Below are positions 1-64,000 of a stretch of DNA of 64,000 nucleotides, piece after piece; within the stretch, counting starts at the first letter, position 1, and each line of letters starts with the position of its first letter. Position numbers and translations under genes: made by a program. This stretch comes from an uncultured delta proteobacterium (lineage in GTDB: Bacteria; Desulfobacterota; Binatia; Binatales; Binataceae): contig CAWJET010000001.1 of NCBI GenBank assembly GCA_963842085.1, positions 352,001 to 416,000 of the forward strand, written 5' to 3'. The notes beneath the pieces were generated by a model that was not told the DNA's origin, made no database searches, and worked only from the letters and a program-made list of their open reading frames with translations.

Positions 1-247
1 GCAGGCGCGGCAGGGCCGGCGGCGGCCAGAAGGCGGCTTGCAGGCGAAAGATCAGGAACGAGCCGATGAGTCCGCTGAACAGCATCATCTCCGACGCGAT
101 CAGCATCAGTATCGCGATCATCCCGCTGCTGATGAAGGGACGCTCGACCTGATCGCCGCCCGCGCCCGAGTCGGTCGCGCGGCCGCGCCGGATCGGCGCC
201 ACGAACGGGCGTACTTTCGCAGCCGACAATGTCATGCCGGGCGCCAT
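1..247 (-). CDS. coxC: cytochrome c oxidase subunit III, 5' part (runs off window)
   Basis: Manual translation MAPGMTLSAAKVRP...SSGMIAILMLIASEMMLFSGLIGSFLIFR resembles COX3 helix 'xSExxxF'; last gene of the cox operon. Confidence 0.8.
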   Translation of the reverse strand, partial: MAPGMTLSAAKVRPFVAPIRRGRATDSGAGGDQVERPFISSGMIAILMLIASEMMLFSGLIGSFLIFRLQAAFWPPPALPRL

Positions 248-248
248 A

Positions 249-371
249 TCAATGTTTCACCAGAATCGTCACGACCGAGATCGTCACCAACAGCACCATC
301 ACGCCGATTAGTATCTTCAGCGTCCGCCAGTTTTCCTCTTTGCGCTCTTCGCGCGTCACCAGAGTACTCAT
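249..371 (-). CDS. 40-aa single-TM membrane peptide in cox operon
   Basis: Manual translation MSTLVTREERKEENWRTLKILIGVMVLLVTISVVTILVKH*; fills the ctaB-coxC gap. Confidence 0.65.
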   Translation of the reverse strand: MSTLVTREERKEENWRTLKILIGVMVLLVTISVVTILVKH

Positions 372-379
372 TCCAATAC

Positions 380-1285
380 TCACAGGCGATCCAGAACGAG
401 TACTAACAACACAATCGGCAAATAAACCAGCGACGCGAGCAGCAAGCGGCGCGCCGACCTGGCATTACCGGGCGAACGGACCATCACGAATCCGAACGTC
501 AACATGCCGACGCCCAGCGCCGATGCGATTACCATGTAGGGGATTCCGGCGAAGCCAAGCAGCGTCGGGACGATCCCCACGGCGACGAGTCCGAGGCTTG
601 CCGCAATCACGACCGGGTTCGAAGCATTGCCGCCACGCGAATTGTCCTGCGGAAGCAGATGGATGCCGGCGCGCGCGTAGTCGGTGCGATAGAGCCGCGC
701 AACCGCAAAGGTATGGGGCAACTGCCAGAGGAACATGATCGCAAACAGGATCATGGGTTCCCGGCCGAGGCCGGCGCGCGCCGCGGCCCATCCCGCCACC
801 GGAGGCAGCGCACCGGGGACCGCGCCGACGACGTTGCACATCCAGGTGTAGCGCTTGAGCGGGGTGTACACGCCGAGATAGACGATCGCGATGGCGGCGG
901 TCACCGCGGCGCACAGCAGGTTCGTGGCGAGCGCCAGGTAAACCATGCCGGCGGCCGTCGCGCTGACGCCGAATACGAGGGCTTCGGCTGGGCGCATCCG
1001 CAGGTCAGGCAGCGGACGATGACGCGTGCGATTCATCATCGCGTCGGTGTCGCGCTCGACGTACTCATTGAGCGCGAGCGTCCCGCCGGCCGCCAACGCA
1101 GTGCCCGCCAGCAGATTCAAGGCGAGCGTCAGGTCGAATCCCGCGCGCCCACCGAGATAGAAACCGGCGAGAGTCGTGACCAGCACCATCAGAACGACAC
1201 GCGGCTTGGTCAGTTCGAAATAATCGCTCACGCGGCCGTGCGGCAGAGTAAGCGCGGACTCAGCGGTCGCCACCTTGACGCTCAT
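380..1285 (-). CDS. ctaB: protoheme IX farnesyltransferase (heme O synthase)
   Basis: YFELTKPRV, DxDxxMxRTxxRPLP, YTPLKR, FLWQLPH motifs; start taken at MSVKV, overlapping the ctaA stop. Confidence 0.93.
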   Translation of the reverse strand: MSVKVATAESALTLPHGRVSDYFELTKPRVVLMVLVTTLAGFYLGGRAGFDLTLALNLLAGTALAAGGTLALNEYVERDTDAMMNRTRHRPLPDLRMRPAEALVFGVSATAAGMVYLALATNLLCAAVTAAIAIVYLGVYTPLKRYTWMCNVVGAVPGALPPVAGWAAARAGLGREPMILFAIMFLWQLPHTFAVARLYRTDYARAGIHLLPQDNSRGGNASNPVVIAASLGLVAVGIVPTLLGFAGIPYMVIASALGVGMLTFGFVMVRSPGNARSARRLLLASLVYLPIVLLVLVLDRL

Positions 1286-2274
1286 GCAGTCACCTGCCGT
1301 TTGAGCACGCGCGAACTCGCGTGCGACTCGAGCGCATGCGTGCGATTCGCCACGCCGAGAATGCGATACGCGCGGAGCGTCAACGCCAGGCTGGTCGCCA
1401 AAACGCCGGCGCCGACCGCGACGTGGCTGGTGGTGGGGAGCACCGCACGGCCGCTCCAGATCGTGATCGCGCCGAGACAAATCTGGACGATCAGCAGCAG
1501 GAACAGGCCGAGCGCGGGGCGGCGAAGCGCGCCGACCTCGCGATGCGTCCTCAGCACGCGAATGACAGTCCACAAAACCATCGCCGTCACGACCGCGGCG
1601 CCGCATCGATGCGCAAAATTAATCGCGATGAACTCGTTCCAATAGGGCGGCACCAGGTGGCCGAACGAAAGCGGGAAATCGGGGATCACCAGCCCGGCGC
1701 TCATGTGACGCATCACCGCGCCGACGAGAATCTGCGTATAGATGACGGCGGTGGTCGCGGCGGCAAGCGCAGGCAGCGGGAATCGCGACGGCGGCTCGTC
1801 GACGTGCGGGGTCGCGTCCCAGCGCGGATTGGTGAAGATGGCGATCGACACCATCAGGCAGAACAGCGCCTGCGCCGTGGCGGCGTGCGCCACCGCGATC
1901 GCGAGCGGCAATTCGAACAGCACCGTGATCCCGCCGAGAATTGCCTGGACGATGATTAGTCCGAAGGCCAGCATGACGAGCTGGCGGACCCATCGCCGCG
2001 GCTCGGCGCGCCACGCCCACGCCATCAGCACCAGAGTGAGAACGACGACGGTGCCGGCAGCGAGGCGATGGCCAAATTCAAAACGGATGCCGCCCTGCCA
2101 CGCCGGAATGAGTTTGCCGAACGCCAGCGGCCAGTCGGGGACGGCAAGCGCGGACCCGGTCGAAGTGACGAGTCCGCCGACGAAGATGAGGCAGAAGGTG
2201 GCGCCTGCGGTCAGCACCGCAAAGCGATGCAGTCCGCGCGCCTTCTCACCCTCAATTGGCGACTGATTCATCAC
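1282..2274 (-). CDS. ctaA: heme A synthase (COX15/CtaA family)
   Basis: PDWP, EFGHR, NFAHR and further conserved His in a multi-TM protein within the cox operon. Confidence 0.88.
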   Translation of the reverse strand: MMNQSPIEGEKARGLHRFAVLTAGATFCLIFVGGLVTSTGSALAVPDWPLAFGKLIPAWQGGIRFEFGHRLAAGTVVVLTLVLMAWAWRAEPRRWVRQLVMLAFGLIIVQAILGGITVLFELPLAIAVAHAATAQALFCLMVSIAIFTNPRWDATPHVDEPPSRFPLPALAAATTAVIYTQILVGAVMRHMSAGLVIPDFPLSFGHLVPPYWNEFIAINFAHRCGAAVVTAMVLWTVIRVLRTHREVGALRRPALGLFLLLIVQICLGAITIWSGRAVLPTTSHVAVGAGVLATSLALTLRAYRILGVANRTHALESHASSRVLKRQVTA

Positions 2275-2289
2275 TGGCTATTGGACTGA

Positions 2290-4044
2290 CTAATCCGCCG
2301 CGGCCGTTGAGTGTTCGATCGACAGCGATTGCGGCAGAAAATCCTCCGCAACCTCGGGCGAGCTGTACTCGTACGGTCCACGGTAAACGACCGGCACCGT
2401 CCCGGGCCAGTTGCCGTGCGGCGGCGGCGAGGGTGTCGTCCACTCCAGGGTATTCGAATTCCACGGATTCTCGGTGGCCTTCGCGCCCTTGAAATAGCTC
2501 CAGACCATATTCGCCAGGAGCAGGAACTGCGCGGTGCCGAGCACGAACGCGCTGATCGAAATAAAATAGTTGATCGGGATGATCGGCTTCAAGAAATCGT
2601 ACTGCTGCGGATTGTAAATCCGGCGCATGTGCCCGGCCATGCCGAGGATGTGCATCGGGAAGAAGGTGCAGTTGAACGCCACGAACGTGATCCAGAAGTG
2701 AATCTTGCCGAGCGTCTCGTTCATCATGCGGCCGAACATCTTGGGATACCAATAGGTAATCCCTGCGAATACGCCGAACAGGCTGCCGCCGAACAGTACG
2801 TAGTGAATATGGGCGACGATGAAGTAGGTATCGTGGATGTACATATCCACCGGCGTACACGCCATCCAGATTCCCGACAGTCCGCCGATCACGAACATCG
2901 CGACGAACGCCAGCGCGTTCATCATCGCCGCCGTGTAATGGATGTTGCCCTTGTAGAGCGTGCCGAGCCAGTTGAAGGTCTTAATCGCCGACGGCACTCC
3001 GATGATCATCGTGGTGATCATGAAACCGCCGCCCAGCACCGGATCCATCCCCGACACGAACATGTGGTGGCCCCACACGACCCATGACAGGAACGCGATC
3101 GCGATCATCGCGTAGGCCATCGCGCGGTATCCGAATATCGGCTTGCGCGAAAAGGTCGAGATGACGTCGGAGGAGATCCCCATCGCGGGCAGGATCATGA
3201 TGTAGACCTCGGGATGGCCGAAAAACCAGAACAGATGCTGCCATAGCAGCGGCTCGCCGCCGCCAGCGGGCAGAAAGAAATGGGTGCCGCCCATGCGATC
3301 GAAGAGCAGCAGCGCCAGCGCGGTGGTCAGCACCGGCAGCGCGAGCAGCAGCAGAATCGCCGTGATGAACAGCGACCAGATGACCAGCGGCAAGCGGAAG
3401 AAGTACATGCCCTTGGTGCGCATGTTGATGATCGTCGTGATGTAGTTGATCGAGCCCATCAGCGACGACGCGCCGAGCACGATGATGCTCATGCACCACA
3501 AGTCCTGGCCCCAATAGACGCCGCTGTAAATCGGCACCGCGCTCAGCGGAGCGTACGAAGTCCAGCCGGCCGCCGCCGGACCGCCGGTGACGAAGAACGA
3601 GGACAGCATGAGCACGCCAGCGACCGCGCCGACCCAGAACGACAGCATGTTCAGCTTGGGGAACGCCATGTCACGCGCGCCGATCATCAACGGGATGAGG
3701 AAGTTGCCGAAGCATCCGACCAGAATCGGCATCACCACGAAGAAGATCATGATGGTGGCGTGCATCGTCAATATCGAGTTGTAGGTGTTGGGCAGAATCG
3801 CGTTGTCGCTCTGGATCGAGGATGGGAAGATGCTGAGGAAACTCCACTGCTGGTCCGGCCACGCGAGATCCAGCCGCATCAGCATCGCCATCAGGCCGCC
3901 GATCGACATCATGAACAGCGCCATGAAGAGGAACTGCCGCCCGATCATCTTGTGATCCGTGGAAAAGATATATGTGCGCCAAAAGCCGAGCGCATGATGC
4001 TCGGCGTGAGCGCCGTGCGCCGCAACCGCTGCCGTACTACTCAT
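2290..4044 (-). CDS. coxA: cytochrome c oxidase subunit I (A1 type)
   Basis: DHKMIG, HATIMIFF, WFFGHPEVY, WGHHMF, HDTYFIVAHIHYV. Confidence 0.97.
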   Translation of the reverse strand: MSSTAAVAAHGAHAEHHALGFWRTYIFSTDHKMIGRQFLFMALFMMSIGGLMAMLMRLDLAWPDQQWSFLSIFPSSIQSDNAILPNTYNSILTMHATIMIFFVVMPILVGCFGNFLIPLMIGARDMAFPKLNMLSFWVGAVAGVLMLSSFFVTGGPAAAGWTSYAPLSAVPIYSGVYWGQDLWCMSIIVLGASSLMGSINYITTIINMRTKGMYFFRLPLVIWSLFITAILLLLALPVLTTALALLLFDRMGGTHFFLPAGGGEPLLWQHLFWFFGHPEVYIMILPAMGISSDVISTFSRKPIFGYRAMAYAMIAIAFLSWVVWGHHMFVSGMDPVLGGGFMITTMIIGVPSAIKTFNWLGTLYKGNIHYTAAMMNALAFVAMFVIGGLSGIWMACTPVDMYIHDTYFIVAHIHYVLFGGSLFGVFAGITYWYPKMFGRMMNETLGKIHFWITFVAFNCTFFPMHILGMAGHMRRIYNPQQYDFLKPIIPINYFISISAFVLGTAQFLLLANMVWSYFKGAKATENPWNSNTLEWTTPSPPPHGNWPGTVPVVYRGPYEYSSPEVAEDFLPQSLSIEHSTAAAD

Positions 4045-4092
4045 CTTCGACTAGCTCCTCCGCGCGACGTGGCCGGCGAGTGCGGGCTTTTA

Positions 4093-4761
4093 CTACTTGT
4101 TCTGCGAGTACTGGTCTTTGAGCCACTTGTCAAAATCCTCTTGCGACTGGACCGTCAGATTGCCCTTCATCCCCGAATGCCCGAAGCCGCACAGCTGCGA
4201 GCACGGAATCTCGTATTGCCCGGTTTCGGTCGCTTCGAACCAGACATGGATGATGCGGCCGGGGACCGCGTCCTGCCTGAGACGCATGTTGGGGACGTAA
4301 AAGCTGTGGATGACGTCTTTCGAGGTCAGATCGATTCGCACGACCTTGTTCACCGGCACGTGCAACTCGTTCTCGATCGTGAGGTCGTCCTTGGTGCCGA
4401 ATTTGCCGTCAGGTCCCGGATAGGTGATTTCCCAATTGAACTGTTTTCCAGTCACCTGGTAGAACACGTCGCCCGGAGGCCCATGCTCCTTGATATCGGC
4501 CCACGTCGAGCGGCTCATCAGCGCCAGGACAATCAGAATCACCGCCGTCACGGTGGTCCATATGATCTCGAGACGCGAATTGCCTTCGATATACTCCGCC
4601 TTGCGGCCGGGCCGGGTCCGATAGCGAATCAGGAAGACCACCATCGTGACCATCACCGCGACCCAAACGACCAGCACGATCCAGAAGATCAGCTCGAAGA
4701 GGAAATCGATCTGCGGACCGAAGGTCGAGATGTCGTGCGGAAAGTACATGTGCTCGAGCAT
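4093..4761 (-). CDS. coxB: cytochrome c oxidase subunit II (CuA)
   Basis: Two TM helices, LEIIWT, DVIHSF and CSQLCGFGHSGM CuA motif. Confidence 0.95.
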   Translation of the reverse strand: MLEHMYFPHDISTFGPQIDFLFELIFWIVLVVWVAVMVTMVVFLIRYRTRPGRKAEYIEGNSRLEIIWTTVTAVILIVLALMSRSTWADIKEHGPPGDVFYQVTGKQFNWEITYPGPDGKFGTKDDLTIENELHVPVNKVVRIDLTSKDVIHSFYVPNMRLRQDAVPGRIIHVWFEATETGQYEIPCSQLCGFGHSGMKGNLTVQSQEDFDKWLKDQYSQNK

Positions 4762-5000
4762 CGAAGCGTCACCTCTGCGCTAGCAACGGGTAAAAGCGGG
4801 ACGAGCGTTCGCCGCGCCGAACAAGACGGCTGATGCAACGTTCCGACAACTTCCGATTCATGAATTGGGTGCGATTATGCCTGTCAGCGCGCCGACTAGT
4901 GAAATGAAAAATCCTGATTCCCAACCGCAACGCCCGTTATTCACCGCCGTCATGACGCTCACATTTCGCGTGCGATTTCAAGCGCTTCGGGGTCGAAGGA

Positions 5001-5015
5001 TGGCACGACCGGTGC
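5001..5015 (+). promoter_or_regulatory. putative sigma54 -24/-12 promoter of the acyl-CoA ligase gene
   Basis: TGGCACGACCGGTGC has the correct GG-N10-GC spacing, about 90 bp upstream of the ATG. Confidence 0.4.
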
Positions 5016-5102
5016 GCAAGGCAATCCGGCGTTGGCGCGCGATTGGCGGCAACGAGTGTTTGGGTTAGAACCAGCGGAAGGAAGAGGAGGTCTCGATTTT
5101 TT

Positions 5103-6890
5103 ATGCCTGAGCGGGTGGCGACCCTTTCCCAATCCTTCGAGAGGCAGGCGCAGAAGTACGGTGCGCGCGCTTTCCTGAAAGACAAGCGCGACAAAGTCTG
5201 GACGGACCACTCGTGGACCGAAGTTTCCGAGGCCGCGGGGAAGCTGCGCGCCGGCCTGCTTGGCCTCGGCGCGCGTCCCGGCGATCGCGTCGCCATCCTG
5301 TCCGACAATTGCCCCGAATGGATCGTCGTCGATCAGGCCGTGCTCGGGCTCGGCGCGATCGTCGTACCGCTCTACACCACCAGCGGACTCGAGGAGACCG
5401 CCCACGTCATCAATGACTCAGGAGCGAAGGTCATCGCGGCCAACGGACCCGAGATGGTCAGGAAAATTCTCGGCCTCGGCGGCTCGATTCCAGGCCTCAC
5501 GGCAATTGTCGCGATGCATTCCGGCGCGGAATCCGCACCCGCCGCCGATGGAACGCCCGCCGTCATGACGGCGGCGTCGATAAGCGCCGAGACCCCGGCG
5601 GCGATCGTCGAGGGCAGCAGCGACGACCTCGCGACGATCATCTACACCTCAGGCACCACGGGCACGTCGAAGGGCGTGATGCTCTCGCACGGCAACATCC
5701 TGGCCAACGCCGAGGACTCGCTCGCCGCACTTGCGCTCAACGACACCGACATGACGCTGTCGCATCTGCCGATCGCACACTCGTTCGAGCGGACCGCGGG
5801 CTATTACACCGTGGCGATGGCGGGAGGGACGATCGCGTTTGCCGAGAGCCTGGGGCAGATCGCCTCGAACCTGACCGAGGTCCAACCGACGGTAGTGCTG
5901 ACGGTGCCGCGCCTGCTCGAAGTGATTCACAGCCGCGTGATGCGCACGGTCGAGGCCTCGCCGCCGATGCGCCAGCGGCTGTTCAAAATCGCGCTCAGAG
6001 CAGGCGAGCAAGCGGCCGAATATCGGCATCGCGGGAAGCCGGTTCCGCCGCTGCTGGCACTCTCGATGGCGCTGTTCCGGCGGCTGGTGTTCGCGCGAGT
6101 GCGCGCAATTTTCGGAAATCGAATCCGCTACCTGATTTCCGGCGGCGCGCCGCTGCCGACCGAGATCAACCGCTTCCTGTCCGCCGCCGAAGTACCAATC
6201 GTCGAGGGCTATGGGCTGACTGAGGCGGCTCCCGTCGTCGCGTGCAATCTGCACAACGGCAAGACCCGAATCGGCACGGTGGGACTGCCGTTGGCGCGCA
6301 TCCAGGTCGAGACCGCCGCCGACGGCGAGTTGCTGCTGCGCGGGCCAAACATCATGAAGGGCTACTACAAGCTCGAGGCCGAAACGAAAGAAGCGATCGA
6401 TGAAAACGGATGGCTGCACACCGGCGACATCGCGAAGATCGACGTCGAGGGCTACATCTCGATCACCGACCGCAAAAAGGAAATCATCGTGCTGTCGGGC
6501 GGCAAGAATATCTCGCCCGCCTACGTCGAGAGCAAGCTCACCGGCGACAAGTTCATCTCACAGGCCTGCGTGATCGGCGACCGCCGCAAGCATCTGGCGG
6601 CGCTGGTAGTGCCGGACTACGAAAACCTCGTGGATTTTCTCAATGAGAACAAGCTCGACCCGAAGAAGCCCGACGAGATTGCCAAGTCTGCGGCGCTGAA
6701 AACCTTCCTCCACGGCAGGATTCGCGAGATCAACAAGAACCTGTCCGACGTAGAAGCGATCGCCGCGTTCACGATCATCGCGCAACCATTCACGCAGGAA
6801 AATGGCGAGCTGACCCCCTCGCTAAAAGTGCGCCGCAAAGTGGTTCAAGCGCACTTCAAGGATCAGATCGATTCGATGTACGGCGATTGA
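5103..6890 (+). CDS. fadD: long-chain fatty acid-CoA ligase (AMP-binding)
   Basis: YTSGTTGTSKG, EGYGLTE, WLHTGDI, LTPSLK motifs. Confidence 0.9.
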   Translation: MPERVATLSQSFERQAQKYGARAFLKDKRDKVWTDHSWTEVSEAAGKLRAGLLGLGARPGDRVAILSDNCPEWIVVDQAVLGLGAIVVPLYTTSGLEETAHVINDSGAKVIAANGPEMVRKILGLGGSIPGLTAIVAMHSGAESAPAADGTPAVMTAASISAETPAAIVEGSSDDLATIIYTSGTTGTSKGVMLSHGNILANAEDSLAALALNDTDMTLSHLPIAHSFERTAGYYTVAMAGGTIAFAESLGQIASNLTEVQPTVVLTVPRLLEVIHSRVMRTVEASPPMRQRLFKIALRAGEQAAEYRHRGKPVPPLLALSMALFRRLVFARVRAIFGNRIRYLISGGAPLPTEINRFLSAAEVPIVEGYGLTEAAPVVACNLHNGKTRIGTVGLPLARIQVETAADGELLLRGPNIMKGYYKLEAETKEAIDENGWLHTGDIAKIDVEGYISITDRKKEIIVLSGGKNISPAYVESKLTGDKFISQACVIGDRRKHLAALVVPDYENLVDFLNENKLDPKKPDEIAKSAALKTFLHGRIREINKNLSDVEAIAAFTIIAQPFTQENGELTPSLKVRRKVVQAHFKDQIDSMYGD

Positions 6891-6918
6891 GGGTCTTTAT
6901 TTCCATCTGCGGTAAACA

Positions 6919-7791
6919 GTGTTCCTGAAGGTCAGACTCTATTTTGGCGCGCTCATCGCGCAGCTGCTGCGAGCGTTACGCCGGCGAAATGTTCTCACAG
7001 TTTCTGGGGCAATATTGGGCCTGCTCAGTCTGGCAACCGCTGTCGTCATCGTTGGTGTCCCGATGTTTCTGGAAAGCGACAAGGTGCTCGAAGCTCACGC
7101 CCTTCCAACGAGCGTAACCCTGCTCGGGCGGTCGTGGCACCTCAACCTCGCAATCGTCGTCAGCGCTGCCTACCTGTACCAATTCTTCTTCAAGACCATC
7201 GAAAGCGCCCGCTCGGAGTCAGCCCGCGAACCTCATCGACTCAAGCGCAGCCGGGTCGAAAGCACGGCGATTAATCGGATTCGCGAGGATCTGCGCAACA
7301 ATCTCAAGACCGCTGGGACCCTTCTCACGGATACGCGGCTGATGCTGGCGGTTCTGGAGGCAGTACTCCTGACCGTCGCCGAAGAAGTCGGTGGTTATGC
7401 CGAGATGGAAAAACTTGAAGCAAATCTGATTATTCGTTCGCCGAATAATCCTAGTAATCTCCGTGTGATTGCGCGGTTCGGAAACACCCGCCCCTATCCC
7501 ATTGAATACACGATGGATCAGCGATCATTCTGTGCTGCATTGTGGCGCGGAGATCCAACCGCGGCGGTGGCCGGGAACATCGCAGCTATTGCGCCGGATA
7601 GTGGGCGGAACGTCCCCTACAGAGACATCCTGCGACTACCGGTTCGCGATTCGAGCGGAAACGTAGCTGCTGCGCTCCGCATCGACAGTACTGAGAAGTA
7701 TCACTTCCCGCGCCGGCAATCCGCGATTCAGAGACTCGAGTTCGAGGTAAGTCCTCACCTTGCCCTGCTCAGAATGATACTTGAACTTTAG
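6919..7791 (+). CDS. hypothetical protein, two N-terminal TM helices and possible GAF-like C-terminus
   Basis: 290-aa ORF with atypical codon usage; LPVRDSSGNVAAALRIDS resembles GAF-domain end strands. Confidence 0.55.
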   Translation: MFLKVRLYFGALIAQLLRALRRRNVLTVSGAILGLLSLATAVVIVGVPMFLESDKVLEAHALPTSVTLLGRSWHLNLAIVVSAAYLYQFFFKTIESARSESAREPHRLKRSRVESTAINRIREDLRNNLKTAGTLLTDTRLMLAVLEAVLLTVAEEVGGYAEMEKLEANLIIRSPNNPSNLRVIARFGNTRPYPIEYTMDQRSFCAALWRGDPTAAVAGNIAAIAPDSGRNVPYRDILRLPVRDSSGNVAAALRIDSTEKYHFPRRQSAIQRLEFEVSPHLALLRMILEL

Positions 7792-7819
7792 GCGTTAACG
7801 GTTAGACTAATGGGAGTAT

Positions 7820-8080
7820 ATGACGTCCGAGAAAAAACAGGCTGAGGCGGTCCGTCTCTCGATGATGATCCAAGGCGTGGGTATTGGCCGGGACGTTCCC
7901 GATCAAGAAGTGGTCGATTCCTTCGAAAAGATGGAAGGGAAATCTTCGGTGCTTGGCAAATGGGCCAGCAATGCTGTTTCGTTTTTCCTGCCCAGCGTAA
8001 CGCCACCTATCATCCGCGCCAAGCCGACTCAGACAGGACAGTCCGAGGCGGATTTTCCGGCAGCGCGCGGCGCCGTCTGA
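7820..8080 (+). CDS. small hypothetical protein
   Basis: 86-aa ORF preceded by GGGAG RBS, following the 6919-7791 ORF. Confidence 0.45.
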   Translation: MTSEKKQAEAVRLSMMIQGVGIGRDVPDQEVVDSFEKMEGKSSVLGKWASNAVSFFLPSVTPPIIRAKPTQTGQSEADFPAARGAV

Positions 8081-8136
8081 GCCGTTCTGGCACGCGACAC
8101 AACCCCGTTTCCGCCCACGATCGGATTCGCCTCGCC

Positions 8137-8631
8137 CTACTTCGTGCCGTTCTCGGCGGCGAGGATCGCGTGGATCGTCGTCAGCTCTTTCACCATGTAC
8201 GCGCGTTTGCCCTTGGGCGTGACGACTTCGATGTCGTCCTGCGCCGCCTTGCCGATTAGCGCGCGGCCCAGCGGCGACGACAGCGAGATGCGGTTTTGCG
8301 CGCCGTCAACTTCTTCGGGCACGACGATCTCGAATACCGCGATACCGCCCTCATCGAGATCCTCCAGATGAACGCGGCTGCCGAGACCGACGGTGTCGCG
8401 CGGTATCGTCTCGAGGTCGATCATCGCGAGCTCGGCGATTCGCGCCTCCAGGTTGCCGACCCGCGCGCGTAGGAACTCCTGGCGCTGCTTCGCCATCGCC
8501 CATTCCGCGTTTTCGGACAGGTCGCCGTGCGCACGCGCGCGCTCGAGTTCCTTGGGCAGGTCCACGGTGAGTTCGCGCTTGAGCGTCTCGAGGTCTTTTC
8601 TGAGCCGCTTGATTACCGGTAATTCAGCCAT
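8137..8631 (-). CDS. greA: transcription elongation factor GreA
   Basis: ARAHGDLSENAE and ISLSSPLGRALIGK. Confidence 0.92.
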   Translation of the reverse strand: MAELPVIKRLRKDLETLKRELTVDLPKELERARAHGDLSENAEWAMAKQRQEFLRARVGNLEARIAELAMIDLETIPRDTVGLGSRVHLEDLDEGGIAVFEIVVPEEVDGAQNRISLSSPLGRALIGKAAQDDIEVVTPKGKRAYMVKELTTIHAILAAENGTK

Positions 8632-8721
8632 CGATACATTCTTCCTGAATGCGATCTTCTTTTAGTCTATACGATTCGCCGGGCAGGCGAGCGCTTCGGC
8701 AGGCCTCTTTCCCGGCCTGCT

Positions 8722-8955
8722 TCAATCCGCGACGATCGAAGTCAGGCTCCGATTGACGCCCGTCACGCTCTGAATCTTCTGCACCACCAGCTCGCCGAGC
8801 GAGGTCACGTCCGCGGCCTCCGCGATCGCGATGATATCGTGCGGCCCGGTGACCGCGTGCGCCACGGAAACTCCCTTCACGCCGCGAATCTTGGCCGCGA
8901 CTTCGCGCGCCTTTCCCGGTGACGTATCTATAAGGATGAATGCCTTTACGGACAT
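8722..8955 (-). CDS. Lrp/AsnC ligand-binding domain protein
   Basis: KAFILI...VTGPHDII...GVNRSLTSIV, a stand-alone RAM domain. Confidence 0.85.
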   Translation of the reverse strand: MSVKAFILIDTSPGKAREVAAKIRGVKGVSVAHAVTGPHDIIAIAEAADVTSLGELVVQKIQSVTGVNRSLTSIVAD

Positions 8956-9003
8956 ACTCGTTTCCTCCCGGCGCAACGCCCTCAGACCGGCGTGCGCGCG
9001 CAC

Positions 9004-9885
9004 TTAGCGCGGTGGCGGAATCAAAGCGCCCTTCTCATCATATACATAAAATCCGCGGCCCGACTTGCGGCCGAGGTACCCCGCATCGACGTACTTCTTC
9101 AGCAGCGGGCACGGACGGTACTTGTCGTCGCCCAGCACCCGATGCATCACCTCCATGATTGCGAGGCAGGTATCCAGCCCGATCAGATCGGCCAGCTCGA
9201 GCGGACCCATCGGCTGATTGGTGCCGAGCTTCATCGCGGTGTCGATATCGGTCACGCCGCCGACGCCTTCGTACATCGTGTAGATCGCTTCGTTGATCAT
9301 CGGCAGCAGCACGCGATTGACGATGAATCCCGGGAAGTCCTGCGCGGTCATCGTGGTCTTGCCGAGCTGCTCGGCCAGCGCGCGCGTCTGCTGAAAGGTC
9401 GCTTCCGAGGTGGCGAGTCCGCGAACGATTTCCACCAGCTTCATCGCCGGAACCGGGTTCATGAAATGCATCCCGATCACGCGGTCGGCGCGCGAAGTCC
9501 GCGCCCCCATCCGGGTGATCGAGATCGACGACGTATTCGAGGCCAAAATCGTTTCCGGCGGACAGAGTTTGTCGAGCTTCTGCAGCACCGCGATCTTCGC
9601 GTCTTCGTTTTCAACCACCGCCTCGATCACGAAACCGACCCTGGCCAGGTCTTCGAGATTGGTGGTCGTCTCGACGCGGCGCATCACGGTGTCGCGCGTT
9701 TCGGGCTTGAAGCGCCCGCGCTCGATCATCCGGTCCAGGTTGCGCGCGATCGCATCGACGCCGCGCTTGCACATCTCGGGCGCGATATCGTGCATCACGA
9801 CCGCGATCTCCGCCTGCGCCGCGACCTGCGCGATTCCCGCACCCATTTGCCCTGCTCCAACGACGCCGATCTGGTGCAAACTCAT
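9004..9885 (-). CDS. hbd: 3-hydroxybutyryl-CoA dehydrogenase
   Basis: GAGQMGAGIA, SNTSS, HFMNP, PMGPLELADLIGLD, LGRKSGRGFY. Confidence 0.92.
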   Translation of the reverse strand: MSLHQIGVVGAGQMGAGIAQVAAQAEIAVVMHDIAPEMCKRGVDAIARNLDRMIERGRFKPETRDTVMRRVETTTNLEDLARVGFVIEAVVENEDAKIAVLQKLDKLCPPETILASNTSSISITRMGARTSRADRVIGMHFMNPVPAMKLVEIVRGLATSEATFQQTRALAEQLGKTTMTAQDFPGFIVNRVLLPMINEAIYTMYEGVGGVTDIDTAMKLGTNQPMGPLELADLIGLDTCLAIMEVMHRVLGDDKYRPCPLLKKYVDAGYLGRKSGRGFYVYDEKGALIPPPR

Positions 9886-9915
9886 TCGCCTCTCCGAAAA
9901 CTGTTCGCCCTTGAC

Positions 9916-10194
9916 CTAGAGGTACGGGATATAATTCTTGAGCGAGCTAAGCAACGCCGCAACGTCGGCCTCGTCGCCAAGCTCGCGGCACAGGATTTCG
10001 TAGTAACCCCTGATACGGCCGCGCTCCTGGTTTTCCGGCGCCTCCGCGAGCATCGCCTGGAAGTCCTTGAGAATCGCCTGGGTTTCGAGTTTTTTCTTGA
10101 CCGGAATCGCTTCGTCATCGACGGCGATCAGCAAACGGATATGATCGATCATCCGGTTCATCACGGCAAAATCGCTGCGATCTTTCTCCACCAT
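9916..10194 (-). CDS. hypothetical protein
   Basis: 92-aa ORF with typical codon usage, co-oriented in an operon. Confidence 0.65.
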   Translation of the reverse strand: MVEKDRSDFAVMNRMIDHIRLLIAVDDEAIPVKKKLETQAILKDFQAMLAEAPENQERGRIRGYYEILCRELGDEADVAALLSSLKNYIPYL

Positions 10195-10217
10195 CGGCTA
10201 AGTCGCTCGCACCCGCA

Positions 10218-10577
10218 TCAATGATGCTCGGGCGGCTCCTCGCCACCGACCCACGTGCCAGCGCCGCCGCTGCGCATCGCGGTGCGCACCTTCATTACGT
10301 CTTCGGGCGATTGGCGCCCCGGCATCCCGAGGTTGCGCATCAGGACGTTGGTCATGCTCGAGGTCAGCCGGTCGCGGATGGTAGGCGCGGCGCCGACTTG
10401 CGCGTCGAGCACCACGTCGACCTGCTCGCGCGTCAGACCCTCCGCCACGAAAATATCGACCAGCGCGGCCAATCCAACTTCGCCGCCGGCGCGGTCCACG
10501 ATCGCCACTACTTTCGCACACGGCGTGCAGACGCGGCGGATCAGTCCCGCCCGCTTGCTGCAATAGACGCATTGCAT
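10218..10577 (-). CDS. hypothetical protein with N-terminal CxxC...CxxC zinc finger
   Basis: CVYC...CTPC; operon position. Confidence 0.65.
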   Translation of the reverse strand: MQCVYCSKRAGLIRRVCTPCAKVVAIVDRAGGEVGLAALVDIFVAEGLTREQVDVVLDAQVGAAPTIRDRLTSSMTNVLMRNLGMPGRQSPEDVMKVRTAMRSGGAGTWVGGEEPPEHH

Positions 10578-10735
10578 CAGGAGAATTACCGCCTAACCCA
10601 AATAAAGTCCCCGAAAAAAGCTTGAAGCGGCCGTGCGCACGAAAAATCGGCGGGCCCGCTTCGCTTTGTGAGGCTACTACCGGCTGTAGGCGGTTCGCAA
10701 GTATGAAGTCGAAGCCTAAGCGATTAGCCGCGGCG

Positions 10736-10786
10736 TTGACTTCCTGGATTGTTGCGACTAGCTTATGTAATTGAGAATCATTCTCA
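10736..10786 (+). promoter_or_regulatory. sigma70 promoter plus Fur-box-like operator
   Basis: TTGACT-17-TAGCTT, then a perfect 7-1-7 palindrome TGAGAAT-C-ATTCTCA (10772-10786) just upstream of the iron permease. Confidence 0.75.
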
Positions 10787-10800
10787 GAATTCACCGCGTT

Positions 10801-11646
10801 ATGACCCAAACCGCAGTCGCCTACTTCTTCTATTCGCTGGGAATTCTGTTCCGCGAGGGCATGGAAGCGATGCTGGTCATCGTCGCGCTCGCGGCCGGCA
10901 CGCGCGGCGCGGGACGAATCGGCCGCTCACGCGACGTTTACACGGGCGCGGCAGCCGCAATCGTCGCGAGCATCGCGCTGGCGTGGGCGGTCAATCACGT
11001 AATCACCGACGACGCCAGCGACACGCTCGAAGGCGTCTTCCAACTGTTCGCCGCGGCGACGCTCTTTTACGTCAGCTCGTGGATGACCTCGAAGGGCCAG
11101 GCCGACCGCTGGATGAGGTTTATCTCGCACAAGCTCGAGAGCGCCGAGCACAGCACGATTCCCGGCATCGCGCTCGGGCTGACCGCGTTTTTGGCCGTGA
11201 TGCGCGAAGGGGCGGAGACGATAGTGTTCTTCCAAGCGCTGACCAGCGGCGCCACCGAGACGGTCGAGCGGCACGCGGTTGCAGCCGGTATCGTCGCGGC
11301 CACGCTCGCGCTGGCGGTCTCGTTCGTGGTCATCAAGCGCGCGGCCGATCGAATCCCGATGAGGTTTTTCTTCTACACGACTTCTTTCATGCTCTACGCG
11401 CTGGCGATCGTGTTTGTCGGCCAGGGCGTCGCGAGCTTGCAGGAAGCGTCGGTAGTGCCCGCGACGTTCGTGAACTACGCGCCGACGATTCCGATGCTCG
11501 GCCTGTTCCCTACCGTTCAATCGCTCGGCGCGCAGGCGGTTCTGCTGATACTGGCGGCGGCCTACGTGTTCGTTCCACGCAACGCGGCCGCTCGGCAGGT
11601 CAGGGTTGCTGAGCGGGCGGCGATGCAGCGGGCGCAGCGGGGTTAG
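10801..11646 (+). CDS. FTR1/EfeU family iron permease
   Basis: Two RExxE motifs (REGME, REGAE), multi-TM. Confidence 0.9.
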   Translation: MTQTAVAYFFYSLGILFREGMEAMLVIVALAAGTRGAGRIGRSRDVYTGAAAAIVASIALAWAVNHVITDDASDTLEGVFQLFAAATLFYVSSWMTSKGQADRWMRFISHKLESAEHSTIPGIALGLTAFLAVMREGAETIVFFQALTSGATETVERHAVAAGIVAATLALAVSFVVIKRAADRIPMRFFFYTTSFMLYALAIVFVGQGVASLQEASVVPATFVNYAPTIPMLGLFPTVQSLGAQAVLLILAAAYVFVPRNAAARQVRVAERAAMQRAQRG

Positions 11647-12037
11647 GCTTGAGCGCGGGCGCCGCAGCGACGGAATCGGCCCCGCCATACAGCACCGTTT
11701 CGACGTCAGAACTCAGCTTCTCGGATACCACCAGCGCGCGGAACCCCATCCGCGTGCATTGCTCGGCGGTCGCGTCGCGCGCGACCGCGCTTTGACGCAC
11801 GCGCTTGAGCGCGACGCGCAAATCCTGGGTGCGTTCCAGCAGAACCGACAGGCGCGCCTCGACGATCGCCGTCGAATCGCCGCCGCTGGCCGCCAGATCG
11901 AGCGCCAACGATTCATCGTGTTCCGCGTCGGCCAGCGCATGAAGCGCGGTTTTGATTTCGGTGCAGGCCGCCTCGGCGCCGCTTTCGGGCCCTGGAGATA
12001 AATCCGCGGCCAGAGTCGTTTGAACTGTGGCGAGCAC
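11600..12037 (-). CDS. putative secreted helical protein (start uncertain)
   Basis: C-terminal part of ORF 11600..12586 with a signal-like hydrophobic stretch; overlaps the FTR1 3' end. Confidence 0.4.
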   Translation of the reverse strand: MLATVQTTLAADLSPGPESGAEAACTEIKTALHALADAEHDESLALDLAASGGDSTAIVEARLSVLLERTQDLRVALKRVRQSAVARDATAEQCTRMGFRALVVSEKLSSDVETVLYGGADSVAAAPALKPNPAAPAASPPAQQP

Positions 12038-12075
12038 AATGACGCCGAGCGCAAGTAGAATCCGCGTGGATGCTG

Positions 12076-12101
12076 AAAAAAAAGCCGGCCACGCGGCCGG
12101 C
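12076..12101 (-). terminator. intrinsic terminator after polyferredoxin
   Basis: GCCGGCC-N4-GGCCGGC hairpin followed by a T8 run on the minus strand. Confidence 0.75.
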
Positions 12102-12138
12102 CCCGAAAATCCTTTCTCGGCGGGCGCGCGCGATAGCG

Positions 12139-12612
12139 TCAGGCGGCGTCTTCCTCGCTTCGTTCGTAGCCGAGCGAGCTCAGGAACGCCTCCTTCTGGC
12201 CGGACGGCATGATGTAGATTCCGTCCCATCCGCAGACCTCTTCGCAAAGCAGGCATCCGACGCAGGTCTTCTCGTTGACCTGCACCTTGCCGAGATAGAC
12301 CGCCGTGTTCTCCGGCGACGGCGCGATGCAATCGAACGGGCACACGTCGACGCATACGCCGCAGCCGTTGCAGTTGTCGGGATGGACCACGGCGACCGGG
12401 CGCTCGGCGCGCTTGAGCACGTGGGTGATCTCGCCGTGATTGTTCATGATCGCGTCGTCGGGGCAAATCACGCCGCACGCGCCGCAATCGATGCACATCG
12501 CGGCTTCGATGTAATAGACCTTTTTCGAGAGGCCCGAGATGGCGCCGGTGGGGCAGCGCTTTTCGCATGCGCTGCAGCCGGTGCAATTCTCGGCGATGAT
12601 CGTAAATGGCAT
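12139..12612 (-). CDS. polyferredoxin with four [4Fe-4S] motifs
   Basis: CTGCSACEKRCP, CIDCGACGVICP, CNGCGVCVDVCP, CVGCLLCEEVCG. Confidence 0.92.
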   Translation of the reverse strand: MPFTIIAENCTGCSACEKRCPTGAISGLSKKVYYIEAAMCIDCGACGVICPDDAIMNNHGEITHVLKRAERPVAVVHPDNCNGCGVCVDVCPFDCIAPSPENTAVYLGKVQVNEKTCVGCLLCEEVCGWDGIYIMPSGQKEAFLSSLGYERSEEDAA

Positions 12613-12621
12613 TCCGCTTCC

Positions 12622-12804
12622 CTACTTCCTCATCTCGTCGATGATGCGTTCGCGATGGCCGTGCTCGATCAGTTGATCGTTGCGGCGGGCCTGCTTGAGC
12701 GCGACGTAGGTGAAAAACATCACCAGGATCATCATGGCGATGATCGGGATGTTGTCGGGAACGGTCAGGATATCGAGAAACTGCTGAAGTCCGGTAATCT
12801 GCAC
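12622..12804 (-). CDS. 60-aa single-TM PDNIPI protein, probable cytochrome bc accessory fragment
   Basis: ILTVPDNIPIIAMMILVMFFTYVALKQARRND; GAGG RBS; 9-nt gap to ferredoxin. Confidence 0.7.
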   Translation of the reverse strand: MQITGLQQFLDILTVPDNIPIIAMMILVMFFTYVALKQARRNDQLIEHGHRERIIDEMRK

Positions 12805-13023
12805 GATTGAATCCTCGAGGCTGTGCTCAGTCTTCTGAGATCAGAGGTACCAACGCCATTAGCCAGTGTCAACTTTGATGCGGTGGCGGATACGTCGCGC
12901 TAATCGCATCGACGAGCGGCGCCTGTCAAGCTCGCGTCCTTGCATATACCCAAAGATAAATCGTACCGTTCTCGTCATCAGGCCCTGCGTTTAATCGATA
13001 CGCAACAACGGGAGGAGAGACCG

Positions 13024-13458
13024 ATGAACACTCAATGGTGGAAGCGATCGGCTATCCTTGCGGCCTTGGCGTTGCTCGTGTTCTGCGCGACTGAAGCGCG
13101 CGCACAAATTAGCAGCTACATGCCGGCAGCGCCGTCTCAAGCGGCCCAGGCGCTCACCGGCGGTCAGCAGTCAGCGGCGAACAGCGCGTTATGTTCTGCT
13201 ATTGCGAGTCATTTTCCGAATCCCTCCGCGGCCGGTCCGTCCGCATTGAGCGATCCGGCTGTGATATCCACTGCGGCTTCGTCATTCGCGGGCAGCGCGA
13301 GCCTTCCGCTTTCCAGCGCTACGGATATGCTCAAGGGGTACGTAGCTCAACATGCCACCGATATCCTGGCATCGTGCGCCACCAGCAATGCCACGAGTGG
13401 CTTGCCCTCGAAAGTTCCAGGGGTGGGTAGCTTACCTTCGATCCCCAAAATGCCGTAA
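13024..13458 (+). CDS. secreted Ala/Ser-rich hypothetical protein
   Basis: GGAGGAG RBS; signal peptide MNTQWWKR...ARA. Confidence 0.7.
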   Translation: MNTQWWKRSAILAALALLVFCATEARAQISSYMPAAPSQAAQALTGGQQSAANSALCSAIASHFPNPSAAGPSALSDPAVISTAASSFAGSASLPLSSATDMLKGYVAQHATDILASCATSNATSGLPSKVPGVGSLPSIPKMP

Positions 13459-13504
13459 GGCAGGCGCTACGCTTGCAGGGCGGCTTTGTCTGCGGGCACA
13501 GTAG

Positions 13505-14266
13505 TTGAGCATGGCCGGACAGCCGCAGGTTTCGTCGTATGCCGCGCCTCACCGCGGGCTCTTCAATCTCGCTTGGGGGTTGATCGGGACTGGGCTCTCC
13601 GTGCTGTGGACGGCGCTGTGCGCGATCGCCGCGGCGATCGCCGCCACGATGCGCAAGCCGCATGCCGTCACACTGATCACGCGCGTATGGGGCCGCGTGC
13701 TGATCAGGCTCTGCGGCATCAAGGTGGAAATCGAAGGCTTCGAGAACCTCGCCGGCCTCGAGCACTATGTGCTCGTCGCCAACCATCAGAGCTTCTTCGA
13801 TATCTTCGCTTGCTCCGCCTACATGCCGGGCGAGCCGCGTTTCGTCGCCAAGAAGGAACTGCTCAAAATCCCGGTGATCGGCTACGCGATGGATCGCGGC
13901 GGCCATATCATCATCGACCGCGAAGCGGGCGGCCGCGAGATCCGCAAGGCGATCGCGCTCATACGCAGCGGCCTCGACGTAATCGTCTTCGCCGAGGGTC
14001 ATCGCTACAACGACAACCGCGTGCACGAGTTCAACGACGGCGCGGCGTGGCTCGCCATCCTGTCCGGACTACCCGCCGTTCCGATGTCAATCAGCGGCTC
14101 GGGCCTGTTTTTTCCGCGCGGCGCGATGGTCGTGACGCCGGGCCTGACGATGCGCATGAGGATCGGCAAACCGATCCCGACCGAAGGAATGCGCAGCGCC
14201 GACCGCACCGAGCTGACGCGCAAGCTCGAAGAAGCGGTGCGCGCGACATTCACGACCGAGGTCTGA
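13505..14266 (+). CDS. plsC: 1-acyl-sn-glycerol-3-phosphate acyltransferase
   Basis: NHQSFFD, FVAKKEL, FAEG motifs. Confidence 0.85.
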   Translation: MSMAGQPQVSSYAAPHRGLFNLAWGLIGTGLSVLWTALCAIAAAIAATMRKPHAVTLITRVWGRVLIRLCGIKVEIEGFENLAGLEHYVLVANHQSFFDIFACSAYMPGEPRFVAKKELLKIPVIGYAMDRGGHIIIDREAGGREIRKAIALIRSGLDVIVFAEGHRYNDNRVHEFNDGAAWLAILSGLPAVPMSISGSGLFFPRGAMVVTPGLTMRMRIGKPIPTEGMRSADRTELTRKLEEAVRATFTTEV

Positions 14267-14334
14267 GTTTCATATTGCCTTGATGGGCGCTGACGTGGCA
14301 GATCGATTGTGGTCGATCGAAGGAGGATCCAACC

Positions 14335-15936
14335 ATGACGGCAGCTTCGATGCCCAAAGAGTCGGGTGCTCAATCTTATGCGGTAGTTGAGACCGCTTAC
14401 GGTCGGGTTCGCGGGGTTGCCGCGAATGGCGTGAGGAGTTTCAAGGGAATTCCGTACGGCGCCTCCACTGCGGGGCGCAATCGTTTCATGCCGCCGGTTG
14501 CGCCGGCGCCGTGGGCGGGAGTGCGCGACGCGCTCGGCTATGGACCGTCGGCGCCGCAGAATCCCTCGAACATGCGCGGCGCGGTCGATCCGAAGAGTGC
14601 GTTCGCCGCGTATGGCGACCCTGACGGCATCGTCGAGAGCGAGGACTGCCTCGTGCTCAACGTGTGGACGCGCGAGGTGGGCGACGACCGCCGGCGGCCG
14701 GTGATGGTCTGGCTGCATGGCGGAGGCCTCCAGGCAAGCTCGGCCTCGCCGCCGATGTATGACGGCAGCAACCTGGTGCGGCGCGGCGACGTGGTGGTGG
14801 TCAGCGTCAATCATCGCCTGGGCGCGCTGGGCTATACGTATTTCGCGGGCATCGGCGGAAGCGAATTCGCCGAGTCGCGCAACGTTGGAATGCTGGATTT
14901 GGTCGCGGCGCTGGAATGGGTGCGCGACAGTATCGCGAAGTTCGGCGGCGATGCGCGGATGGTGACGATCTTCGGTGAGTCGGGCGGCGGACAGAAAGTC
15001 TCGACGCTGCTCGCGATGCCGGCGGCAAAAAATTTGTTTCATCGCGCGGTGATTCAGAGCGGCCCGGGATTGAGGATGAATAAGCCACGCCACGCGGAGC
15101 AGGTAGCGGAAATGCTGCTGGCCGAGCTCGGACTTGGCCGCGCGCGGCTCCGCGAAGCGCAGACCGTGCCGGTGGAACGAATCGTCGCGGCGCAGGCGGC
15201 GGTCCAGGAAAAACTCGGCGCGCGCGTGCCGGGGTTCATCCAGGGATTCTCGCCGGTCGTCGACGGCGTTACGCTGCCGCGGCATCCGTTCGATCCCGAC
15301 GCGCCCGGCGTTTCCGCCGGCGTGCCATTGATCGTTGGCTACAACCGCACCGAGATGACGCTGTTCGTCGCCGCGGAGCCGAAGGCTTTTTCACTGGACG
15401 AGGACGGGCTGCATCGACGCGCAGGGCGTCTGCTGGGAGAGAACGCAGACAGCGTGATCGAGGTTTTCCGCAAAGCGAATCCCGGCGCGACTCCGTCGGA
15501 ACTGATGTTTCTTATCGGAACCGAGTATCCCACCGCGGCCTATTCGAGAAAGATCGCGGAGCGCAAGGCGGCGCAGGGCGGCGCGCCCGCATACCTGTAC
15601 CGCTTCGATTGGGAGACGCCGGTCTCGGGCGGGCGGCTCAAGTCACCGCATGCGCTCGAGATACCGTTCGTGTTCGACAACGTCGGCGCGCCGCTGGCAG
15701 CGCGTCTTGCGCCCGACCGGCCCGACGTCCACGCGCTGGCGCATGCGATGAGCGATCGATGGATTGCGTTCGCGCGCAGCGGCGAGCCCAACGCGGACGC
15801 GACGCCGCGGTGGCCCGCCTACAGCGGGTCGGAGCGCGCGACGATGCTCTTCAACAGCGAATGCAGAGTCGAGAACGATCCCAACCGGGCGGAACGGGTG
15901 GCGATCGACAACATTCTGTTTCCGCAGAAGAACTGA
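14335..15936 (+). CDS. type B carboxylesterase
   Basis: [26 protein letters not shown] nucleophile elbow. Confidence 0.93.
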
Positions 15937-15940
15937 GCGG

Positions 15941-16297
15941 TCAGGCCTTGCGATCGAAGATGAAGAGCGGGACCTGGTTGGCGAGCTTGGGATCGATCGA
16001 CAGGACACGCCGTCCCGCCTCGATCTGAATCGCGCCCGCGTCGAGACCGGCCATGCGGAAATTCGCTGCTACTTGATCAACGTCCTCGGCCTCGAGCCAC
16101 AGACCGGTCATCCCTTCGCTCGACGAATCGATCGTCGCGCCGGCGACCAGACGAATTTCCGCACCGCCAACCTTGACCGACGCCGACTTCCCGTCCGCCG
16201 ACCGGGTCACCGCAAAGCCGAAGTTCTTCTCATAGAGCGACGCGGCGTCCGCGAGATCCGAGGTGGCGACTTCGAGCGTATCGAGGCGTTTGATCAT
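15941..16297 (-). CDS. VOC/glyoxalase family protein
   Basis: MIKRLDTLEVATSDLADAASLYEKNFGF VOC-like N-terminus. Confidence 0.7.
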   Translation of the reverse strand: MIKRLDTLEVATSDLADAASLYEKNFGFAVTRSADGKSASVKVGGAEIRLVAGATIDSSSEGMTGLWLEAEDVDQVAANFRMAGLDAGAIQIEAGRRVLSIDPKLANQVPLFIFDRKA

Positions 16298-16333
16298 CGC
16301 CCTCGATTCTATCGCGCGGCGGGAAATTGTTCC

Positions 16334-16366
16334 AAAGAAAAACGGGGCCGGATTGCTCCAGCCCCG
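16334..16366 (-). terminator. intrinsic terminator ending the cytochrome bc operon
   Basis: CGGGGCTGGA-GCAA-TCCGGCCCCG followed by TTTTTCTTT. Confidence 0.75.
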
Positions 16367-16389
16367 TGACTCATCTATGCGGACCGCGC

Positions 16390-17094
16390 CTAGCCCTTCG
16401 GCTTCAATGAAAAATTGGTGGTCGCCGTCGCGCCGTCTTTCACGTCGACTTTCTGGGTATCCGTGCCAAGCTTCTCCTGCCACACTTCCACCGTGTAGTC
16501 ACCCGGCGGCACGCCCGCGATCGAGTAGTTGCCCTTGTCGTCTGTGACCGCGAAGTACGGAGTGTCGGTCGCGACCCACCAGCCGTGCATCCAGCCGTGC
16601 GCATCGCAGGTGACCTTGATCACTTCGGGCTTTTCGATTTTTTCCTCGATCACTTTCTTGAACTTGGGCTGGGCCATGTTGAACGACGGATTCGCAGTCG
16701 AATAGGTATGGATGTTGTGCAGAATCCCGTCCGAGTTCACGATTTTCACGGTGCTGCCGGCCGGGAACGCGAGCACGTGCGGCACGTAGTCGCATCCCTT
16801 CTGATCGAACGTTACCTCGCCGGGTTTCAGCTCGCCCTTGGCGCCTTTGATGATCACCACCGCGTTTGCGATTCCGCCGCTGGGGTCAACGATCAGGTCC
16901 TCGGTGAAGTGCGGATGGAGCCCGCAGACTTCCTTGTCCTTGGTCACCTCGACCGGCTTGCGGGCGGGCGGAGTGCCGTCGTACTTGACGGTTCCGCTGA
17001 CCGTGCCGCCGGCCGCGCTCGCGACGCTGGCGCCAACGCTGATGCTGAGTGCGACTCCAGCACACGCCGCCAGTACAACTGCGTACTTTTTCAT
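16390..17094 (-). CDS. secreted cupredoxin-like / carboxypeptidase-regulatory-like domain protein
   Basis: Signal peptide; DQKGCDYVPHV, HNIH and CDAHGWM (type-1-Cu-like ligands). Confidence 0.8.
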   Translation of the reverse strand: MKKYAVVLAACAGVALSISVGASVASAAGGTVSGTVKYDGTPPARKPVEVTKDKEVCGLHPHFTEDLIVDPSGGIANAVVIIKGAKGELKPGEVTFDQKGCDYVPHVLAFPAGSTVKIVNSDGILHNIHTYSTANPSFNMAQPKFKKVIEEKIEKPEVIKVTCDAHGWMHGWWVATDTPYFAVTDDKGNYSIAGVPPGDYTVEVWQEKLGTDTQKVDVKDGATATTNFSLKPKG

Positions 17095-17129
17095 ACCATT
17101 GCCTCCTGGGGGATTACCCGGATCTTTTA

Positions 17130-17168
17130 CTCAGTTAGACAAATTCTCAGTTTAGCGAATACTCAGTT
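17130..17168 (-). repeat. three direct AACTGAG repeats with 16-bp period
   Basis: CTCAGTT on + at 17130, 17146 and 17162 in an AT-rich spacer. Confidence 0.7.
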
Positions 17169-17197
17169 GCAAACTCAATCGATTAGACGATCGTAAC

Positions 17198-19987
17198 CTA
17201 CTTCTTACTCACTTTCGTCGGTGCACTCGCCGCTTTGCTCACTTTCGCCGGCACCGCCGCGACTTGTCCCGGCAGGGTCTCGCCCGGATGCGTGCCGAAC
17301 CAGAAAATATAGTCCCGCAGCGCGCGGATTTGCGCGTCCTGGTTGCCGCCCAGGATGTCGTCCGGGCCGCCGGGATAGAATGACGGCATCTTGGTGCCCG
17401 GCTGCAGCGCCGACGGATTTGCGATCCATTTCAAGATCCAGTCCGGATTCAACCGCACATGCGCGAGCGCCAGGTCCGGCGCCCATCCCGAGGGCGGGCC
17501 TTCAGGCTTCTTGTCGCCCTGCTGATGGCAGCTGAAACAGTTGAAGTAATCCTTGGTCATCAGCTTCGCACCCGCCTGCAGCTCGGCCGGCGGAATCGCG
17601 TTGGTGTTGATGAACATGAACGGCACGTTGATGTCCGACAGCGCCGTGAAGTAATTCACGATGGTGTCGTCTTCGCTGTTGGTGAAATGAAAGGTCGGCA
17701 TCCTGATCTTCAGCCATGGACGAATCGGCGTCGGCCCCTGCAGGAAGGTGAATAGCCACTCGGGCTGTACCTTGAAGCCTTCGCCATTGAGTATTGGCGG
17801 CGCAAAGTTGATTTCGTCTTCTGAGTAGAAGCGCCGGATGTAGCCGCCCCGATTCTCAATTATATGGCAGCCGACGCAGTTGTAGTAATTGATCATTCGC
17901 CGGCCCGCCACGATTTGCGTCTGATGCACCGAGCCGGGCATCCGGTATCGCTCCGGCACCTTGCCATCGGTCATGCCGGCCAGAAACACGATCAGGTTGT
18001 TGATGTCGGCGTTGTCGAAGTCGAAATTCGGCATCAACTGCTCGACGTCCTTGGTCGCGTAGATGCGCGGGGTCTGGAGTTTATGGAACGTCCATTGATC
18101 CCAGGTCTCGGGAATCTGGGTCTGGTTGCCGAAGAACAACTCGTCGAGATGCTTGGAGCCGAAGGTCGTCAACTCGACCCCGATGCGCGACTCCTTGTCC
18201 ATCCCCTGGATCTCGTGGCATCCGAAGCATCCGTACTTGCGCACCAGCGCTTCGCCCTTCTTGATATTGTCGGGATCCTTGAGCGCGGTTTCGACGCCGG
18301 CGTCTTCTTGCTTCTCGCCGTGCGTCATCAGGAATGCGGTCAGCGCTTCGGCTTCGTGATCGGTCAGGCGCAGCGAAGGCATCGCGGTATGCGGCGAGAA
18401 GTCGCGCGGATTCTTCAACCAGGTATAGACCCACGCCGCCGAAGTCTTCTCCGCGATCTTGTCCAGGTTGGGCGCGAAGTCCTTGGCCGTGCGCGCTTCG
18501 GCCGGCTGGAAGCCCTCCGCGACGCCGACCGGCGTTCCATATTTATCGGGATCGATCGCATGGCAGCCCTTGCAGCCGACCGACTCGAACAGCCCTTTGC
18601 CTTCTTCGACGAAGGCCGGATTCTTGATGTCCGTCTCGAGCGTCGGAGGCTCGGGATGCGCCGCGAGCCAGTCCTTCGAATTGTTTGCCGAGCTGTCGAA
18701 GATGAAGGCCGCCAACTCAGTCGCCTGCTCGCGCGAGAAATAGAAGTTCGGCATGCGCGTGTGCGGACGGAAGATATGCGGATCGGTGATCCAGCGCACG
18801 GTCCACGACGGATCGAGCTTGGCCGACGCGAGTTTCAGGTAGGGGCCGATCTTCGGCAGGTCCTCGTAGCCCGCCATCAGATGGCATCCCGCGCAGCCCA
18901 TCTGCTGGAACATGCGCTCGCCCTCGACCCAGTTCGCCGCGATCGGTTTGCCCGCGGCATCGTGCAGCGAGCCCACGTCGATATGGCACTTGACGCATCG
19001 CGACTGCATCTTGTCGCCACGCAGCATCGGAAAATCCCAATCTTTATCGTCCCCATGCGCCAGCCGCACGGAGCTGACCGCGGGCCCTTGCCCGTCGTGA
19101 CAGGGGGTGCATCCCAGTTTGTCGGGCGGATGCTTGCCGATGATCTGATCGAAGTTGCTATGCGTGCGAAACGGCTGGGGCGCATTCTCGAAGCCCTTCT
19201 TGTCGGCGCCCATGTGGCAGCTCTGGCATCGATCGACCCGCGCGACCGCCTCGTCGAAGGCGTTGCGGTCGAAGTCGTCGATCGCGGTCTGCTGAATCTT
19301 GGGAATTTTCGGATAGCGGAACAGCACCCGGCCGCGGAACTTGACCGGGATCATCCATGAGTCGGCCTTGTCGAAGAAGTCGTCGCGCTTTTTGGTCAGC
19401 TTCTTCATCTGATCGGTCAGGCTGTCAACCTTCGAGTTGAGCGCCTCGATCTCGTCCTTGACCGCCTGGAGATCGGCCTTGGCTTTGTCGGAGACGATAT
19501 TCTCCTGCGCCAGCTCGGCGTCGAGCTGATCGATTTCCTGCTTGTACGGCGCCGGGTTTTCTTTTTCCTGGATGGCATGGTTGTAGTCGTACCATCGCTC
19601 GGTCAAATACGACTTGGTGAAGCGGACCAGTTGATCCTTGTCGTTGGCGGTGTTGTTGAGAGCGGGCAACTGGGCGCGCAGAGCTTCAAGCTTGGCCGCG
19701 GTGGCGCCGGAATCGAGATCCTTCTGCGCCTCGGCCAGCTCCTTGGAGAGCTTCTGGTAGTCGGGATCGGCGTTGAGGCGCGTCTGCTCGTCGGCCGCGT
19801 CCTTCATGTACTTGTCGTACGCCAGCCGATCCCACTCGACCTGGTATTCCTTCCACGGACGGCGCGAGATGTTGTCGTCCCAAATCGACCAGACCGCGGT
19901 CACCAGCAACACCGCGACCAGCAGCACGAACAACGCGCTGTATGATTTCCCTTCTTCGGTGGGATCAAGCCCCGGTCTGCCAGCCAT
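17198..19987 (-). CDS. membrane-anchored octaheme cytochrome c (cytochrome bc complex c subunit)
   Basis: N-terminal TM and coiled coil; eight CxxCH (CQSCH, CTPCH, CVKCH, CAGCH, CKGCH, CFGCH, CVGCH, CFSCH); repeated xMPxF/L Met ligands. Confidence 0.9.
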   Translation of the reverse strand: MAGRPGLDPTEEGKSYSALFVLLVAVLLVTAVWSIWDDNISRRPWKEYQVEWDRLAYDKYMKDAADEQTRLNADPDYQKLSKELAEAQKDLDSGATAAKLEALRAQLPALNNTANDKDQLVRFTKSYLTERWYDYNHAIQEKENPAPYKQEIDQLDAELAQENIVSDKAKADLQAVKDEIEALNSKVDSLTDQMKKLTKKRDDFFDKADSWMIPVKFRGRVLFRYPKIPKIQQTAIDDFDRNAFDEAVARVDRCQSCHMGADKKGFENAPQPFRTHSNFDQIIGKHPPDKLGCTPCHDGQGPAVSSVRLAHGDDKDWDFPMLRGDKMQSRCVKCHIDVGSLHDAAGKPIAANWVEGERMFQQMGCAGCHLMAGYEDLPKIGPYLKLASAKLDPSWTVRWITDPHIFRPHTRMPNFYFSREQATELAAFIFDSSANNSKDWLAAHPEPPTLETDIKNPAFVEEGKGLFESVGCKGCHAIDPDKYGTPVGVAEGFQPAEARTAKDFAPNLDKIAEKTSAAWVYTWLKNPRDFSPHTAMPSLRLTDHEAEALTAFLMTHGEKQEDAGVETALKDPDNIKKGEALVRKYGCFGCHEIQGMDKESRIGVELTTFGSKHLDELFFGNQTQIPETWDQWTFHKLQTPRIYATKDVEQLMPNFDFDNADINNLIVFLAGMTDGKVPERYRMPGSVHQTQIVAGRRMINYYNCVGCHIIENRGGYIRRFYSEDEINFAPPILNGEGFKVQPEWLFTFLQGPTPIRPWLKIRMPTFHFTNSEDDTIVNYFTALSDINVPFMFINTNAIPPAELQAGAKLMTKDYFNCFSCHQQGDKKPEGPPSGWAPDLALAHVRLNPDWILKWIANPSALQPGTKMPSFYPGGPDDILGGNQDAQIRALRDYIFWFGTHPGETLPGQVAAVPAKVSKAASAPTKVSKK

Positions 19988-20060
19988 CTGCTCTACCTGT
20001 CCTCAACTCAGAAATGCCGCCCGAGGACGCCGTCCAGATACTCACTCGAATAGTCAGTAG

Positions 20061-20240
20061 TCATTTGCCCGCGCGCACCCACACCGCCTCGATGATGTAG
20101 CCGGCGAGAAACACCAGGATGCCGATGCCGGTGAACTTGTACTCGATCCCCATCCCGTGCGGCTGCGTAATTCCAACGTAGAGCGCAAACCCGACGTCGG
20201 CGAGTCCGAGCGCCTGCAGAACTTTGGCGAGGATGAACAC
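20061..20240 (-). CDS. 59-aa two-TM small protein in the bc operon
   Basis: Manual translation MFILAKVLQALGLADVGFALYVGITQPHGMGIEYKFTGIGILVFLAGYIIEAVWVRAGK* (GTG start). Confidence 0.65.
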   Translation of the reverse strand: MFILAKVLQALGLADVGFALYVGITQPHGMGIEYKFTGIGILVFLAGYIIEAVWVRAGK

Positions 20241-20258
20241 GGAGTCGTCGCGGCCACG

Positions 20259-21164
20259 TCAGACGTTAATCCAGGGCGTAACCAGGATGTACTTGATGTT
20301 GAGCGCGTGCCGCAGCGCCATCTTGATGAACACGCCGGCCATCGCGAGCAGCAGAAATCCGGTGATGCCGAAGCGCACCGGTCCCCACTTCTCGAGGATC
20401 TCGGGACCGCCGCCGGGAAACGCCGACCAGCGATCGCCCGCCGGCCGCGATCGTATCCAGAAATACAGCGCCGCGTACCCAACCACGAAGTAGCCGAGTA
20501 TCAGAAACAAGCCGAACAGCGCCGACGCCAGGTAGTCGCGGAAACCGAACATGTACGGCAAATCGACGTTGGTCAGCGCCTCGACCATATGCGGATCCCA
20601 GACCTGGCCGGGCCAGAACCAGTTCCAGCCGGGGCCGCGGAAAAACGTGCCGATGATGATGAACGACACCCACAGGATGTGGAAGCCGACGAAAAAAGTC
20701 ATGATCTCGAACCATCGCTCGCGCAAGGTGTAGTAGCCGTTACCTTTCGGATTGATGTCGAGATACGGGATCAGCATCAGGCCCACGATAATGAAGCTCG
20801 GCAGCACCACGCCCGCATACCACGGGTCGAAGAACACCAGCATTTCCTGCAAGCCCAGGAAGTACCACGGCGCCTTGGACGGATTGGGCGTGCGGGTCGG
20901 ATTCGACGGCTGCTCGAGCGGCGCGTTGAGCATCAGCGACCACACCGTCAACACGATGATGACCAGGATCGACATCAGGAATTCGTTGCGCACCAGGAAC
21001 GGCCAGGTATGCAGCTTCTCCTCGACGCCGCCGCCCGCCTTCTTGATCGGGACTTCGATGCGCTTGCCGCCCGCAGCCGGCGGCCTGGCGGCAGCTCCGC
21101 CGGCGCCCGCTCCCGCCGCCGCGCGCATCACGATTCCGCCTTCGTTACCTTCCGGGCTTGCCAT
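20259..21164 (-). CDS. cytochrome b C-terminal / subunit IV-like protein
   Basis: HTWPFLV, APLEQPSNPTRTPNPSKAPWYFLGLQE (PEWY-equivalent region), IPYLD. Confidence 0.85.
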   Translation of the reverse strand: MASPEGNEGGIVMRAAAGAGAGGAAARPPAAGGKRIEVPIKKAGGGVEEKLHTWPFLVRNEFLMSILVIIVLTVWSLMLNAPLEQPSNPTRTPNPSKAPWYFLGLQEMLVFFDPWYAGVVLPSFIIVGLMLIPYLDINPKGNGYYTLRERWFEIMTFFVGFHILWVSFIIIGTFFRGPGWNWFWPGQVWDPHMVEALTNVDLPYMFGFRDYLASALFGLFLILGYFVVGYAALYFWIRSRPAGDRWSAFPGGGPEILEKWGPVRFGITGFLLLAMAGVFIKMALRHALNIKYILVTPWINV

Positions 21165-21186
21165 GATTAATCCCTTAGCAAGGTGC

Positions 21187-21321
21187 TCAGTTCTCGTCGT
21201 CGGTCCACGGCGGCGGTGCCGCCAGCCGGTACATTATATACAGCAGGATCGACATTGCGATCGGCACCGACAGCACCCGCACGATTCCCTGGTGCAGCAG
21301 CCATGAAAATACGTCTCCCAT
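21187..21321 (-). CDS. 44-aa single-TM small protein in the bc operon
   Basis: Manual translation MGDVFSWLLHQGIVRVLSVPIAMSILLYIMYRLAAPPPWTDDEN*; GAGG RBS. Confidence 0.65.
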   Translation of the reverse strand: MGDVFSWLLHQGIVRVLSVPIAMSILLYIMYRLAAPPPWTDDEN

Positions 21322-21339
21322 CCAGCGCCTCGACCAGTC

Positions 21340-22113
21340 CTAGAGCGGCCCCGACATGCCGTCGCGCCGGATTCGCCAGAAATGCACCGCCATGAAGATG
21401 CTCGCGATCAACGGAAAAAAGATGCAGTGCAAAATGTAGAAGCGCAGCAGCGTGTGCGGCCCGATTTCCGCGCCGCCGAAAATAAATGCGCGCGCGTCGT
21501 AAATCGGATTCACTCCCAGTAATTCATGGAACGGGCCGCCATGCCCGAGCAGCGGAGTCGCGCGCGCCATGTTCGAGCCGACCGTCACTGCCCATATCGA
21601 AAGCTGATCCCACGGCAGCAGGTATCCGGTGAACGACAGCAACAGCGTCAGCACCAGCAGGATCACGCCGACCACCCAGTTGAACTCGCGCGGCGGCTTG
21701 TACGAGCCGGTCATGAACACGCGGAACATGTGCAGCCAGACCGCGATCACCATTCCGTGCGCGGCCCATCGATGCATGTTGCGCATCAGCATGCCGAACG
21801 GCATGTCGAACTCGAGGTACTTCATGTCGGCGTAGGCGTATTCCGCCGTCGGCCGGTAGTAGAACATCAGGTACACGCCGGTCACCACCGTCACCAGGAA
21901 AAGCAGAAAGGTGATGCCGCCCATGCACCAGGTGAAGCGCAGGCGCACGGTATGCTTCTGCACTTTCGACGGATGCAGATGGAGCCACACGTTGCCGGAG
22001 ACCATCAGGATCCGGTTGCGCGGCGTGTCTTCGTAGCCGTGCCTGAATATCGACTGCCAGGCCTGCGAATCGGTTATCTGGCGCTTCGTTTCGTTCCAGT
22101 CGAACTTAGCCAT
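21340..22113 (-). CDS. cytochrome b6-like N-terminal subunit
   Basis: WCMGGITF (heme ci Cys position), RNMHRWAAH, HMFRVF, PREFNW, TGYLLPWDQ, RFYILHC. Confidence 0.93.
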   Translation of the reverse strand: MAKFDWNETKRQITDSQAWQSIFRHGYEDTPRNRILMVSGNVWLHLHPSKVQKHTVRLRFTWCMGGITFLLFLVTVVTGVYLMFYYRPTAEYAYADMKYLEFDMPFGMLMRNMHRWAAHGMVIAVWLHMFRVFMTGSYKPPREFNWVVGVILLVLTLLLSFTGYLLPWDQLSIWAVTVGSNMARATPLLGHGGPFHELLGVNPIYDARAFIFGGAEIGPHTLLRFYILHCIFFPLIASIFMAVHFWRIRRDGMSGPL

Positions 22114-22331
22114 CCGCTACCAAACTCCCCGGAGCGGCCCGCGGGCGCTCGCAGCAATCCAAATACCGCGAAAGAGCAAAAAATTCCAACCCTTACGATT
22201 TTTGTGTTCGCAATTCTGCGCGAAATCCGGCGTAAGGCTACCTAATTTCGCCCGATCTCTGCAACAAAGAGGACTCATTGAATGAGGTATTTTGGATGTC
22301 TAGTCTCTCTCCGTCCGCCGGAGCACGTTTT

Positions 22332-22415
22332 TTCCCCTCTCCCGATGGGAGAGGTCGACGCTCGCCTGCGAGCGTCGGGTGAGGGACCTTGTTAAGCGCG
22401 CGTTTCGCGCGCGAC
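22332..22415 (+). repeat. REP-like palindromic repeat, left of DUF559 gene
   Basis: CCCCTCTCCC-GAT-GGGAGAGG...GGTGAGGGACCTT; inverted copy at 22837-22908. Confidence 0.8.
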
Positions 22416-22476
22416 TTACGATTTCTGTTCTCTGCGGGCCTGGTTTTTTCCTGCGACGCTGCAAAAGTTCAGAATC

Positions 22477-22836
22477 GTGCCCTCGTCCGAAGCATCTCAC
22501 GAAACCGCTCGCAGATTGCGCCGCGAGCAAACTCCCGCCGAGCAAGTTTTATGGCGTCATCTGCGAGGCCAGCGTATGTCCAACGTGAAGTTCCGCCGCC
22601 AACATCCGATCGGCCCCTGCTTCGCCGACTTCTGCTCGATTGAACGCCGTCTGATCGTCGAACTCGATGGTGGACAGCACGCCGACCAATCCGCTGAAGA
22701 CGAAGTTCGCAGCTCCTTTCTCAACTCGTACGGCTACCGAGTCCTGCGCTTCGGGAATTACCAGGTGCTATACAACATCCGGGAAGTGCTCGACGAAATC
22801 GAAAAAGTCCTGAGCTCTGATTCTTCAGAATCTTGA
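22477..22836 (+). CDS. DUF559 / Vsr-like endonuclease domain protein
   Basis: ARRLRREQTPAEQVLW, KFRRQHPIG, DF...LIVELDGGQH, GYRVLRF. Confidence 0.9.
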   Translation: MPSSEASHETARRLRREQTPAEQVLWRHLRGQRMSNVKFRRQHPIGPCFADFCSIERRLIVELDGGQHADQSAEDEVRSSFLNSYGYRVLRFGNYQVLYNIREVLDEIEKVLSSDSSES

Positions 22837-22908
22837 ATCGCGCGCGAAGCGAGTCGCGCGCTGAATAAGGTCCCTCACCTTCGATCCTCTCCCTCCGGGA
22901 GAGGGGAA
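22837..22908 (-). repeat. REP-like palindromic repeat, right of DUF559 gene (inverted)
   Basis: AAGGTCCCTCACC-TTCGAT-CCTCTCCCTCCGGGAGAGGGG is the reverse complement of the left element. Confidence 0.8.
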
Positions 22909-22920
22909 GAAAGTCCTCTC

Positions 22921-23313
22921 CTATAACTGCGGCTTGCCGGAGCCGCGGCGGAAGCGGCCGAAGAGTGCGACGATCAAGCCCCACAGCACCATCAGGATTG
23001 CGATCCCGATTACGCCGAGGCCGACACCGGCCAGAATTCCCGTCGCGCACAGCACAGCACCGATGACGAACAGCGGGATTGCGAATGCGATCGGGTTGAA
23101 CGGGTCGTTGCGCGCCGCCCGCGCGACCATCGCCGCCGCCTGCTCTGCCGTACCCGCATCTTCGTTGCTCTCTTTGAGCAGGCTCACCGCGTAGTCGGTA
23201 AGTTCCTGGCGATTGGGCATCGCGCGGAGACGGTCGGCGAGCTCTCGGGCGAGCTCCTCGACGCGTTCGTCGTTCTCCTGGGAGTCGGGGTCGGGTTTGT
23301 TCGATTCAGCCAC
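22921..23313 (-). CDS. hypothetical membrane protein (two C-terminal TMs)
   Basis: 130-aa ORF, 46 bp downstream of the HgcAB-like gene. Confidence 0.7.
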   Translation of the reverse strand: MAESNKPDPDSQENDERVEELARELADRLRAMPNRQELTDYAVSLLKESNEDAGTAEQAAAMVARAARNDPFNPIAFAIPLFVIGAVLCATGILAGVGLGVIGIAILMVLWGLIVALFGRFRRGSGKPQL

Positions 23314-23359
23314 GCTGCACTTGCTTCTCGCTCGCGGCTAACACCTATCGAACATGAGA

Positions 23360-24478
23360 TCAGGTTGTCAACGTAGCACCCGCTCCTCCCGCATCCACGG
23401 TTCTCTTGCCAAGAAGATTGAGCTTGAAGCGCCGGATCGTCTCGGGTTCGATTCGATTTCCGCTCTCATCTTCGAACGCAAGAGCGTCGGTGGGACACTG
23501 CACGACGCAGGCGCCGCACCTGATGCAGCGGTCGCTGCGGGCAATTTCGACCTTGCGCACATCTTCACGCTTGTCGAAGCATGCCTCGGGACAGACTTGC
23601 CAGCAGAAATAAACGCCCTTGCAGCGATCCAGGTCCAGCTTGATGTGCCAGCGCGCCTCCTTGAAATGGCTGCCGCCCTCGATCGGCGTGGAACCCGAAT
23701 AATCGAAAGTGAGCAGCGCCGAGAACGCGATGCCGGCGAGCGGAGCGGCGATGAGCGCCGCGGTGCCTGCGCCGGCAATGGCCGCCAGTGCAAGCGGCGT
23801 CAACGATGCGATGAGCGCCAGGCGAATGAAGCTTTGCCGCAGAAGGCGATCGTAAACCGTGAAGACCGCGATCGCGAGCGCCCACACCATCGCAATCAAC
23901 GGCAACAGCCACGACGGACGAAGCGCGAGAACCGGAATCGCCGCCAGCAGCGTCATCGGCACAGCCCATACCGTCGCCATCTCGAGCCGTTCCCGAATCC
24001 CGAATTGGACGTGACGCATGTCGTCGGTTTTCTGTTCGTGCTGCGCCAGGTAGCGGGGAATGTCGTTGGCATAGACGGGGCCGAATTTTACCTGCCAGTG
24101 GGAACGGCGCTCGACTTCGCGCGCGAGCACGCCCGTCGCCGCCAGTTGCGGCAGGATGGCCCGGCGATGCTGGACCCGCTCGGCGACACCCGAGGTCTTG
24201 AGCGCGGTGACGACCTGATGGGTGCTCAGGTGGCCTCCGGAAGCGGCGCACCAGACATTGATTCCGCTGGACGGGGCGACCACCAGCCACGCGTCCACGC
24301 CGCGCATCGCGCGCATCACGCGCCTGACGGTGAGGTCGAAGTTGCAGGTTATCAGCACTGGACTCAGCGGGCCGGGCTTGCCGATCTGCCGCAGCCCCGG
24401 TTCGGTCGGCCACGGCGCCAGGCGAAATCCCGTTTGCAGCGCGTCTCGTGCGAGATCGGAAATCGTTTGAAGAATCAT
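23360..24478 (-). CDS. HgcAB-like fusion protein (corrinoid domain + TM helices + ferredoxin)
   Basis: PGLRQIG, SPVLITCNF, GINVWCAASGG cap helix, ILPQLAATGV, GPV; TM block; CKGVYFCWQVCP and CIRCGACVVQCP. Confidence 0.88.
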   Translation of the reverse strand: MILQTISDLARDALQTGFRLAPWPTEPGLRQIGKPGPLSPVLITCNFDLTVRRVMRAMRGVDAWLVVAPSSGINVWCAASGGHLSTHQVVTALKTSGVAERVQHRRAILPQLAATGVLAREVERRSHWQVKFGPVYANDIPRYLAQHEQKTDDMRHVQFGIRERLEMATVWAVPMTLLAAIPVLALRPSWLLPLIAMVWALAIAVFTVYDRLLRQSFIRLALIASLTPLALAAIAGAGTAALIAAPLAGIAFSALLTFDYSGSTPIEGGSHFKEARWHIKLDLDRCKGVYFCWQVCPEACFDKREDVRKVEIARSDRCIRCGACVVQCPTDALAFEDESGNRIEPETIRRFKLNLLGKRTVDAGGAGATLTT

Positions 24479-25134
24479 TGTGGCCGCTCCGCAACTACTA
24501 CTGCGAGAGTTTCAAACAGCCATCGAGCTTCGCTGCGCAATACAAATCCCGCCGCCGCCACTTCTGCCGCGAGGTCCGCAATCGGGCGCGAGACCGACCC
24601 GACGATGACCCAGGCCAGCGCCGCCTGTGGGCCGCGAACGATGCCTTGCAACAGGCGCTTTGCGAACGAACGCGGCCGCACTTCATCGGCGATCACGATC
24701 GCGCCCCCGGGACGAAGCGCGTGGTATGCGCACTTGAGCACGAAGCCGCGTTCCTGGCGCGACATTTCCGACAGACTCAGGCTGGCGACCACCGCGTCGA
24801 AACTCTGCTCCGCAAACGCATCTATCTCGGAGGCCGTTCGTTCAATGAAGGTGATTGCTTGCGCCGGCGCGTTTGCGAGTCGCGAGCGCGCCCGTTCCAG
24901 CATCTCGGGATTCTGATCCAACGCGGTCACCCGGGCGCCGCGCGCGACCAGCGCTTCGGTCACCGCGCCGGTGCCGCATCCGATCTCGAGTACGCTTGCA
25001 CCAGGTGAAGGCGCCGCCGCGTCCGCCACGGCCTGACGAATTCGTCGGACTTTCCCCAGCGTCAGCACCCGCATGCCGGCGTCGTACCGCGCCGGCGCCG
25101 ACTCGAGCAGGCGCATCAGGGCGAGCGAGCTCAT
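24475..25134 (-). CDS. class I SAM methyltransferase (CpaM-like, corrinoid-protein associated)
   Basis: VLEIGCGTG motif I; N-terminus MSSLALMRLLESAPARYD; ATGA overlap with the HgcAB-like gene. Confidence 0.85.
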   Translation of the reverse strand: MSSLALMRLLESAPARYDAGMRVLTLGKVRRIRQAVADAAAPSPGASVLEIGCGTGAVTEALVARGARVTALDQNPEMLERARSRLANAPAQAITFIERTASEIDAFAEQSFDAVVASLSLSEMSRQERGFVLKCAYHALRPGGAIVIADEVRPRSFAKRLLQGIVRGPQAALAWVIVGSVSRPIADLAAEVAAAGFVLRSEARWLFETLAVVVAERPQ

Positions 25135-25715
25135 GACTGCAAAATCCTCCGGACGCAGCCAACCAGGAGACGGCGGGTCGCGGCTGCGTCGTCAAAGGCG
25201 GCTCCCTCGACTATCTTCAGCAACAGCAGCCCGTCGACCAGCGCGATCACGGCGGTGGCAGCCTCTTCCGGTCTGAGACTCGTGTCGATCTCAGCGCAAC
25301 GCTGCCCTTGCTCGATTAGCTCCGCCAGGTCGCGGCGAATTCGACCGAAGAACGGCTTGAAGCGCGCGCCCGACGCCGACCAGAGATCCAGCAGCATCTT
25401 GCCAATCGACGCCCAGTCGGCGAACAATTCCGCCAGCTTGCCGGTAAGCTGCTCGATCCGCCGGAGCGGACTTCCCTTCGTGTCGCGCAGCGCCCTTATG
25501 AACAAGCCTTCCTCTTCGGCGAGCAGGTCGCGCACCAGATCGCGCACCAGCGACGCCTTGTCCCGGTAGTAGTGATAGATGGACGCGCGGCCGATGCCTG
25601 CGGCTCTGGCCACATGGACCAGGCCGACAGCTTCGACCCCGCGCCGCGCGAACACCCGCCGCGCGGCGGTGCGGATGGTTTTACGCTGGACCTCGCGATC
25701 GACTATTTTCGGCAT
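25131..25715 (-). CDS. TetR/AcrR family regulator
   Basis: VARAAGIGRASIYHYYRDK HTH; ATGA overlap with the methyltransferase. Confidence 0.92.
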   Translation of the reverse strand: MPKIVDREVQRKTIRTAARRVFARRGVEAVGLVHVARAAGIGRASIYHYYRDKASLVRDLVRDLLAEEEGLFIRALRDTKGSPLRRIEQLTGKLAELFADWASIGKMLLDLWSASGARFKPFFGRIRRDLAELIEQGQRCAEIDTSLRPEEAATAVIALVDGLLLLKIVEGAAFDDAAATRRLLVGCVRRILQS

Positions 25716-25724
25716 AACTGTCTA

Positions 25725-25758
25725 TTTCGACAGTAATGTCGAAAACAGCCTATGTCAA
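25725..25758 (-). promoter_or_regulatory. sigma70 promoter with overlapping TetR-type operator
   Basis: TTGACA-17-TACTGT on the minus strand; perfect palindrome TTTCGACA-GTAA-TGTCGAAA (25725-25744) over the -10. Confidence 0.8.
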
Positions 25759-25787
25759 CATATAGGAGCCGGTGCGCGGACTCCCCT

Positions 25788-28268
25788 TCAGAGTTCCACT
25801 CTTCGCAATCTGAGTGCGTTGGTGATTACTGACACGGAGCTCATGCTCATCGCGGCGCTCGCGATTACTGGACTCAGCAGCAGGCCGAATACGGGATAGA
25901 GAACGCCCGCGGCGATAGGTATCCCAAGCGTGTTGTAGATGAACGCAAAGAAAAGATTCTGCCGGATGTTGCGCATCGTCGCGCGGCTCAGGCGCCGCGC
26001 TTTCGCGATTCCGCGCAGGTCGCCCTTGACCAGCGTCACGCCCGCGCTCTCCATCGCGACGTCGGTGCCCGTGCCCATCGCGATACCAACCTGCGCCTGC
26101 GCCAGCGCGGGTGCGTCGTTGATACCGTCGCCCGCCATCGCGACGATTCGCCCTTCCGACTGCAATCGCTTCACCACCGCGGCCTTCCGATCGGGCAACA
26201 CCTCCGCCTCGACCTGATCGATGCCGAGTTTGTTCGCAACCGCCGCCGCTGTGACTCGATTGTCGCCGGTCAGCACGACGATCTTGACGCCATCATCCTG
26301 CAGCATCTTGAGTGCTTCCGCAGTTGACGCCTTGATTGGATCGGCCACGCCGATGAGTCCCGCGGGGCGGCCGTCGATCGCGACGAACATCACGGTCTGT
26401 CCATCTTTTCGCTGCGCGTCGGCATCGGCGGAAACCGCGTCGATAGCAACGCCCAGCCCGCGCATCATGTGCTGATTTCCAAGCGCGACTGCGCGGCCCT
26501 CGATTCGCCCGCTGACGCCTTCGCCGGTCACCGACTTGAAGTCCTCTGCCGGCGCGAGCGTCAACTTGCGCTCTTCTGCGCCTGCGACAATCGCAGCCGC
26601 CAGTGGATGCTCACTGCCGCGCTCGAGGCTGGCGGCGAGCCGCAAAACGTCGGCCTCGGTGAAACCGTCGAGCGCGGCGGTCGAGACCAGGCGCGGTTTT
26701 CCTTCGGTCAGCGTCCCGGTCTTATCGACCACGAGCGTGTTCACCTTTTCGAGAGTCTCGAGCGCTTCGGCGTTTTTGATCAGCACGCCCGCGGTCGCGC
26801 CGCGCCCCGTGCCAACCATGATCGACATTGGCGTTGCGAGGCCGAGCGCGCAGGGACACGCGATGATCAGCACCGCGACCGCGTTCACCAGCGCATAGGC
26901 CATCCGCGGTTGCGGACCGACCATCGCCCATACGACGAACGTAATCACGGCCGAGACCACGACGGCCGGGACGAAATACGACGCGACCACATCGGCGAGC
27001 CGCTGGATCGGTGCGCGGCTGCGTTGCGCCTCGCTCACCATGCGGACGATCTGCGCGAGCAGCGTATCGCTGCCGACCCGCTCGGCGCGCATGATAAATC
27101 CGCCGGTGCCGTTGATGGTCGCGCCGATCAGGCGGTCGCCCGGTTTCTTTTCGACCGGGATTGGCTCGCCGGTAACCATCGACTCGTCAACCGAGCTGGT
27201 TCCCTCCTCTACGACGCCATCGACCGGGACTTTCTCGCCCGGCCGCACGCGCAACCGATCTCCCGGGGCGACGCGATCGAGCGCGATATCCTCTTCGCGG
27301 CCGTCGGGTCTGATCGCGCGCGCGGTCTTCGGCGCCAGTCCCAGCAGCGCTTTGATCGCGCTGCTGGTATTGCTTCGCGCGCGAAGTTCGAGGACCTGGC
27401 CAAGCAGCACCAACGCGGTGATAGCGGCGGCCGCCTCGAAGTAAACGGGGACGCTGCCATCGGCGGTGCGGAACGAATCGGGAAATAAATGCGGGAAGAC
27501 GGCTGCGATCAGGCTGTAACCGTAAGCGACGCCGATGCCCATCCCGATCAACGTGAACATGTTCAGGCTGCGGTTGACTAACGAATGCCAGCCGCGAACG
27601 AACAGCGGCGCGCCCGCCCACAGCACGGCCGGAGTTGCCAGCGCCAGCTCAATCCAGGTTCGGAGCGCCGCGGGCATTGCATGCTGCAACGGCTGGCCCG
27701 GTATCATGTCCGACATTTCGATCAAGATGAGCGGAAGCGCTAGCGCGACGCTTATCCAGAAGCGCCGCGTCATATCGGTCAGTTCCGGCGAGGCCTCCTC
27801 GCCGACAACTGCGACGCGCGGCTCCAGCGCCATCCCGCAGATTGGGCAATTGCCGGGCTCGGAGCGGACGATCTGCGGATGCATCGGGCAGACGTATTCG
27901 GTTTTCGAAACGGGCTGGATTGGCGCGAGAGACTCAAGCGCCATGCCGCATTTCGGGCACGACCCCGGATGGTCCTGGCGAATCTCGGGATGCATCGGGC
28001 ACGTGTAGATAGAAGCGCCTGCCGCGACTGGCAAAGGTGCGCGGGTCTTGGCCGGTGCCCTTTCAGGCACCCCGCGAGCCAGGACACCCTCAGGATCGTT
28101 TTTGAATTTCTCGAGACAGCGGAGACCGCAAAAGTGGTATGTCGTGCCCTTGTATTCGAACGATCCCTTGCTCTTCGCAGGATCGACCTGCATCCCGCAC
28201 ACCGGGTCGACAACTTTGCCGCTCGTCGGCGGCGTCACTTTGGTAGCAACTTTGGTCTCCGTATTCAT
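25788..28268 (-). CDS. copA: Cu(I)-translocating P1B-type ATPase with YHS and two CPMHP domains
   Basis: DPVCGM YHS, YxCPMHP x2, TGE, CPC, DKTGT, SEHP, GDGIND, YN and MSMSS. Confidence 0.95.
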
Positions 28269-28410
28269 ATCGAACGCTGTGCGCCGTCCCGCCATCGAAA
28301 ATCGCAGCGTTCAGCACCGCCCGCAACCGAGCCGCTGCGTTCGATCTCGGCGCCCGGCCCTTCGCCAATGTTTCTTTGCCCGGAGAAGCAACCGGCGCGA
28401 GCGCTGAATC

Positions 28411-28797
28411 CTACTTGCCCTGCTCCAGCTCCTGGCTGCGCTTCTCCATCAGCTCGCCCATTTCCTTCATCATCCGGCCGCGGATCTCCATCATCTGCGC
28501 GCGCGTCTTCGGGTCGTTCATCATCGTCTGCATCATCTGCATATCCATCATGCGGCCCGGCCCGCACATCATGCCGGGACCCATCATGCCGGGCCCGCCC
28601 ATCATGCCCGGCCCCATCTTCCCGGAGCCGCCCATCATCCCTTGCCCGCTCATCATGCCCGGTCCACCCATCATGCCCGGTCCCATTGGTTGCGATGGAG
28701 CCGGCGAACTAGCCGGCTGCCCAAATGCCAGCACCGAGGAAAGAATCAAAATACCAGTGACGCTCGCGAGACTGGCGACGAAGTGCCTGTCATTCAT
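28411..28797 (-). CDS. Met/Gly-rich secreted protein, probable Cu/Ag binder
   Basis: AGGAG RBS; signal peptide; repeated GPGMM units; upstream of copA. Confidence 0.75.
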   Translation of the reverse strand: MNDRHFVASLASVTGILILSSVLAFGQPASSPAPSQPMGPGMMGGPGMMSGQGMMGGSGKMGPGMMGGPGMMGPGMMCGPGRMMDMQMMQTMMNDPKTRAQMMEIRGRMMKEMGELMEKRSQELEQGK

Positions 28798-28970
28798 TTG
28801 TTGTTCTCCTGCCAGGGTTATATTCCCCGGGCTGTTGCGGCTGTCGCGGGTAAAGCTATCGGAGGCTGCGACGGCAGTTGATGCCAACACAGCCAAGGAG
28901 CTTGATAAGTAAGGTTACTACGGGACGCGCTCGCCGAAAACAGAGCGCGGCTAATCCGCGCGGTGGCGAC

Positions 28971-29588
28971 TCACGCGTTCTTGCGCGCGATGATCACTGA
29001 ATGCACCGACCAGCGGCTGATCTTTTCGTTGCGCTCGAGCGTGATCGGATGGCCCTTGAGCACGTCCCGCTTGCGCAGCCTGGTGGTCCATCCCAGTTGC
29101 CGCGTGATCGGATTGACGAGGGTGTTGAAGGCCGCGACCACCGGGTTGTCGCTCTGGAAATGCGTCGTGAGCGCGATCCGGCCGCCCGGCTTACACACCC
29201 GCACCATCTCCGACATCATCTTGTACGGATCTGGCACCACCGTCAGCACGTGAAACGAGGTGACGTAGTCGAAGCTGTTGTCGGGATAGTCGAGGTTCAG
29301 CGCGTCGCCCTGGCGCAGCTCGATATGGCCCCAGCCGTTTTCCTTCACGCGCTTGCGGGCATGCTCGAGCATGTCGGCCGACGGATCGATTGCAACGATG
29401 TGCGCGTACGGCGGATACCCGTCGAGCGCGATTCCGGTGCCGACGCCAACCTCGAGCACGCGGTTCCCGGGCCTGAGACTCAGGCTCTCGATAACCTCGT
29501 GCTCGCGGTCGACAAAAACACGGCCGAAGAAAAAATCGTAGAAGCGCGCCAGGTCGGAGTAGACACGGCTCTCATGCGGTTCGGACAT
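28971..29588 (-). CDS. class I SAM methyltransferase (PmtA-like)
   Basis: YDFFFG, VLEVGVGTG, VVPDP, RVCKPGG. Confidence 0.85.
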   Translation of the reverse strand: MSEPHESRVYSDLARFYDFFFGRVFVDREHEVIESLSLRPGNRVLEVGVGTGIALDGYPPYAHIVAIDPSADMLEHARKRVKENGWGHIELRQGDALNLDYPDNSFDYVTSFHVLTVVPDPYKMMSEMVRVCKPGGRIALTTHFQSDNPVVAAFNTLVNPITRQLGWTTRLRKRDVLKGHPITLERNEKISRWSVHSVIIARKNA

Positions 29589-29703
29589 TTGGAAAACTCC
29601 CTCGGGTTAGACGCAGCCCAGGAGATCAGTGCGGGATCGGGTTTTCAGGACGGCGACTTGGCCGGATTGCGACGCGAGTTCAGTGTGCCGCGCTCGCGTG
29701 GCG

Positions 29704-29898
29704 TCAGGCCGCCGCGTTGACTCCTCGCAGCTGACGTTTGACGGATGTTATATCGCGCTTGCGAAATCGCCACTGGCGGCCTTTCTTGAAGGCCGGAATA
29801 ACATTGCGCCGCGCAAATTCGTTCACCGTGTCAGGACTCAGGTCGAGCAGGAACGCAACTTCGCGGGAATTCAGCAGTATGTCGTCTTTATCGGCCAT
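29704..29898 (-). CDS. excisionase-like HTH DNA-binding protein
   Basis: LLNSREVAFLL...IPAFKKGRQWRF. Confidence 0.85.
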   Translation of the reverse strand: MADKDDILLNSREVAFLLDLSPDTVNEFARRNVIPAFKKGRQWRFRKRDITSVKRQLRGVNAAA

Positions 29899-30060
29899 GT
29901 CAGTCCAACAAGACGCCTTTCTTCAGGGATTTTGTCGGGACGCGATTTTTTAATATGCGCCCATCGCCGAAGTCAAGGTAAGAGGCGCCAGCTACCTGAA
30001 ATTTTGCGCACCGGTCCGCGAAATCGCCAAATTTACATCCTTTAGTTTCATTAACGTTCA

Positions 30061-31725
30061 CTAAACGCTGATCCTCGCCAGCTTCCGTATCGAAATCCGG
30101 TAGTCGTACCAGGCACGGGTGACCACAATACAGGAAAACAACCCGGTCAGCACTCCTACGCACAGAGTGACGGCAAAGCCTTTGACCGGACCCGTTCCGA
30201 ACTGGAACAGGATCAGTCCCGCCGCGAAGGTCGAGATGTTGGAGTCGCGAATCGCCGACCACGCGCGTTCATAGCCGAGCTTCACCGCCTCGCGCGGGGA
30301 CTTGCCGTTGCGCAACTCCTCGCGCATGCGCTCGTTCACCAGCACGTTGGCGTCGACCGACATGCCCAGCGTCAGCACGATCCCGGCGATGCCGGGCAGG
30401 GTCAGCGTGGCGCCCAGCGCCGCCATCACGCAGATCAGCAGCAGGATGTTCAGCGACAGCCCGAAATCCGCGAGCAGACCGGCGCCACTATAGTAAATCG
30501 CCATGAAGATCAGCACGGCGCCCGCGCCGATCACGAACGACAGCTCGCCCTGGCGAATCGAATCGCGGCCGAGCGACGGACCCACCGTGCGCTCCTCCTC
30601 GATTTCGACCGGCGCCGGCAGTGCGCCCGAGCGCAATACGATGGCGAGGTCGTGCGCCTCTTCCATCGAGAAGCGTCCTGTAATCTGCACGTGACCGCCG
30701 GGGATTCGCTCCTTGATTACGGGCGCCGAATACACGGTGTTATCCAGCACGATCGCCAGACGCCGGCCGACGTTTTCCGCCGTCATCGCGTCGAAGATGC
30801 CGGCGCCGCGCGCGTCGAGGTCCACCGCCACGTATGGACCCTCGAGCCGCCCGCCGGGGCGCACGCGTGCGTCGGTAACGACGTCGCCGGTCATCAGCAC
30901 GGGCGACTCGACCAGGTACGGCTCGCGGCCACCGCTCTCCGAGGGCCCGTAAAGGATTTCGTCGCCGGGCGGCGGGCCGTTCTTGATCGCCTCCTCGACG
31001 CTCTTGGAGTCGTCAACCAGTTTGAATTCGAGCACGGCCGTCTTGCCAATCAGCTCCTTGGCGCGTTCGGGATCCTGGATACCGGGAAGTTGCACCAGGA
31101 TTTCGTTGTCGTCTTCTTTGGCAACGGTGGTTTCGCGCACACCGAGCTGGTCGATTCGATTGCGAATCGTTTCCAGCGCCTGATCCATCGCGTTGGACCG
31201 AATCGTCTGCAACTCCTGCGGCTTGTAGGCGAGCGCATACGCCGGACCGGGACTGGACGAATCGGAGTTGCTCGACACGGTCAAATCCGAGAACGATTTC
31301 TGCGCGAGATCGAGGAACGGCGTGCGATCGGCGCTCGACTTGAGCTTGACCGTCAGGTTGCCGGATTTGTCGACCGCCACATCGTCGAAATCTATTTTGT
31401 TCGCCTTGAGCTCCTGCTTGAGGTCGTCGCCGCGGCGGCGCAGCTGGGTTTTCACCGCTTCGTCCAGCTGCACGGCCATCAGCAGATGGGTCCCGCCCTG
31501 CAAGTCGAGGCCGAGCTGGATCTTGGTCGCACCGAATCCGGCCTTGAACCAATCAGGCAGCTCGATGTTGAGGCTCGGCAGCAGGATGAGAATCGCCGCC
31601 AGCACGATAGCGCCGGCCAGGTAGATGCGGGTGAGGCCGCTGCCGTTGGTGAAATGCATATAGAGAAAGGACACGATCAGCACGAGCAGAATCAGGATCG
31701 GTCCGAAACTTTGCGTCTGTTCCAC
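30061..31725 (-). CDS. secD: protein translocase subunit SecD
   Basis: LGLDLQGG, IRNRID, LRSGALPAP, TVGPSLG, DANV; start estimated at a GTG. Confidence 0.95.
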   Translation of the reverse strand: MEQTQSFGPILILLVLIVSFLYMHFTNGSGLTRIYLAGAIVLAAILILLPSLNIELPDWFKAGFGATKIQLGLDLQGGTHLLMAVQLDEAVKTQLRRRGDDLKQELKANKIDFDDVAVDKSGNLTVKLKSSADRTPFLDLAQKSFSDLTVSSNSDSSSPGPAYALAYKPQELQTIRSNAMDQALETIRNRIDQLGVRETTVAKEDDNEILVQLPGIQDPERAKELIGKTAVLEFKLVDDSKSVEEAIKNGPPPGDEILYGPSESGGREPYLVESPVLMTGDVVTDARVRPGGRLEGPYVAVDLDARGAGIFDAMTAENVGRRLAIVLDNTVYSAPVIKERIPGGHVQITGRFSMEEAHDLAIVLRSGALPAPVEIEEERTVGPSLGRDSIRQGELSFVIGAGAVLIFMAIYYSGAGLLADFGLSLNILLLICVMAALGATLTLPGIAGIVLTLGMSVDANVLVNERMREELRNGKSPREAVKLGYERAWSAIRDSNISTFAAGLILFQFGTGPVKGFAVTLCVGVLTGLFSCIVVTRAWYDYRISIRKLARISV

Positions 31726-31738
31726 TATAATGAAGCCC

Positions 31739-32101
31739 CTACTTGTCTTCTTTCTTCGACGACGCCTTGCCGTGGCTCGACATCCCGGCAATTTGCGAGC
31801 GTTCAACCCGCACCTTGACGTTGGGCGCAACTTCGAGCGTGAGCACCTTCTCGCCGACCTCGTGTATCCGCCCGATCATTCCGCCGGTGGTCACGACTTC
31901 GTCATTGCGCTTGAGCCCGCTCAGCATTTTGGCCTGTTCCTGCGCCTTCTTGTTCTGCGGGCGGAGAATCAGGAAGTACATGACGCCGACGACCAGCGCC
32001 AGAACCGGCCCCGGGCCGGTCATCAATTGTTCGAGAAACGACGGATTGGCGGCTTGCCCGGCGGCGGCGGCCTGCGCCCATGCGGTGCCTTCGAACAACA
32101 T
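31739..32101 (-). CDS. yajC: preprotein translocase subunit YajC
   Basis: YFLILRPQ, DEVVTTGG; between tgt and secD. Confidence 0.95.
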   Translation of the reverse strand: MLFEGTAWAQAAAAGQAANPSFLEQLMTGPGPVLALVVGVMYFLILRPQNKKAQEQAKMLSGLKRNDEVVTTGGMIGRIHEVGEKVLTLEVAPNVKVRVERSQIAGMSSHGKASSKKEDK

Positions 32102-32151
32102 CAGTACGGGTCCTTAAAATCGATCAAGCTCAGGTCTCCCGGAAGGAAGCA

Positions 32152-33282
32152 TCACTCTTCGGCCGTTTCGTTTTCGTTGTCCCAGCCGGCCGATGCCACC
32201 ATCGCAAACGCCTTGAAATTGCCCGACGCGATAGCATCGCGGCAATCGCGCATCAAGCTCGCATAGAAGTGCAGATTATGCTCCGTCAGCGCGCGCGCCG
32301 CGAGAATCTCTCCCGATAAATATAGATGACGCAGGTAGGCGCGTGAATGGGTCCGGCACGGCCGGCATTCGCAGGCCGAATCGAGCGGCATCGAGTCGCG
32401 CGCGTGCGCGGCCTGCTTGATCGCAATACGTCCCCGGCTGGTGAAGGCCATCCCGTTGCGCGCGTTGCGCGTCGGCAGCACGCAGTCGAACAGGTCGAAG
32501 CCCATCACGATCGCTGCGAGCAAATCCCTGGGCGTGCCTACGCCCATCAGGTAGCGCGGCTTGTCGGCCGGCATCATCGAAGCCGACAGCGCCGCCATCT
32601 CGAGCATCGCGGCCTTCGGCTCGCCGACCGAAAGTCCGCCCGCCGCGTAACCGTCGAACTCTAGCGAGGTTATCTGCGCCGCACTTAGCTTGCGCAGATC
32701 TTCGAAGATGCTGCCCTGGATGATTCCGAACAGCGCCTGGCTCGTGCTCGTGCGCGCTGCGAGGCTGCGCTCGGCCCATCGCGCCGTGAGTTCGAGCGAT
32801 TTGAGCGCGCGGCGATGTTCGGCCGGGTAAGGCGTGCACTCGTCGAGCGCCATCATGATGTCGGCGCCGAGCTGTTGCTGGATGTCGATTGCGCTTTCCG
32901 GCGTGAGCATCAACGGCGCGCCGTCGAGATGAGAGCGAAAGCGGATTCCCTCTTCATTAATCGAATTGATCTTCGCCAGGCTCATCGCCTGGAACCCGCC
33001 CGAGTCGGTCAGCACCGCGCCGGGGAATCCCATGAAGCGCGCGACTCCCCCCATCTCGCGAATCAGCTCGGCGCCCGGGCGAATCGCGAGATGGTACGCG
33101 TTGGCCAGCACCATCGTGTAGCCCATCGCCCACAACTCGTCGGGCGCCATCGCCTTGACTGCGGCGCGCGTGCCGACCGGCATGAAGGCGGGCGTCGCGA
33201 TCGCGCCGTGGGGCGTCGCCAGCCGCCCGGTGCGCGCGTCGCCCTCCACCGCCGTGACGCCGAATTCGATTGGCGCGCCCAT
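32152..33282 (-). CDS. tgt: tRNA-guanine transglycosylase
   Basis: TPAFMPVGT, TDSGGFQ, PRYLMGVG, FDCVLPTR, CxCxxC...HN zinc site. Confidence 0.97.
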   Translation of the reverse strand: MGAPIEFGVTAVEGDARTGRLATPHGAIATPAFMPVGTRAAVKAMAPDELWAMGYTMVLANAYHLAIRPGAELIREMGGVARFMGFPGAVLTDSGGFQAMSLAKINSINEEGIRFRSHLDGAPLMLTPESAIDIQQQLGADIMMALDECTPYPAEHRRALKSLELTARWAERSLAARTSTSQALFGIIQGSIFEDLRKLSAAQITSLEFDGYAAGGLSVGEPKAAMLEMAALSASMMPADKPRYLMGVGTPRDLLAAIVMGFDLFDCVLPTRNARNGMAFTSRGRIAIKQAAHARDSMPLDSACECRPCRTHSRAYLRHLYLSGEILAARALTEHNLHFYASLMRDCRDAIASGNFKAFAMVASAGWDNENETAEE

Positions 33283-34310
33283 CAGAGGATCAACATCGCG
33301 TCACCGTAGCTGAGGAAGCGGTAGCGATGGCGAACGGCTTCGCGGTACGCGGCCAGAAGCTGATCGCGTCCCGCAAACGCCATCGCGAGCGCGAGCACTG
33401 TCGTTCGCGGCATGTGAAAGTTCGTCAGCATCGCGTCTGCCAGCTTGAAGCGAAAGCCCGGATGAATAAAGAGCCCGGTGAAGCCCTCGACATCGCCAGT
33501 TATCGCCCACGATTCGAGCGCGCGCGTCGAACTGGTGCCGACCGCAACGATACGGCCGCCGATGCGCCGCGCGTGTTCGATCGCGGCCTGGGTCGCGGGC
33601 GGAATCGTGTACCATTCGGACTCCATCGTGTGACTCTCGACGTCGACGGCGCGCACCGGCGCGAAAGTGCCGGGACCAATATGCAGCGTGACCGTGGCGG
33701 TGCGGATGCCCCCATCGGCCAGCGCCTTGAAAACCTCGCCGGTGAAATGCAGCCCGGCGGTGGGCGCCGCGATCGCACCCGGACGCGCGGCATACACGGT
33801 CTGGTAGTCGTCGATGTCGGCGGGACCGACGGTACGATGAATATAGTGCGGCAGCGCGAGCGTGCCGTCGAGCTGCAGTATCTGTTCGATCGAAGTATCG
33901 CCCTCGGCGACGACGATCGGTCGCCCCGGTCGCGCATAGCCGGCGATTCTCAGCGCATGACCGTCGTCCAGGATGAGCCGCGCGTTGTCTTTGAGCACGC
34001 GATGCGTGCGGATCAGCGCGAGCCACGCGCCGGCGGGACCTTCAGCCGCCCCGACCGGCCGCACCATCAGCAACTCGACGCGTCCGCCGGATTCCTTATG
34101 CGCGAACAGGCGCGCCGGCAGCACGCGCGTGTCGTTGAGCACGATCAGGTCGCCTTCGCGCAGGTGACGGACGAGTTTGTAAAAGCGGGAATGCTCGAGC
34201 GATTTGGATTTGCGGTCGAGCACGAGCAGGCGCGCCTCGTCGCGGCGGGCCAGCGGCTCCTGCGCAATCAGTTCCTCGGGCAAATCGTAGTCTAATTCGG
34301 AGAGGCGCAT
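33282..34310 (-). CDS. queA: S-adenosylmethionine:tRNA ribosyltransferase-isomerase
   Basis: YDLPEELIAQ, YQTVYA, AAPTAGLHF, TNFH, YRFLSYGDA. Confidence 0.97.
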   Translation of the reverse strand: MRLSELDYDLPEELIAQEPLARRDEARLLVLDRKSKSLEHSRFYKLVRHLREGDLIVLNDTRVLPARLFAHKESGGRVELLMVRPVGAAEGPAGAWLALIRTHRVLKDNARLILDDGHALRIAGYARPGRPIVVAEGDTSIEQILQLDGTLALPHYIHRTVGPADIDDYQTVYAARPGAIAAPTAGLHFTGEVFKALADGGIRTATVTLHIGPGTFAPVRAVDVESHTMESEWYTIPPATQAAIEHARRIGGRIVAVGTSSTRALESWAITGDVEGFTGLFIHPGFRFKLADAMLTNFHMPRTTVLALAMAFAGRDQLLAAYREAVRHRYRFLSYGDAMLIL

Positions 34311-34401
34311 CTGAGGCGAAGCAGAATCGTGATTCGCGCGCGACGCAAATCGCGCACCGTGTAACTACTCTCGATTGACCGGGACCGCGATCGCCGCGCG
34401 C

Positions 34402-35736
34402 TTAGAATGGATAGTTGATGCCGGAGAAGACGGCGGCGCCTTCGCCACCCCATCCGATGTCAACGTAGCCGACGACGAACGGCTCCGCGATGCCGCGGAA
34501 TCCGATGCCGCCGACCGGATGCAGATCCACAAACGGGTTGTAGCCCATATCGTGCGCGACGCGTCCCGCTTCGGCGAACGGCGCCAACTCGATTATCCCG
34601 TGGGTGCCGAAGATATTCTTGTCCCACACCCGCGTGCGCATCTCGAGGTTCATGACGAACAGGTTGTTGTCGATGTAGCGGCCGGTGCCGTAACCGCGCA
34701 GCGTTTCCTGATCGGTGAGCAGGCTCTCGTCGCCGCCAAGGCGCGCCTGCGACCAGAACGGCATCTCGTTGCCGGCTGGCTCGTACTCGTTGAAAACGTG
34801 CCCGGCAAGGGTAATGCGCTCGCCGACTGAATAGTACTCGCGAAATTCGCCGCCGAAGCGGTTGTACGATTGCGAGCTGCCAAAGCTGCGATCCGCGACG
34901 CCGTAGTAGAGCCGCCCGAGCTGTCCCGATCGCGGAATATCGACCGAATCCCGCGAGTCGTATTGCATCACCCACTGCGAAAGAATTTCGGTGCCGCCGT
35001 TGATGCCTTTCTGGTTCGGGAACAGCTGGAAAATCGAGGGCACCGAGTTGAAGCCGCCCTCCTGAATTCGCACGTAGCGCGGACGTTCGGTCATCGAGAG
35101 CTGCCACTTGTCGCTGAAATTCAGGCCAAAAATCGCCTCGCCATAGAGCTGCTCGGTCGTGTAGTTGCTTTGATTGCCCTCGTGCGAGTGGTTACCCAAC
35201 CCGTAAAATCGCTCGGTCGGATCTTTCTCGAAAAAAAAGCGCCCTTCAAATGACCACCACTTCTTGTGCTCGCGCCCGGTCTGATAGTCGAGGTCGACCT
35301 TGCGCGCGATCGTCTCCTGGGCGCCGGCGACCACGTACCAGTTGGTGTCAGACGAAGGATAGGCCAGGTAGCGAAAGTTGCCACCCGGTCCGAGCGTGCT
35401 GTTGGCGTTGATATCGGGCGCGAGGATGCTGCTGATCTCGCTCTTGTTGTCGGTGAACAGCCACACCGGCAGCACGCCGTAAGTGACGCCGCCGTTCGGA
35501 TCGGTCGCAACTTCAGGCACCGGGATGAACGGCCACGAGTTGGGATCCTGGGGTTTGAATGACTTCCAATCGTACTGCGGCATCGTCCAGGTGCTCGGGT
35601 CGAGCAGCGAGAACCGGGACGAAGACGTTGGCGCCGAAGAGTTCGAGGGTACTTGAGGGATCGAGTCGGCGTGCGCCGTAGCCACTGCAGCAACCAACGT
35701 GGTGATTAGAAAAAGGTAGGCGAGAGCGCGCCGCAT
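34402..35736 (-). CDS. BamA/TamA-like outer-membrane beta-barrel protein
   Basis: Signal peptide; LGG...LRGY motif; C-terminal aromatic residue (INYPF). Confidence 0.8.
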   Translation of the reverse strand: MRRALAYLFLITTLVAAVATAHADSIPQVPSNSSAPTSSSRFSLLDPSTWTMPQYDWKSFKPQDPNSWPFIPVPEVATDPNGGVTYGVLPVWLFTDNKSEISSILAPDINANSTLGPGGNFRYLAYPSSDTNWYVVAGAQETIARKVDLDYQTGREHKKWWSFEGRFFFEKDPTERFYGLGNHSHEGNQSNYTTEQLYGEAIFGLNFSDKWQLSMTERPRYVRIQEGGFNSVPSIFQLFPNQKGINGGTEILSQWVMQYDSRDSVDIPRSGQLGRLYYGVADRSFGSSQSYNRFGGEFREYYSVGERITLAGHVFNEYEPAGNEMPFWSQARLGGDESLLTDQETLRGYGTGRYIDNNLFVMNLEMRTRVWDKNIFGTHGIIELAPFAEAGRVAHDMGYNPFVDLHPVGGIGFRGIAEPFVVGYVDIGWGGEGAAVFSGINYPF

Positions 35737-36013
35737 CGTGAGATCCTGGAATTAAACTTTGCCTTTTGACATTCGGCTACTCCTCCCGCCGCTCCACCAC
35801 CCACAATCCGAGTGCCCGGATCCATCCGAGCCGGCTACACCGAACGATGCTTAAAGCTGACAGGCTTGCACGCGGCAATCAACCCTTTTGGCGCCGTTGG
35901 CACTGATGCATCTTGCAATTGGACCGTCACCACGCACGCGCGCTTTTCGGCGACGCCGTAAATGTGCAAGGATTCGGAGCAAGCGGGAAGATTTCCTCAA
36001 GAGGAGCTCGGTA

Positions 36014-37705
36014 ATGGCGAAAGCGGACGGCGGAGAATTAATCGCGCGCGTGATGCGCGAGAATCGGGTGAAGTATTGTTTCGCGATCAACGGCGGCCAT
36101 CTGTTTCCTATCCTCGGCCAGTTGCGCAACCACGACATCAAGCTCATCCACATGCGCCACGAGCAGGCCACCGCCTACGCCGCCGACGCCTACGCGCGCA
36201 CCTCGGGCGAGGTCGGAGTGTGCATGGTCACGGCAGGATGCGGCCTGACCAACGCGGTCACGGGTTTGTGCGTCGCGGGACTGACCAACAGCGCCGTGGT
36301 CTGCATCTCGGGACAGCATCCCAACACCGAAGACCATCTCGGCTCGTTCCAGGAGGCCTACGGCTCCGAGGTGGTTGCCAGCTTCTCCAAGTTCACCAAG
36401 CGCGTGACCGACTGGTCCACGATTCAGTTCGATCTGCGCTCCGCCTTCCGCGAGGCTATTTCGCCGCCGCAGGGCGTCGCGCTGTTCGAGATTCCGCAGA
36501 ACATCCTCTATCACCACGACGAGGACAACCGGCAGCGCAAGGGCGCGCGCGAGTTTACTATTGACGATGTCCGCTCCGCTGCGGATCCCGCCAAGATCGA
36601 TCGTGCGCTCGAGATGCTGGTGGCGGCCGAGCGTCCGCTGATTGCTTGCGGCGACGGCGTGTTCTGGTCGCAGGCCGGCGCCGAGATGCGCGAGTTCGTC
36701 GAGCTGACCAACATCCCGATTTACGCGCGCCGCGCAGGCCAGGGCGTGGTCTCTGAAGAGCATCCGCTGGCGATTCGCGGTGCGTTCAAGAAACCGTTCA
36801 CCGGCAACGCCGACGTCGTGCTCGCCATCGGCTTCCGCTTCTGGAGCGGCGAGCATTTCGGCCAGCCGCCCACCTGGACCGACAAGGGCAAGTATATCCA
36901 GATCGATCCCACGCCGACGCGAATCGGATGGCAGGTCAATGCGGACCTGCCGATGGTCGGCGACCCCAAGCTCGTGCTGCAGCAGATGATCAAGCGCATC
37001 AAGGAGCTCAAGCTCGACTTCTCGAAGAACAAGACGTCGCCGTGGGTCAAGCAGGTCTGGGAAACGCGCACGCGCTTCGACAATACGATCAAGGAGCAGA
37101 ACGCCAAGGTCCAGAAGAATCAGCCGATCCATCCGGCGCGCCTGTGCGAAGACCTGATCGCCGTGCTCGACAAAAACGCCACCACCGTCATCGACAGCTT
37201 CACGCTCTCGGGATGGATGAGCCGCGCGTTCACCTGCCGCTTCATGGGCCAGGTCGTCGACGCGGGCCCGCTAGCGCCCGTCGGTCACGGCGTAGGGATG
37301 GGCATCGGCGCGCAACTCGCGCGGCCGGGTCAGCAGGTGGTCGTGATCAGCGGCGACGGCGGACTCGGAATCGGCGGATGGGACATGGAGACCGCCGCGC
37401 GCTACAAGCTGCCGGTCATCACGGTGCTGTGGAACAACAGTTCATGGGGCCCGAACTTCGATCAGATGCCGGGGCTTAAGGGCCGCACCGATCCGTTCAA
37501 CATGCTGCCGAACATTCGCTACGACAAAATCTTCGCCGAGATGGGATGTCATGGCGAGCAGGTCGAGACCGTCGATCAGATCAAGCCGGCCCTGGAGCGC
37601 GCCTTCAAATCAGGCAAGCCCGCACTGGTAAACGTGATCGGCGACGTGACGGTGGGCAACGCAACCCTGGGCGGCAACCTGCTGGGCTCAACCGGCTCGA
37701 ACTAG
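36014..37705 (+). CDS. thiamine-diphosphate enzyme (acetolactate synthase / 2-hydroxyacyl-CoA lyase-like)
   Basis: RHEQATAYAADAYAR; GDGG...NN ThDP motif; GAGGAG RBS. Confidence 0.88.
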   Translation: MAKADGGELIARVMRENRVKYCFAINGGHLFPILGQLRNHDIKLIHMRHEQATAYAADAYARTSGEVGVCMVTAGCGLTNAVTGLCVAGLTNSAVVCISGQHPNTEDHLGSFQEAYGSEVVASFSKFTKRVTDWSTIQFDLRSAFREAISPPQGVALFEIPQNILYHHDEDNRQRKGAREFTIDDVRSAADPAKIDRALEMLVAAERPLIACGDGVFWSQAGAEMREFVELTNIPIYARRAGQGVVSEEHPLAIRGAFKKPFTGNADVVLAIGFRFWSGEHFGQPPTWTDKGKYIQIDPTPTRIGWQVNADLPMVGDPKLVLQQMIKRIKELKLDFSKNKTSPWVKQVWETRTRFDNTIKEQNAKVQKNQPIHPARLCEDLIAVLDKNATTVIDSFTLSGWMSRAFTCRFMGQVVDAGPLAPVGHGVGMGIGAQLARPGQQVVVISGDGGLGIGGWDMETAARYKLPVITVLWNNSSWGPNFDQMPGLKGRTDPFNMLPNIRYDKIFAEMGCHGEQVETVDQIKPALERAFKSGKPALVNVIGDVTVGNATLGGNLLGSTGSN

Positions 37706-37727
37706 CAGCTCGCATCCGAAAAATTCT

Positions 37728-38072
37728 GTTCCCCCTTTCCATTCCGGAAAGGGGGCCAGGGGGATAGGACGCAACGCGGTAGAATCGTCAGCCTCAAATC
37801 CGCTCTCTACCCTTTGTTCCCCCTTTCCACCAGCAGAAGTTCGGGGAACAACTTCCGTTCCCCCTTTCCATCCCGCCAAGGCTCTTGGCAATAGTTTCGG
37901 TTCCTCCTTTCCATCCCGGCAAGGCTCTTGGCAATAATTTCCGTTCCCCCTTTCCGTCCCGCCAAGGCTCTTGGGAACAATTCCGTTCCCCCTTTCCATC
38001 CTGGAAAGGGGGCCAGGGGGATAGGACAGCAGGACAGCACGACTTACGTAGTTTTGTTCCCCTTCCCCGGAA
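37728..38072 (+). repeat. REP-like cluster with a ~42-bp tandem array
   Basis: GTTCCCCCTTTCC variants at 37728, 37816, 37857, 37900, 37943, 37985 and 38056; full hairpin plus GGGGGATAGG tail at 37728 and 37985. Confidence 0.85.
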
Positions 38073-38123
38073 GGGGATTAGTCGGCAGTTGACAGTCATC
38101 GCAATCTGCGCTAATATTCATTC

Positions 38124-39029
38124 ATGCAGACGATAGACGCTTTCGACAAAGAGTTCCGCACCGAAGACGACTGCAAGAATTTCCTCATGCAGATGCGCTG
38201 GCCTGACGGCGTGCGATGCCCGCGATGCAAGAGCAAAGAGCGCATCTACGCTCTGAAGGCTCGACCATTTCATTGGGCGTGTTGCAACAAGGGTTGTGGC
38301 GAGCGGCGCGGCTATCGTTTTAGCGTCATCACAAAAACCATTTTTGAAAACACCAAAATCCCTCTCAAGCTTTGGTTCAAAGTAGCATTCCTGATTTTGA
38401 CCGCGAAGAAAGGAATCAGCGCTCTACAGGTCCATCGCGTGATCTTCGGAGAGGAATCGACGCACGCCTACCACACAAGCTGGTACGTCTGCATGCGCTG
38501 GCGTTGCGCGATGAAGGGCGACGTAATGCCGCTCGATGGAATTGTCGAGGTTGACGAAACTTTCGTCGGCGGGAAAGCGCAGAACATGCACGCCAGCAAG
38601 CGCAAAGCGCTCGCCTTGACCGGAACGAAAAACAAAGTCGCGGTCATTGGCGCAATCGCCCGCAAGGGAATGATCGTCGCAAAAGTGATCGAGAATACCG
38701 ATACCGCGACGCTCGATAGTTTCGTCCGCCAGACAGTTTCAAAAGACGTGAAGCTGGTCGCGACCGATGAACACTCCGGCTACCGGCTGTTGGGCGCGGA
38801 CATGGATCACCGCGTAGTCCGCCACGGTCAGGGCGAATACGTAGTCGGAACCACGCACGTCAATTCGATTGAATCGTTCTGGTCGCTGTTCAAGCGCGGG
38901 ATCATCGGCTCGTACCACAAAGTCAGCAAACAGTATCTTCCGCTCTACGTGAACGAATTTGCGTGGCGCTTCAACAACCGCAAGAACCCTGCGATGTTTG
39001 CTGACTTGATCCAAAGCGTCAGCCGCTAG
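38124..39029 (+). CDS. IS1595 family transposase
   Basis: RWPDGVRCPRC zinc ribbon, VEVDETFVGG, TDE...Y, HVNSIESFW, YVNEFAWRFN. Confidence 0.95.
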   Translation: MQTIDAFDKEFRTEDDCKNFLMQMRWPDGVRCPRCKSKERIYALKARPFHWACCNKGCGERRGYRFSVITKTIFENTKIPLKLWFKVAFLILTAKKGISALQVHRVIFGEESTHAYHTSWYVCMRWRCAMKGDVMPLDGIVEVDETFVGGKAQNMHASKRKALALTGTKNKVAVIGAIARKGMIVAKVIENTDTATLDSFVRQTVSKDVKLVATDEHSGYRLLGADMDHRVVRHGQGEYVVGTTHVNSIESFWSLFKRGIIGSYHKVSKQYLPLYVNEFAWRFNNRKNPAMFADLIQSVSR

Positions 39030-39061
39030 CCGCGCGAATCTGGAAGCGCTAAAGTATCGCG

Positions 39062-39235
39062 GTGACTTCCACCCGCGTTCGCAAATCTATAACCGCAAAA
39101 ACCCGCGCCGAGGACGATCGGCTAAGGGAAGAACTCCGACACGCCGACATCGGCAAGCTGAAAAAGCTGATGGCCCCGTTGATCGAACGGCCCGAACAAC
39201 CGAGGAAAGAACTATCGCGAAAGAAGCGCGGCTAA
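39062..39235 (+). CDS. 57-aa basic ORF downstream of the transposase
   Basis: Manual translation MTSTRVRKSITAKTRAEDDRLREELRHADIGKLKKLMAPLIERPEQPRKELSRKKRG*. Confidence 0.4.
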   Translation: MTSTRVRKSITAKTRAEDDRLREELRHADIGKLKKLMAPLIERPEQPRKELSRKKRG

Positions 39236-39410
39236 GTGGCGACAATCGGAATCATCTAACACAAAGGTTAGACTGACATCATTGTGTCTCGCGACGATTC
39301 TGGTGTATCCAGTTGCCTTCCCGCGCTCAACATAGATGCCGTGAATGTTCGGCGGGAACTTCACGACCCCGTTTTCAAGATGCTCCGTTCTGACAGCCTC
39401 GGAATCTTTT

Positions 39411-39737
39411 ATGCCTGAACCGGTAACTGCCATAAAAACAACCGCGACACTTCGAGAGTATTTGGCGACACTTCAAGAGCTTTGGAAATACGTTCGACAA
39501 CTCCGCAACACCATTGAGCAAGTCGCGGACCTTCAAGCGCGTGTTTCCACATTGGAGAAACAGTTAGAACGATGCCCCTCGGAAGGCTGTCCACACTGCC
39601 ATGAATTAGCGTTTGAAGTTGCATCATCAGAACAAGATAGTGGGCCCATAATCGAGCGTCAAATGAAGTGCCAACGCTGCGGATTTAAGGAACTTTGGTT
39701 CTTCAACCCGCTTTCGGGTAAAAGCAACCGAGGATGA
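39411..39737 (+). CDS. IS passenger: coiled coil plus CxxC...CxxC zinc ribbon protein
   Basis: CPHC...CQRC after a heptad-rich helix. Confidence 0.55.
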   Translation: MPEPVTAIKTTATLREYLATLQELWKYVRQLRNTIEQVADLQARVSTLEKQLERCPSEGCPHCHELAFEVASSEQDSGPIIERQMKCQRCGFKELWFFNPLSGKSNRG

Positions 39738-39747
39738 ACCTGGACGG

Positions 39748-39978
39748 TTACGCGGGGGGAGTCGTTACCGTGATCAAATTTCGCAGCCTAAATCCCGTTA
39801 CGTCAATGACTTGCGAGTTCTGCGCGGCCCCAAGAAGTTTCTTCGCTAAGTCGATGGCTTGGTCTTTGGTAAGCTGAAACGCAACGGTCTTCAGTTCTGA
39901 CATCTCTTTTTTAGTTTGCAGGACGGGATACACTTTCTGGCAGTTGATGTTTCCGTAAGATTTCCTTCGCGTGGGCAT
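39748..39978 (-). CDS. IS passenger: small hypothetical protein
   Basis: 76-aa ORF with GGGAGG RBS. Confidence 0.6.
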   Translation of the reverse strand: MPTRRKSYGNINCQKVYPVLQTKKEMSELKTVAFQLTKDQAIDLAKKLLGAAQNSQVIDVTGFRLRNLITVTTPPA

Positions 39979-40071
39979 ATGACCTCCCTTTCAATGTGGA
40001 TCTCGTATGTACTACTCCGCGTGTGCCTTCCCGAGCAAACGTTCCGAAGCACGATCAAACCCCCCGCAGTG

Positions 40072-40827
40072 TCAGTGACTGGGTATCGTTATGTCAAGAA
40101 GTTTTTCGTGGTTCCAAGACTCATCCACCAAAAAAGGAATCTTCATCAGCGCGCCCCAAATCTCACTGATGTATTTCCGTCCGTTGCTGCGCTCGACGTG
40201 GTGCCGATGCGAATGCCACGCAAGTGCGTCTGCGGCCTGTAGGGGAGAAAATTCTTCATCGTTCCGAGGGATGGGATCTTTTGCGATCATTCGCAAGAGT
40301 TCCGGATGACTCGCTCGCAAGTGGTCGTAAAACAGCTTATAACCGCGTTCCATCTTCTTTCGCTCTGTGAGGTTCTCGTCGTAAATGATTTCAAACTTAA
40401 CTGTGGCGTCTTCGCCCGCGCCCGATACGAGATGAATCAATAGTGCCGTGAACGCAAAGAAGTATGGGTTATCGGCCACTAGCCGTGGCGGTGGTATTGG
40501 AAGCAATTTGTCTGCGGCAACAACTCTCAACATTTTCTGATAGTCGTCGCCCGCGATCTTAAATCTCACGCCTCGCAATGAGGAGTCGCCAATTGCGTTG
40601 ATCATCCGTAGAACACGCGGGTCGGTCTTTTGTCGCGAGCGCACGCGATTCTTGAGTTCGTGGACGGTCATCGCCGGTTTCTCGCGCAGGATCGAGTCCC
40701 AACGGTGAGTGAAATCTTCCATGTACTTGACGGGGGCGGCATAGCCCGCGAAGAGAAAGGCCTCGTGCGGGCCGGTCTGACCATAGCCGCTTTCGTCCAA
40801 GTTGACCTGAATTACTCTCACCGCCAC
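40072..40827 (-). CDS. IS passenger: DUF3800-like protein
   Basis: N-terminal VNLDESG...FLFAGY and C-terminal LQAADALAW; start estimated at a GTG. Confidence 0.7.
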   Translation of the reverse strand: MAVRVIQVNLDESGYGQTGPHEAFLFAGYAAPVKYMEDFTHRWDSILREKPAMTVHELKNRVRSRQKTDPRVLRMINAIGDSSLRGVRFKIAGDDYQKMLRVVAADKLLPIPPPRLVADNPYFFAFTALLIHLVSGAGEDATVKFEIIYDENLTERKKMERGYKLFYDHLRASHPELLRMIAKDPIPRNDEEFSPLQAADALAWHSHRHHVERSNGRKYISEIWGALMKIPFLVDESWNHEKLLDITIPSH

Positions 40828-41044
40828 AAACCACCTGCCACGGCGCAAGCGATTTGGAAGCCCAGACACCAATCGCCGAATATGTACGCACGGCGCATAT
40901 TCGCTATGAGATAGGTGCTGGTCGGTCCCCTCTCTTTCCGCCTTCGATAAGGACGCCTTATCATCGCCGCACTGGCTGTGATCCTGACCATGCGATAGAT
41001 TCTGCCGTGATTCTGGCTTGACTGTCAACATCCGACTAATCCCC

Positions 41045-41139
41045 TCCCCGGAAGGGGTCAGGGGTTAGGGTCATGCCTACCCAGCGCCGCTCGAATGGTG
41101 CCGTCCTATCCCCCTAACCCCCTTTCCGGGGCGGAAAGG
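41045..41139. repeat. remainder of the split REP and an inverted REP copy
   Basis: TCCCCGGAAGGGGTCAGGGGTTAGG then CCTATCCCCCTAACCCCCTTTCC...GGAAAGG. Confidence 0.75.
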
Positions 41140-41407
41140 TGGAATCAGACAAACGCCCCTCTGGAGCAGCAATAGGCGCAGTTTCGTTTATCGATAGTCT
41201 CGACGTCGGAGGAGGGTCAGGGACAAGTGTGCGGCGCAATTGTGTGGCCCGCCGCAAACTCCGACGCGTGCGCTTCTCTGCGCGCGCGATTCAGGAGGCG
41301 TCAGACGCGGTGGCACGTAAAAGCTGTCGCTGCGATGGTCTTTGTGCCGGGATACGAATAGAGTCTTCGTCCATCTGTGCGCCTCTAAGTTAGTTCGTGG
41401 GTGTTTT

Positions 41408-41915
41408 TCAATTGCAAGATCCGACACCGGACGACGTGTCACTACCTAAACTATAGCCTTCAATGAATGTGGCGTTCTTGGCGGCGAACCGCGAGGGCAT
41501 CAGCGGGTCCGTAAACACGGAGTAGCACCACGGAAAGCCCGCCGATCTTTCCATCACTGTGACATGGAAGGCATTATTGAATTGCCCGACGTTCCCACGG
41601 AACTTTATTTCGGGATAGGTTCTCCACGGTTCGGGACCGTTCGCACGCACGATCACGAACCCTTGTTCGATTAGCCACTGCCGCAAGTCTTCAAACTCGC
41701 CCGCTTTCACCCAGCCGGGCAACAAAAAAAAACTGATGCAGCACGACGTTTGGTGGTGCGGGCTTGAACTTCGCAGGGTCAGCACTCTCGTTCATTACGT
41801 TCGCAACCGGAAGGAGCGCTGGCCGGATCGACAGTGTGGGTTGCGCTTGCGTCAGTGATGGCAATATCAGGCACCAGCAGATCAAGGCGAGTGCAGCGGC
41901 ACTACGTGGGTGCAC
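41408..41915 (-). pseudogene. secreted protein resembling the S53 peptidase pro-domain, frameshifted at a T9 tract
   Basis: Signal-peptide ORF 41691-41915 and ORF 41408-41785 join if T9 (41724-41732) were T8; WLIEQGF...IKFRGNVGQFNNAF. Confidence 0.55.
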
Positions 41916-41979
41916 GACGGAGAGTTACCAGACGGGCACGGTCCCGACAATCGCCGCTCGACGCGCAAGGCGACGTTCC

Positions 41980-42477
41980 CTACTGAGGCGGCCTGTGCAC
42001 ACGGTAGAGATTTGAACTTGCTCCGCGACGGCTGGCGCGCTGTTTGTGCGATATTAGCCCGACCCCTTCCAACTCCTTGATCGCCTTGCCAACCGTTGAT
42101 GTCGAGAGTCGCGTTCTCCGCGCAATCGTCTTGTAGAACGGCCAGCAATAGCCGCCATCGTCCGCGATATGGAACAAGTACCAGTAGATTTTCCGCGCGC
42201 TGGCAGATAGCTCGTAGCCTCTGAGCGAGGGCCGTTTTCCGTGATTGCCAAATGTCGCGATTTCTCGGCTGTCGCGGCTCGCGCGGAGTCTGCCGCGCGC
42301 GGTCTTGTATCCTCGCCAGACCGGCGGACGATACGGACGCAACGCTCGGATCGCCGCACCCACTCCGCGCAGAACCCGGCTGAGCCAGCTTGTGCGGACG
42401 ATCTTGGCACCGCACCGAGAGCAGAACTGCGCTTCGTCATTCGGTGGCTCGAAGCCGCAGCGTCGGCAGGGAATCAT
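41980..42477 (-). CDS. zinc ribbon plus winged HTH protein (phage replication-initiator-like HTH)
   Basis: CRRC...CSRC; YL...DDGGYCWPFYKTIARRTRLSTSTVGKAIKELEGVGLI. Confidence 0.7.
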   Translation of the reverse strand: MIPCRRCGFEPPNDEAQFCSRCGAKIVRTSWLSRVLRGVGAAIRALRPYRPPVWRGYKTARGRLRASRDSREIATFGNHGKRPSLRGYELSASARKIYWYLFHIADDGGYCWPFYKTIARRTRLSTSTVGKAIKELEGVGLISHKQRASRRGASSNLYRVHRPPQ

Positions 42478-42875
42478 TCAGTCTGGTGAGCTAGCAAACT
42501 GCCGCGCGACCGACAAATGGTGGACAACAGCGATGCCACAACACTGCGGCCGGCGTCATGAAAGCGCACGCGCACAGCCACACGCCGAGCGAACGTTGTA
42601 AACACTGCGTACCCGCCGCAGCGGGAGACGCTGCGCTGCCGTCACAACGGCTGAACTTTTCAGCCTGATCTTTTCTCCCCGGACGTGCTAAATGATCACT
42701 TGTGCACCTCGCTCATCGCACACATTCCGCGCGCACTCACTCGTCTGCAATCGTCAGGCGAACCTCCACGAACGAAATATTAATTTTGACGGAACGAACC
42801 CACCGGCAGTGGTACCCTCGACGAACACCACAACTAATAGCATAAATCCCCACTTTTCACGACCCTGACTTGCAC

Positions 42876-43331
42876 ATGAAATCATCAATTTTGCCCCTGA
42901 TTCTCCTCTCCGCAGCCCTCTTTTCCTGCAAACCCGCTCCATCCTGCCCGCCCGGAACGAAACAGATCGGCGAGGCTCCTCCCAACGGCTCCGAGATCTC
43001 GTGCGTCAAAACCGTCAACGGCCAGGACGTCAAAGAGGGACCGTTCGTAATCTATCGCGACGACGGCTCCAGGATGCTCCAGGGCGAATACCACGACGGC
43101 AAGCAGAGCGGCGAATGGACGATGTGGTACGACAACGGCCAGAAGGCGTCGATCGATCACTACAAGGACGGCGTGGAGAACGGCCAGCACACCGGCTGGT
43201 ACGCCAACGGCAAAATTTCCGCGATCGGCATGTACAAGGACGGCAAGCGCGAGGGCGTGTGGAAGCGATGGGACCCCAACGGTTTCAAGAATTGGGAGGA
43301 AACCTACAAGGACGACAAGAAAATCTCATGA
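42876..43331 (+). CDS. MORN-variant repeat lipoprotein (YwqK-like)
   Basis: Lipobox-like LFSC; repeats YxDGKxxGxWxxWYxNG. Confidence 0.85.
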   Translation: MKSSILPLILLSAALFSCKPAPSCPPGTKQIGEAPPNGSEISCVKTVNGQDVKEGPFVIYRDDGSRMLQGEYHDGKQSGEWTMWYDNGQKASIDHYKDGVENGQHTGWYANGKISAIGMYKDGKREGVWKRWDPNGFKNWEETYKDDKKIS

Positions 43332-43828
43332 CGGCCGCACGACTGACAAATGTGACCATCGTCGACGCGGACCTGTCGCGCGCCGAGCATCAACGCGCGC
43401 TGGTCACGATGCTCGACGCATACATGCGCGATCCGATGGAGGGCGGCGCGGCACCGTCGGAGCAGGTCAAGCGCGACCTCGTGCCGGGTCTGCGCGCGCA
43501 TCCGGCGTGCTGCGTGTTTCTGGCGTATCGCGACGTCGCGCCCGTCGGCTTTTCGATCTGCTTCATAGGCTTCTCGACCTTCATGGCGAAGCCGCTGCTC
43601 AACATCCACGACATCTTCGTCGATTCTTCAGTCCGCGGCATGGGAATCGGCGCGATGCTGCTCGAGCGAATCGAGGCGAAAGCGCGCGAGCTGAATTGTT
43701 GCCGTATCACGCTCGAAGTGCGCGAGGACAATCGCGTCGCCCGCGGACTCTACCGCAAAGTCGGTTTCGATCGCGTCGTCGTCGGCCCCGATCGCGTCCC
43801 GATGGAGTTCTGGCGCAAGCCGCTGTGA
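43328..43828 (+). CDS. GNAT family N-acetyltransferase
   Basis: NIHDIFV...RGMGIG, TLEVREDN...LYRKVGF. Confidence 0.9.
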   Translation: MTAARLTNVTIVDADLSRAEHQRALVTMLDAYMRDPMEGGAAPSEQVKRDLVPGLRAHPACCVFLAYRDVAPVGFSICFIGFSTFMAKPLLNIHDIFVDSSVRGMGIGAMLLERIEAKARELNCCRITLEVREDNRVARGLYRKVGFDRVVVGPDRVPMEFWRKPL

Positions 43829-43830
43829 GG

Positions 43831-44850
43831 CTACAGCGTTCTTCCGACCGACTCCGCCAGCGGCTTGAGCGCCTTCATCAAGTCGGCGAAGCGCGACGGT
43901 TTCAACTGCTGCGGGCCGTCGGACAGCGCGGTCTCGGGCTTCGGATGCACTTCGATCAGCAATCCGTCGGCGCCCGCTGCGATAGCCGCCAGCGCCATCG
44001 GCGCCACCATCGAGTAGATTCCCGTGCCGTGGCTCGGGTCGACAATCACCGGCAGATGGGTCCATTCCTTGAGCAGCGGCACGGCGTTCAGATCGAGCGT
44101 GTTGCGCGTGGCGGTCTCGAACGTGCGAATCCCGCGCTCGCACAGCACGACGTTGGGATTGCCCTCGGACAGAATATATTCCGCCGCCATCATGAACTCT
44201 TCGAGCTTCATCGACATGCCGCGCTTGAGCAGCACCGGCTTGCTGATTCGTCCGAGCCGGCGCAGCAACGAAAAGTTCTGCGCGTTGCGCGCGCCCACTT
44301 GCAGCATGTCGGCATGCTCGACGACCAGATCGATATCGTGCGGGTCCATGATTTCCGTCACCACCGGCAAACCCACGCGACGCCCGGCGCGCTCGAGCAG
44401 TACCAGCCCCTCGTCTTCCAGCCCCTGGAACGAGTACGGCGAGGTGCGCGGCTTGAACGCTCCGCCGCGCAGCGCATGCGCGCCCGCCGCTTTGACCGCG
44501 TCGGCGGCGGCCTCGATCTGCGCCTCGCTCTCGACCGCGCACGGTCCCGCGATCACCGCAATTCGCTTGCCGCCGATTTCGGCGCTGCCGACCTTGATCC
44601 GCGAGCCTTCGGGCCGCACCTCGCGCGACGCCAGCTTGAACGACCGCACCACCGGCATCACGCGCTCGACCCCGGCCACCGATTCCAGATGCGTCAGTTG
44701 ATGCTTCTCGCCGCGCTCATCGCCCACGCATGCGACGACGGTGCGCTCGACGCCGCGGATAATGTGCGCGTCGTAGTCGAGTTCCTCGACCATCTTTGCA
44801 ACCGCCTGGATTTCGGCCTCGGTGGCGTGCGCTTTCATTACGACAATCAA
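43831..44850 (-). CDS. aroF: DAHP synthase type I-beta with ACT domain
   Basis: IAGPCAVES, KPRTSPYSFQG, QVGARN, LCERGIRTFE, DPSH. Confidence 0.95.
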   Translation of the reverse strand: MIVVMKAHATEAEIQAVAKMVEELDYDAHIIRGVERTVVACVGDERGEKHQLTHLESVAGVERVMPVVRSFKLASREVRPEGSRIKVGSAEIGGKRIAVIAGPCAVESEAQIEAAADAVKAAGAHALRGGAFKPRTSPYSFQGLEDEGLVLLERAGRRVGLPVVTEIMDPHDIDLVVEHADMLQVGARNAQNFSLLRRLGRISKPVLLKRGMSMKLEEFMMAAEYILSEGNPNVVLCERGIRTFETATRNTLDLNAVPLLKEWTHLPVIVDPSHGTGIYSMVAPMALAAIAAGADGLLIEVHPKPETALSDGPQQLKPSRFADLMKALKPLAESVGRTL

Positions 44851-44978
44851 GTGAAAGACTCCTTGCGCGCGAGCGATGGTATGAGCGCTCTAACTCTAGT
44901 AAATCTGACTCTACAGCATGTTCTCATCGACCGGAACTGAGCGCCCACAACCCGATTGACGCAGCGAAGGACGCGATT

Positions 44979-45734
44979 TTGCCAGCCAAGCCGCCGCATC
45001 GCCCACTCAGCATCGTTCACACTTCCGACGTTCATCTCGAGACCGACACGTTCGGGTCAGGCGAGCGCGGCGTCCAGTTGCGCGACAAAGTGCGCACCGC
45101 ATTCGGCCGCGTCATCGACATCGCCAACGAGCGCAGCGCCGACATGCTGCTGATTGTCGGCGACCTGTTCGATTCGGCGCGCGTCAGCGAAGAAGGCCTC
45201 GCTTTTGCGCTGGGCACGATCGCGCGGGCAAAGATGCCGGTCGTGATGATTCCCGGCAACCATGACGCGCACGACGAGCGCTCGATCTACGCCGGCCTCA
45301 CGCCCGGCACGCTCCCCGAAAATCTACACCTGATCCTGGAGCCCGAGGGCAGGACCATCGACTTTCCCCATTTGGCGACGCGCGTATGGGGCCGCGCCCT
45401 GGTCGAGCATACACCAGACTACCGGCCGTTGAGCGGCGTGCCCGAGCGCGAGGAAGGGCTCTGGAACATCGCGCTGGCGCACGGATTCTTCATGGAGGAA
45501 GGCGAGATCGAGCGCTCGTCGCCGATCACGCCCGCGGAAATCGAGCGCTCGCGCTACGACTACGTCGCGCTCGGCCACGTGCACGTGCTGAGCGACGTGT
45601 CGCAGGGCGCGACGCGCGCCTTCTATTGCGGCACGCCGGCGCCGCTCTATTCGAGCGAGAATTCCGGATGGGTGCTTTGGGTCAATTGCATACCCGGCCA
45701 GCCCCTCTTCATCGAACGCCTGATGGTCGGTTAG
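44979..45734 (+). CDS. metallophosphoesterase (SbcD/Mre11-like nuclease domain)
   Basis: SDVHL, GDLFD, PGNHD, ALGHVH; start estimated. Confidence 0.85.
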   Translation: MPAKPPHRPLSIVHTSDVHLETDTFGSGERGVQLRDKVRTAFGRVIDIANERSADMLLIVGDLFDSARVSEEGLAFALGTIARAKMPVVMIPGNHDAHDERSIYAGLTPGTLPENLHLILEPEGRTIDFPHLATRVWGRALVEHTPDYRPLSGVPEREEGLWNIALAHGFFMEEGEIERSSPITPAEIERSRYDYVALGHVHVLSDVSQGATRAFYCGTPAPLYSSENSGWVLWVNCIPGQPLFIERLMVG

Positions 45735-45738
45735 CGAC

Positions 45739-46161
45739 TCACCGCCCGGATGCCGCCTCGTCCCTGCGTCTGAGCTCGGGATAGATGTTCGACAGCCCGC
45801 GCCACATCCGCTCCAGCCCGAAACTGTCGAACGGCTCGACGATACATTCGAGCGCGCCCTCGCGCAGGTAGATGCGCTGGTCTTCAGGCGACCGCGACGC
45901 GCTGACGATTACTATCGACGTCTCCGGCGACTCGCGGCGAATCATCCTGAACAACGACAAGGCGTCAAGCCCGAGCCCGTTCGAACTACGCAACCCGACG
46001 TCGAGCGTAACGACATCAGGACGCGTCGTGCGAAAGAGGTCAATTGTCTGCGCGACCGTCTCGGTTTCCGCCACTACCTGACATCCGCCGCATTCAAGAT
46101 GATTGCGCATGATGTCGCGCGTAATCCCCGAGCTGTCCGCAATGAGCACTCGCACTGCCAT
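45739..46161 (-). CDS. single-domain response regulator (CheY-like)
   Basis: VRVLIADS, PDVVTLDV; AAAGGAG RBS. Confidence 0.85.
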   Translation of the reverse strand: MAVRVLIADSSGITRDIMRNHLECGGCQVVAETETVAQTIDLFRTTRPDVVTLDVGLRSSNGLGLDALSLFRMIRRESPETSIVIVSASRSPEDQRIYLREGALECIVEPFDSFGLERMWRGLSNIYPELRRRDEAASGR

Positions 46162-46237
46162 AGCAGCTCCTTTCGGTACGAGCACTGCGCCAGCCCAGTC
46201 CCCAAGGCGTTCACAGCGGCTACCCGTTTAACTATTT

Positions 46238-46254
46238 AGCAAGGGCGGGGCCAA
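46238..46254 (-). promoter_or_regulatory. putative sigma54 promoter of the response regulator
   Basis: TTGGCCCCGCCCTTGCT with correct -24/-12 spacing. Confidence 0.55.
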
Positions 46255-46480
46255 GAAGTGTGCTCTTCGAACGCGACTGTCCCATTTGTACACAGACTAG
46301 CCAAGTGCGATTCGCGGCCACTTAATTAGCTATTTCCGCGCCATCCACTCCGTCGCAGCAGGAGTGGAAGCTCGATCGTCGTTGCACCTGAGCGATTTGT
46401 TGCATCTCGGTGACATCATTCAAGCGCAACCGACGCCGTTCGCGCGGCCGCTTGCGGAGCGTCTTGGAGGTTCGCCCACG

Positions 46481-46518
46481 GACAAAATAACAACGGCGGA
46501 GCCTTGATGGCTCCGCCG
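46481..46518 (-). terminator. groEL terminator
   Basis: CGGCGGAGCC-N5-GGCTCCGCCG followed by TTGTTATTTT. Confidence 0.7.
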
Positions 46519-46547
46519 CTGCGTCAGTCCCAGATTTGTTCTCCGAG

Positions 46548-48215
<1,668 letters not shown>

Positions 48216-48259
48216 TCATCTGATCAGATTGGGACTCGTTCGCAAGCAGGCCGAAAGGG

Positions 48260-48547
48260 CTACTCGATGATTCCCAGGATGTCGTCCTCGCGCAGGATCA
48301 GCAGGTCTTCGCCCTCGTGCTTGAACTCGCTGCCCGAGTATTTGCCGAACAGGATCTTGTCGCCCGCCCTGACTTCGATGGGGATAAGCTTGCCGTCGTC
48401 GCCGTATTTGCCCTTGCCGACGGCGACCACCTTGCCCTCCTGGGGCTTTTCCTTGGCGGTGTCGGGGATGATTATCCCACCCTTAGTCCGCTCCTCTTCC
48501 TTGATCCGCTTGACGAGAATTCTATCTCCCAGTGGCTTTATTTTCAT
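48260..48547 (-). CDS. groES: co-chaperonin GroES
   Basis: [13 protein letters not shown]...[16 protein letters not shown]. Confidence 0.98.
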
Positions 48548-48639
48548 TGGGACCAGCAGCCTCCTTGCTTGCTGAAAAGTGTTGCCTGGCTGGACGATTC
48601 CAGCCGTCGGAAAGTTAATTACTGTCCGGGTTTTGTCAA

Positions 48640-48666
48640 TTGGCACTCGTAACGTCTGAGTGCTAA
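48640..48666 (-). promoter_or_regulatory. CIRCE element (HrcA operator)
   Basis: TTAGCACTC-N9-GAGTGCCAA, 1 mismatch to consensus; TTGCAT-17-GATAAT promoter just upstream. Confidence 0.92.
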
Positions 48667-48824
48667 CGGCATTATCAGCCCGCTGCGGGAGAAATGCAAG
48701 CCCTGTGGATAAAGGTGCGGATTGACGGCGCATGCGTCTCTCCCGCGATTGTGCCCGCTTCCGGCGCGGAAGAGCCCCTTCTGTCTCGTCCTCCTTCCCG
48801 CGCGGAGAGGGCAACCAGAAAAAA

Positions 48825-49982
48825 TCACACCAGCGAGCCGCGCTCGGTCGCCGGGATTCCGTACGGACCGAACACCCGTGCCCGATACTCGTCGTCGCGC
48901 GAGGCCCGTAGCAGCGCGTCGCGATCACGCAGGATTCGCAACTGGGCCCGGACGTAGTCAACCTGCCGGTCAACCTCATGCTTGCGCCCCTCGACGTACG
49001 ACGCGAATGCGTCCGCGGAGAGATCGCCGTCGCGCAAAGCCTGGTCGGCGGCCGCGGCCGCCAGCCTGCCCATCCTCATCGCGAATTCATTGCCCTGCCC
49101 TGTTATCGGCGAGAGATATCCCGCCGCGTCGCCCACCAGCAGCAGACGGTCTCGCGCGACCGCGCTGACGCGATACCCAAGCGGCGCCATCGACCATTGC
49201 CGCCCCACCCGCGGCTCGCGCATGACGCGTTCGTAGAGCCATCGATCGTGCTGTCGCGCGACCGATTCGTAAAATTCGATCGCGCCTAGCCGGTCGCTCT
49301 GTTTCTCAGCAAGATCCGCTTCGAGGATGTATCGATACAACCCCGGCCGAATGCGCGAGCCACTGATCATCGCGCCGCGCACGCCGTAGAGATGGCGGTC
49401 CCACGTATGCAGCGGGGTGCCGTCGAACGACTTGAAAAAGACCGCGACCCCGATTTGCGAGAACTCCGGGTCCTCGGACTTGAGATTCAGCACGCGCAGT
49501 GACGGCGCGTAGCGGCCGCCCGCGTCGATCAGCATGCGTGCCGAATGACGGTTGCGGTCGGCGGTGATTGCGATTGCCGCGTCGGCGCGAAATTCCAGGT
49601 CGGTAACGCGCGCGTTCCAGATCAGGCGCCCGCCCGCCTCGACCAGTGTGCGCCGCAGAGCGGCGTTGAAGCCGCCGCGGTCAACCTGCACGGGACAGAC
49701 GGATGTCGGAATCGGATGGTACGTCCACGAGAGGTCGGGATAGACGTTGCGGAAGCCGGTGACCCGGTCGAGCACCCAGTCGCCTTCGAACTTGACCCCC
49801 AACTGGTCGCATTCATTCTGCGTCGGGACCACGATCACCTCGCCCGACGTGATGTCCTCGCCGTCCTCGCGCTCCTTGCGCTCGAGCGCGATCACGTTGT
49901 AGCCGGCAGCGACCAGCCTGATCGCCGCCGCGCATCCGGCGGGTCCCGCTCCAATCACGATAACGTCGGCGTCCAGGCTCAT
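48825..49982 (-). CDS. FAD-dependent oxidoreductase (geranylgeranyl reductase-like)
   Basis: [26 protein letters not shown]. Confidence 0.85.
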
Positions 49983-49992
49983 TGACCAATTT

Positions 49993-50088
49993 TGTCATTC
50001 TGAACGGAGTCTGCGTAGTGAAGAATCCCTGATTACGGCGCTTGCCTCCGTATCGCTGCCGGGATTCTTCGCGTCGCTCAGAATGACA
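49993..50088. repeat. GTCATTCTGA-type REP/MITE-like inverted repeat
   Basis: TGTCATTCTGA...GAAGAATCCC-spacer-GGGATTCTTC...TCAGAATGACA. Confidence 0.75.
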
Positions 50089-50090
50089 CG

Positions 50091-50414
50091 CTACAGGGAC
50101 TCGACGGAGTGCCCGAGCTGCTCGGCTATCGTCTCGGCCAGGCGTGGGAACAAGTCGTGGCCGTCCTTGTCGTCGAGCCACAGGCCGCGGGCAACGTCCC
50201 AACTGTAATGGAATCCGTGCGCGCCGGCGGCGAGCCACATCTGCTTCATCTGCGATTGCCGCGACAGGATAAACTTCGCGCCGCCCGCGAATTCAATCGT
50301 CACGACGCCGTCGGCTGTCGTGTAATCCACTTCGTCGGGGTCGAGGTCTTCGAGCCATTTCGCGACCTTGTTCAGGGCGGCGTCGGAGCGTTCGCGGAAT
50401 TCGTTCTCGTCCAT
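50091..50414 (-). CDS. cyaY: iron donor protein CyaY (frataxin)
   Basis: GVVTIEF, ILSRQ...QMWLA...GFHY; acidic N-terminal helix. Confidence 0.9.
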   Translation of the reverse strand: MDENEFRERSDAALNKVAKWLEDLDPDEVDYTTADGVVTIEFAGGAKFILSRQSQMKQMWLAAGAHGFHYSWDVARGLWLDDKDGHDLFPRLAETIAEQLGHSVESL

Positions 50415-50492
50415 GCGCAGATTGTACCAACCGCCAGCGCGACGCGGTACGGCCGAGGCATCGGCCCTGCCCGCTTAAGCGCGTAGCCCGCG

Positions 50493-51578
50493 GTGGGTTT
50501 CACATTCCTAAAAGGGTTAAAATTAGTCGTGCCCGGTCTCGACGTAATCCTGACGCCCACTCTAGCTTGCGACGATCTCATCGGCCTCGAGCTCTACTTT
50601 CTCGACGCAGTTGCCACGCGCCAGACGGCCCCAGTCCTGCTCATCTACGCGTCGCCGGGCCGCTCGGTCTCAATCGGCCGCTATCATCTGTATTGCGGGC
50701 AGCCCGAGCGCGACGGAATCTGCGTAACGCGGCGTCTGACCGGTGGCCGTGTCGTCGGCGCCGGCCAGGGATGGTTTGGGCTGGCGCTCATCCTGCCAAC
50801 TCGCACCGCGTTGCTGAAGGAGGACGCCGCGCGGCTCAAACCCGAGCAGATCATGAATCGCTACGCTCGCGGCATCCTGATCGCGATGCGCGCGCTCGGG
50901 GTCGATTGTTTCTACCCCGGCCGCGACGCGATAACCTTCGAACAGCGCGAGATTGCCATGTGCACTTTCGAGACTGACGCGTCGGGCGCGATGCTGTTCG
51001 AGGCGGCGATTGCGCTGAACCGCGGGATGGAAGAACTCGTGCACGATTTGGAACGCATCGACCCCGGCGGCGCGCTCTCGTGCCGCATGTATGACGCCGA
51101 GTCCGCCACCAAGGTGGTGCGCGAGCTTGCGCGCGACGTTTCTTTCGACGAGCTGGCCGGCGCGATCGCGTCGGGTTACGCGAGCTCGCTCGGTGATACT
51201 CGACGCCGAGAGTTGACGGCGCTCGAATCCGCCCAGGCGCAGCATCGCGGTCGCGCATTGGCCAATTCGAGCTGGCTGCGCGGGCCCGTCGCGGGACCCT
51301 CGATGACGCTCAGGAATCGCATCGCATCGCAGCTCGGCGCAATCGAGGCTGCGGTTGCCCTCGACGCCGACAAGACAATCGAGGCCGTGCGGTTGAGCGG
51401 AGATTTCATCGCCAATTCGCCGGCAATCGCCGAACTGGAAGACGAACTTCGCGGCCGCCCGCTCGAGCTGGTGTCGCTCTCGCAAGCGGTCACGAAGACC
51501 TTTGGCCACAATGAGAATTTCTTTCTCGGCGCAGGCGAACTGTCCAATCTGGTGCGCCTGATTGCGGGTGTGACTTGA
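50493..51578 (+). CDS. lipoate-protein ligase A-like protein (degenerate active site)
   Basis: SVSIGRY, RRLTGGRVV and an LplA-like C-terminal domain (LSGDFIA); start uncertain. Confidence 0.7.
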   Translation: MGFTFLKGLKLVVPGLDVILTPTLACDDLIGLELYFLDAVATRQTAPVLLIYASPGRSVSIGRYHLYCGQPERDGICVTRRLTGGRVVGAGQGWFGLALILPTRTALLKEDAARLKPEQIMNRYARGILIAMRALGVDCFYPGRDAITFEQREIAMCTFETDASGAMLFEAAIALNRGMEELVHDLERIDPGGALSCRMYDAESATKVVRELARDVSFDELAGAIASGYASSLGDTRRRELTALESAQAQHRGRALANSSWLRGPVAGPSMTLRNRIASQLGAIEAAVALDADKTIEAVRLSGDFIANSPAIAELEDELRGRPLELVSLSQAVTKTFGHNENFFLGAGELSNLVRLIAGVT

Positions 51579-52324
51579 AAGCCTCCGCTCACGTTGACGC
51601 AGCGAACGTCGAGAAGCTGATCCGGGAACTTGGCGACGCGCGCAAGACCGTTCAGCGCCGCACGATCGATGAACTCGTGGCAATTGCCACGTCCGGCGAC
51701 CCCCTCGTCACTGAAAAACTTCGCGGCTCGATTGCGAGCGCCAATCGCCGCGTGCGATGGGCGGCGGCGTACGCGCTCGCGCAAATCGGTGCGGGCGCGT
51801 TTGCGATGGACTCCGCGGACGCGCTGGGCGAGGCGATGGCCGACGACGACGGCGATGTCCGCTGGGCGGCGACCGACTTGATGGTCCGGCTCGGGCGCGA
51901 AAATCCGGCGGAAATTCGCGCGCGCCTGCTCAAGCTCGCCGACAGCAGCGACCGCAACGCGCGCAAGATGGCGCTGTACTGCATTCGCGATCTCGAGATT
52001 AACGGCCCCGAACTGATCGCCGTCGTCGAGCGCGCAGTGCACGATTCCGACGTTCACGTGCGGCTCGCGGCGCTGGCGGTGTTGTCGCGCCTGCGCGATG
52101 CGCCCGAAGCGGCCGTACGAATCATGCTCGGATGCCTCACAACCGATCCGGATGCGGGCGTGCGGCGGGCCGCCGCCTCTGCGCTCGGCAAGATTCAGAC
52201 CGCAAGCGCGGACGCGACGGCGGCACTCGAGTGCGCGGCGGCCGACCCGGCCGACGACTCGCTGGCGCGAGCCGCGCGCGGCGCGCTGGATCGGCTGGAG
52301 AAAGACCGGCTGGAGAAACGTTGA
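51575..52324 (+). CDS. HEAT repeat protein
   Basis: Repeated D/N-xx-VRxAAAxALG units. Confidence 0.85.
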   Translation: MKASAHVDAANVEKLIRELGDARKTVQRRTIDELVAIATSGDPLVTEKLRGSIASANRRVRWAAAYALAQIGAGAFAMDSADALGEAMADDDGDVRWAATDLMVRLGRENPAEIRARLLKLADSSDRNARKMALYCIRDLEINGPELIAVVERAVHDSDVHVRLAALAVLSRLRDAPEAAVRIMLGCLTTDPDAGVRRAAASALGKIQTASADATAALECAAADPADDSLARAARGALDRLEKDRLEKR

Positions 52325-52815
52325 TGGCGCCGAAAACGAACCCTGCTGCCGCCAATGACCTGACTCAACTCGCCGATCAGCGCGTGCGCGAGTTCGTCGC
52401 CGGCGCGCGCATCGCGCACCTGGCAACCGCCGACGGCGCCGGCGCGCCGCACAACGTCCCGCTCTGCTACTGGTTCGACGGCGAGCGCCTCTACTTCGCG
52501 ATCGACGAGAAGCCCAAGCGTCGAACCGGCCTGGCGCTCAAGCGGATGCGCAATATCGCGGCGAATCCGCGCGTCGCCGTCGTGATCGATCACTATGAAG
52601 AAGACTGGTCGCAACTTGCGTACGTGCTGATTCGCGGACACGCGCGCGTGGTCGAAGACGCCGAGGAATACCTGGCCGCGATGCGTCATCTGCGCGACAA
52701 ATATCTGCAGTACCGCGGGATGAGCCTGACGCCGGAGAAAAATCCAATCGTGAAGATCGAACCGGTAAGCGTGCACGCGTGGGGCGCGCGCTTTAAAGTG
52801 GATTCAGACGCGTGA
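52324..52815 (+). CDS. PPOX-class (putative F420-dependent) oxidoreductase
   Basis: AHLATAD, DEKPK, RMRNIAANPRV, DHYEEDWSQL. Confidence 0.85.
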   Translation: MAPKTNPAAANDLTQLADQRVREFVAGARIAHLATADGAGAPHNVPLCYWFDGERLYFAIDEKPKRRTGLALKRMRNIAANPRVAVVIDHYEEDWSQLAYVLIRGHARVVEDAEEYLAAMRHLRDKYLQYRGMSLTPEKNPIVKIEPVSVHAWGARFKVDSDA

Positions 52816-54009
52816 CGGCGCCGCTCGGTGAAATCGCGCTCGCGCTCGGCCACGCGCAACTCGACGGATGGCTGTTCTACGACTTCCGCGTGAGCGACCC
52901 GCTCGCGTATCGAATCCTCGGGCTGTCGGAAGACGGCATCGCAACCCGGCGATGGTTCTGCTATGTGCCGGCGCGCGGCAAGCCAGGGGCGATAGTGTCA
53001 GCCGTCGAGGCGCATCGGCTCGACGCGCTCGGCGTCGAGCAGATCGTCTATCGTTCGCACGACGAGATGCTCGCAGCCTTGCGCACCGTGCTCGGCGGCG
53101 CGCGGCGAATCGCGATGAACCATTCGCCCGGGTGCGCGATTCCGTACGTCTCGCGCGTCGATGCGGGCACGGTCGAAATCGTCCGCGCGATGGGAATCGA
53201 GGTCGTCACCGCGGCCGATCTCATTCAGCGCTTTGAGGCGACGTTGACCCGCGACCAGCTCGCCAGCCATCAGCGCGCGGCACGAGCGCTCAGATCGATC
53301 GTCGATGAAACCTTCGCCGGGATCGGACAGTCGATTTCGGCAGGTCGTCCGGTCAGCGAAGTCTCCGTACAGGAATCCGTGATGGCGCGCTTCGCCGCGC
53401 GAGGTCTGGTGACTCAGACGCCGCCGATCGTCGCCGTCAACGAACACAGCGCCGATCCGCACTACGGCCCGGGCCGCGAAACACGACCGCGCGATTGGCC
53501 GCGGCGATTTCATCCTGCTCGACCTGTGGGCCAAAGAAGCCACGCCCGAAAGTATCTACGCCGACTTCACCTGGGTCGCGTTCGCCGGCGACAAAGTTCC
53601 GGCGGAGCATGCGCGAGTGTTCAAGATTGTCGCCAATGCGCGCGACGCGACGGTGGACCTGGTCCAGCGCCGAATCGCGGCGGGTGAGCCAATCAGCGGC
53701 CGCGAAGCCGATCGCGCCGCGCGTCGGGTAATCGAGGCGGCCGGCTTCGGCGACGCGTTCGTCCATCGCACGGGCCATTCGATCGGCCGCGAAGTGCATG
53801 GCACCGGTGCGAACCTGGACTCGCTGGAAACGCTGGACGACCGCCGGCTGATCGACAACACGTGTTTCTCGGTCGAGCCGGGAATCTATCTGCCGGGAAA
53901 ATTCGGAGTGCGCAGCGAACTCGACATGACGATCGAAAACGGGCGCGCGATGGTCAGCGGCGAGCCGCGCCAGCGCGAGATCGCCGCGCTGTTCGGAGAG
54001 ACCATTTGA
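52812..54009 (+). pseudogene. M24 Xaa-Pro peptidase with +1 frameshift near 53480
   Basis: N-half ends ADPHYGP; next frame continues GDFILLDLWAK...HRTGHSIG...SVEPGIY...GVRSE. Confidence 0.8.
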
Positions 54010-54170
54010 TCGAATGTGAAACCCGCGGTGGGTTTCACGCTTCCTTCGGCAGGGGTGACCCCGCACCCAACGTTCAGACGACGATGCGGGACTTCGTCCC
54101 TGTTGGAAGGGTAAGGAGAAAGTCGCCTGCTGCTTCCAAAGCCGAGCGGGGCATGTAAAAAATCGCGAGG

Positions 54171-54863
54171 ATGATTCGCGCGGTCATATTCGATCTCGAC
54201 GGGACTCTCGTCGACACCGAGCCGTTGCATTTGGCGGCGTTCAACGAAGTTTTGCGTCTCGAGGGAATCGAAATCCCATCTGACGAGTACTTCGCGCGGC
54301 TGATTGGGCTTAACGATCACGATTGTTTCGCCACGGTGCTGCGCGAGAGTCGCAGGGACGCGGGCCAGGCACACCTGGCGGACCTGATTGCGCGCAAGAC
54401 TGCTGTCTATCAAGCGATGGTTGCCGAGCGCGAGGTTCTGTACCCGGGCGTGGAGAAGTTCGTGCGCGATTGCGCGCGGCGGTTTCCGCTGATGATCGCG
54501 ACCGGCACGCTGCGCGCCGAGGCCGAAGCGATCCTTCGTCGCGCCGGACTGCGCGAGTTGTTTGTCGACATTATCGCGGCGGAGGACGTCGAGCGCGGCA
54601 AGCCTGCGCCCGACAGTTTTGTTGCGGCTCTCGGGCGCATCGGATTTTTGCTCCGGCCGCGCGCGCCGGTGCTGGCAGAAGAATGCCTGGTGGTCGAGGA
54701 CACGCCCCCCGGAATCGAGGCGGCGCATCGCGCAGGAATGAAAGTGCTGGCGCTATGCCATAGCGCGCCGTCGAGTGATCTGGCGGCGGCTGACGTCGTG
54801 CGCGAATCGATCTCCGAGCTTGACCTCGACGAGATATTGCGCGCGCTTCGAGCGGCGGCCTGA
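54171..54863 (+). CDS. HAD family phosphatase
   Basis: FDLDGTLVD, KPAPD, VEDT. Confidence 0.92.
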   Translation: MIRAVIFDLDGTLVDTEPLHLAAFNEVLRLEGIEIPSDEYFARLIGLNDHDCFATVLRESRRDAGQAHLADLIARKTAVYQAMVAEREVLYPGVEKFVRDCARRFPLMIATGTLRAEAEAILRRAGLRELFVDIIAAEDVERGKPAPDSFVAALGRIGFLLRPRAPVLAEECLVVEDTPPGIEAAHRAGMKVLALCHSAPSSDLAAADVVRESISELDLDEILRALRAAA

Positions 54864-54883
54864 AAAAGCATGGGAGCAACCTA

Positions 54884-55555
54884 ATGGCGGCGAAGCTTTA
54901 CCAGTTTCTCGGCAGCCCGTTCTGCGCCAAGGTGCGCAAGCTGCTCGCGTTCAAGGGCGTCGAGTTCGAAGTAGTCGAAGTTGACTACCTGGAGCGCAAG
55001 GAATTGATCCTCGCCTCGGGCCAGATAATGGTGCCGGCGGTCACGCTCGAGGACGGCGAGACGATCGTCGATTCCGCGCGAATCGCGATGCGGCTCGAGG
55101 AGCTTTATCCCGAGCCGACGATTTTTCCGGCCGGCTGGCGCGGGATGCATCTGGTGCTCGCCGATTATATCGACAACCAGCTCGAGGACGCGGTGTATCG
55201 CGTCGCGCTGGCCGACGAGCTCGCCTACTACCGCAGCCAGGGCGCCGATCGCGCCGCGCTGTGGCGTCTGATTCGCGAGCGCAAGTATGGCGCGGGTTTC
55301 GTCGATCGAGTTATCGCCGATCATTCGGCCAACTGGGAACGCGCACGCACGGCGCTCGCGCCGTTCGAGCAGCAATTGGCGAGCATGCCGTTTCTGACCG
55401 GCAGGATCGGGCTGGCGGACTTCGCGCTCTACGGCCAGCTCTACTACCTGGCGTTCACGGGCGAGCTGAAAATTCCCGCCGACATGACAAATCTGCGCGC
55501 GTTCTTCGGGCGGGTCGAGCGGCTCAGCTCGGCGATTGAGGAATCGACCGGCTAA
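54884..55555 (+). CDS. glutathione S-transferase family protein
   Basis: SPFCAKVR, VPAV, DSARI, ADFALYG. Confidence 0.88.
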   Translation: MAAKLYQFLGSPFCAKVRKLLAFKGVEFEVVEVDYLERKELILASGQIMVPAVTLEDGETIVDSARIAMRLEELYPEPTIFPAGWRGMHLVLADYIDNQLEDAVYRVALADELAYYRSQGADRAALWRLIRERKYGAGFVDRVIADHSANWERARTALAPFEQQLASMPFLTGRIGLADFALYGQLYYLAFTGELKIPADMTNLRAFFGRVERLSSAIEESTG

Positions 55556-55563
55556 TGAACTGG

Positions 55564-56007
55564 CTACACGATTTCGCCGATTGCGGTGGTCAGGAAGTGG
55601 CTGAAGAGCGCGCCGGTCGAGTCGAGCGCTACATCATATAGCGACGCGGTGCGGCCGGGCACGAACACCTGATGGCCCTCGTCGGTCAGCGCATACACTA
55701 CGCAGAGCATCAACGCGAGGTACGGCCGCTCCTTCATCGGACCGCGAACCAGCAGCCAGAAAAGCACTCCGTACTCGGTAAAGTGCGCGGTCTTGCGGAC
55801 GAGCATGTGACAAACTTCAACCGACGCGGCGCTGATTGCGGGGATCAACCATCGCAGTATCGGGTCGATGACCTTGGCCGTGTTGACGGCAGAAAACTCC
55901 GAGGTCGAGAGCGTGAAGATCAAAGCGCCCCACAGTACTACCGCGATCCATTCGCCGAGCGGAGCAAGCTCCGAGGCGCCGGCTGACACAGACTTCGCCG
56001 CCGGCAT
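55564..56007 (-). CDS. VanZ family membrane protein
   Basis: RKTAHFTEY, DEGHQVFVPGR...DVALD. Confidence 0.9.
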   Translation of the reverse strand: MPAAKSVSAGASELAPLGEWIAVVLWGALIFTLSTSEFSAVNTAKVIDPILRWLIPAISAASVEVCHMLVRKTAHFTEYGVLFWLLVRGPMKERPYLALMLCVVYALTDEGHQVFVPGRTASLYDVALDSTGALFSHFLTTAIGEIV

Positions 56008-56179
56008 TTATCTGTCCGCCGTGCTCACGACGGCGCCCGAGGGCTGCGCTCGGACGGCCTGCGGAAATATCGGTGGAGCCGATTTTTCATGAACATCGAA
56101 AACGTGCCAGACTTAGAACTACCATTGAGTGTTACCAGTAGGAACCTGCGCCGCGCAATCCGATGAGGAAGGCCGCAAC

Positions 56180-57703
56180 ATGGACAATCTGCTCACCATA
56201 CAAAAGGCCCAGCCGGCGCGGCCGTGCACGGTGGTGATACTCGGCGCGTCGGGCGATCTCGCCAAGCGCAAGCTGATTCCGTCGCTGTACAATCTGGTCG
56301 CGTGCGGCGAGGGCATGATGCCGGCGAAGAGCGCGGTGCTGGGATTTGCGCGGCGCGAAATGTCGCTCGACCAGTTCCGCAAAAGTGCGCACGATTGGAC
56401 CGCGCGGTTCTCGCGCCTGAAAGTGAACGAGGTTTGCTGGACGGCCTTCGCCAGCGGACTCGACTATCTCTCCGGCCTCGACCATCCCAACGGTTTCGCA
56501 AAACTTAAAGCTAAACTTGAAGCTCTGGAAAAGGCGCGCGGCCTCCCGCCCAACCGCGTTTACTACCTGGCGATTCCGCCCGAAGCGATTGGCGAGTCGG
56601 TCGAGCGGCTGGCCGAGGCCAGCCTGATCAACCCGCCGAGCGCGCCGAACTTCACCCGCGTCGTCGTCGAAAAGCCGATCGGCCACGATCTGCCGAGCGC
56701 GCTCGCGGTGAATCAGGTCCTGGTGAAGTATCTCGACGACTCGCAGATTTTCCGGATCGATCACTACCTCGGCAAGGAAACCGTGCAGAACCTGCTGGTG
56801 CTGCGCTTCTCGAATAATATTTTCGAGCGCCTGTGGGGCGCCCGCAACGTCGATCACGTGCAGATCACGGTGGCGGAGGCGGAAGGCGTGGGCAGCCGCG
56901 CGATGTATTACGATCGTTCGGGCGCGCTGCGCGACATGGTGCAGAACCACATCCTGCAAACGCTGTCGCTGCTCACGATGGAAGCGCCGGTGTCGCTCGA
57001 CGCGGCCGCGATACGCGACGCAAAGCTCAACGTGTTGCGCACGCTTCGTCCGATCACGCCGAAGGATGCGCGCGCGAACACGGTGCGGGCGCGCTACGCC
57101 GCGGGCGTCGACACAGACGGCAAGCCGGTGCCCGGCTACATGGACGAACAAGGCATCGCCGACAATTCGGAGATCGAAACCTACGTCGCGCTGAAGACGT
57201 ACATCGACAACTGGCGATGGTCGGGGGTGCCGTTTTTCATTCGCACCGGCAAGCGGATGAAGCGGCGCGCGAGTTCGATCTACGTCCAGTTCAAGGACGT
57301 GCCGCAAATTCTGTTCAATCGCGGCTCGACGGTTCCCGCCAACGCGCTGACGATTCGGATCCAGCCCGACGAGGGTTTTTCGTTCGACGTGATGACCAAG
57401 CGCCCGGGACTCGACGTGGTGCTGCAACCGGTGCGAATGAATCTCAGCTACCAGACCGCGTTTGGCGACGGCGCGTCGCCCGACGGATACGAACGGCTCC
57501 TGCTCGACGTGATAGACGGCGACCATACGCTGTTCATCAGCGCGCCGTTCGTCGAGAAGTCGTGGGAGTTCGTGCAGGGAATCCTGGACTCGTGGAGCGA
57601 CCGCGCGCGCGTGCCGCTGGTCGAGTATCCTGCGGGAGGCTGGGGACCGGCCGAAGCCGATGAGTTGATTCGCTCGACGGGACGAGTATGGCATGAGCCG
57701 TAG
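56180..57703 (+). CDS. zwf: glucose-6-phosphate dehydrogenase
   Basis: GASGDLAKRKL, EKPIG, RIDHYLGKE, RDMVQNH. Confidence 0.97.
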   Translation: MDNLLTIQKAQPARPCTVVILGASGDLAKRKLIPSLYNLVACGEGMMPAKSAVLGFARREMSLDQFRKSAHDWTARFSRLKVNEVCWTAFASGLDYLSGLDHPNGFAKLKAKLEALEKARGLPPNRVYYLAIPPEAIGESVERLAEASLINPPSAPNFTRVVVEKPIGHDLPSALAVNQVLVKYLDDSQIFRIDHYLGKETVQNLLVLRFSNNIFERLWGARNVDHVQITVAEAEGVGSRAMYYDRSGALRDMVQNHILQTLSLLTMEAPVSLDAAAIRDAKLNVLRTLRPITPKDARANTVRARYAAGVDTDGKPVPGYMDEQGIADNSEIETYVALKTYIDNWRWSGVPFFIRTGKRMKRRASSIYVQFKDVPQILFNRGSTVPANALTIRIQPDEGFSFDVMTKRPGLDVVLQPVRMNLSYQTAFGDGASPDGYERLLLDVIDGDHTLFISAPFVEKSWEFVQGILDSWSDRARVPLVEYPAGGWGPAEADELIRSTGRVWHEP

Positions 57704-57715
57704 AGGATAATTTGA

Positions 57716-58061
57716 ATGGCAACCGACGCTTGCTGCAATGCTGAAAATTCCGCGGCCGAAACTCCAATGGCGTGCGACCTCAACGCGATCTCCGCGAGCG
57801 ATCGCGCGCGCTACAACGAATTGCGCCGGATGTTCAGCGTCGGCCATCGGCAAGCGCGAACTGCCCCACGGTATCGCGGTACAAATCGCGACCGAGCGCA
57901 TGGCGCTGGCGCAGCTCGCCGAATGGGTTTCGTTCGAGCGCAAGTGCTGCCCGTTCTTCGAGTTCAGGATCGAGGTCGCGCCAAAGTCCGGCCCCGTGTG
58001 GTTGAGCCTGACGGGCCGCGCCGGCGTCAAGGATTTCCTGGCGCACGCCTTCGCGCAGTAG
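57716..58061 (+). pseudogene. small Cys-rich ERxCCPFF protein with +1 frameshift near 57835
   Basis: MATDACC...PMACDLNAI in one frame, then RELPHG...ERKCCPFFEF...LTG in the next. Confidence 0.65.
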
Positions 58062-58175
58062 CCGCTCCCCCTCGCTTCCAGCGGGGCTCTGCGCCTGTGG
58101 CATAGCCGGCGGACCTTAGCTAACATTGCCGCCCGCGGCTGCGAAACCATAATTCCACGAGGATCGGAAAGCTAC

Positions 58176-59462
58176 TTGGCCGACAACAACAAGGTCGTAA
58201 TTATCGGCGCCAACGGCACCATGGGCGCCGGCGCGGGATGCGTGTTCGCTGGCGGCGGTTATCACGTCACGATGCTGGCGCGATCGCCCGCCAAAGCCGC
58301 TGAAGGATTGACGGACGCACAGAACGATGCGCGCGCGGAAGCGATCGCGGAGCGAATCTCACTCGGCACGTACGACACCGACCTCGGCCGTGCGGTTGGC
58401 GAGGCCGCGTTCGTCTTCGAGTCCCTCGCCGAAGATCTGCCGCTGAAAAGGCAATTCTTCGAGCTGATCGACAAGAGCCGGCGTCCCGACGCGATCGTTG
58501 CGACCGGCTCCTCGGGATTGTCGATCGCGGAAATGGCGCGCGGACGCAGCGATTCGTTTCGCCGCAATTTTCTCGGCGTGCATCTGTTCAATCCGCCGCA
58601 CGTGATCGTCGGCACCGAAGTGATCCCAGGTCCCGATACCGATCCTGCCGTCGTGAAGCAGGTAGTTGCGATGCTGACAAAGCGGCTGGGCCGCAAGGTG
58701 ATCGTCACCCGCGACATGCCCGCGTTCGTCGGCAACCGGGTCGGCTTCAAGGTCCTGAACGAGACTGCGCAACTGGCCGCCGAACACGGCGTCGCGTTCA
58801 TCGACTATCTGATCGGGCCCCATACCGGGCGCGCGATGGCGCCGCTGGCGACTGTCGACCTGGTCGGATGGGACGTACACAAGGCGATCGTCGATAACGT
58901 TTATGCGAATTGTGAAGATGAGGCGCACGAATCCTTCGCCATGCCCACGTACATGAACGCCGGGCTGCGCCAGGGATGCCTCGGCGACAAGACGCCTGAG
59001 AGCGGCGGCTTCTACCGTCGCGCGGGCAAGGAAGTCTTTGTGCTCGATCCGAAAACGGGCGGGCACGAGAAGTTCCAGAAGCCCGCGCCGATCGAGTTCG
59101 TCGAGAAGATGAAACAGTTGCATCGCGTGGGCCGCTACGCCGACGCCTTGAAGGTCCTCGCCGATGCCGACGGCGCCGACGCCGACCTGTGCCGCCGGGT
59201 AGTGCTCGGTTACGTCAGCTACGCGCTGAACCGCGTCGGCGAAGTGGCCGCGAGTGCAGCCGACGTGGACACGATTATGTCGTACGGCTTCAACTGGGCG
59301 CCGCCGACCGCGATCGTCGATTTGCTCGGCGCGAAGAACACGGTGATGATGCTGCAAAAGCTGAGGCTCAAGGTCCCCGCGACCGTCGAGCAAGCTGCGT
59401 CGCGCGGTGCTAAAATGTTTTCAGGCGGCGTACTCGAATATGGCCGCACGTTCGTTGGATGA
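58176..59462 (+). CDS. 3-hydroxyacyl-CoA dehydrogenase family protein
   Basis: GANGTMG, ESLAED, HLFNPP, FVGNRVG. Confidence 0.88.
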   Translation: MADNNKVVIIGANGTMGAGAGCVFAGGGYHVTMLARSPAKAAEGLTDAQNDARAEAIAERISLGTYDTDLGRAVGEAAFVFESLAEDLPLKRQFFELIDKSRRPDAIVATGSSGLSIAEMARGRSDSFRRNFLGVHLFNPPHVIVGTEVIPGPDTDPAVVKQVVAMLTKRLGRKVIVTRDMPAFVGNRVGFKVLNETAQLAAEHGVAFIDYLIGPHTGRAMAPLATVDLVGWDVHKAIVDNVYANCEDEAHESFAMPTYMNAGLRQGCLGDKTPESGGFYRRAGKEVFVLDPKTGGHEKFQKPAPIEFVEKMKQLHRVGRYADALKVLADADGADADLCRRVVLGYVSYALNRVGEVAASAADVDTIMSYGFNWAPPTAIVDLLGAKNTVMMLQKLRLKVPATVEQAASRGAKMFSGGVLEYGRTFVG

Positions 59463-59490
59463 TTAGCTTGTCGATTAAGAGGAGCGCGCG

Positions 59491-60726
59491 ATGACGAAAC
59501 CAGCGCCGGTGTACGTATTGGGCGGAGCGCAAACCGATTTTGCCCGCAATTGGTCGAAGGAAGGCAAACATTTCGTGGCGATGATGCGCGAAGCGACTCT
59601 GGGCGCGCTCGAAGCCACGAAGATTGAGCCGCGCGAAGTCGAGACCGCTCACGTCGGCAACTTCGCCGCCGAGCTTTATGCCAAGCAGGGCCATATCGGC
59701 GCGTTCTTCATCGAGATCGATCCCACTTTTTCCGGGCTGCCGACGAGCCGTCACGAGGCGGCATGTGCTTCGGGCTCGATCGCACTGATCGCGGCGGCGG
59801 CGGAAATCGAAGCCGAGCGCTACAACCTGGCGTGCGTGGTCGGCGTCGAACAAATGAAAACCGTCGATTCGACCACCGGCGGCGACTACCTGGGCACCGC
59901 GGCGTGGTACGAGCGCGAGGCCAAGGGGATCGAGTTCCCGTTTCCGAAACTCTTCGGCCGCCTCGGCGACGAATACGACAAGCGCTACGGGCTCAAGGAC
60001 GAACACCTCGCGCACATTTCGGCGGTGAATTATTCCAACGCCAAGCGCAATCCCAACGCGCAGACCCGCAACTGGTTCATGAGCGAGAGTCACGCGCAGC
60101 ACGAAAGCAAGTTCAACCAGGTCATCGGCGGCCGCATCAAAGTGAGCGATTGCTCGCAGGTCACCGACGGCTCGGTCGCGGTTTTCCTCGCCTCGGAAAA
60201 GTTCGCGAGCGCGTGGGCCAAGCGCAACGGCAAGACGCTCGCCGACATCCCGCACATCCTCGGCTGGGGCCATCACACGGCGCCACTCGAATTCGCCACC
60301 AAGGTCGCCGAGAGCCGCGACAACGCTTACGTGCTGCCGCATACGCGGCAGGCAATTCTCGACGCGTTCAAGCGCGCGGGCATCGGGTCGGTAGCCGAAC
60401 TGTCGGGAATCGAGACGCACGACTGCTTCACCACCTCGGAGTACATGGCGATCGATCATTTTGGAATCACCAAGCCCGGCGAATCGTGGAAGGCGGTCGA
60501 GGAAGGCGTGATTGAGCTCGGCGGCAAGCTGCCGATCAATCCGAGCGGCGGGCTGATCGGCGCGGGCCATCCGGTCGGCGCGACCGGCGTGCGCCAGATG
60601 CTCGATTGCCATCGGCAAATCACGCACAGCGCGGGCGACTACCAGGTCGAAGGCGCGAAGAAATTTGCGATGCTGAATATCGGCGGCAGCGGCACCACCA
60701 GCTGCGTGTTCATCGTCGGCAAGTAA
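59491..60726 (+). CDS. acetyl-CoA acetyltransferase (SCP2-type thiolase)
   Basis: EAACASG, ETHDCF, NPSGGLIGAGHPVGATG, NIGG. Confidence 0.9.
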   Translation: MTKPAPVYVLGGAQTDFARNWSKEGKHFVAMMREATLGALEATKIEPREVETAHVGNFAAELYAKQGHIGAFFIEIDPTFSGLPTSRHEAACASGSIALIAAAAEIEAERYNLACVVGVEQMKTVDSTTGGDYLGTAAWYEREAKGIEFPFPKLFGRLGDEYDKRYGLKDEHLAHISAVNYSNAKRNPNAQTRNWFMSESHAQHESKFNQVIGGRIKVSDCSQVTDGSVAVFLASEKFASAWAKRNGKTLADIPHILGWGHHTAPLEFATKVAESRDNAYVLPHTRQAILDAFKRAGIGSVAELSGIETHDCFTTSEYMAIDHFGITKPGESWKAVEEGVIELGGKLPINPSGGLIGAGHPVGATGVRQMLDCHRQITHSAGDYQVEGAKKFAMLNIGGSGTTSCVFIVGK

Positions 60727-60735
60727 GCGCGCGCC

Positions 60736-60812
60736 TGTCATCCTGACCGAAGCGAGCAACGCATTTCTGTCATCCTGACGACGCGAGCAACGCGAGCTGA
60801 GGAAGGATCTCG
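60736..60812. repeat. GTCATCCTGA-type REP-like repeats (two partial copies)
   Basis: TGTCATCCTGAC twice, followed by GAAGGATCT; same family as 49993-50088. Confidence 0.55.
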
Positions 60813-60914
60813 GACCGCTTCGCGCCAGCGAAGCCGGTACCGGTTCTGAAATCGCGAAGCGGTCCCTTGCCGATGCCGATTGGCTCGCGCGCGCGGGCGC
60901 GGCACAATCGCCCG

Positions 60915-61823
60915 ATGCCCAGAAAAACTCCGTTCATACTCGTCGACGTCTTCACTTCGCGGCCCTTCGGCGGCAACCAGCTCGCGGTCTTTACCGACGC
61001 CGCAGTGCTCAGCGCGAGCGAGATGCAGGAACTGGCGCATGAGATGAACTTCAGCGAATCGACGTTCGTGATGCCGGCGGAATCTTCGGGCACGCGGCGC
61101 GTGCGGATCTTCACGCCAAGGCGCGAAGTTCCGATGGCCGGGCATCCCACGGTCGGCACCACCTGGGTGCTCGCGAGCCGCGGCGAGATCGCGCTCGAAT
61201 CGGCGAGCGTCGATGCGACACTGCAACTCGGAATCGGGCCGGTGACGGTGACCGTCGAGAGCAGCGACGGCAAGCCGCATTTCGTCTGGATGGCGCATCG
61301 CGAGGCGGAGTTCGGCGCGAAGCGGCGCGACCGCGCGCGCATCGCAAAGGCGCTTGGAATCACCGTGGCGGACATTCGCGACGATTTGCCGATTCAGATC
61401 GTCTCGACCGGCTTTCCCTTCGTCTTTGTCCCGCTTCGCACGCTGGACGCGCTCGCGAAATGCGCTCCCAGCGCTGCCCCGCTCGCGGCGCTGTTTGAGC
61501 CGGGTGTGCAGGCGCCGCTCTTATATATGTTTGTCGCGAACCAGTCGGGCGAGTTCTCGGCCCGGGCGCGGATGTTCGCGCCGCATGACGGAATTCCCGA
61601 GGATCCCGCGACCGGCAGCGCCGCAGCTCCATTCGGCGCGTACGCCGCGACGTACGGATTGATCAAGCCTGCGCCCAGGACTTCGTTCCTGATCCAGCAA
61701 GGCGTCGAGATGGGACGGCCCAGCGAGATTCGCGTCGAGGTCGCGCGCAAGGACGGCGGCGCATTCGCAATCCGAATCGGCGGACGATGCGCGATCGTCG
61801 GCGAAGGCGCGATGTTCCTATAA
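60915..61823 (+). CDS. PhzF family isomerase
   Basis: VDVFT...GGNQLAV, SESTF, AGHPTVG, EDPATGSA. Confidence 0.92.
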   Translation: MPRKTPFILVDVFTSRPFGGNQLAVFTDAAVLSASEMQELAHEMNFSESTFVMPAESSGTRRVRIFTPRREVPMAGHPTVGTTWVLASRGEIALESASVDATLQLGIGPVTVTVESSDGKPHFVWMAHREAEFGAKRRDRARIAKALGITVADIRDDLPIQIVSTGFPFVFVPLRTLDALAKCAPSAAPLAALFEPGVQAPLLYMFVANQSGEFSARARMFAPHDGIPEDPATGSAAAPFGAYAATYGLIKPAPRTSFLIQQGVEMGRPSEIRVEVARKDGGAFAIRIGGRCAIVGEGAMFL

Positions 61824-61850
61824 CGCGCGAGCGCCGCTATTGTTGTGCTC

Positions 61851-62435
61851 ATGGACGAACGCCACATTCCGTCGGTCGGCGAAAAAGCACCCGAGTTCGC
61901 GCTCGCCGACTCGACCGGCATCGTGCGCCGCCTCGACGACCTGGTCGCGGGCGGGATGTGCGTCGTCGTTTTCTACCGCGGGCACTGGTGACCGTTTTGC
62001 CTCCGCCAGTTGGCGGACTATTCGGAGCATTTCGAGGATTTTCGTAAGGCCAGCGCTGAGCTGATTGCAATCTCCGTGGACGATGCCGCGCGCGCGGAAC
62101 CGGTTCGCCAGGAGCTCGGCATCAAATTTCCGCTGCTGTGCGACCCGCGGCGCGAGGTCGTCAAGGCATACGGCCTGCTCAACACGCGCGAGAATGGCGG
62201 TATCGCGTTTCCCGCGTCATTTGTGATCGATCGCGAGCGTGTCGTGCGTTTCCGCGCGCTCGAAGAGGTCGCGTCGCGCGTCAGCGTGGATCAATTGCTC
62301 GGACTGGTGCGCGCGCTCGGCAACGGTACCCAAGCGACGGTGACACCGCGCAAGCGCGGCGTGTGGCCCGGAGCGATGTTCGTCCGCGCGACGATGAACG
62401 CGCTTCGGCGCGGCGTCCGCGTCCCGAACCGATAG
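61851..62435 (+). CDS. AhpC/TSA peroxiredoxin-like selenoprotein (UxxC)
   Basis: Continuous frame MDERHIPSVGEKAPEF...FYRGHW-TGA(61989-61991)-PFC-LRQLADY...; SECIS-like hairpin downstream. Confidence 0.85.
62002..62017 (+). promoter_or_regulatory. bacterial SECIS-like hairpin
   Basis: TCCGCC-AGTT-GGCGGA beginning 11 nt after the in-frame TGA. Confidence 0.65.
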
Positions 62436-62513
62436 GATCGAATCGGCATCGGCGCGGATTTTAAACTTCCCATCTCTATGCCGCGAGCCTATGATGCTGC
62501 GCGCGGAGTCTGC

Positions 62514-63767
62514 ATGAATCGTCGATATCTTGCCGCGCTGTCGTTTTTCGTTGCCGCCGCACTCGGCGCCTGCGGAGGAGCCGATATTTCCGAGGCGCCG
62601 CCGGTCTTCGTCACCAATCCGCAAGGTAACCGCGTCGAAGCGCTCGCGATGACCTCGCCGCGCGCGAACGCCGCCGCAATTCGGCTCCGCGACGGACGCG
62701 TGCTGATTTGCGGCGGCACCGCGACCGGAGAAGTTGGCGGCGTCCTCTCGAGCGCCGAGCTTTACGATCCCGCCGCGCGCAGTTTCACGCCGACCGGCGC
62801 GATGACCGTCGCGCGCGCCGGGCAGACGATCACGATGCTCCGCGACGGACGCGTGCTGCTCACCGGCGGCGTTCAGAACGTCGGCTTCCGCTCGCAGCTT
62901 GCCAGTGCGGAAATTTACGATCCGGCAGCCGGCACTTTCAGCGCGACGGGCTCGATGTCGACGCCGCGCGAGGGTCACACCGCAACTATGCTTCGCGACG
63001 GCCGGGTGCTGATCGCCGGCGGCAGCGCCAACGGCGTGCAGACGTTGGACTCGGCTGAGATTTACGATCCGTCGAGCGGCTCTTTCAGCCGCACCGGCCA
63101 CTTGAATCAACCGCGCGTCGCGCATGTCGCCGCGCTGCTCGGCACGGGCCAGGTATTGATCGCCGGCGGCGGCCGCGGCGGCATGCCGGGCGGCTATATC
63201 TCCTACGACACCGCGGAACTGTACGATCCGTCCGCCGGCACGTTCACGGCGATGCGCGCGCACATGAAGAGCGATCGCGTCGGCGCGGCCGCCGTCAAAC
63301 TGAACGACGGGCGCGTGCTGATCGCCGGCGGCAAGAGCGGCCGAGTCATGATGGTCCGGCATCCCAATCTCTCTTCGCTGACGCCGCTCAACACCGCCGA
63401 AATTTATGATCCGGAAGCGGGCGCCTTCGTCAAAACCGGCGACATGAGTGCGCCGCATTACCTGCCGACTGCGACGATGCTCGACGACGGCAATGTGCTC
63501 GTCGTCGGCGGATGGACCATCCGGGGTCCGTTGGTGGTCGGGATGCGCGACGCCGAAGTCTATAAGCCTGAGACGAACCTGTTCTCGCACGTGGGCGAGA
63601 CCAACGTCGCGCGGCTCACGAACACCGCGACATTATTGAATGACGGCGAGGTTCTGATCGCCGGCGGCATCGCTGACAAAGCGCTGGTAAGCGCGTCCGT
63701 CGAGTTCTATTCTCCAACGCAGCATCGGTTCCTGATGCTGCCGGAAACCTCCGCGGCCACGGAATGA
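62514..63767 (+). CDS. kelch/galactose-oxidase-repeat lipoprotein
   Basis: Lipobox LGAC; repeats LxDGRVLIAGG...SAEIYDP. Confidence 0.9.
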   Translation: MNRRYLAALSFFVAAALGACGGADISEAPPVFVTNPQGNRVEALAMTSPRANAAAIRLRDGRVLICGGTATGEVGGVLSSAELYDPAARSFTPTGAMTVARAGQTITMLRDGRVLLTGGVQNVGFRSQLASAEIYDPAAGTFSATGSMSTPREGHTATMLRDGRVLIAGGSANGVQTLDSAEIYDPSSGSFSRTGHLNQPRVAHVAALLGTGQVLIAGGGRGGMPGGYISYDTAELYDPSAGTFTAMRAHMKSDRVGAAAVKLNDGRVLIAGGKSGRVMMVRHPNLSSLTPLNTAEIYDPEAGAFVKTGDMSAPHYLPTATMLDDGNVLVVGGWTIRGPLVVGMRDAEVYKPETNLFSHVGETNVARLTNTATLLNDGEVLIAGGIADKALVSASVEFYSPTQHRFLMLPETSAATE

Positions 63768-64000
63768 ACGATTTGCCGGCAGAGCTACTGCCCGCGTTTG
63801 AACTGCGCGACGCCCGCGGAGCCCCGCGCTCATTCCCGTCCGCGCGACCTGCGCTGCTCTGCTTCGTCAAGGAAGATTGCCCTACATGCGGACTGACGAT
63901 GCCGCTGATCGAGGCCGCGCATCGCGCCTTCGGCGCATCGGTCGATGTGTGGGCGATAGGCCAGGACGCCGAAGGCAACGCGAAACTCGTCGAGCGATAT
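63764..64000 (+). CDS. thioredoxin-like/redoxin protein (partial)
   Basis: Manual translation MNDLPAELLPAFELRD...FVKEDCPTCGLTMP; ATGA overlap with the kelch gene. Confidence 0.75.
   Translation, partial: MNDLPAELLPAFELRDARGAPRSFPSARPALLCFVKEDCPTCGLTMPLIEAAHRAFGASVDVWAIGQDAEGNAKLVERY

Follow-up and report, generated by a model that had tools for sequence, protein, structure and literature searches.

HgcA and HgcB of Pseudodesulfovibrio mercurii ND132 consist of a CFeSP-type corrinoid domain with a Cys thiolate ligand, a C-terminal transmembrane (TM) region and a two-cluster ferredoxin partner. According to a 2024 study (PMC11588087), purified HgcAB takes its methyl group from SAM by way of a Cys-ligated methyl-Co(III), the HgcB clusters provide the electrons, and no partner methyltransferase is needed for the methylation of HgcAB by SAM; the C-terminal Cys pair of HgcB and Cys73 are reported there as essential for Hg methylation. 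A corrinoid-binding domain of the same type is found in the CFeSP large subunit (AcsC/CdhE) of the Wood-Ljungdahl pathway, whose methyl donor is methyl-THF, delivered through MeTr, and not SAM. Furthermore, NCBIfam catalogues a pair of proteins, of which the "HgcAB-like fusion protein" (NF043039) corresponds to the "fused HgcAB" clade of Podar et al. 2015 and the other is the "corrinoid protein-associated methyltransferase CpaM" (NF043040), a name for which no paper was found in the literature searched.

Comparison with described systems

The window, that is, the whole 64-kb stretch of DNA analysed, encodes on its minus strand a TetR-family repressor, CpaM and an HgcAB-like fusion protein (Table 1). 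The preliminary description had presented this locus as a candidate unknown methylation system and had proposed a comparison with HgcA, fused HgcAB and CpaM models. Because the fusion protein and the methyltransferase both pass the curated NCBIfam cutoffs named for them, the system is already catalogued; domain order, cap-helix Cys and gene adjacency are shared with the catalogued pair, and with no essential difference the window pair is, judged by sequence, a typical member of it. Its lineage-specific extras are a TetR with a conserved operator (15-row clade) and a copA neighbour. The composition described earlier for the 372-aa protein, an HgcA-type corrinoid domain, a TM block and a fused ferredoxin, was thereby confirmed, and the protein is neither a true HgcA (NF040863, 168.5 bits against a cutoff of 275) nor a true HgcB (51 bits against 99).

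In contrast to HgcA/HgcB, the window system is a single polypeptide with four modelled TM helices instead of the five reported, has the cap motif NVWCAASGG where HgcA has N(V/I)WCA(A/G/S)GK (motif list of PMC10087281), possesses only three Cys in its first Fe-S motif, lacks the C-terminal Cys pair, and is accompanied by a dedicated class I methyltransferase in an oxygen-respiring host. The SAM enzyme of the window matches the methyl donor of HgcAB, which has been shown to be SAM (PMC11588087). Compared with AcsC/CdhE, the window protein is membrane-anchored and lacks the N-terminal [4Fe-4S] domain, the TIM-barrel domain and the small subunit; the corresponding model was likewise rejected (NF003195, 84.7 against a cutoff of 306).

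Table 1. Features of the locus and its neighbours (window positions).
Feature	Positions	Strand	Remarks
130-aa ORF	22921..23313	-	GTG start, hydrophobic C-terminus; 46 nt downstream of fusion gene
HgcAB-like fusion protein, 372 aa	23360..24478	-	Corrinoid-binding domain, 4 TM helices, 2-cluster ferredoxin, Cys-free tail; NF043039 402.3 bits, cutoff 285
Conserved Cys-free C-terminal tail (...RIEPETIRRFKLNLLGKR...)	23363..23491	-	Occupies place of the essential HgcB Cys pair
Second Fe-S motif CIRCGACVVQCP	23492..23527	-	Residues 318-329; canonical CxxCxxCxxxCP
First Fe-S motif CKGVYFCWQVCP	23588..23623	-	Residues 286-297; only three Cys, Val at second-Cys position
TM block, four helices	23705..23998	-	Residues 161-258; DSSP of AF2 model
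Cap-helix motif GINVWCAASGG	24233..24265	-	Residues 72-82
CpaM, class I SAM-dependent methyltransferase, 219 aa	24475..25134	-	NF043040 265.9 bits, cutoff 180
TetR-family repressor, 194 aa	25131..25715	-	BetI-type C-terminal domain; PF00440 50 bits, PF13977 34.8 bits
Second operator-like copy	25709..25724	-	Degenerate (2 mismatches); overlaps tetR start codon
Candidate TetR operator TTTCGACA-TTAC-TGTCGAAA	25725..25744	-	Perfect palindrome, 10-29 nt upstream of tetR ATG
-35-like hexamer TTGACA	25753..25758	-	Perfect; TACTGT 17 nt downstream
CopA, Cu(I)-type P1B ATPase, 835 aa	25788..28295	-	YHS domain, two HMBD domains; neighbour outside module
Met/Gly-rich, secreted-looking protein	28411..28896	-	ATG at 28797 gives signal-peptide-like N-terminus; neighbour outside module

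Domains and motifs of the fusion protein

An AF2 model of the fusion protein (pLDDT 85.9, pTM 0.83) found its best fold match in the HgcAB model 9a0b_A (E 6.5e-11), followed by the CFeSP large subunit (rmsd 2.3 Å over 127 residues), to which the corrinoid domain (residues 22-146) is also related by sequence (E 1e-14). Cys77 of the cap helix, the presumed lower axial Co ligand, is invariant in 61 fusion-family sequences, and the cap motif ends in GG in 73 of the 81 family proteins examined, as opposed to GK in true HgcA. The modelled TM helices span residues 161-186, 188-213, 217-234 and 239-258, and since their number is even, both cofactor domains would face the cytoplasm.

The absence of one Cys from the first cluster motif, noted earlier, was confirmed and is a trait of a subfamily: the three-Cys form occurs in 48 of the best 80 of at least 598 loci in addition to the window. 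Different residues occupy the missing position (A 21, V 17, I 4, T 3, D 2, others 4), which is thus not that of a ligand. In the second motif, C318, C321, C324 and C328 are invariant (61 sequences). No Cys follows residue 328 in the fusion protein, which agrees with the earlier statement that the HgcB-type C-terminal pair is absent; of 49 three-Cys proteins, 47 lack a tail Cys, 52 of the 81 family proteins have a KLNLLG-like tail, and R349, N354, G357 and R359 of the tail are invariant or near-invariant. The known ligand assignment in 7Fe ferredoxins (FdxA type, [3Fe-4S][4Fe-4S]) offers a basis of comparison, as these proteins likewise combine one complete CxxCxxCxxxCP with one motif minus a Cys ligand, the deficient motif being followed by CP-x-x-C-F as in the window protein. 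On the other hand, the window spacing is C-x5-C, PDB matches to 7Fe ferredoxins are weak (E 0.003-0.009), and the Cys following CP is not a constant feature of the three-Cys subfamily. With 25-29 bits, the protein also stays below the FdxA cutoffs of 125-135.

Conservation of the module and its operator

At both gene junctions the stop and start codons overlap by 4 nt (...cagtcATGAgc... at 25131-25134 between tetR and cpaM; ...cacaATGAtt... at 24475-24478 between cpaM and the fusion gene), supporting one translationally coupled unit. At least 598 related loci were found in species genomes; a neighbourhood survey of the best 80 placed a CpaM-like ORF upstream of the fusion gene in 76, so the methyltransferase, on whose conservation the preliminary description had made its reading depend, is a regular companion. 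It shares an ORF with the corrinoid protein in 13 of these 76 loci, overlaps it by 4 nt (start/stop) in 42, and is found within 60 nt in 16, within 300 nt in 2 and further away in 3. The same-ORF proteins tested against the CpaM cutoff all pass (5/5), one locus (L051) encodes a full CpaM-HgcA-ferredoxin triple fusion (HgcAB_like, 371 bits), and the ESM Atlas independently contains CdhD + Methyltransf clusters of 110 and 67 members. Two of the 80 loci with sufficient upstream sequence (L057, L061) carry the fusion gene without an adjacent CpaM. Among the separate methyltransferase ORFs scanned, window included, 63 of 64 match NF043040 (E <= 2e-53); the GxGxG motif (VLEIGCGTG) is present in CpaM, in which G52/G54/T55/G56, D73 and D150/E151 are near-invariant (64 sequences).

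Across the 145 nearest flanking ORFs, collected with a crude ORF caller that missed some real genes such as the tetR of L001, TetR_N (12) is the sole Pfam family seen in more than three. The module occurs in widely differing genomic contexts and phyla, and its standing as a self-contained unit of CpaM and the fusion protein is supported. A predicted complex of CpaM with the corrinoid domain reached an ipSAE of 0.47 (best of three controls, 0.01), with partner pLDDT of at least 80 and at least 89% of contacts agreeing between runs. Of 157 solved complexes, 116 reach the mark applied, as do 2 of 215 mismatched pairs, and the range of scores up to 0.60 holds only 18 of the 157 solved complexes and both passing mismatches, so the model gives weak support to docking of CpaM on the corrinoid domain.

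The tetR gene recurs in a 15-member clade with a conserved operator within the best 80 of at least 598 loci; its orthologues precede cpaM in 11 loci, and in 1 locus the orthologue follows the fusion gene. The window TetR falls below both BetI equivalog cutoffs (54 against 118; 52 against 201). The exact 16-mer core of the palindrome occurs once in the 64-kb window, and 9 matches with up to two mismatches were found there against 4.5 expected. It is conservation in relatives that raises the palindrome above chance level: the same TCGACA-N4-TGTCGA core precedes tetR in 7 of 12 related TetR-bearing loci, with near-matches in 4 more, and the TetRs of these operator-bearing relatives are, L001 excepted, only 42-50% identical. 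Tandem double operators are present in four relatives (L005, L007, L008, L013), and the second copy in the window may also function. The palindrome includes the candidate -10 element TACTGT, which matches TATAAT at 3 of 6 positions, so that a consensus promoter scan reported no minus-strand promoter at 25758-25753/TACTGT; L001, L002 and L022 show a comparably spaced TTGAC[ATC] hexamer. Thus, of the earlier picture of three ATGA-coupled genes with their own promoter and operator, coupling and operator hold, and the promoter does so in part. Since no terminator-like site was found on the minus strand between copA and tetR, transcription from copA may run through into tetR.

Proposed methyl transfer and alternative readings

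Given the family membership, gene coupling, natural fusions, operator and domain and motif anatomy observed here, we favour, at a probability of roughly 0.6, the reading that 23360-25758 of the minus strand is a TetR-autoregulated operon for a CpaM + HgcAB-like fusion module, an HgcAB paralogue that passes a methyl group from SAM through Co(I) to an acceptor. TetR would sit on the palindrome overlapping the -10 region and probably be freed by an organic ligand. The ferredoxin domain is predicted to hold a [4Fe-4S] cluster with four Cys ligands beside a three-Cys cluster, either [3Fe-4S] or a site-differentiated [4Fe-4S], and may accept low-potential electrons and reduce the corrinoid to Co(I). 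SAM-bound CpaM could then dock on the N-terminal corrinoid domain and donate its methyl to Co(I), forming a methyl-Co(III) stabilized by the Cys77 thiolate, and the methyl group could be handed to the acceptor where the four-helix membrane domain faces the cytoplasm. Since a SAM enzyme alone suffices for nucleophiles, an acceptor requiring a methyl carbanion or radical is suggested. Cobalamin binding and SAM use by the module are probable, and homology to HgcAB, in which a SAM-to-Co(I) step has been demonstrated experimentally, supports the corresponding step proposed here. The route from SAM via cobalamin to an acceptor with reactivation by the ferredoxin, as first proposed for this locus, thus has a direct precedent in HgcAB (PMC11588087). 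Because HgcAB needs no partner methyltransferase, CpaM might not load the methyl group and could act on another substrate.

Unlikely, though the best of the alternatives, is a role of CpaM as a repair factor only. In methionine synthase, SAM-dependent reactivation re-methylates oxidized Co(II); CpaM could do the same with SAM and the fused ferredoxin domain in an aerobic host that would often oxidize Co(I), while the corrinoid protein shuttles methyl groups from another donor. The first chemical step being identical, all evidence for CpaM coupling fits this equally well. However, no second methyltransferase or pterin-binding protein recurs in the 145 flanking ORFs, the module spans very different genomic contexts and phyla, and SAM is the stoichiometric donor in HgcAB (PMC11588087).

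A detoxifying methylation of Hg(II) or some other soft metal(loid) by the pair, acting together with CopA and the Met-rich protein and with TetR sensing the metal, is quite improbable. HgcAB homology including the Cys77 Co ligand, the position of copA directly upstream in both the window and L001, and ArsR-type HTH proteins in 2 of the 145 flanking ORFs would suit such a role; an ArsR-like regulator is reported to control true hgcAB (bioRxiv 10.1101/2022.10.17.512643), and a carbanion or radical methyl donor would fit metal cations, consistent with PMC11588087. Nevertheless, a strong CopA match lies directly upstream in only 1 of the best 80 of at least 598 loci, that of the 91%-identical relative L001, which leaves the metal-detoxification hint of the preliminary description unsupported; of the three companions to be surveyed there, the methyltransferase recurs, TetR does so within its clade, and copA does not. 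Weaker P-type ATPase matches in two more loci are on the opposite strand (L027) or 2.6 kb off (L033), and no metal-resistance family recurs in the 145 flanking ORFs. The HgcB C-terminal Cys pair and Cys73 are absent, as is a tail Cys from nearly all three-Cys proteins. Neither of the two cultured fused-HgcAB organisms tested, P. furiosus (PMC4646819) and M. methylutens (PMC5893877), whose proteins do not necessarily belong to the three-Cys subgroup of the window, gave MeHg above controls. Across 13 orthologues, no Cys or His is conserved in the ligand domain of TetR, which does not bear out a metal sensor.

Reductive dehalogenases likewise combine a corrinoid, two Fe-S clusters and membrane association, and TetR regulators usually bind organic ligands, in keeping with a ligand domain free of metal-type residues, but non-methyl Co(I) reduction, such as dehalogenation of a TetR-sensed xenobiotic whose product CpaM methylates independently, is highly improbable, as the protein belongs by fold and sequence with the CFeSP/HgcA methyl carriers and not with RdhA, and the fact that CpaM is translationally coupled, and in places physically fused, to the corrinoid domain speaks for methyl transfer directly between the two.

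Neighbouring genes

The 130-aa ORF matches nothing in Pfam or NCBIfam and, with L001 as the one locus carrying a homologue among the best 80 of at least 598, is lineage-specific and probably lies outside the conserved module. CopA scores 598.5 bits with TIGR01511 (cutoff 397), also matches PF19335 and PF04945, and contains CPC, YN and MSMSS, which we take to be a Cu(I) signature; it appears to be an unrelated copper exporter in an incidental position. COX1, CtaA and a UbiA/CtaB-type protein are also encoded in the window and support the aerobically respiring host described earlier. Co(I) chemistry is chemically awkward in such a host, which counts against the favoured transfer from SAM through Co(I). 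The Met/Gly-rich ORF has no family match in Pfam or NCBIfam, and its composition suggests a copper-binding role.

Family assignment and cysteine motifs

In the ORF listing of the window, the interval 22921..28896 is made up of six minus-strand ORFs, and ATGA stop/start overlaps were read in the sequence at both the tetR/methyltransferase and the methyltransferase/372-aa gene joints, as had been claimed for the three coupled genes. The 372-aa protein matches the NCBIfam model NF043039, "HgcAB-like fusion protein", at 402.3 bits (cutoff 285) over profile positions 3–349 of 350, and possesses the architecture of that family, namely an HgcA-type corrinoid domain with a cap-helix Cys, a transmembrane (TM) domain, and a ferredoxin domain in a single polypeptide. 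The methyltransferase matches NF043040, "corrinoid protein-associated methyltransferase CpaM", at 265.9 bits (cutoff 180) over profile positions 1–216 of 216, with runner-up NCBIfam matches (UbiE/MenG and others) below 70 bits, and the adjacency that is part of the CpaM definition is seen in the window as a 4-nt overlap with the corrinoid protein gene. In contrast, the 372-aa protein stays below the cutoffs of true HgcA (NF040863, 168.5 vs. 275 bits, with the N-terminal 175 residues alone aligned), true HgcB (NF040864, 51.2 vs. 99 bits), and the large subunit of CFeSP, the corrinoid iron-sulfur protein (NF003195, 84.7 vs. 306 bits, with only the C-terminal corrinoid domain aligned). The preliminary description, which had asked for such an HMM search, was thus right about the corrinoid, TM, and ferredoxin fusion, but its "candidate unknown system" is a pair already named by database curators.

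Features of the window discussed in this part
Feature	Position	Strand	Remarks
UbiA/CtaB-type prenyltransferase	380-1606	-
CtaA-type heme A synthase	1282-2274	-
Heme-copper oxidase subunit I (COX1)	2290-4044	-	indicates aerobic respiration
Respiratory gene cluster	17198-22113	-
Multi-heme cytochrome c	17198-19987	-	929 aa, respiratory cluster
Membrane ORF	20259-21164	-	301 aa, respiratory cluster
Cytochrome b N-terminal-type protein	21340-22113	-	respiratory cluster
DUF559 (endonuclease-like) ORF	22477-22836	+	119 aa
ORF, GTG start	22921-23313	-	130 aa
HgcAB-like fusion gene	23360-24478	-	372 aa
Class I methyltransferase (cpaM)	24475-25134	-	219 aa
tetR	25131-25715	-	194 aa
Perfect palindrome	25744-25725
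TTGACA hexamer	25758-25753
copA	25788-28295	-	835 aa
Terminator-like hairpin	28320-28304
Met/Gly-rich ORF	28411-28896	-	ATG at 28797 gives signal-peptide-like start
Terminator-like hairpin	28961-28945
Second class I methyltransferase	28971-29588	-	205 aa
Low-GC stretch	38001-42000		GC 0.53-0.56
IS1595/ISXO2-like transposase ORF	38124-39029
groEL	46548-48185
GroES ORF	48260-48979	-	239 aa

Structural comparisons agree with the model matches. PF03599 (CdhD, C-terminal part) covers residues 21–143 and Fer4 models cover 278–342, and the closest solved relative by sequence in the PDB is the CFeSP large subunit (E 1e-14, residues 22–146). The AlphaFold2 model, built on a 61-sequence alignment (pLDDT 85.9, pTM 0.83), contains four TM helices (161–186, 188–213, 217–234, and 239–258), and its low confidence is confined to the cap region 78–81 and the last 15 residues. 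In a Foldseek search of the PDB with this model, the top match was the HgcAB model deposited as 9a0b_A (E 6.5e-11, 32% identity over 274 columns), followed by CFeSP large subunits (rmsd 2.3 Å over 127 residues), and the ferredoxin part matched HgcB (9a0b_B) and small ferredoxins. Judged from its sequence, the locus is an ordinary member of the known, curated HgcAB-like/CpaM family, and the traits specific to the lineage of the window copy are the TetR with its operator and an incidental copA neighbour.

The 372-aa protein carries GINVWCAASGG, CKGVYFCWQVCP, and CIRCGACVVQCP, followed by a Cys-free tail, exactly as first described. Its cap motif NVWCAASGG differs from those of true HgcA, which end in ...GK, and is not among the six ...GK cap motifs by which Capo et al. 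2022 define true HgcA (PMC10087281). Among 81 proteins, comprising that of the window and those of the best 80 of at least 598 related loci, the cap motif ends in GG (NVWCAAxGG) in 73, and Cys77, the presumed lower axial ligand of Co, is invariant in the 61 aligned sequences. Whereas HgcB possesses two CxxCxxCxxxCP motifs and C-terminal Cys residues, given as C73, C94, and C95 for ND132 (PMC11588087), the window protein has CxxVxxCxxxCP as its first motif and no Cys past residue 328. A three-Cys first motif (C-x2-nonCys-x2-C-x3-CP) with a canonical second motif was found in 49 of the 81 proteins and two canonical ferredoxin motifs in 13; the three-Cys motif only was seen in two, a single canonical motif only in one, and the remaining 16 ORFs, which are CpaM-fused or truncated forms, contain no ferredoxin motif. 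Since the missing Cys is replaced by different residues (A 21, V 17, I 4, T 3, D 2, others 4), the residue at this position is not a ligand. In 7Fe ferredoxins, a three-Cys site holds a [3Fe-4S] cluster; by analogy, the site would hold such a cluster here or, alternatively, a site-differentiated [4Fe-4S] cluster. Cys300 (CPEAC) was considered as a family-wide fourth ligand and rejected, many three-Cys members carrying CPRDVL or CPSEVL there.

The sequence past the last CP is Cys-free in 47 of the 49 three-Cys proteins, and a KLNLLG-type tail is conserved in 52 of the 81. Several members with canonical motifs (L053, L054, L057, and L062) have more HgcB-like, Cys-rich tails with 3–9 Cys, and this sub-clade may be functionally nearer to true HgcAB. 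Among the 11 separate ferredoxins listed for the Chloroflexota forms, nine have the three-Cys motif, and those of L058 and L070 are canonical.

Coupling of CpaM to the corrinoid protein

A word-seeded search gave at least 684 homologues at E ≤ 1e-5 among 8000 candidates scored, the best 120 of which are 61–99% identical. In a scan of one genome per species, at least 598 of at least 601 pattern matches were confirmed, so that the module occurs in at least 598 species genomes, from Myxococcota, Chloroflexota, Acidobacteriota, Actinomycetota, and several archaeal phyla. The best 80 were retained as loci L001–L080; they come from Myxococcota, "Deltaproteobacteria", Chloroflexota, Acidobacteriota, Actinomycetota, Gemmatimonadota, Pseudomonadota, Heimdallarchaeota, Bathyarchaeia, Thermoplasmata, and others, every one from a MAG or environmental assembly. 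The nearest relative, L001, is 91% identical to the window protein and syntenic. A tblastn search of a plasmid collection with the fusion protein gave no match, so that nothing in that collection points to carriage on plasmids.

The conservation of the methyltransferase beside the fusion gene, on which the first interpretation depended, is borne out by a CpaM-like ORF in 76 of these best 80 of at least 598 loci. CpaM lies within the corrinoid protein ORF in 13 loci and is separate, upstream, and on the same strand in 63; of the four loci with no CpaM match, L049 and L050 are cut off upstream, while L057 and L061 have upstream room. L057 is also one of the loci whose product has a Cys-rich tail, here with two four-Cys motifs. 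Of the 64 separate methyltransferase ORFs (window and 63 loci), 63 match NF043040 at E ≤ 2e-53, which corresponds to about the 180-bit cutoff, and the single failure is presumably the 86-aa truncated fragment of L025. Of the 63 separate cpaM genes, 42 share an in-frame ATGA, GTGA, or TTGA with the fusion gene, 16 lie within 60 nt, two lie within 300 nt, and three are parted from it by inserted genes, which in L039 are toxin-antitoxin-like ORFs, in L080 a second methyltransferase-like ORF, and in L016 an unassigned minus-strand ORF; no recurrent third component appears among these three loci. The small ORFs inserted in L039 (4400-5993, Ardenticatenales MAG) look, by eye, like a toxin of the RelE/ParE type and a PIN-like protein.

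Most of the 13 same-ORF cases come from Chloroflexota. All five such proteins tested pass the CpaM cutoff (NCBIfam, 230–287 bits); one of them, the 591-aa protein of L051, is a complete CpaM-HgcA-ferredoxin fusion (HgcAB_like 371 bits), and the other four have no ferredoxin in that ORF (HgcAB_like 237–276 bits). A small ferredoxin gene lies directly downstream in 11 same-ORF loci, and the ESM Atlas independently contains clusters that combine CdhD and methyltransferase domains, with 110 and 67 members. The modules thus occur as separate-fused-fused (the window), fused-fused-separate, and fully fused forms, and these permutations are classical Rosetta-stone evidence that CpaM, corrinoid, and ferredoxin modules act together. 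The conserved functional unit is CpaM with the corrinoid protein (and ferredoxin), in every fusion permutation.

In the literature searched, no paper was found that pairs CpaM with a corrinoid protein or fused hgcA with a SAM-dependent methyltransferase, the former link being present there only as the NCBIfam model names. These models may be described in Haft & Gwadz 2023 (J Bacteriol 205:e00259-22), which PMC11588087 cites for hgcA/hgcB selenoprotein homologues. Nor was a published account found of how far CpaM coupling extends and which fusion permutations occur, of the conserved three-Cys motif and Cys-free tail, or of the TetR operator.

Proposed methyl relay and its alternatives

The description of fused HgcAB as a rare family comes from Podar et al. 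2015 (PMC4646819); in the work of Lin et al., the fused forms are the sister clade of HgcA, and an aerobic carrier, Breoghania, is named (bioRxiv 10.1101/2022.11.21.517362). In Pyrococcus furiosus, which has a fused form, methylmercury did not exceed controls, a result from which, as its authors caution, it does not follow that catalysis by the protein is disproved (PMC4646819). Methanococcoides methylutens, also with a fused form, likewise gave no methylmercury above controls (Gilmour et al. 2018, PMC5893877), and Capo et al. 2022 advise caution for fused forms (PMC10087281). Fused homologues confound gene surveys of mercury methylation in the environment; the window adds an ordinary example to a family whose function, a real question since 2015, is now easily testable.

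A SAM-fed corrinoid methyl relay is the best-supported reading of the pair. After de-repression of the operon by TetR, the ferredoxin domain would reduce Co(II) or Co(III) to Co(I), CpaM could deliver the SAM methyl to form Cys77-ligated methyl-Co(III), and the methyl may then pass to an acceptor close to the cytoplasmic side of the membrane domain. Invariant residues near this proposed exit are R164, E166-P174 at the start of TM1, Y209-D210-R211 past TM2, and T257-F272 past TM4. With purified HgcAB, Zheng et al. 2024 report SAM rather than methyl-THF as the methyl donor that converts Co(I) to Cys-ligated methyl-Co(III), and the HgcB clusters are described there as the electron relay (PMC11588087). 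The predicted complex of CpaM with residues 1–165 scored an ipSAE of 0.47 (best of three controls, 0.01), with partner pLDDT of at least 80 and at least 89% of contacts shared between runs. Of 157 solved complexes, 116 attained the mark applied to such predictions, as did 2 of 215 mismatched pairs, and scores of 0.60 or lower among those reaching it belong to only 18 of the 157 solved complexes and to both passing mismatches. The prediction weakly suggests a CpaM–corrinoid domain complex and is counted as mildly favourable because the natural fusions give a strong prior.

Since true HgcAB uses SAM without a partner, CpaM could instead serve reactivation only or act on another substrate. Combined with the result of Zheng et al. 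2024, the present findings provide a specific assay in vitro for the family, in which SAM-dependent methyl-Co(III) formation by the two proteins is compared with that in the absence of CpaM. Metal methylation, with or without CopA, is possible as well, but it has no conserved genomic support, the unit being self-contained with no conserved metal-resistance context, and the HgcB Cys residues reported as essential are missing.

A more far-reaching extension of the methyl relay, which we consider improbable, is that the pair forms an oxygen-compatible "methyl umpolung" machine. In such a machine, a class I SAM enzyme would load the Cys-ligated corrinoid, a three-Cys cluster ([3Fe-4S] or site-differentiated [4Fe-4S]) would take the place of one HgcB cluster, and the methyl, in carbanion or radical form, would be released to an electrophilic acceptor located at the membrane. 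If this were true and the acceptor were a metal(loid), Hg included, the family would be an unrecognised organometal source in oxic soils and waters; if the acceptor were a carbon centre, it would represent a new class of B12-dependent C-methylases with no need of a radical-SAM domain.

Regulator, flanking genes, and host

The tetR product matches PF00440, the N-terminal TetR HTH domain (50 bits vs. 24), and stays below the equivalog models of choline-responsive BetI (54.3 and 52.3 bits vs. 118 and 201). TetR orthologues were found by tblastn (115–335 bits) directly upstream of cpaM in 11 of the best 80 of at least 598 loci, and downstream of the fusion gene in L050. In a quick maximum-likelihood tree of the 74 family proteins left after seven partial rows (L010, L042, L045, L049, L050, L066, and L069) had been dropped, the window falls in a 15-row clade (SH-aLRT 99), 12 rows of which, window included, carry TetR. 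A perfect palindrome, TTTCGACA-TTAC-TGTCGAAA, lies upstream of tetR; its exact core occurs once in the window, and a copy with two mismatches abuts it and overlaps the tetR ATG. The exact core TCGACA-N4-TGTCGA lies within 120 nt 5' of the start codon in 7 of the 12 loci with a TetR orthologue (L001, L002, L022, L004, L005, L007, and L008), with near-matches in L013, L006, L024, and L056 and tandem duplicates in L005, L007, L008, and L013; none was found upstream of tetR in L050, where the gene order differs. Because the palindrome is kept upstream of TetRs that, apart from that of L001 (88%), are only 42–50% identical to the window's, this phylogenetic footprint makes the putative TetR operator credible.

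The 72-nt copA-tetR gap contains TTGACA, 17 nt, and TACTGT. A minus-strand sigma-70 promoter 5' of tetR was not called by the consensus scan, because the -10 element matches at only three of six positions, and the scan found one site against 1.1 expected by chance; the tetR promoter is thus indicated by the -35 hexamer and conservation only. TACTGT inside the operator and TTGAC[ATC] about 17–19 nt upstream recur in L001, L002, and L022, an arrangement that would fit repression by promoter occlusion. No terminator-like hairpin was found on the minus strand between copA and tetR. Of the promoter and operator originally ascribed to the operon, the operator therefore holds through the palindrome conserved in relatives, whereas the promoter fails in the scan and persists as a conserved -35 hexamer. 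In the ligand-binding half of TetR, F72, R86, F98, R127, Q138, and D161 are invariant and W101 and D110 nearly so, and no Cys or His is conserved across the aligned orthologues, which argues against a sensor of thiophilic metals and favours, we infer, an organic ligand. One clade has a TetR with a defined putative operator, and the substrate might be learned from the ligand of this regulator.

When the closest called ORF to either side of the cassette was taken, the best 80 of at least 598 loci gave 145 flanking ORFs, called with a GC3-weighted caller and counted by Pfam family at E ≤ 1e-6. This count replaced an all-against-all clustering of crude ORFs, which was informative for TetR alone, as spurious opposite-strand ORFs displaced real genes in high-GC loci. 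TetR_N occurs in 12 of the 145, every other family in three at most (MFS_1 3, generic methyltransferase models 3, ArsR-type HTH_5 2), and E1-E2 ATPase in L001 only; no metal-resistance theme emerges from these counts, which are lower bounds because the caller is crude and some real genes are missed. A strong CopA directly upstream (1088 bits) is likewise confined to L001, other matches being a P-type ATPase on the opposite strand 2.4 kb downstream in L027 (280 bits), a partial one 2.6 kb upstream in L033 (183 bits), and a 30-bit fragment in L069. The 130-aa ORF has a homologue in L001 only, and the Met-rich ORF has no match among the best 80 of at least 598 loci, although low complexity may mask matches. 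The window CopA itself passes TIGR01511 for copper-translocating P1B ATPases (598.5 bits, cutoff 397) and stays below the E. coli-type CopA equivalog NF007952 (681.9 vs. 1316). The hint at metal detoxification drawn from copA is accordingly not supported. Overall, the preliminary description was sound as observation and in part as interpretation: the pair, the coupling, and the operator stand, whereas the unknown-system status and the copA/metal link are not supported.

The Met-rich ORF, upstream of copA and flanked by terminator-like hairpins, contains repeated MGPGMMGG units and a Met-rich helical C-terminus and has no family match; by composition only, its product may be a periplasmic Cu(I)-binding protein. 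The second class I methyltransferase is syntenic in L001; its nearest family is the phospholipid N-methyltransferase PmtA, of which it is a non-member (121 bits, cutoff 390), and its match to the CpaM model is weak (63 bits). The DUF559 ORF is convergent with the 130-aa ORF, just past the 3' end of the operon.

The oxygen-respiring host assumed at the outset is supported by the COX1, CtaA-type heme A synthase, and UbiA/CtaB-type prenyltransferase encoded in the window. The respiratory gene cluster resembles a split bc-type complex, and its 301-aa membrane ORF has no Pfam match at E 1e-12. An Rfam scan of the whole window gave 0 matches, and the window is therefore without a cobalamin riboswitch or other RNA element. 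The low-GC stretch, set in a window of otherwise about 0.62 GC, contains the transposase ORF and may be a small inserted element. In the ORF preceding groEL, the GroES (Cpn10) domain covers only residues 146–238, and its start is therefore probably over-extended.
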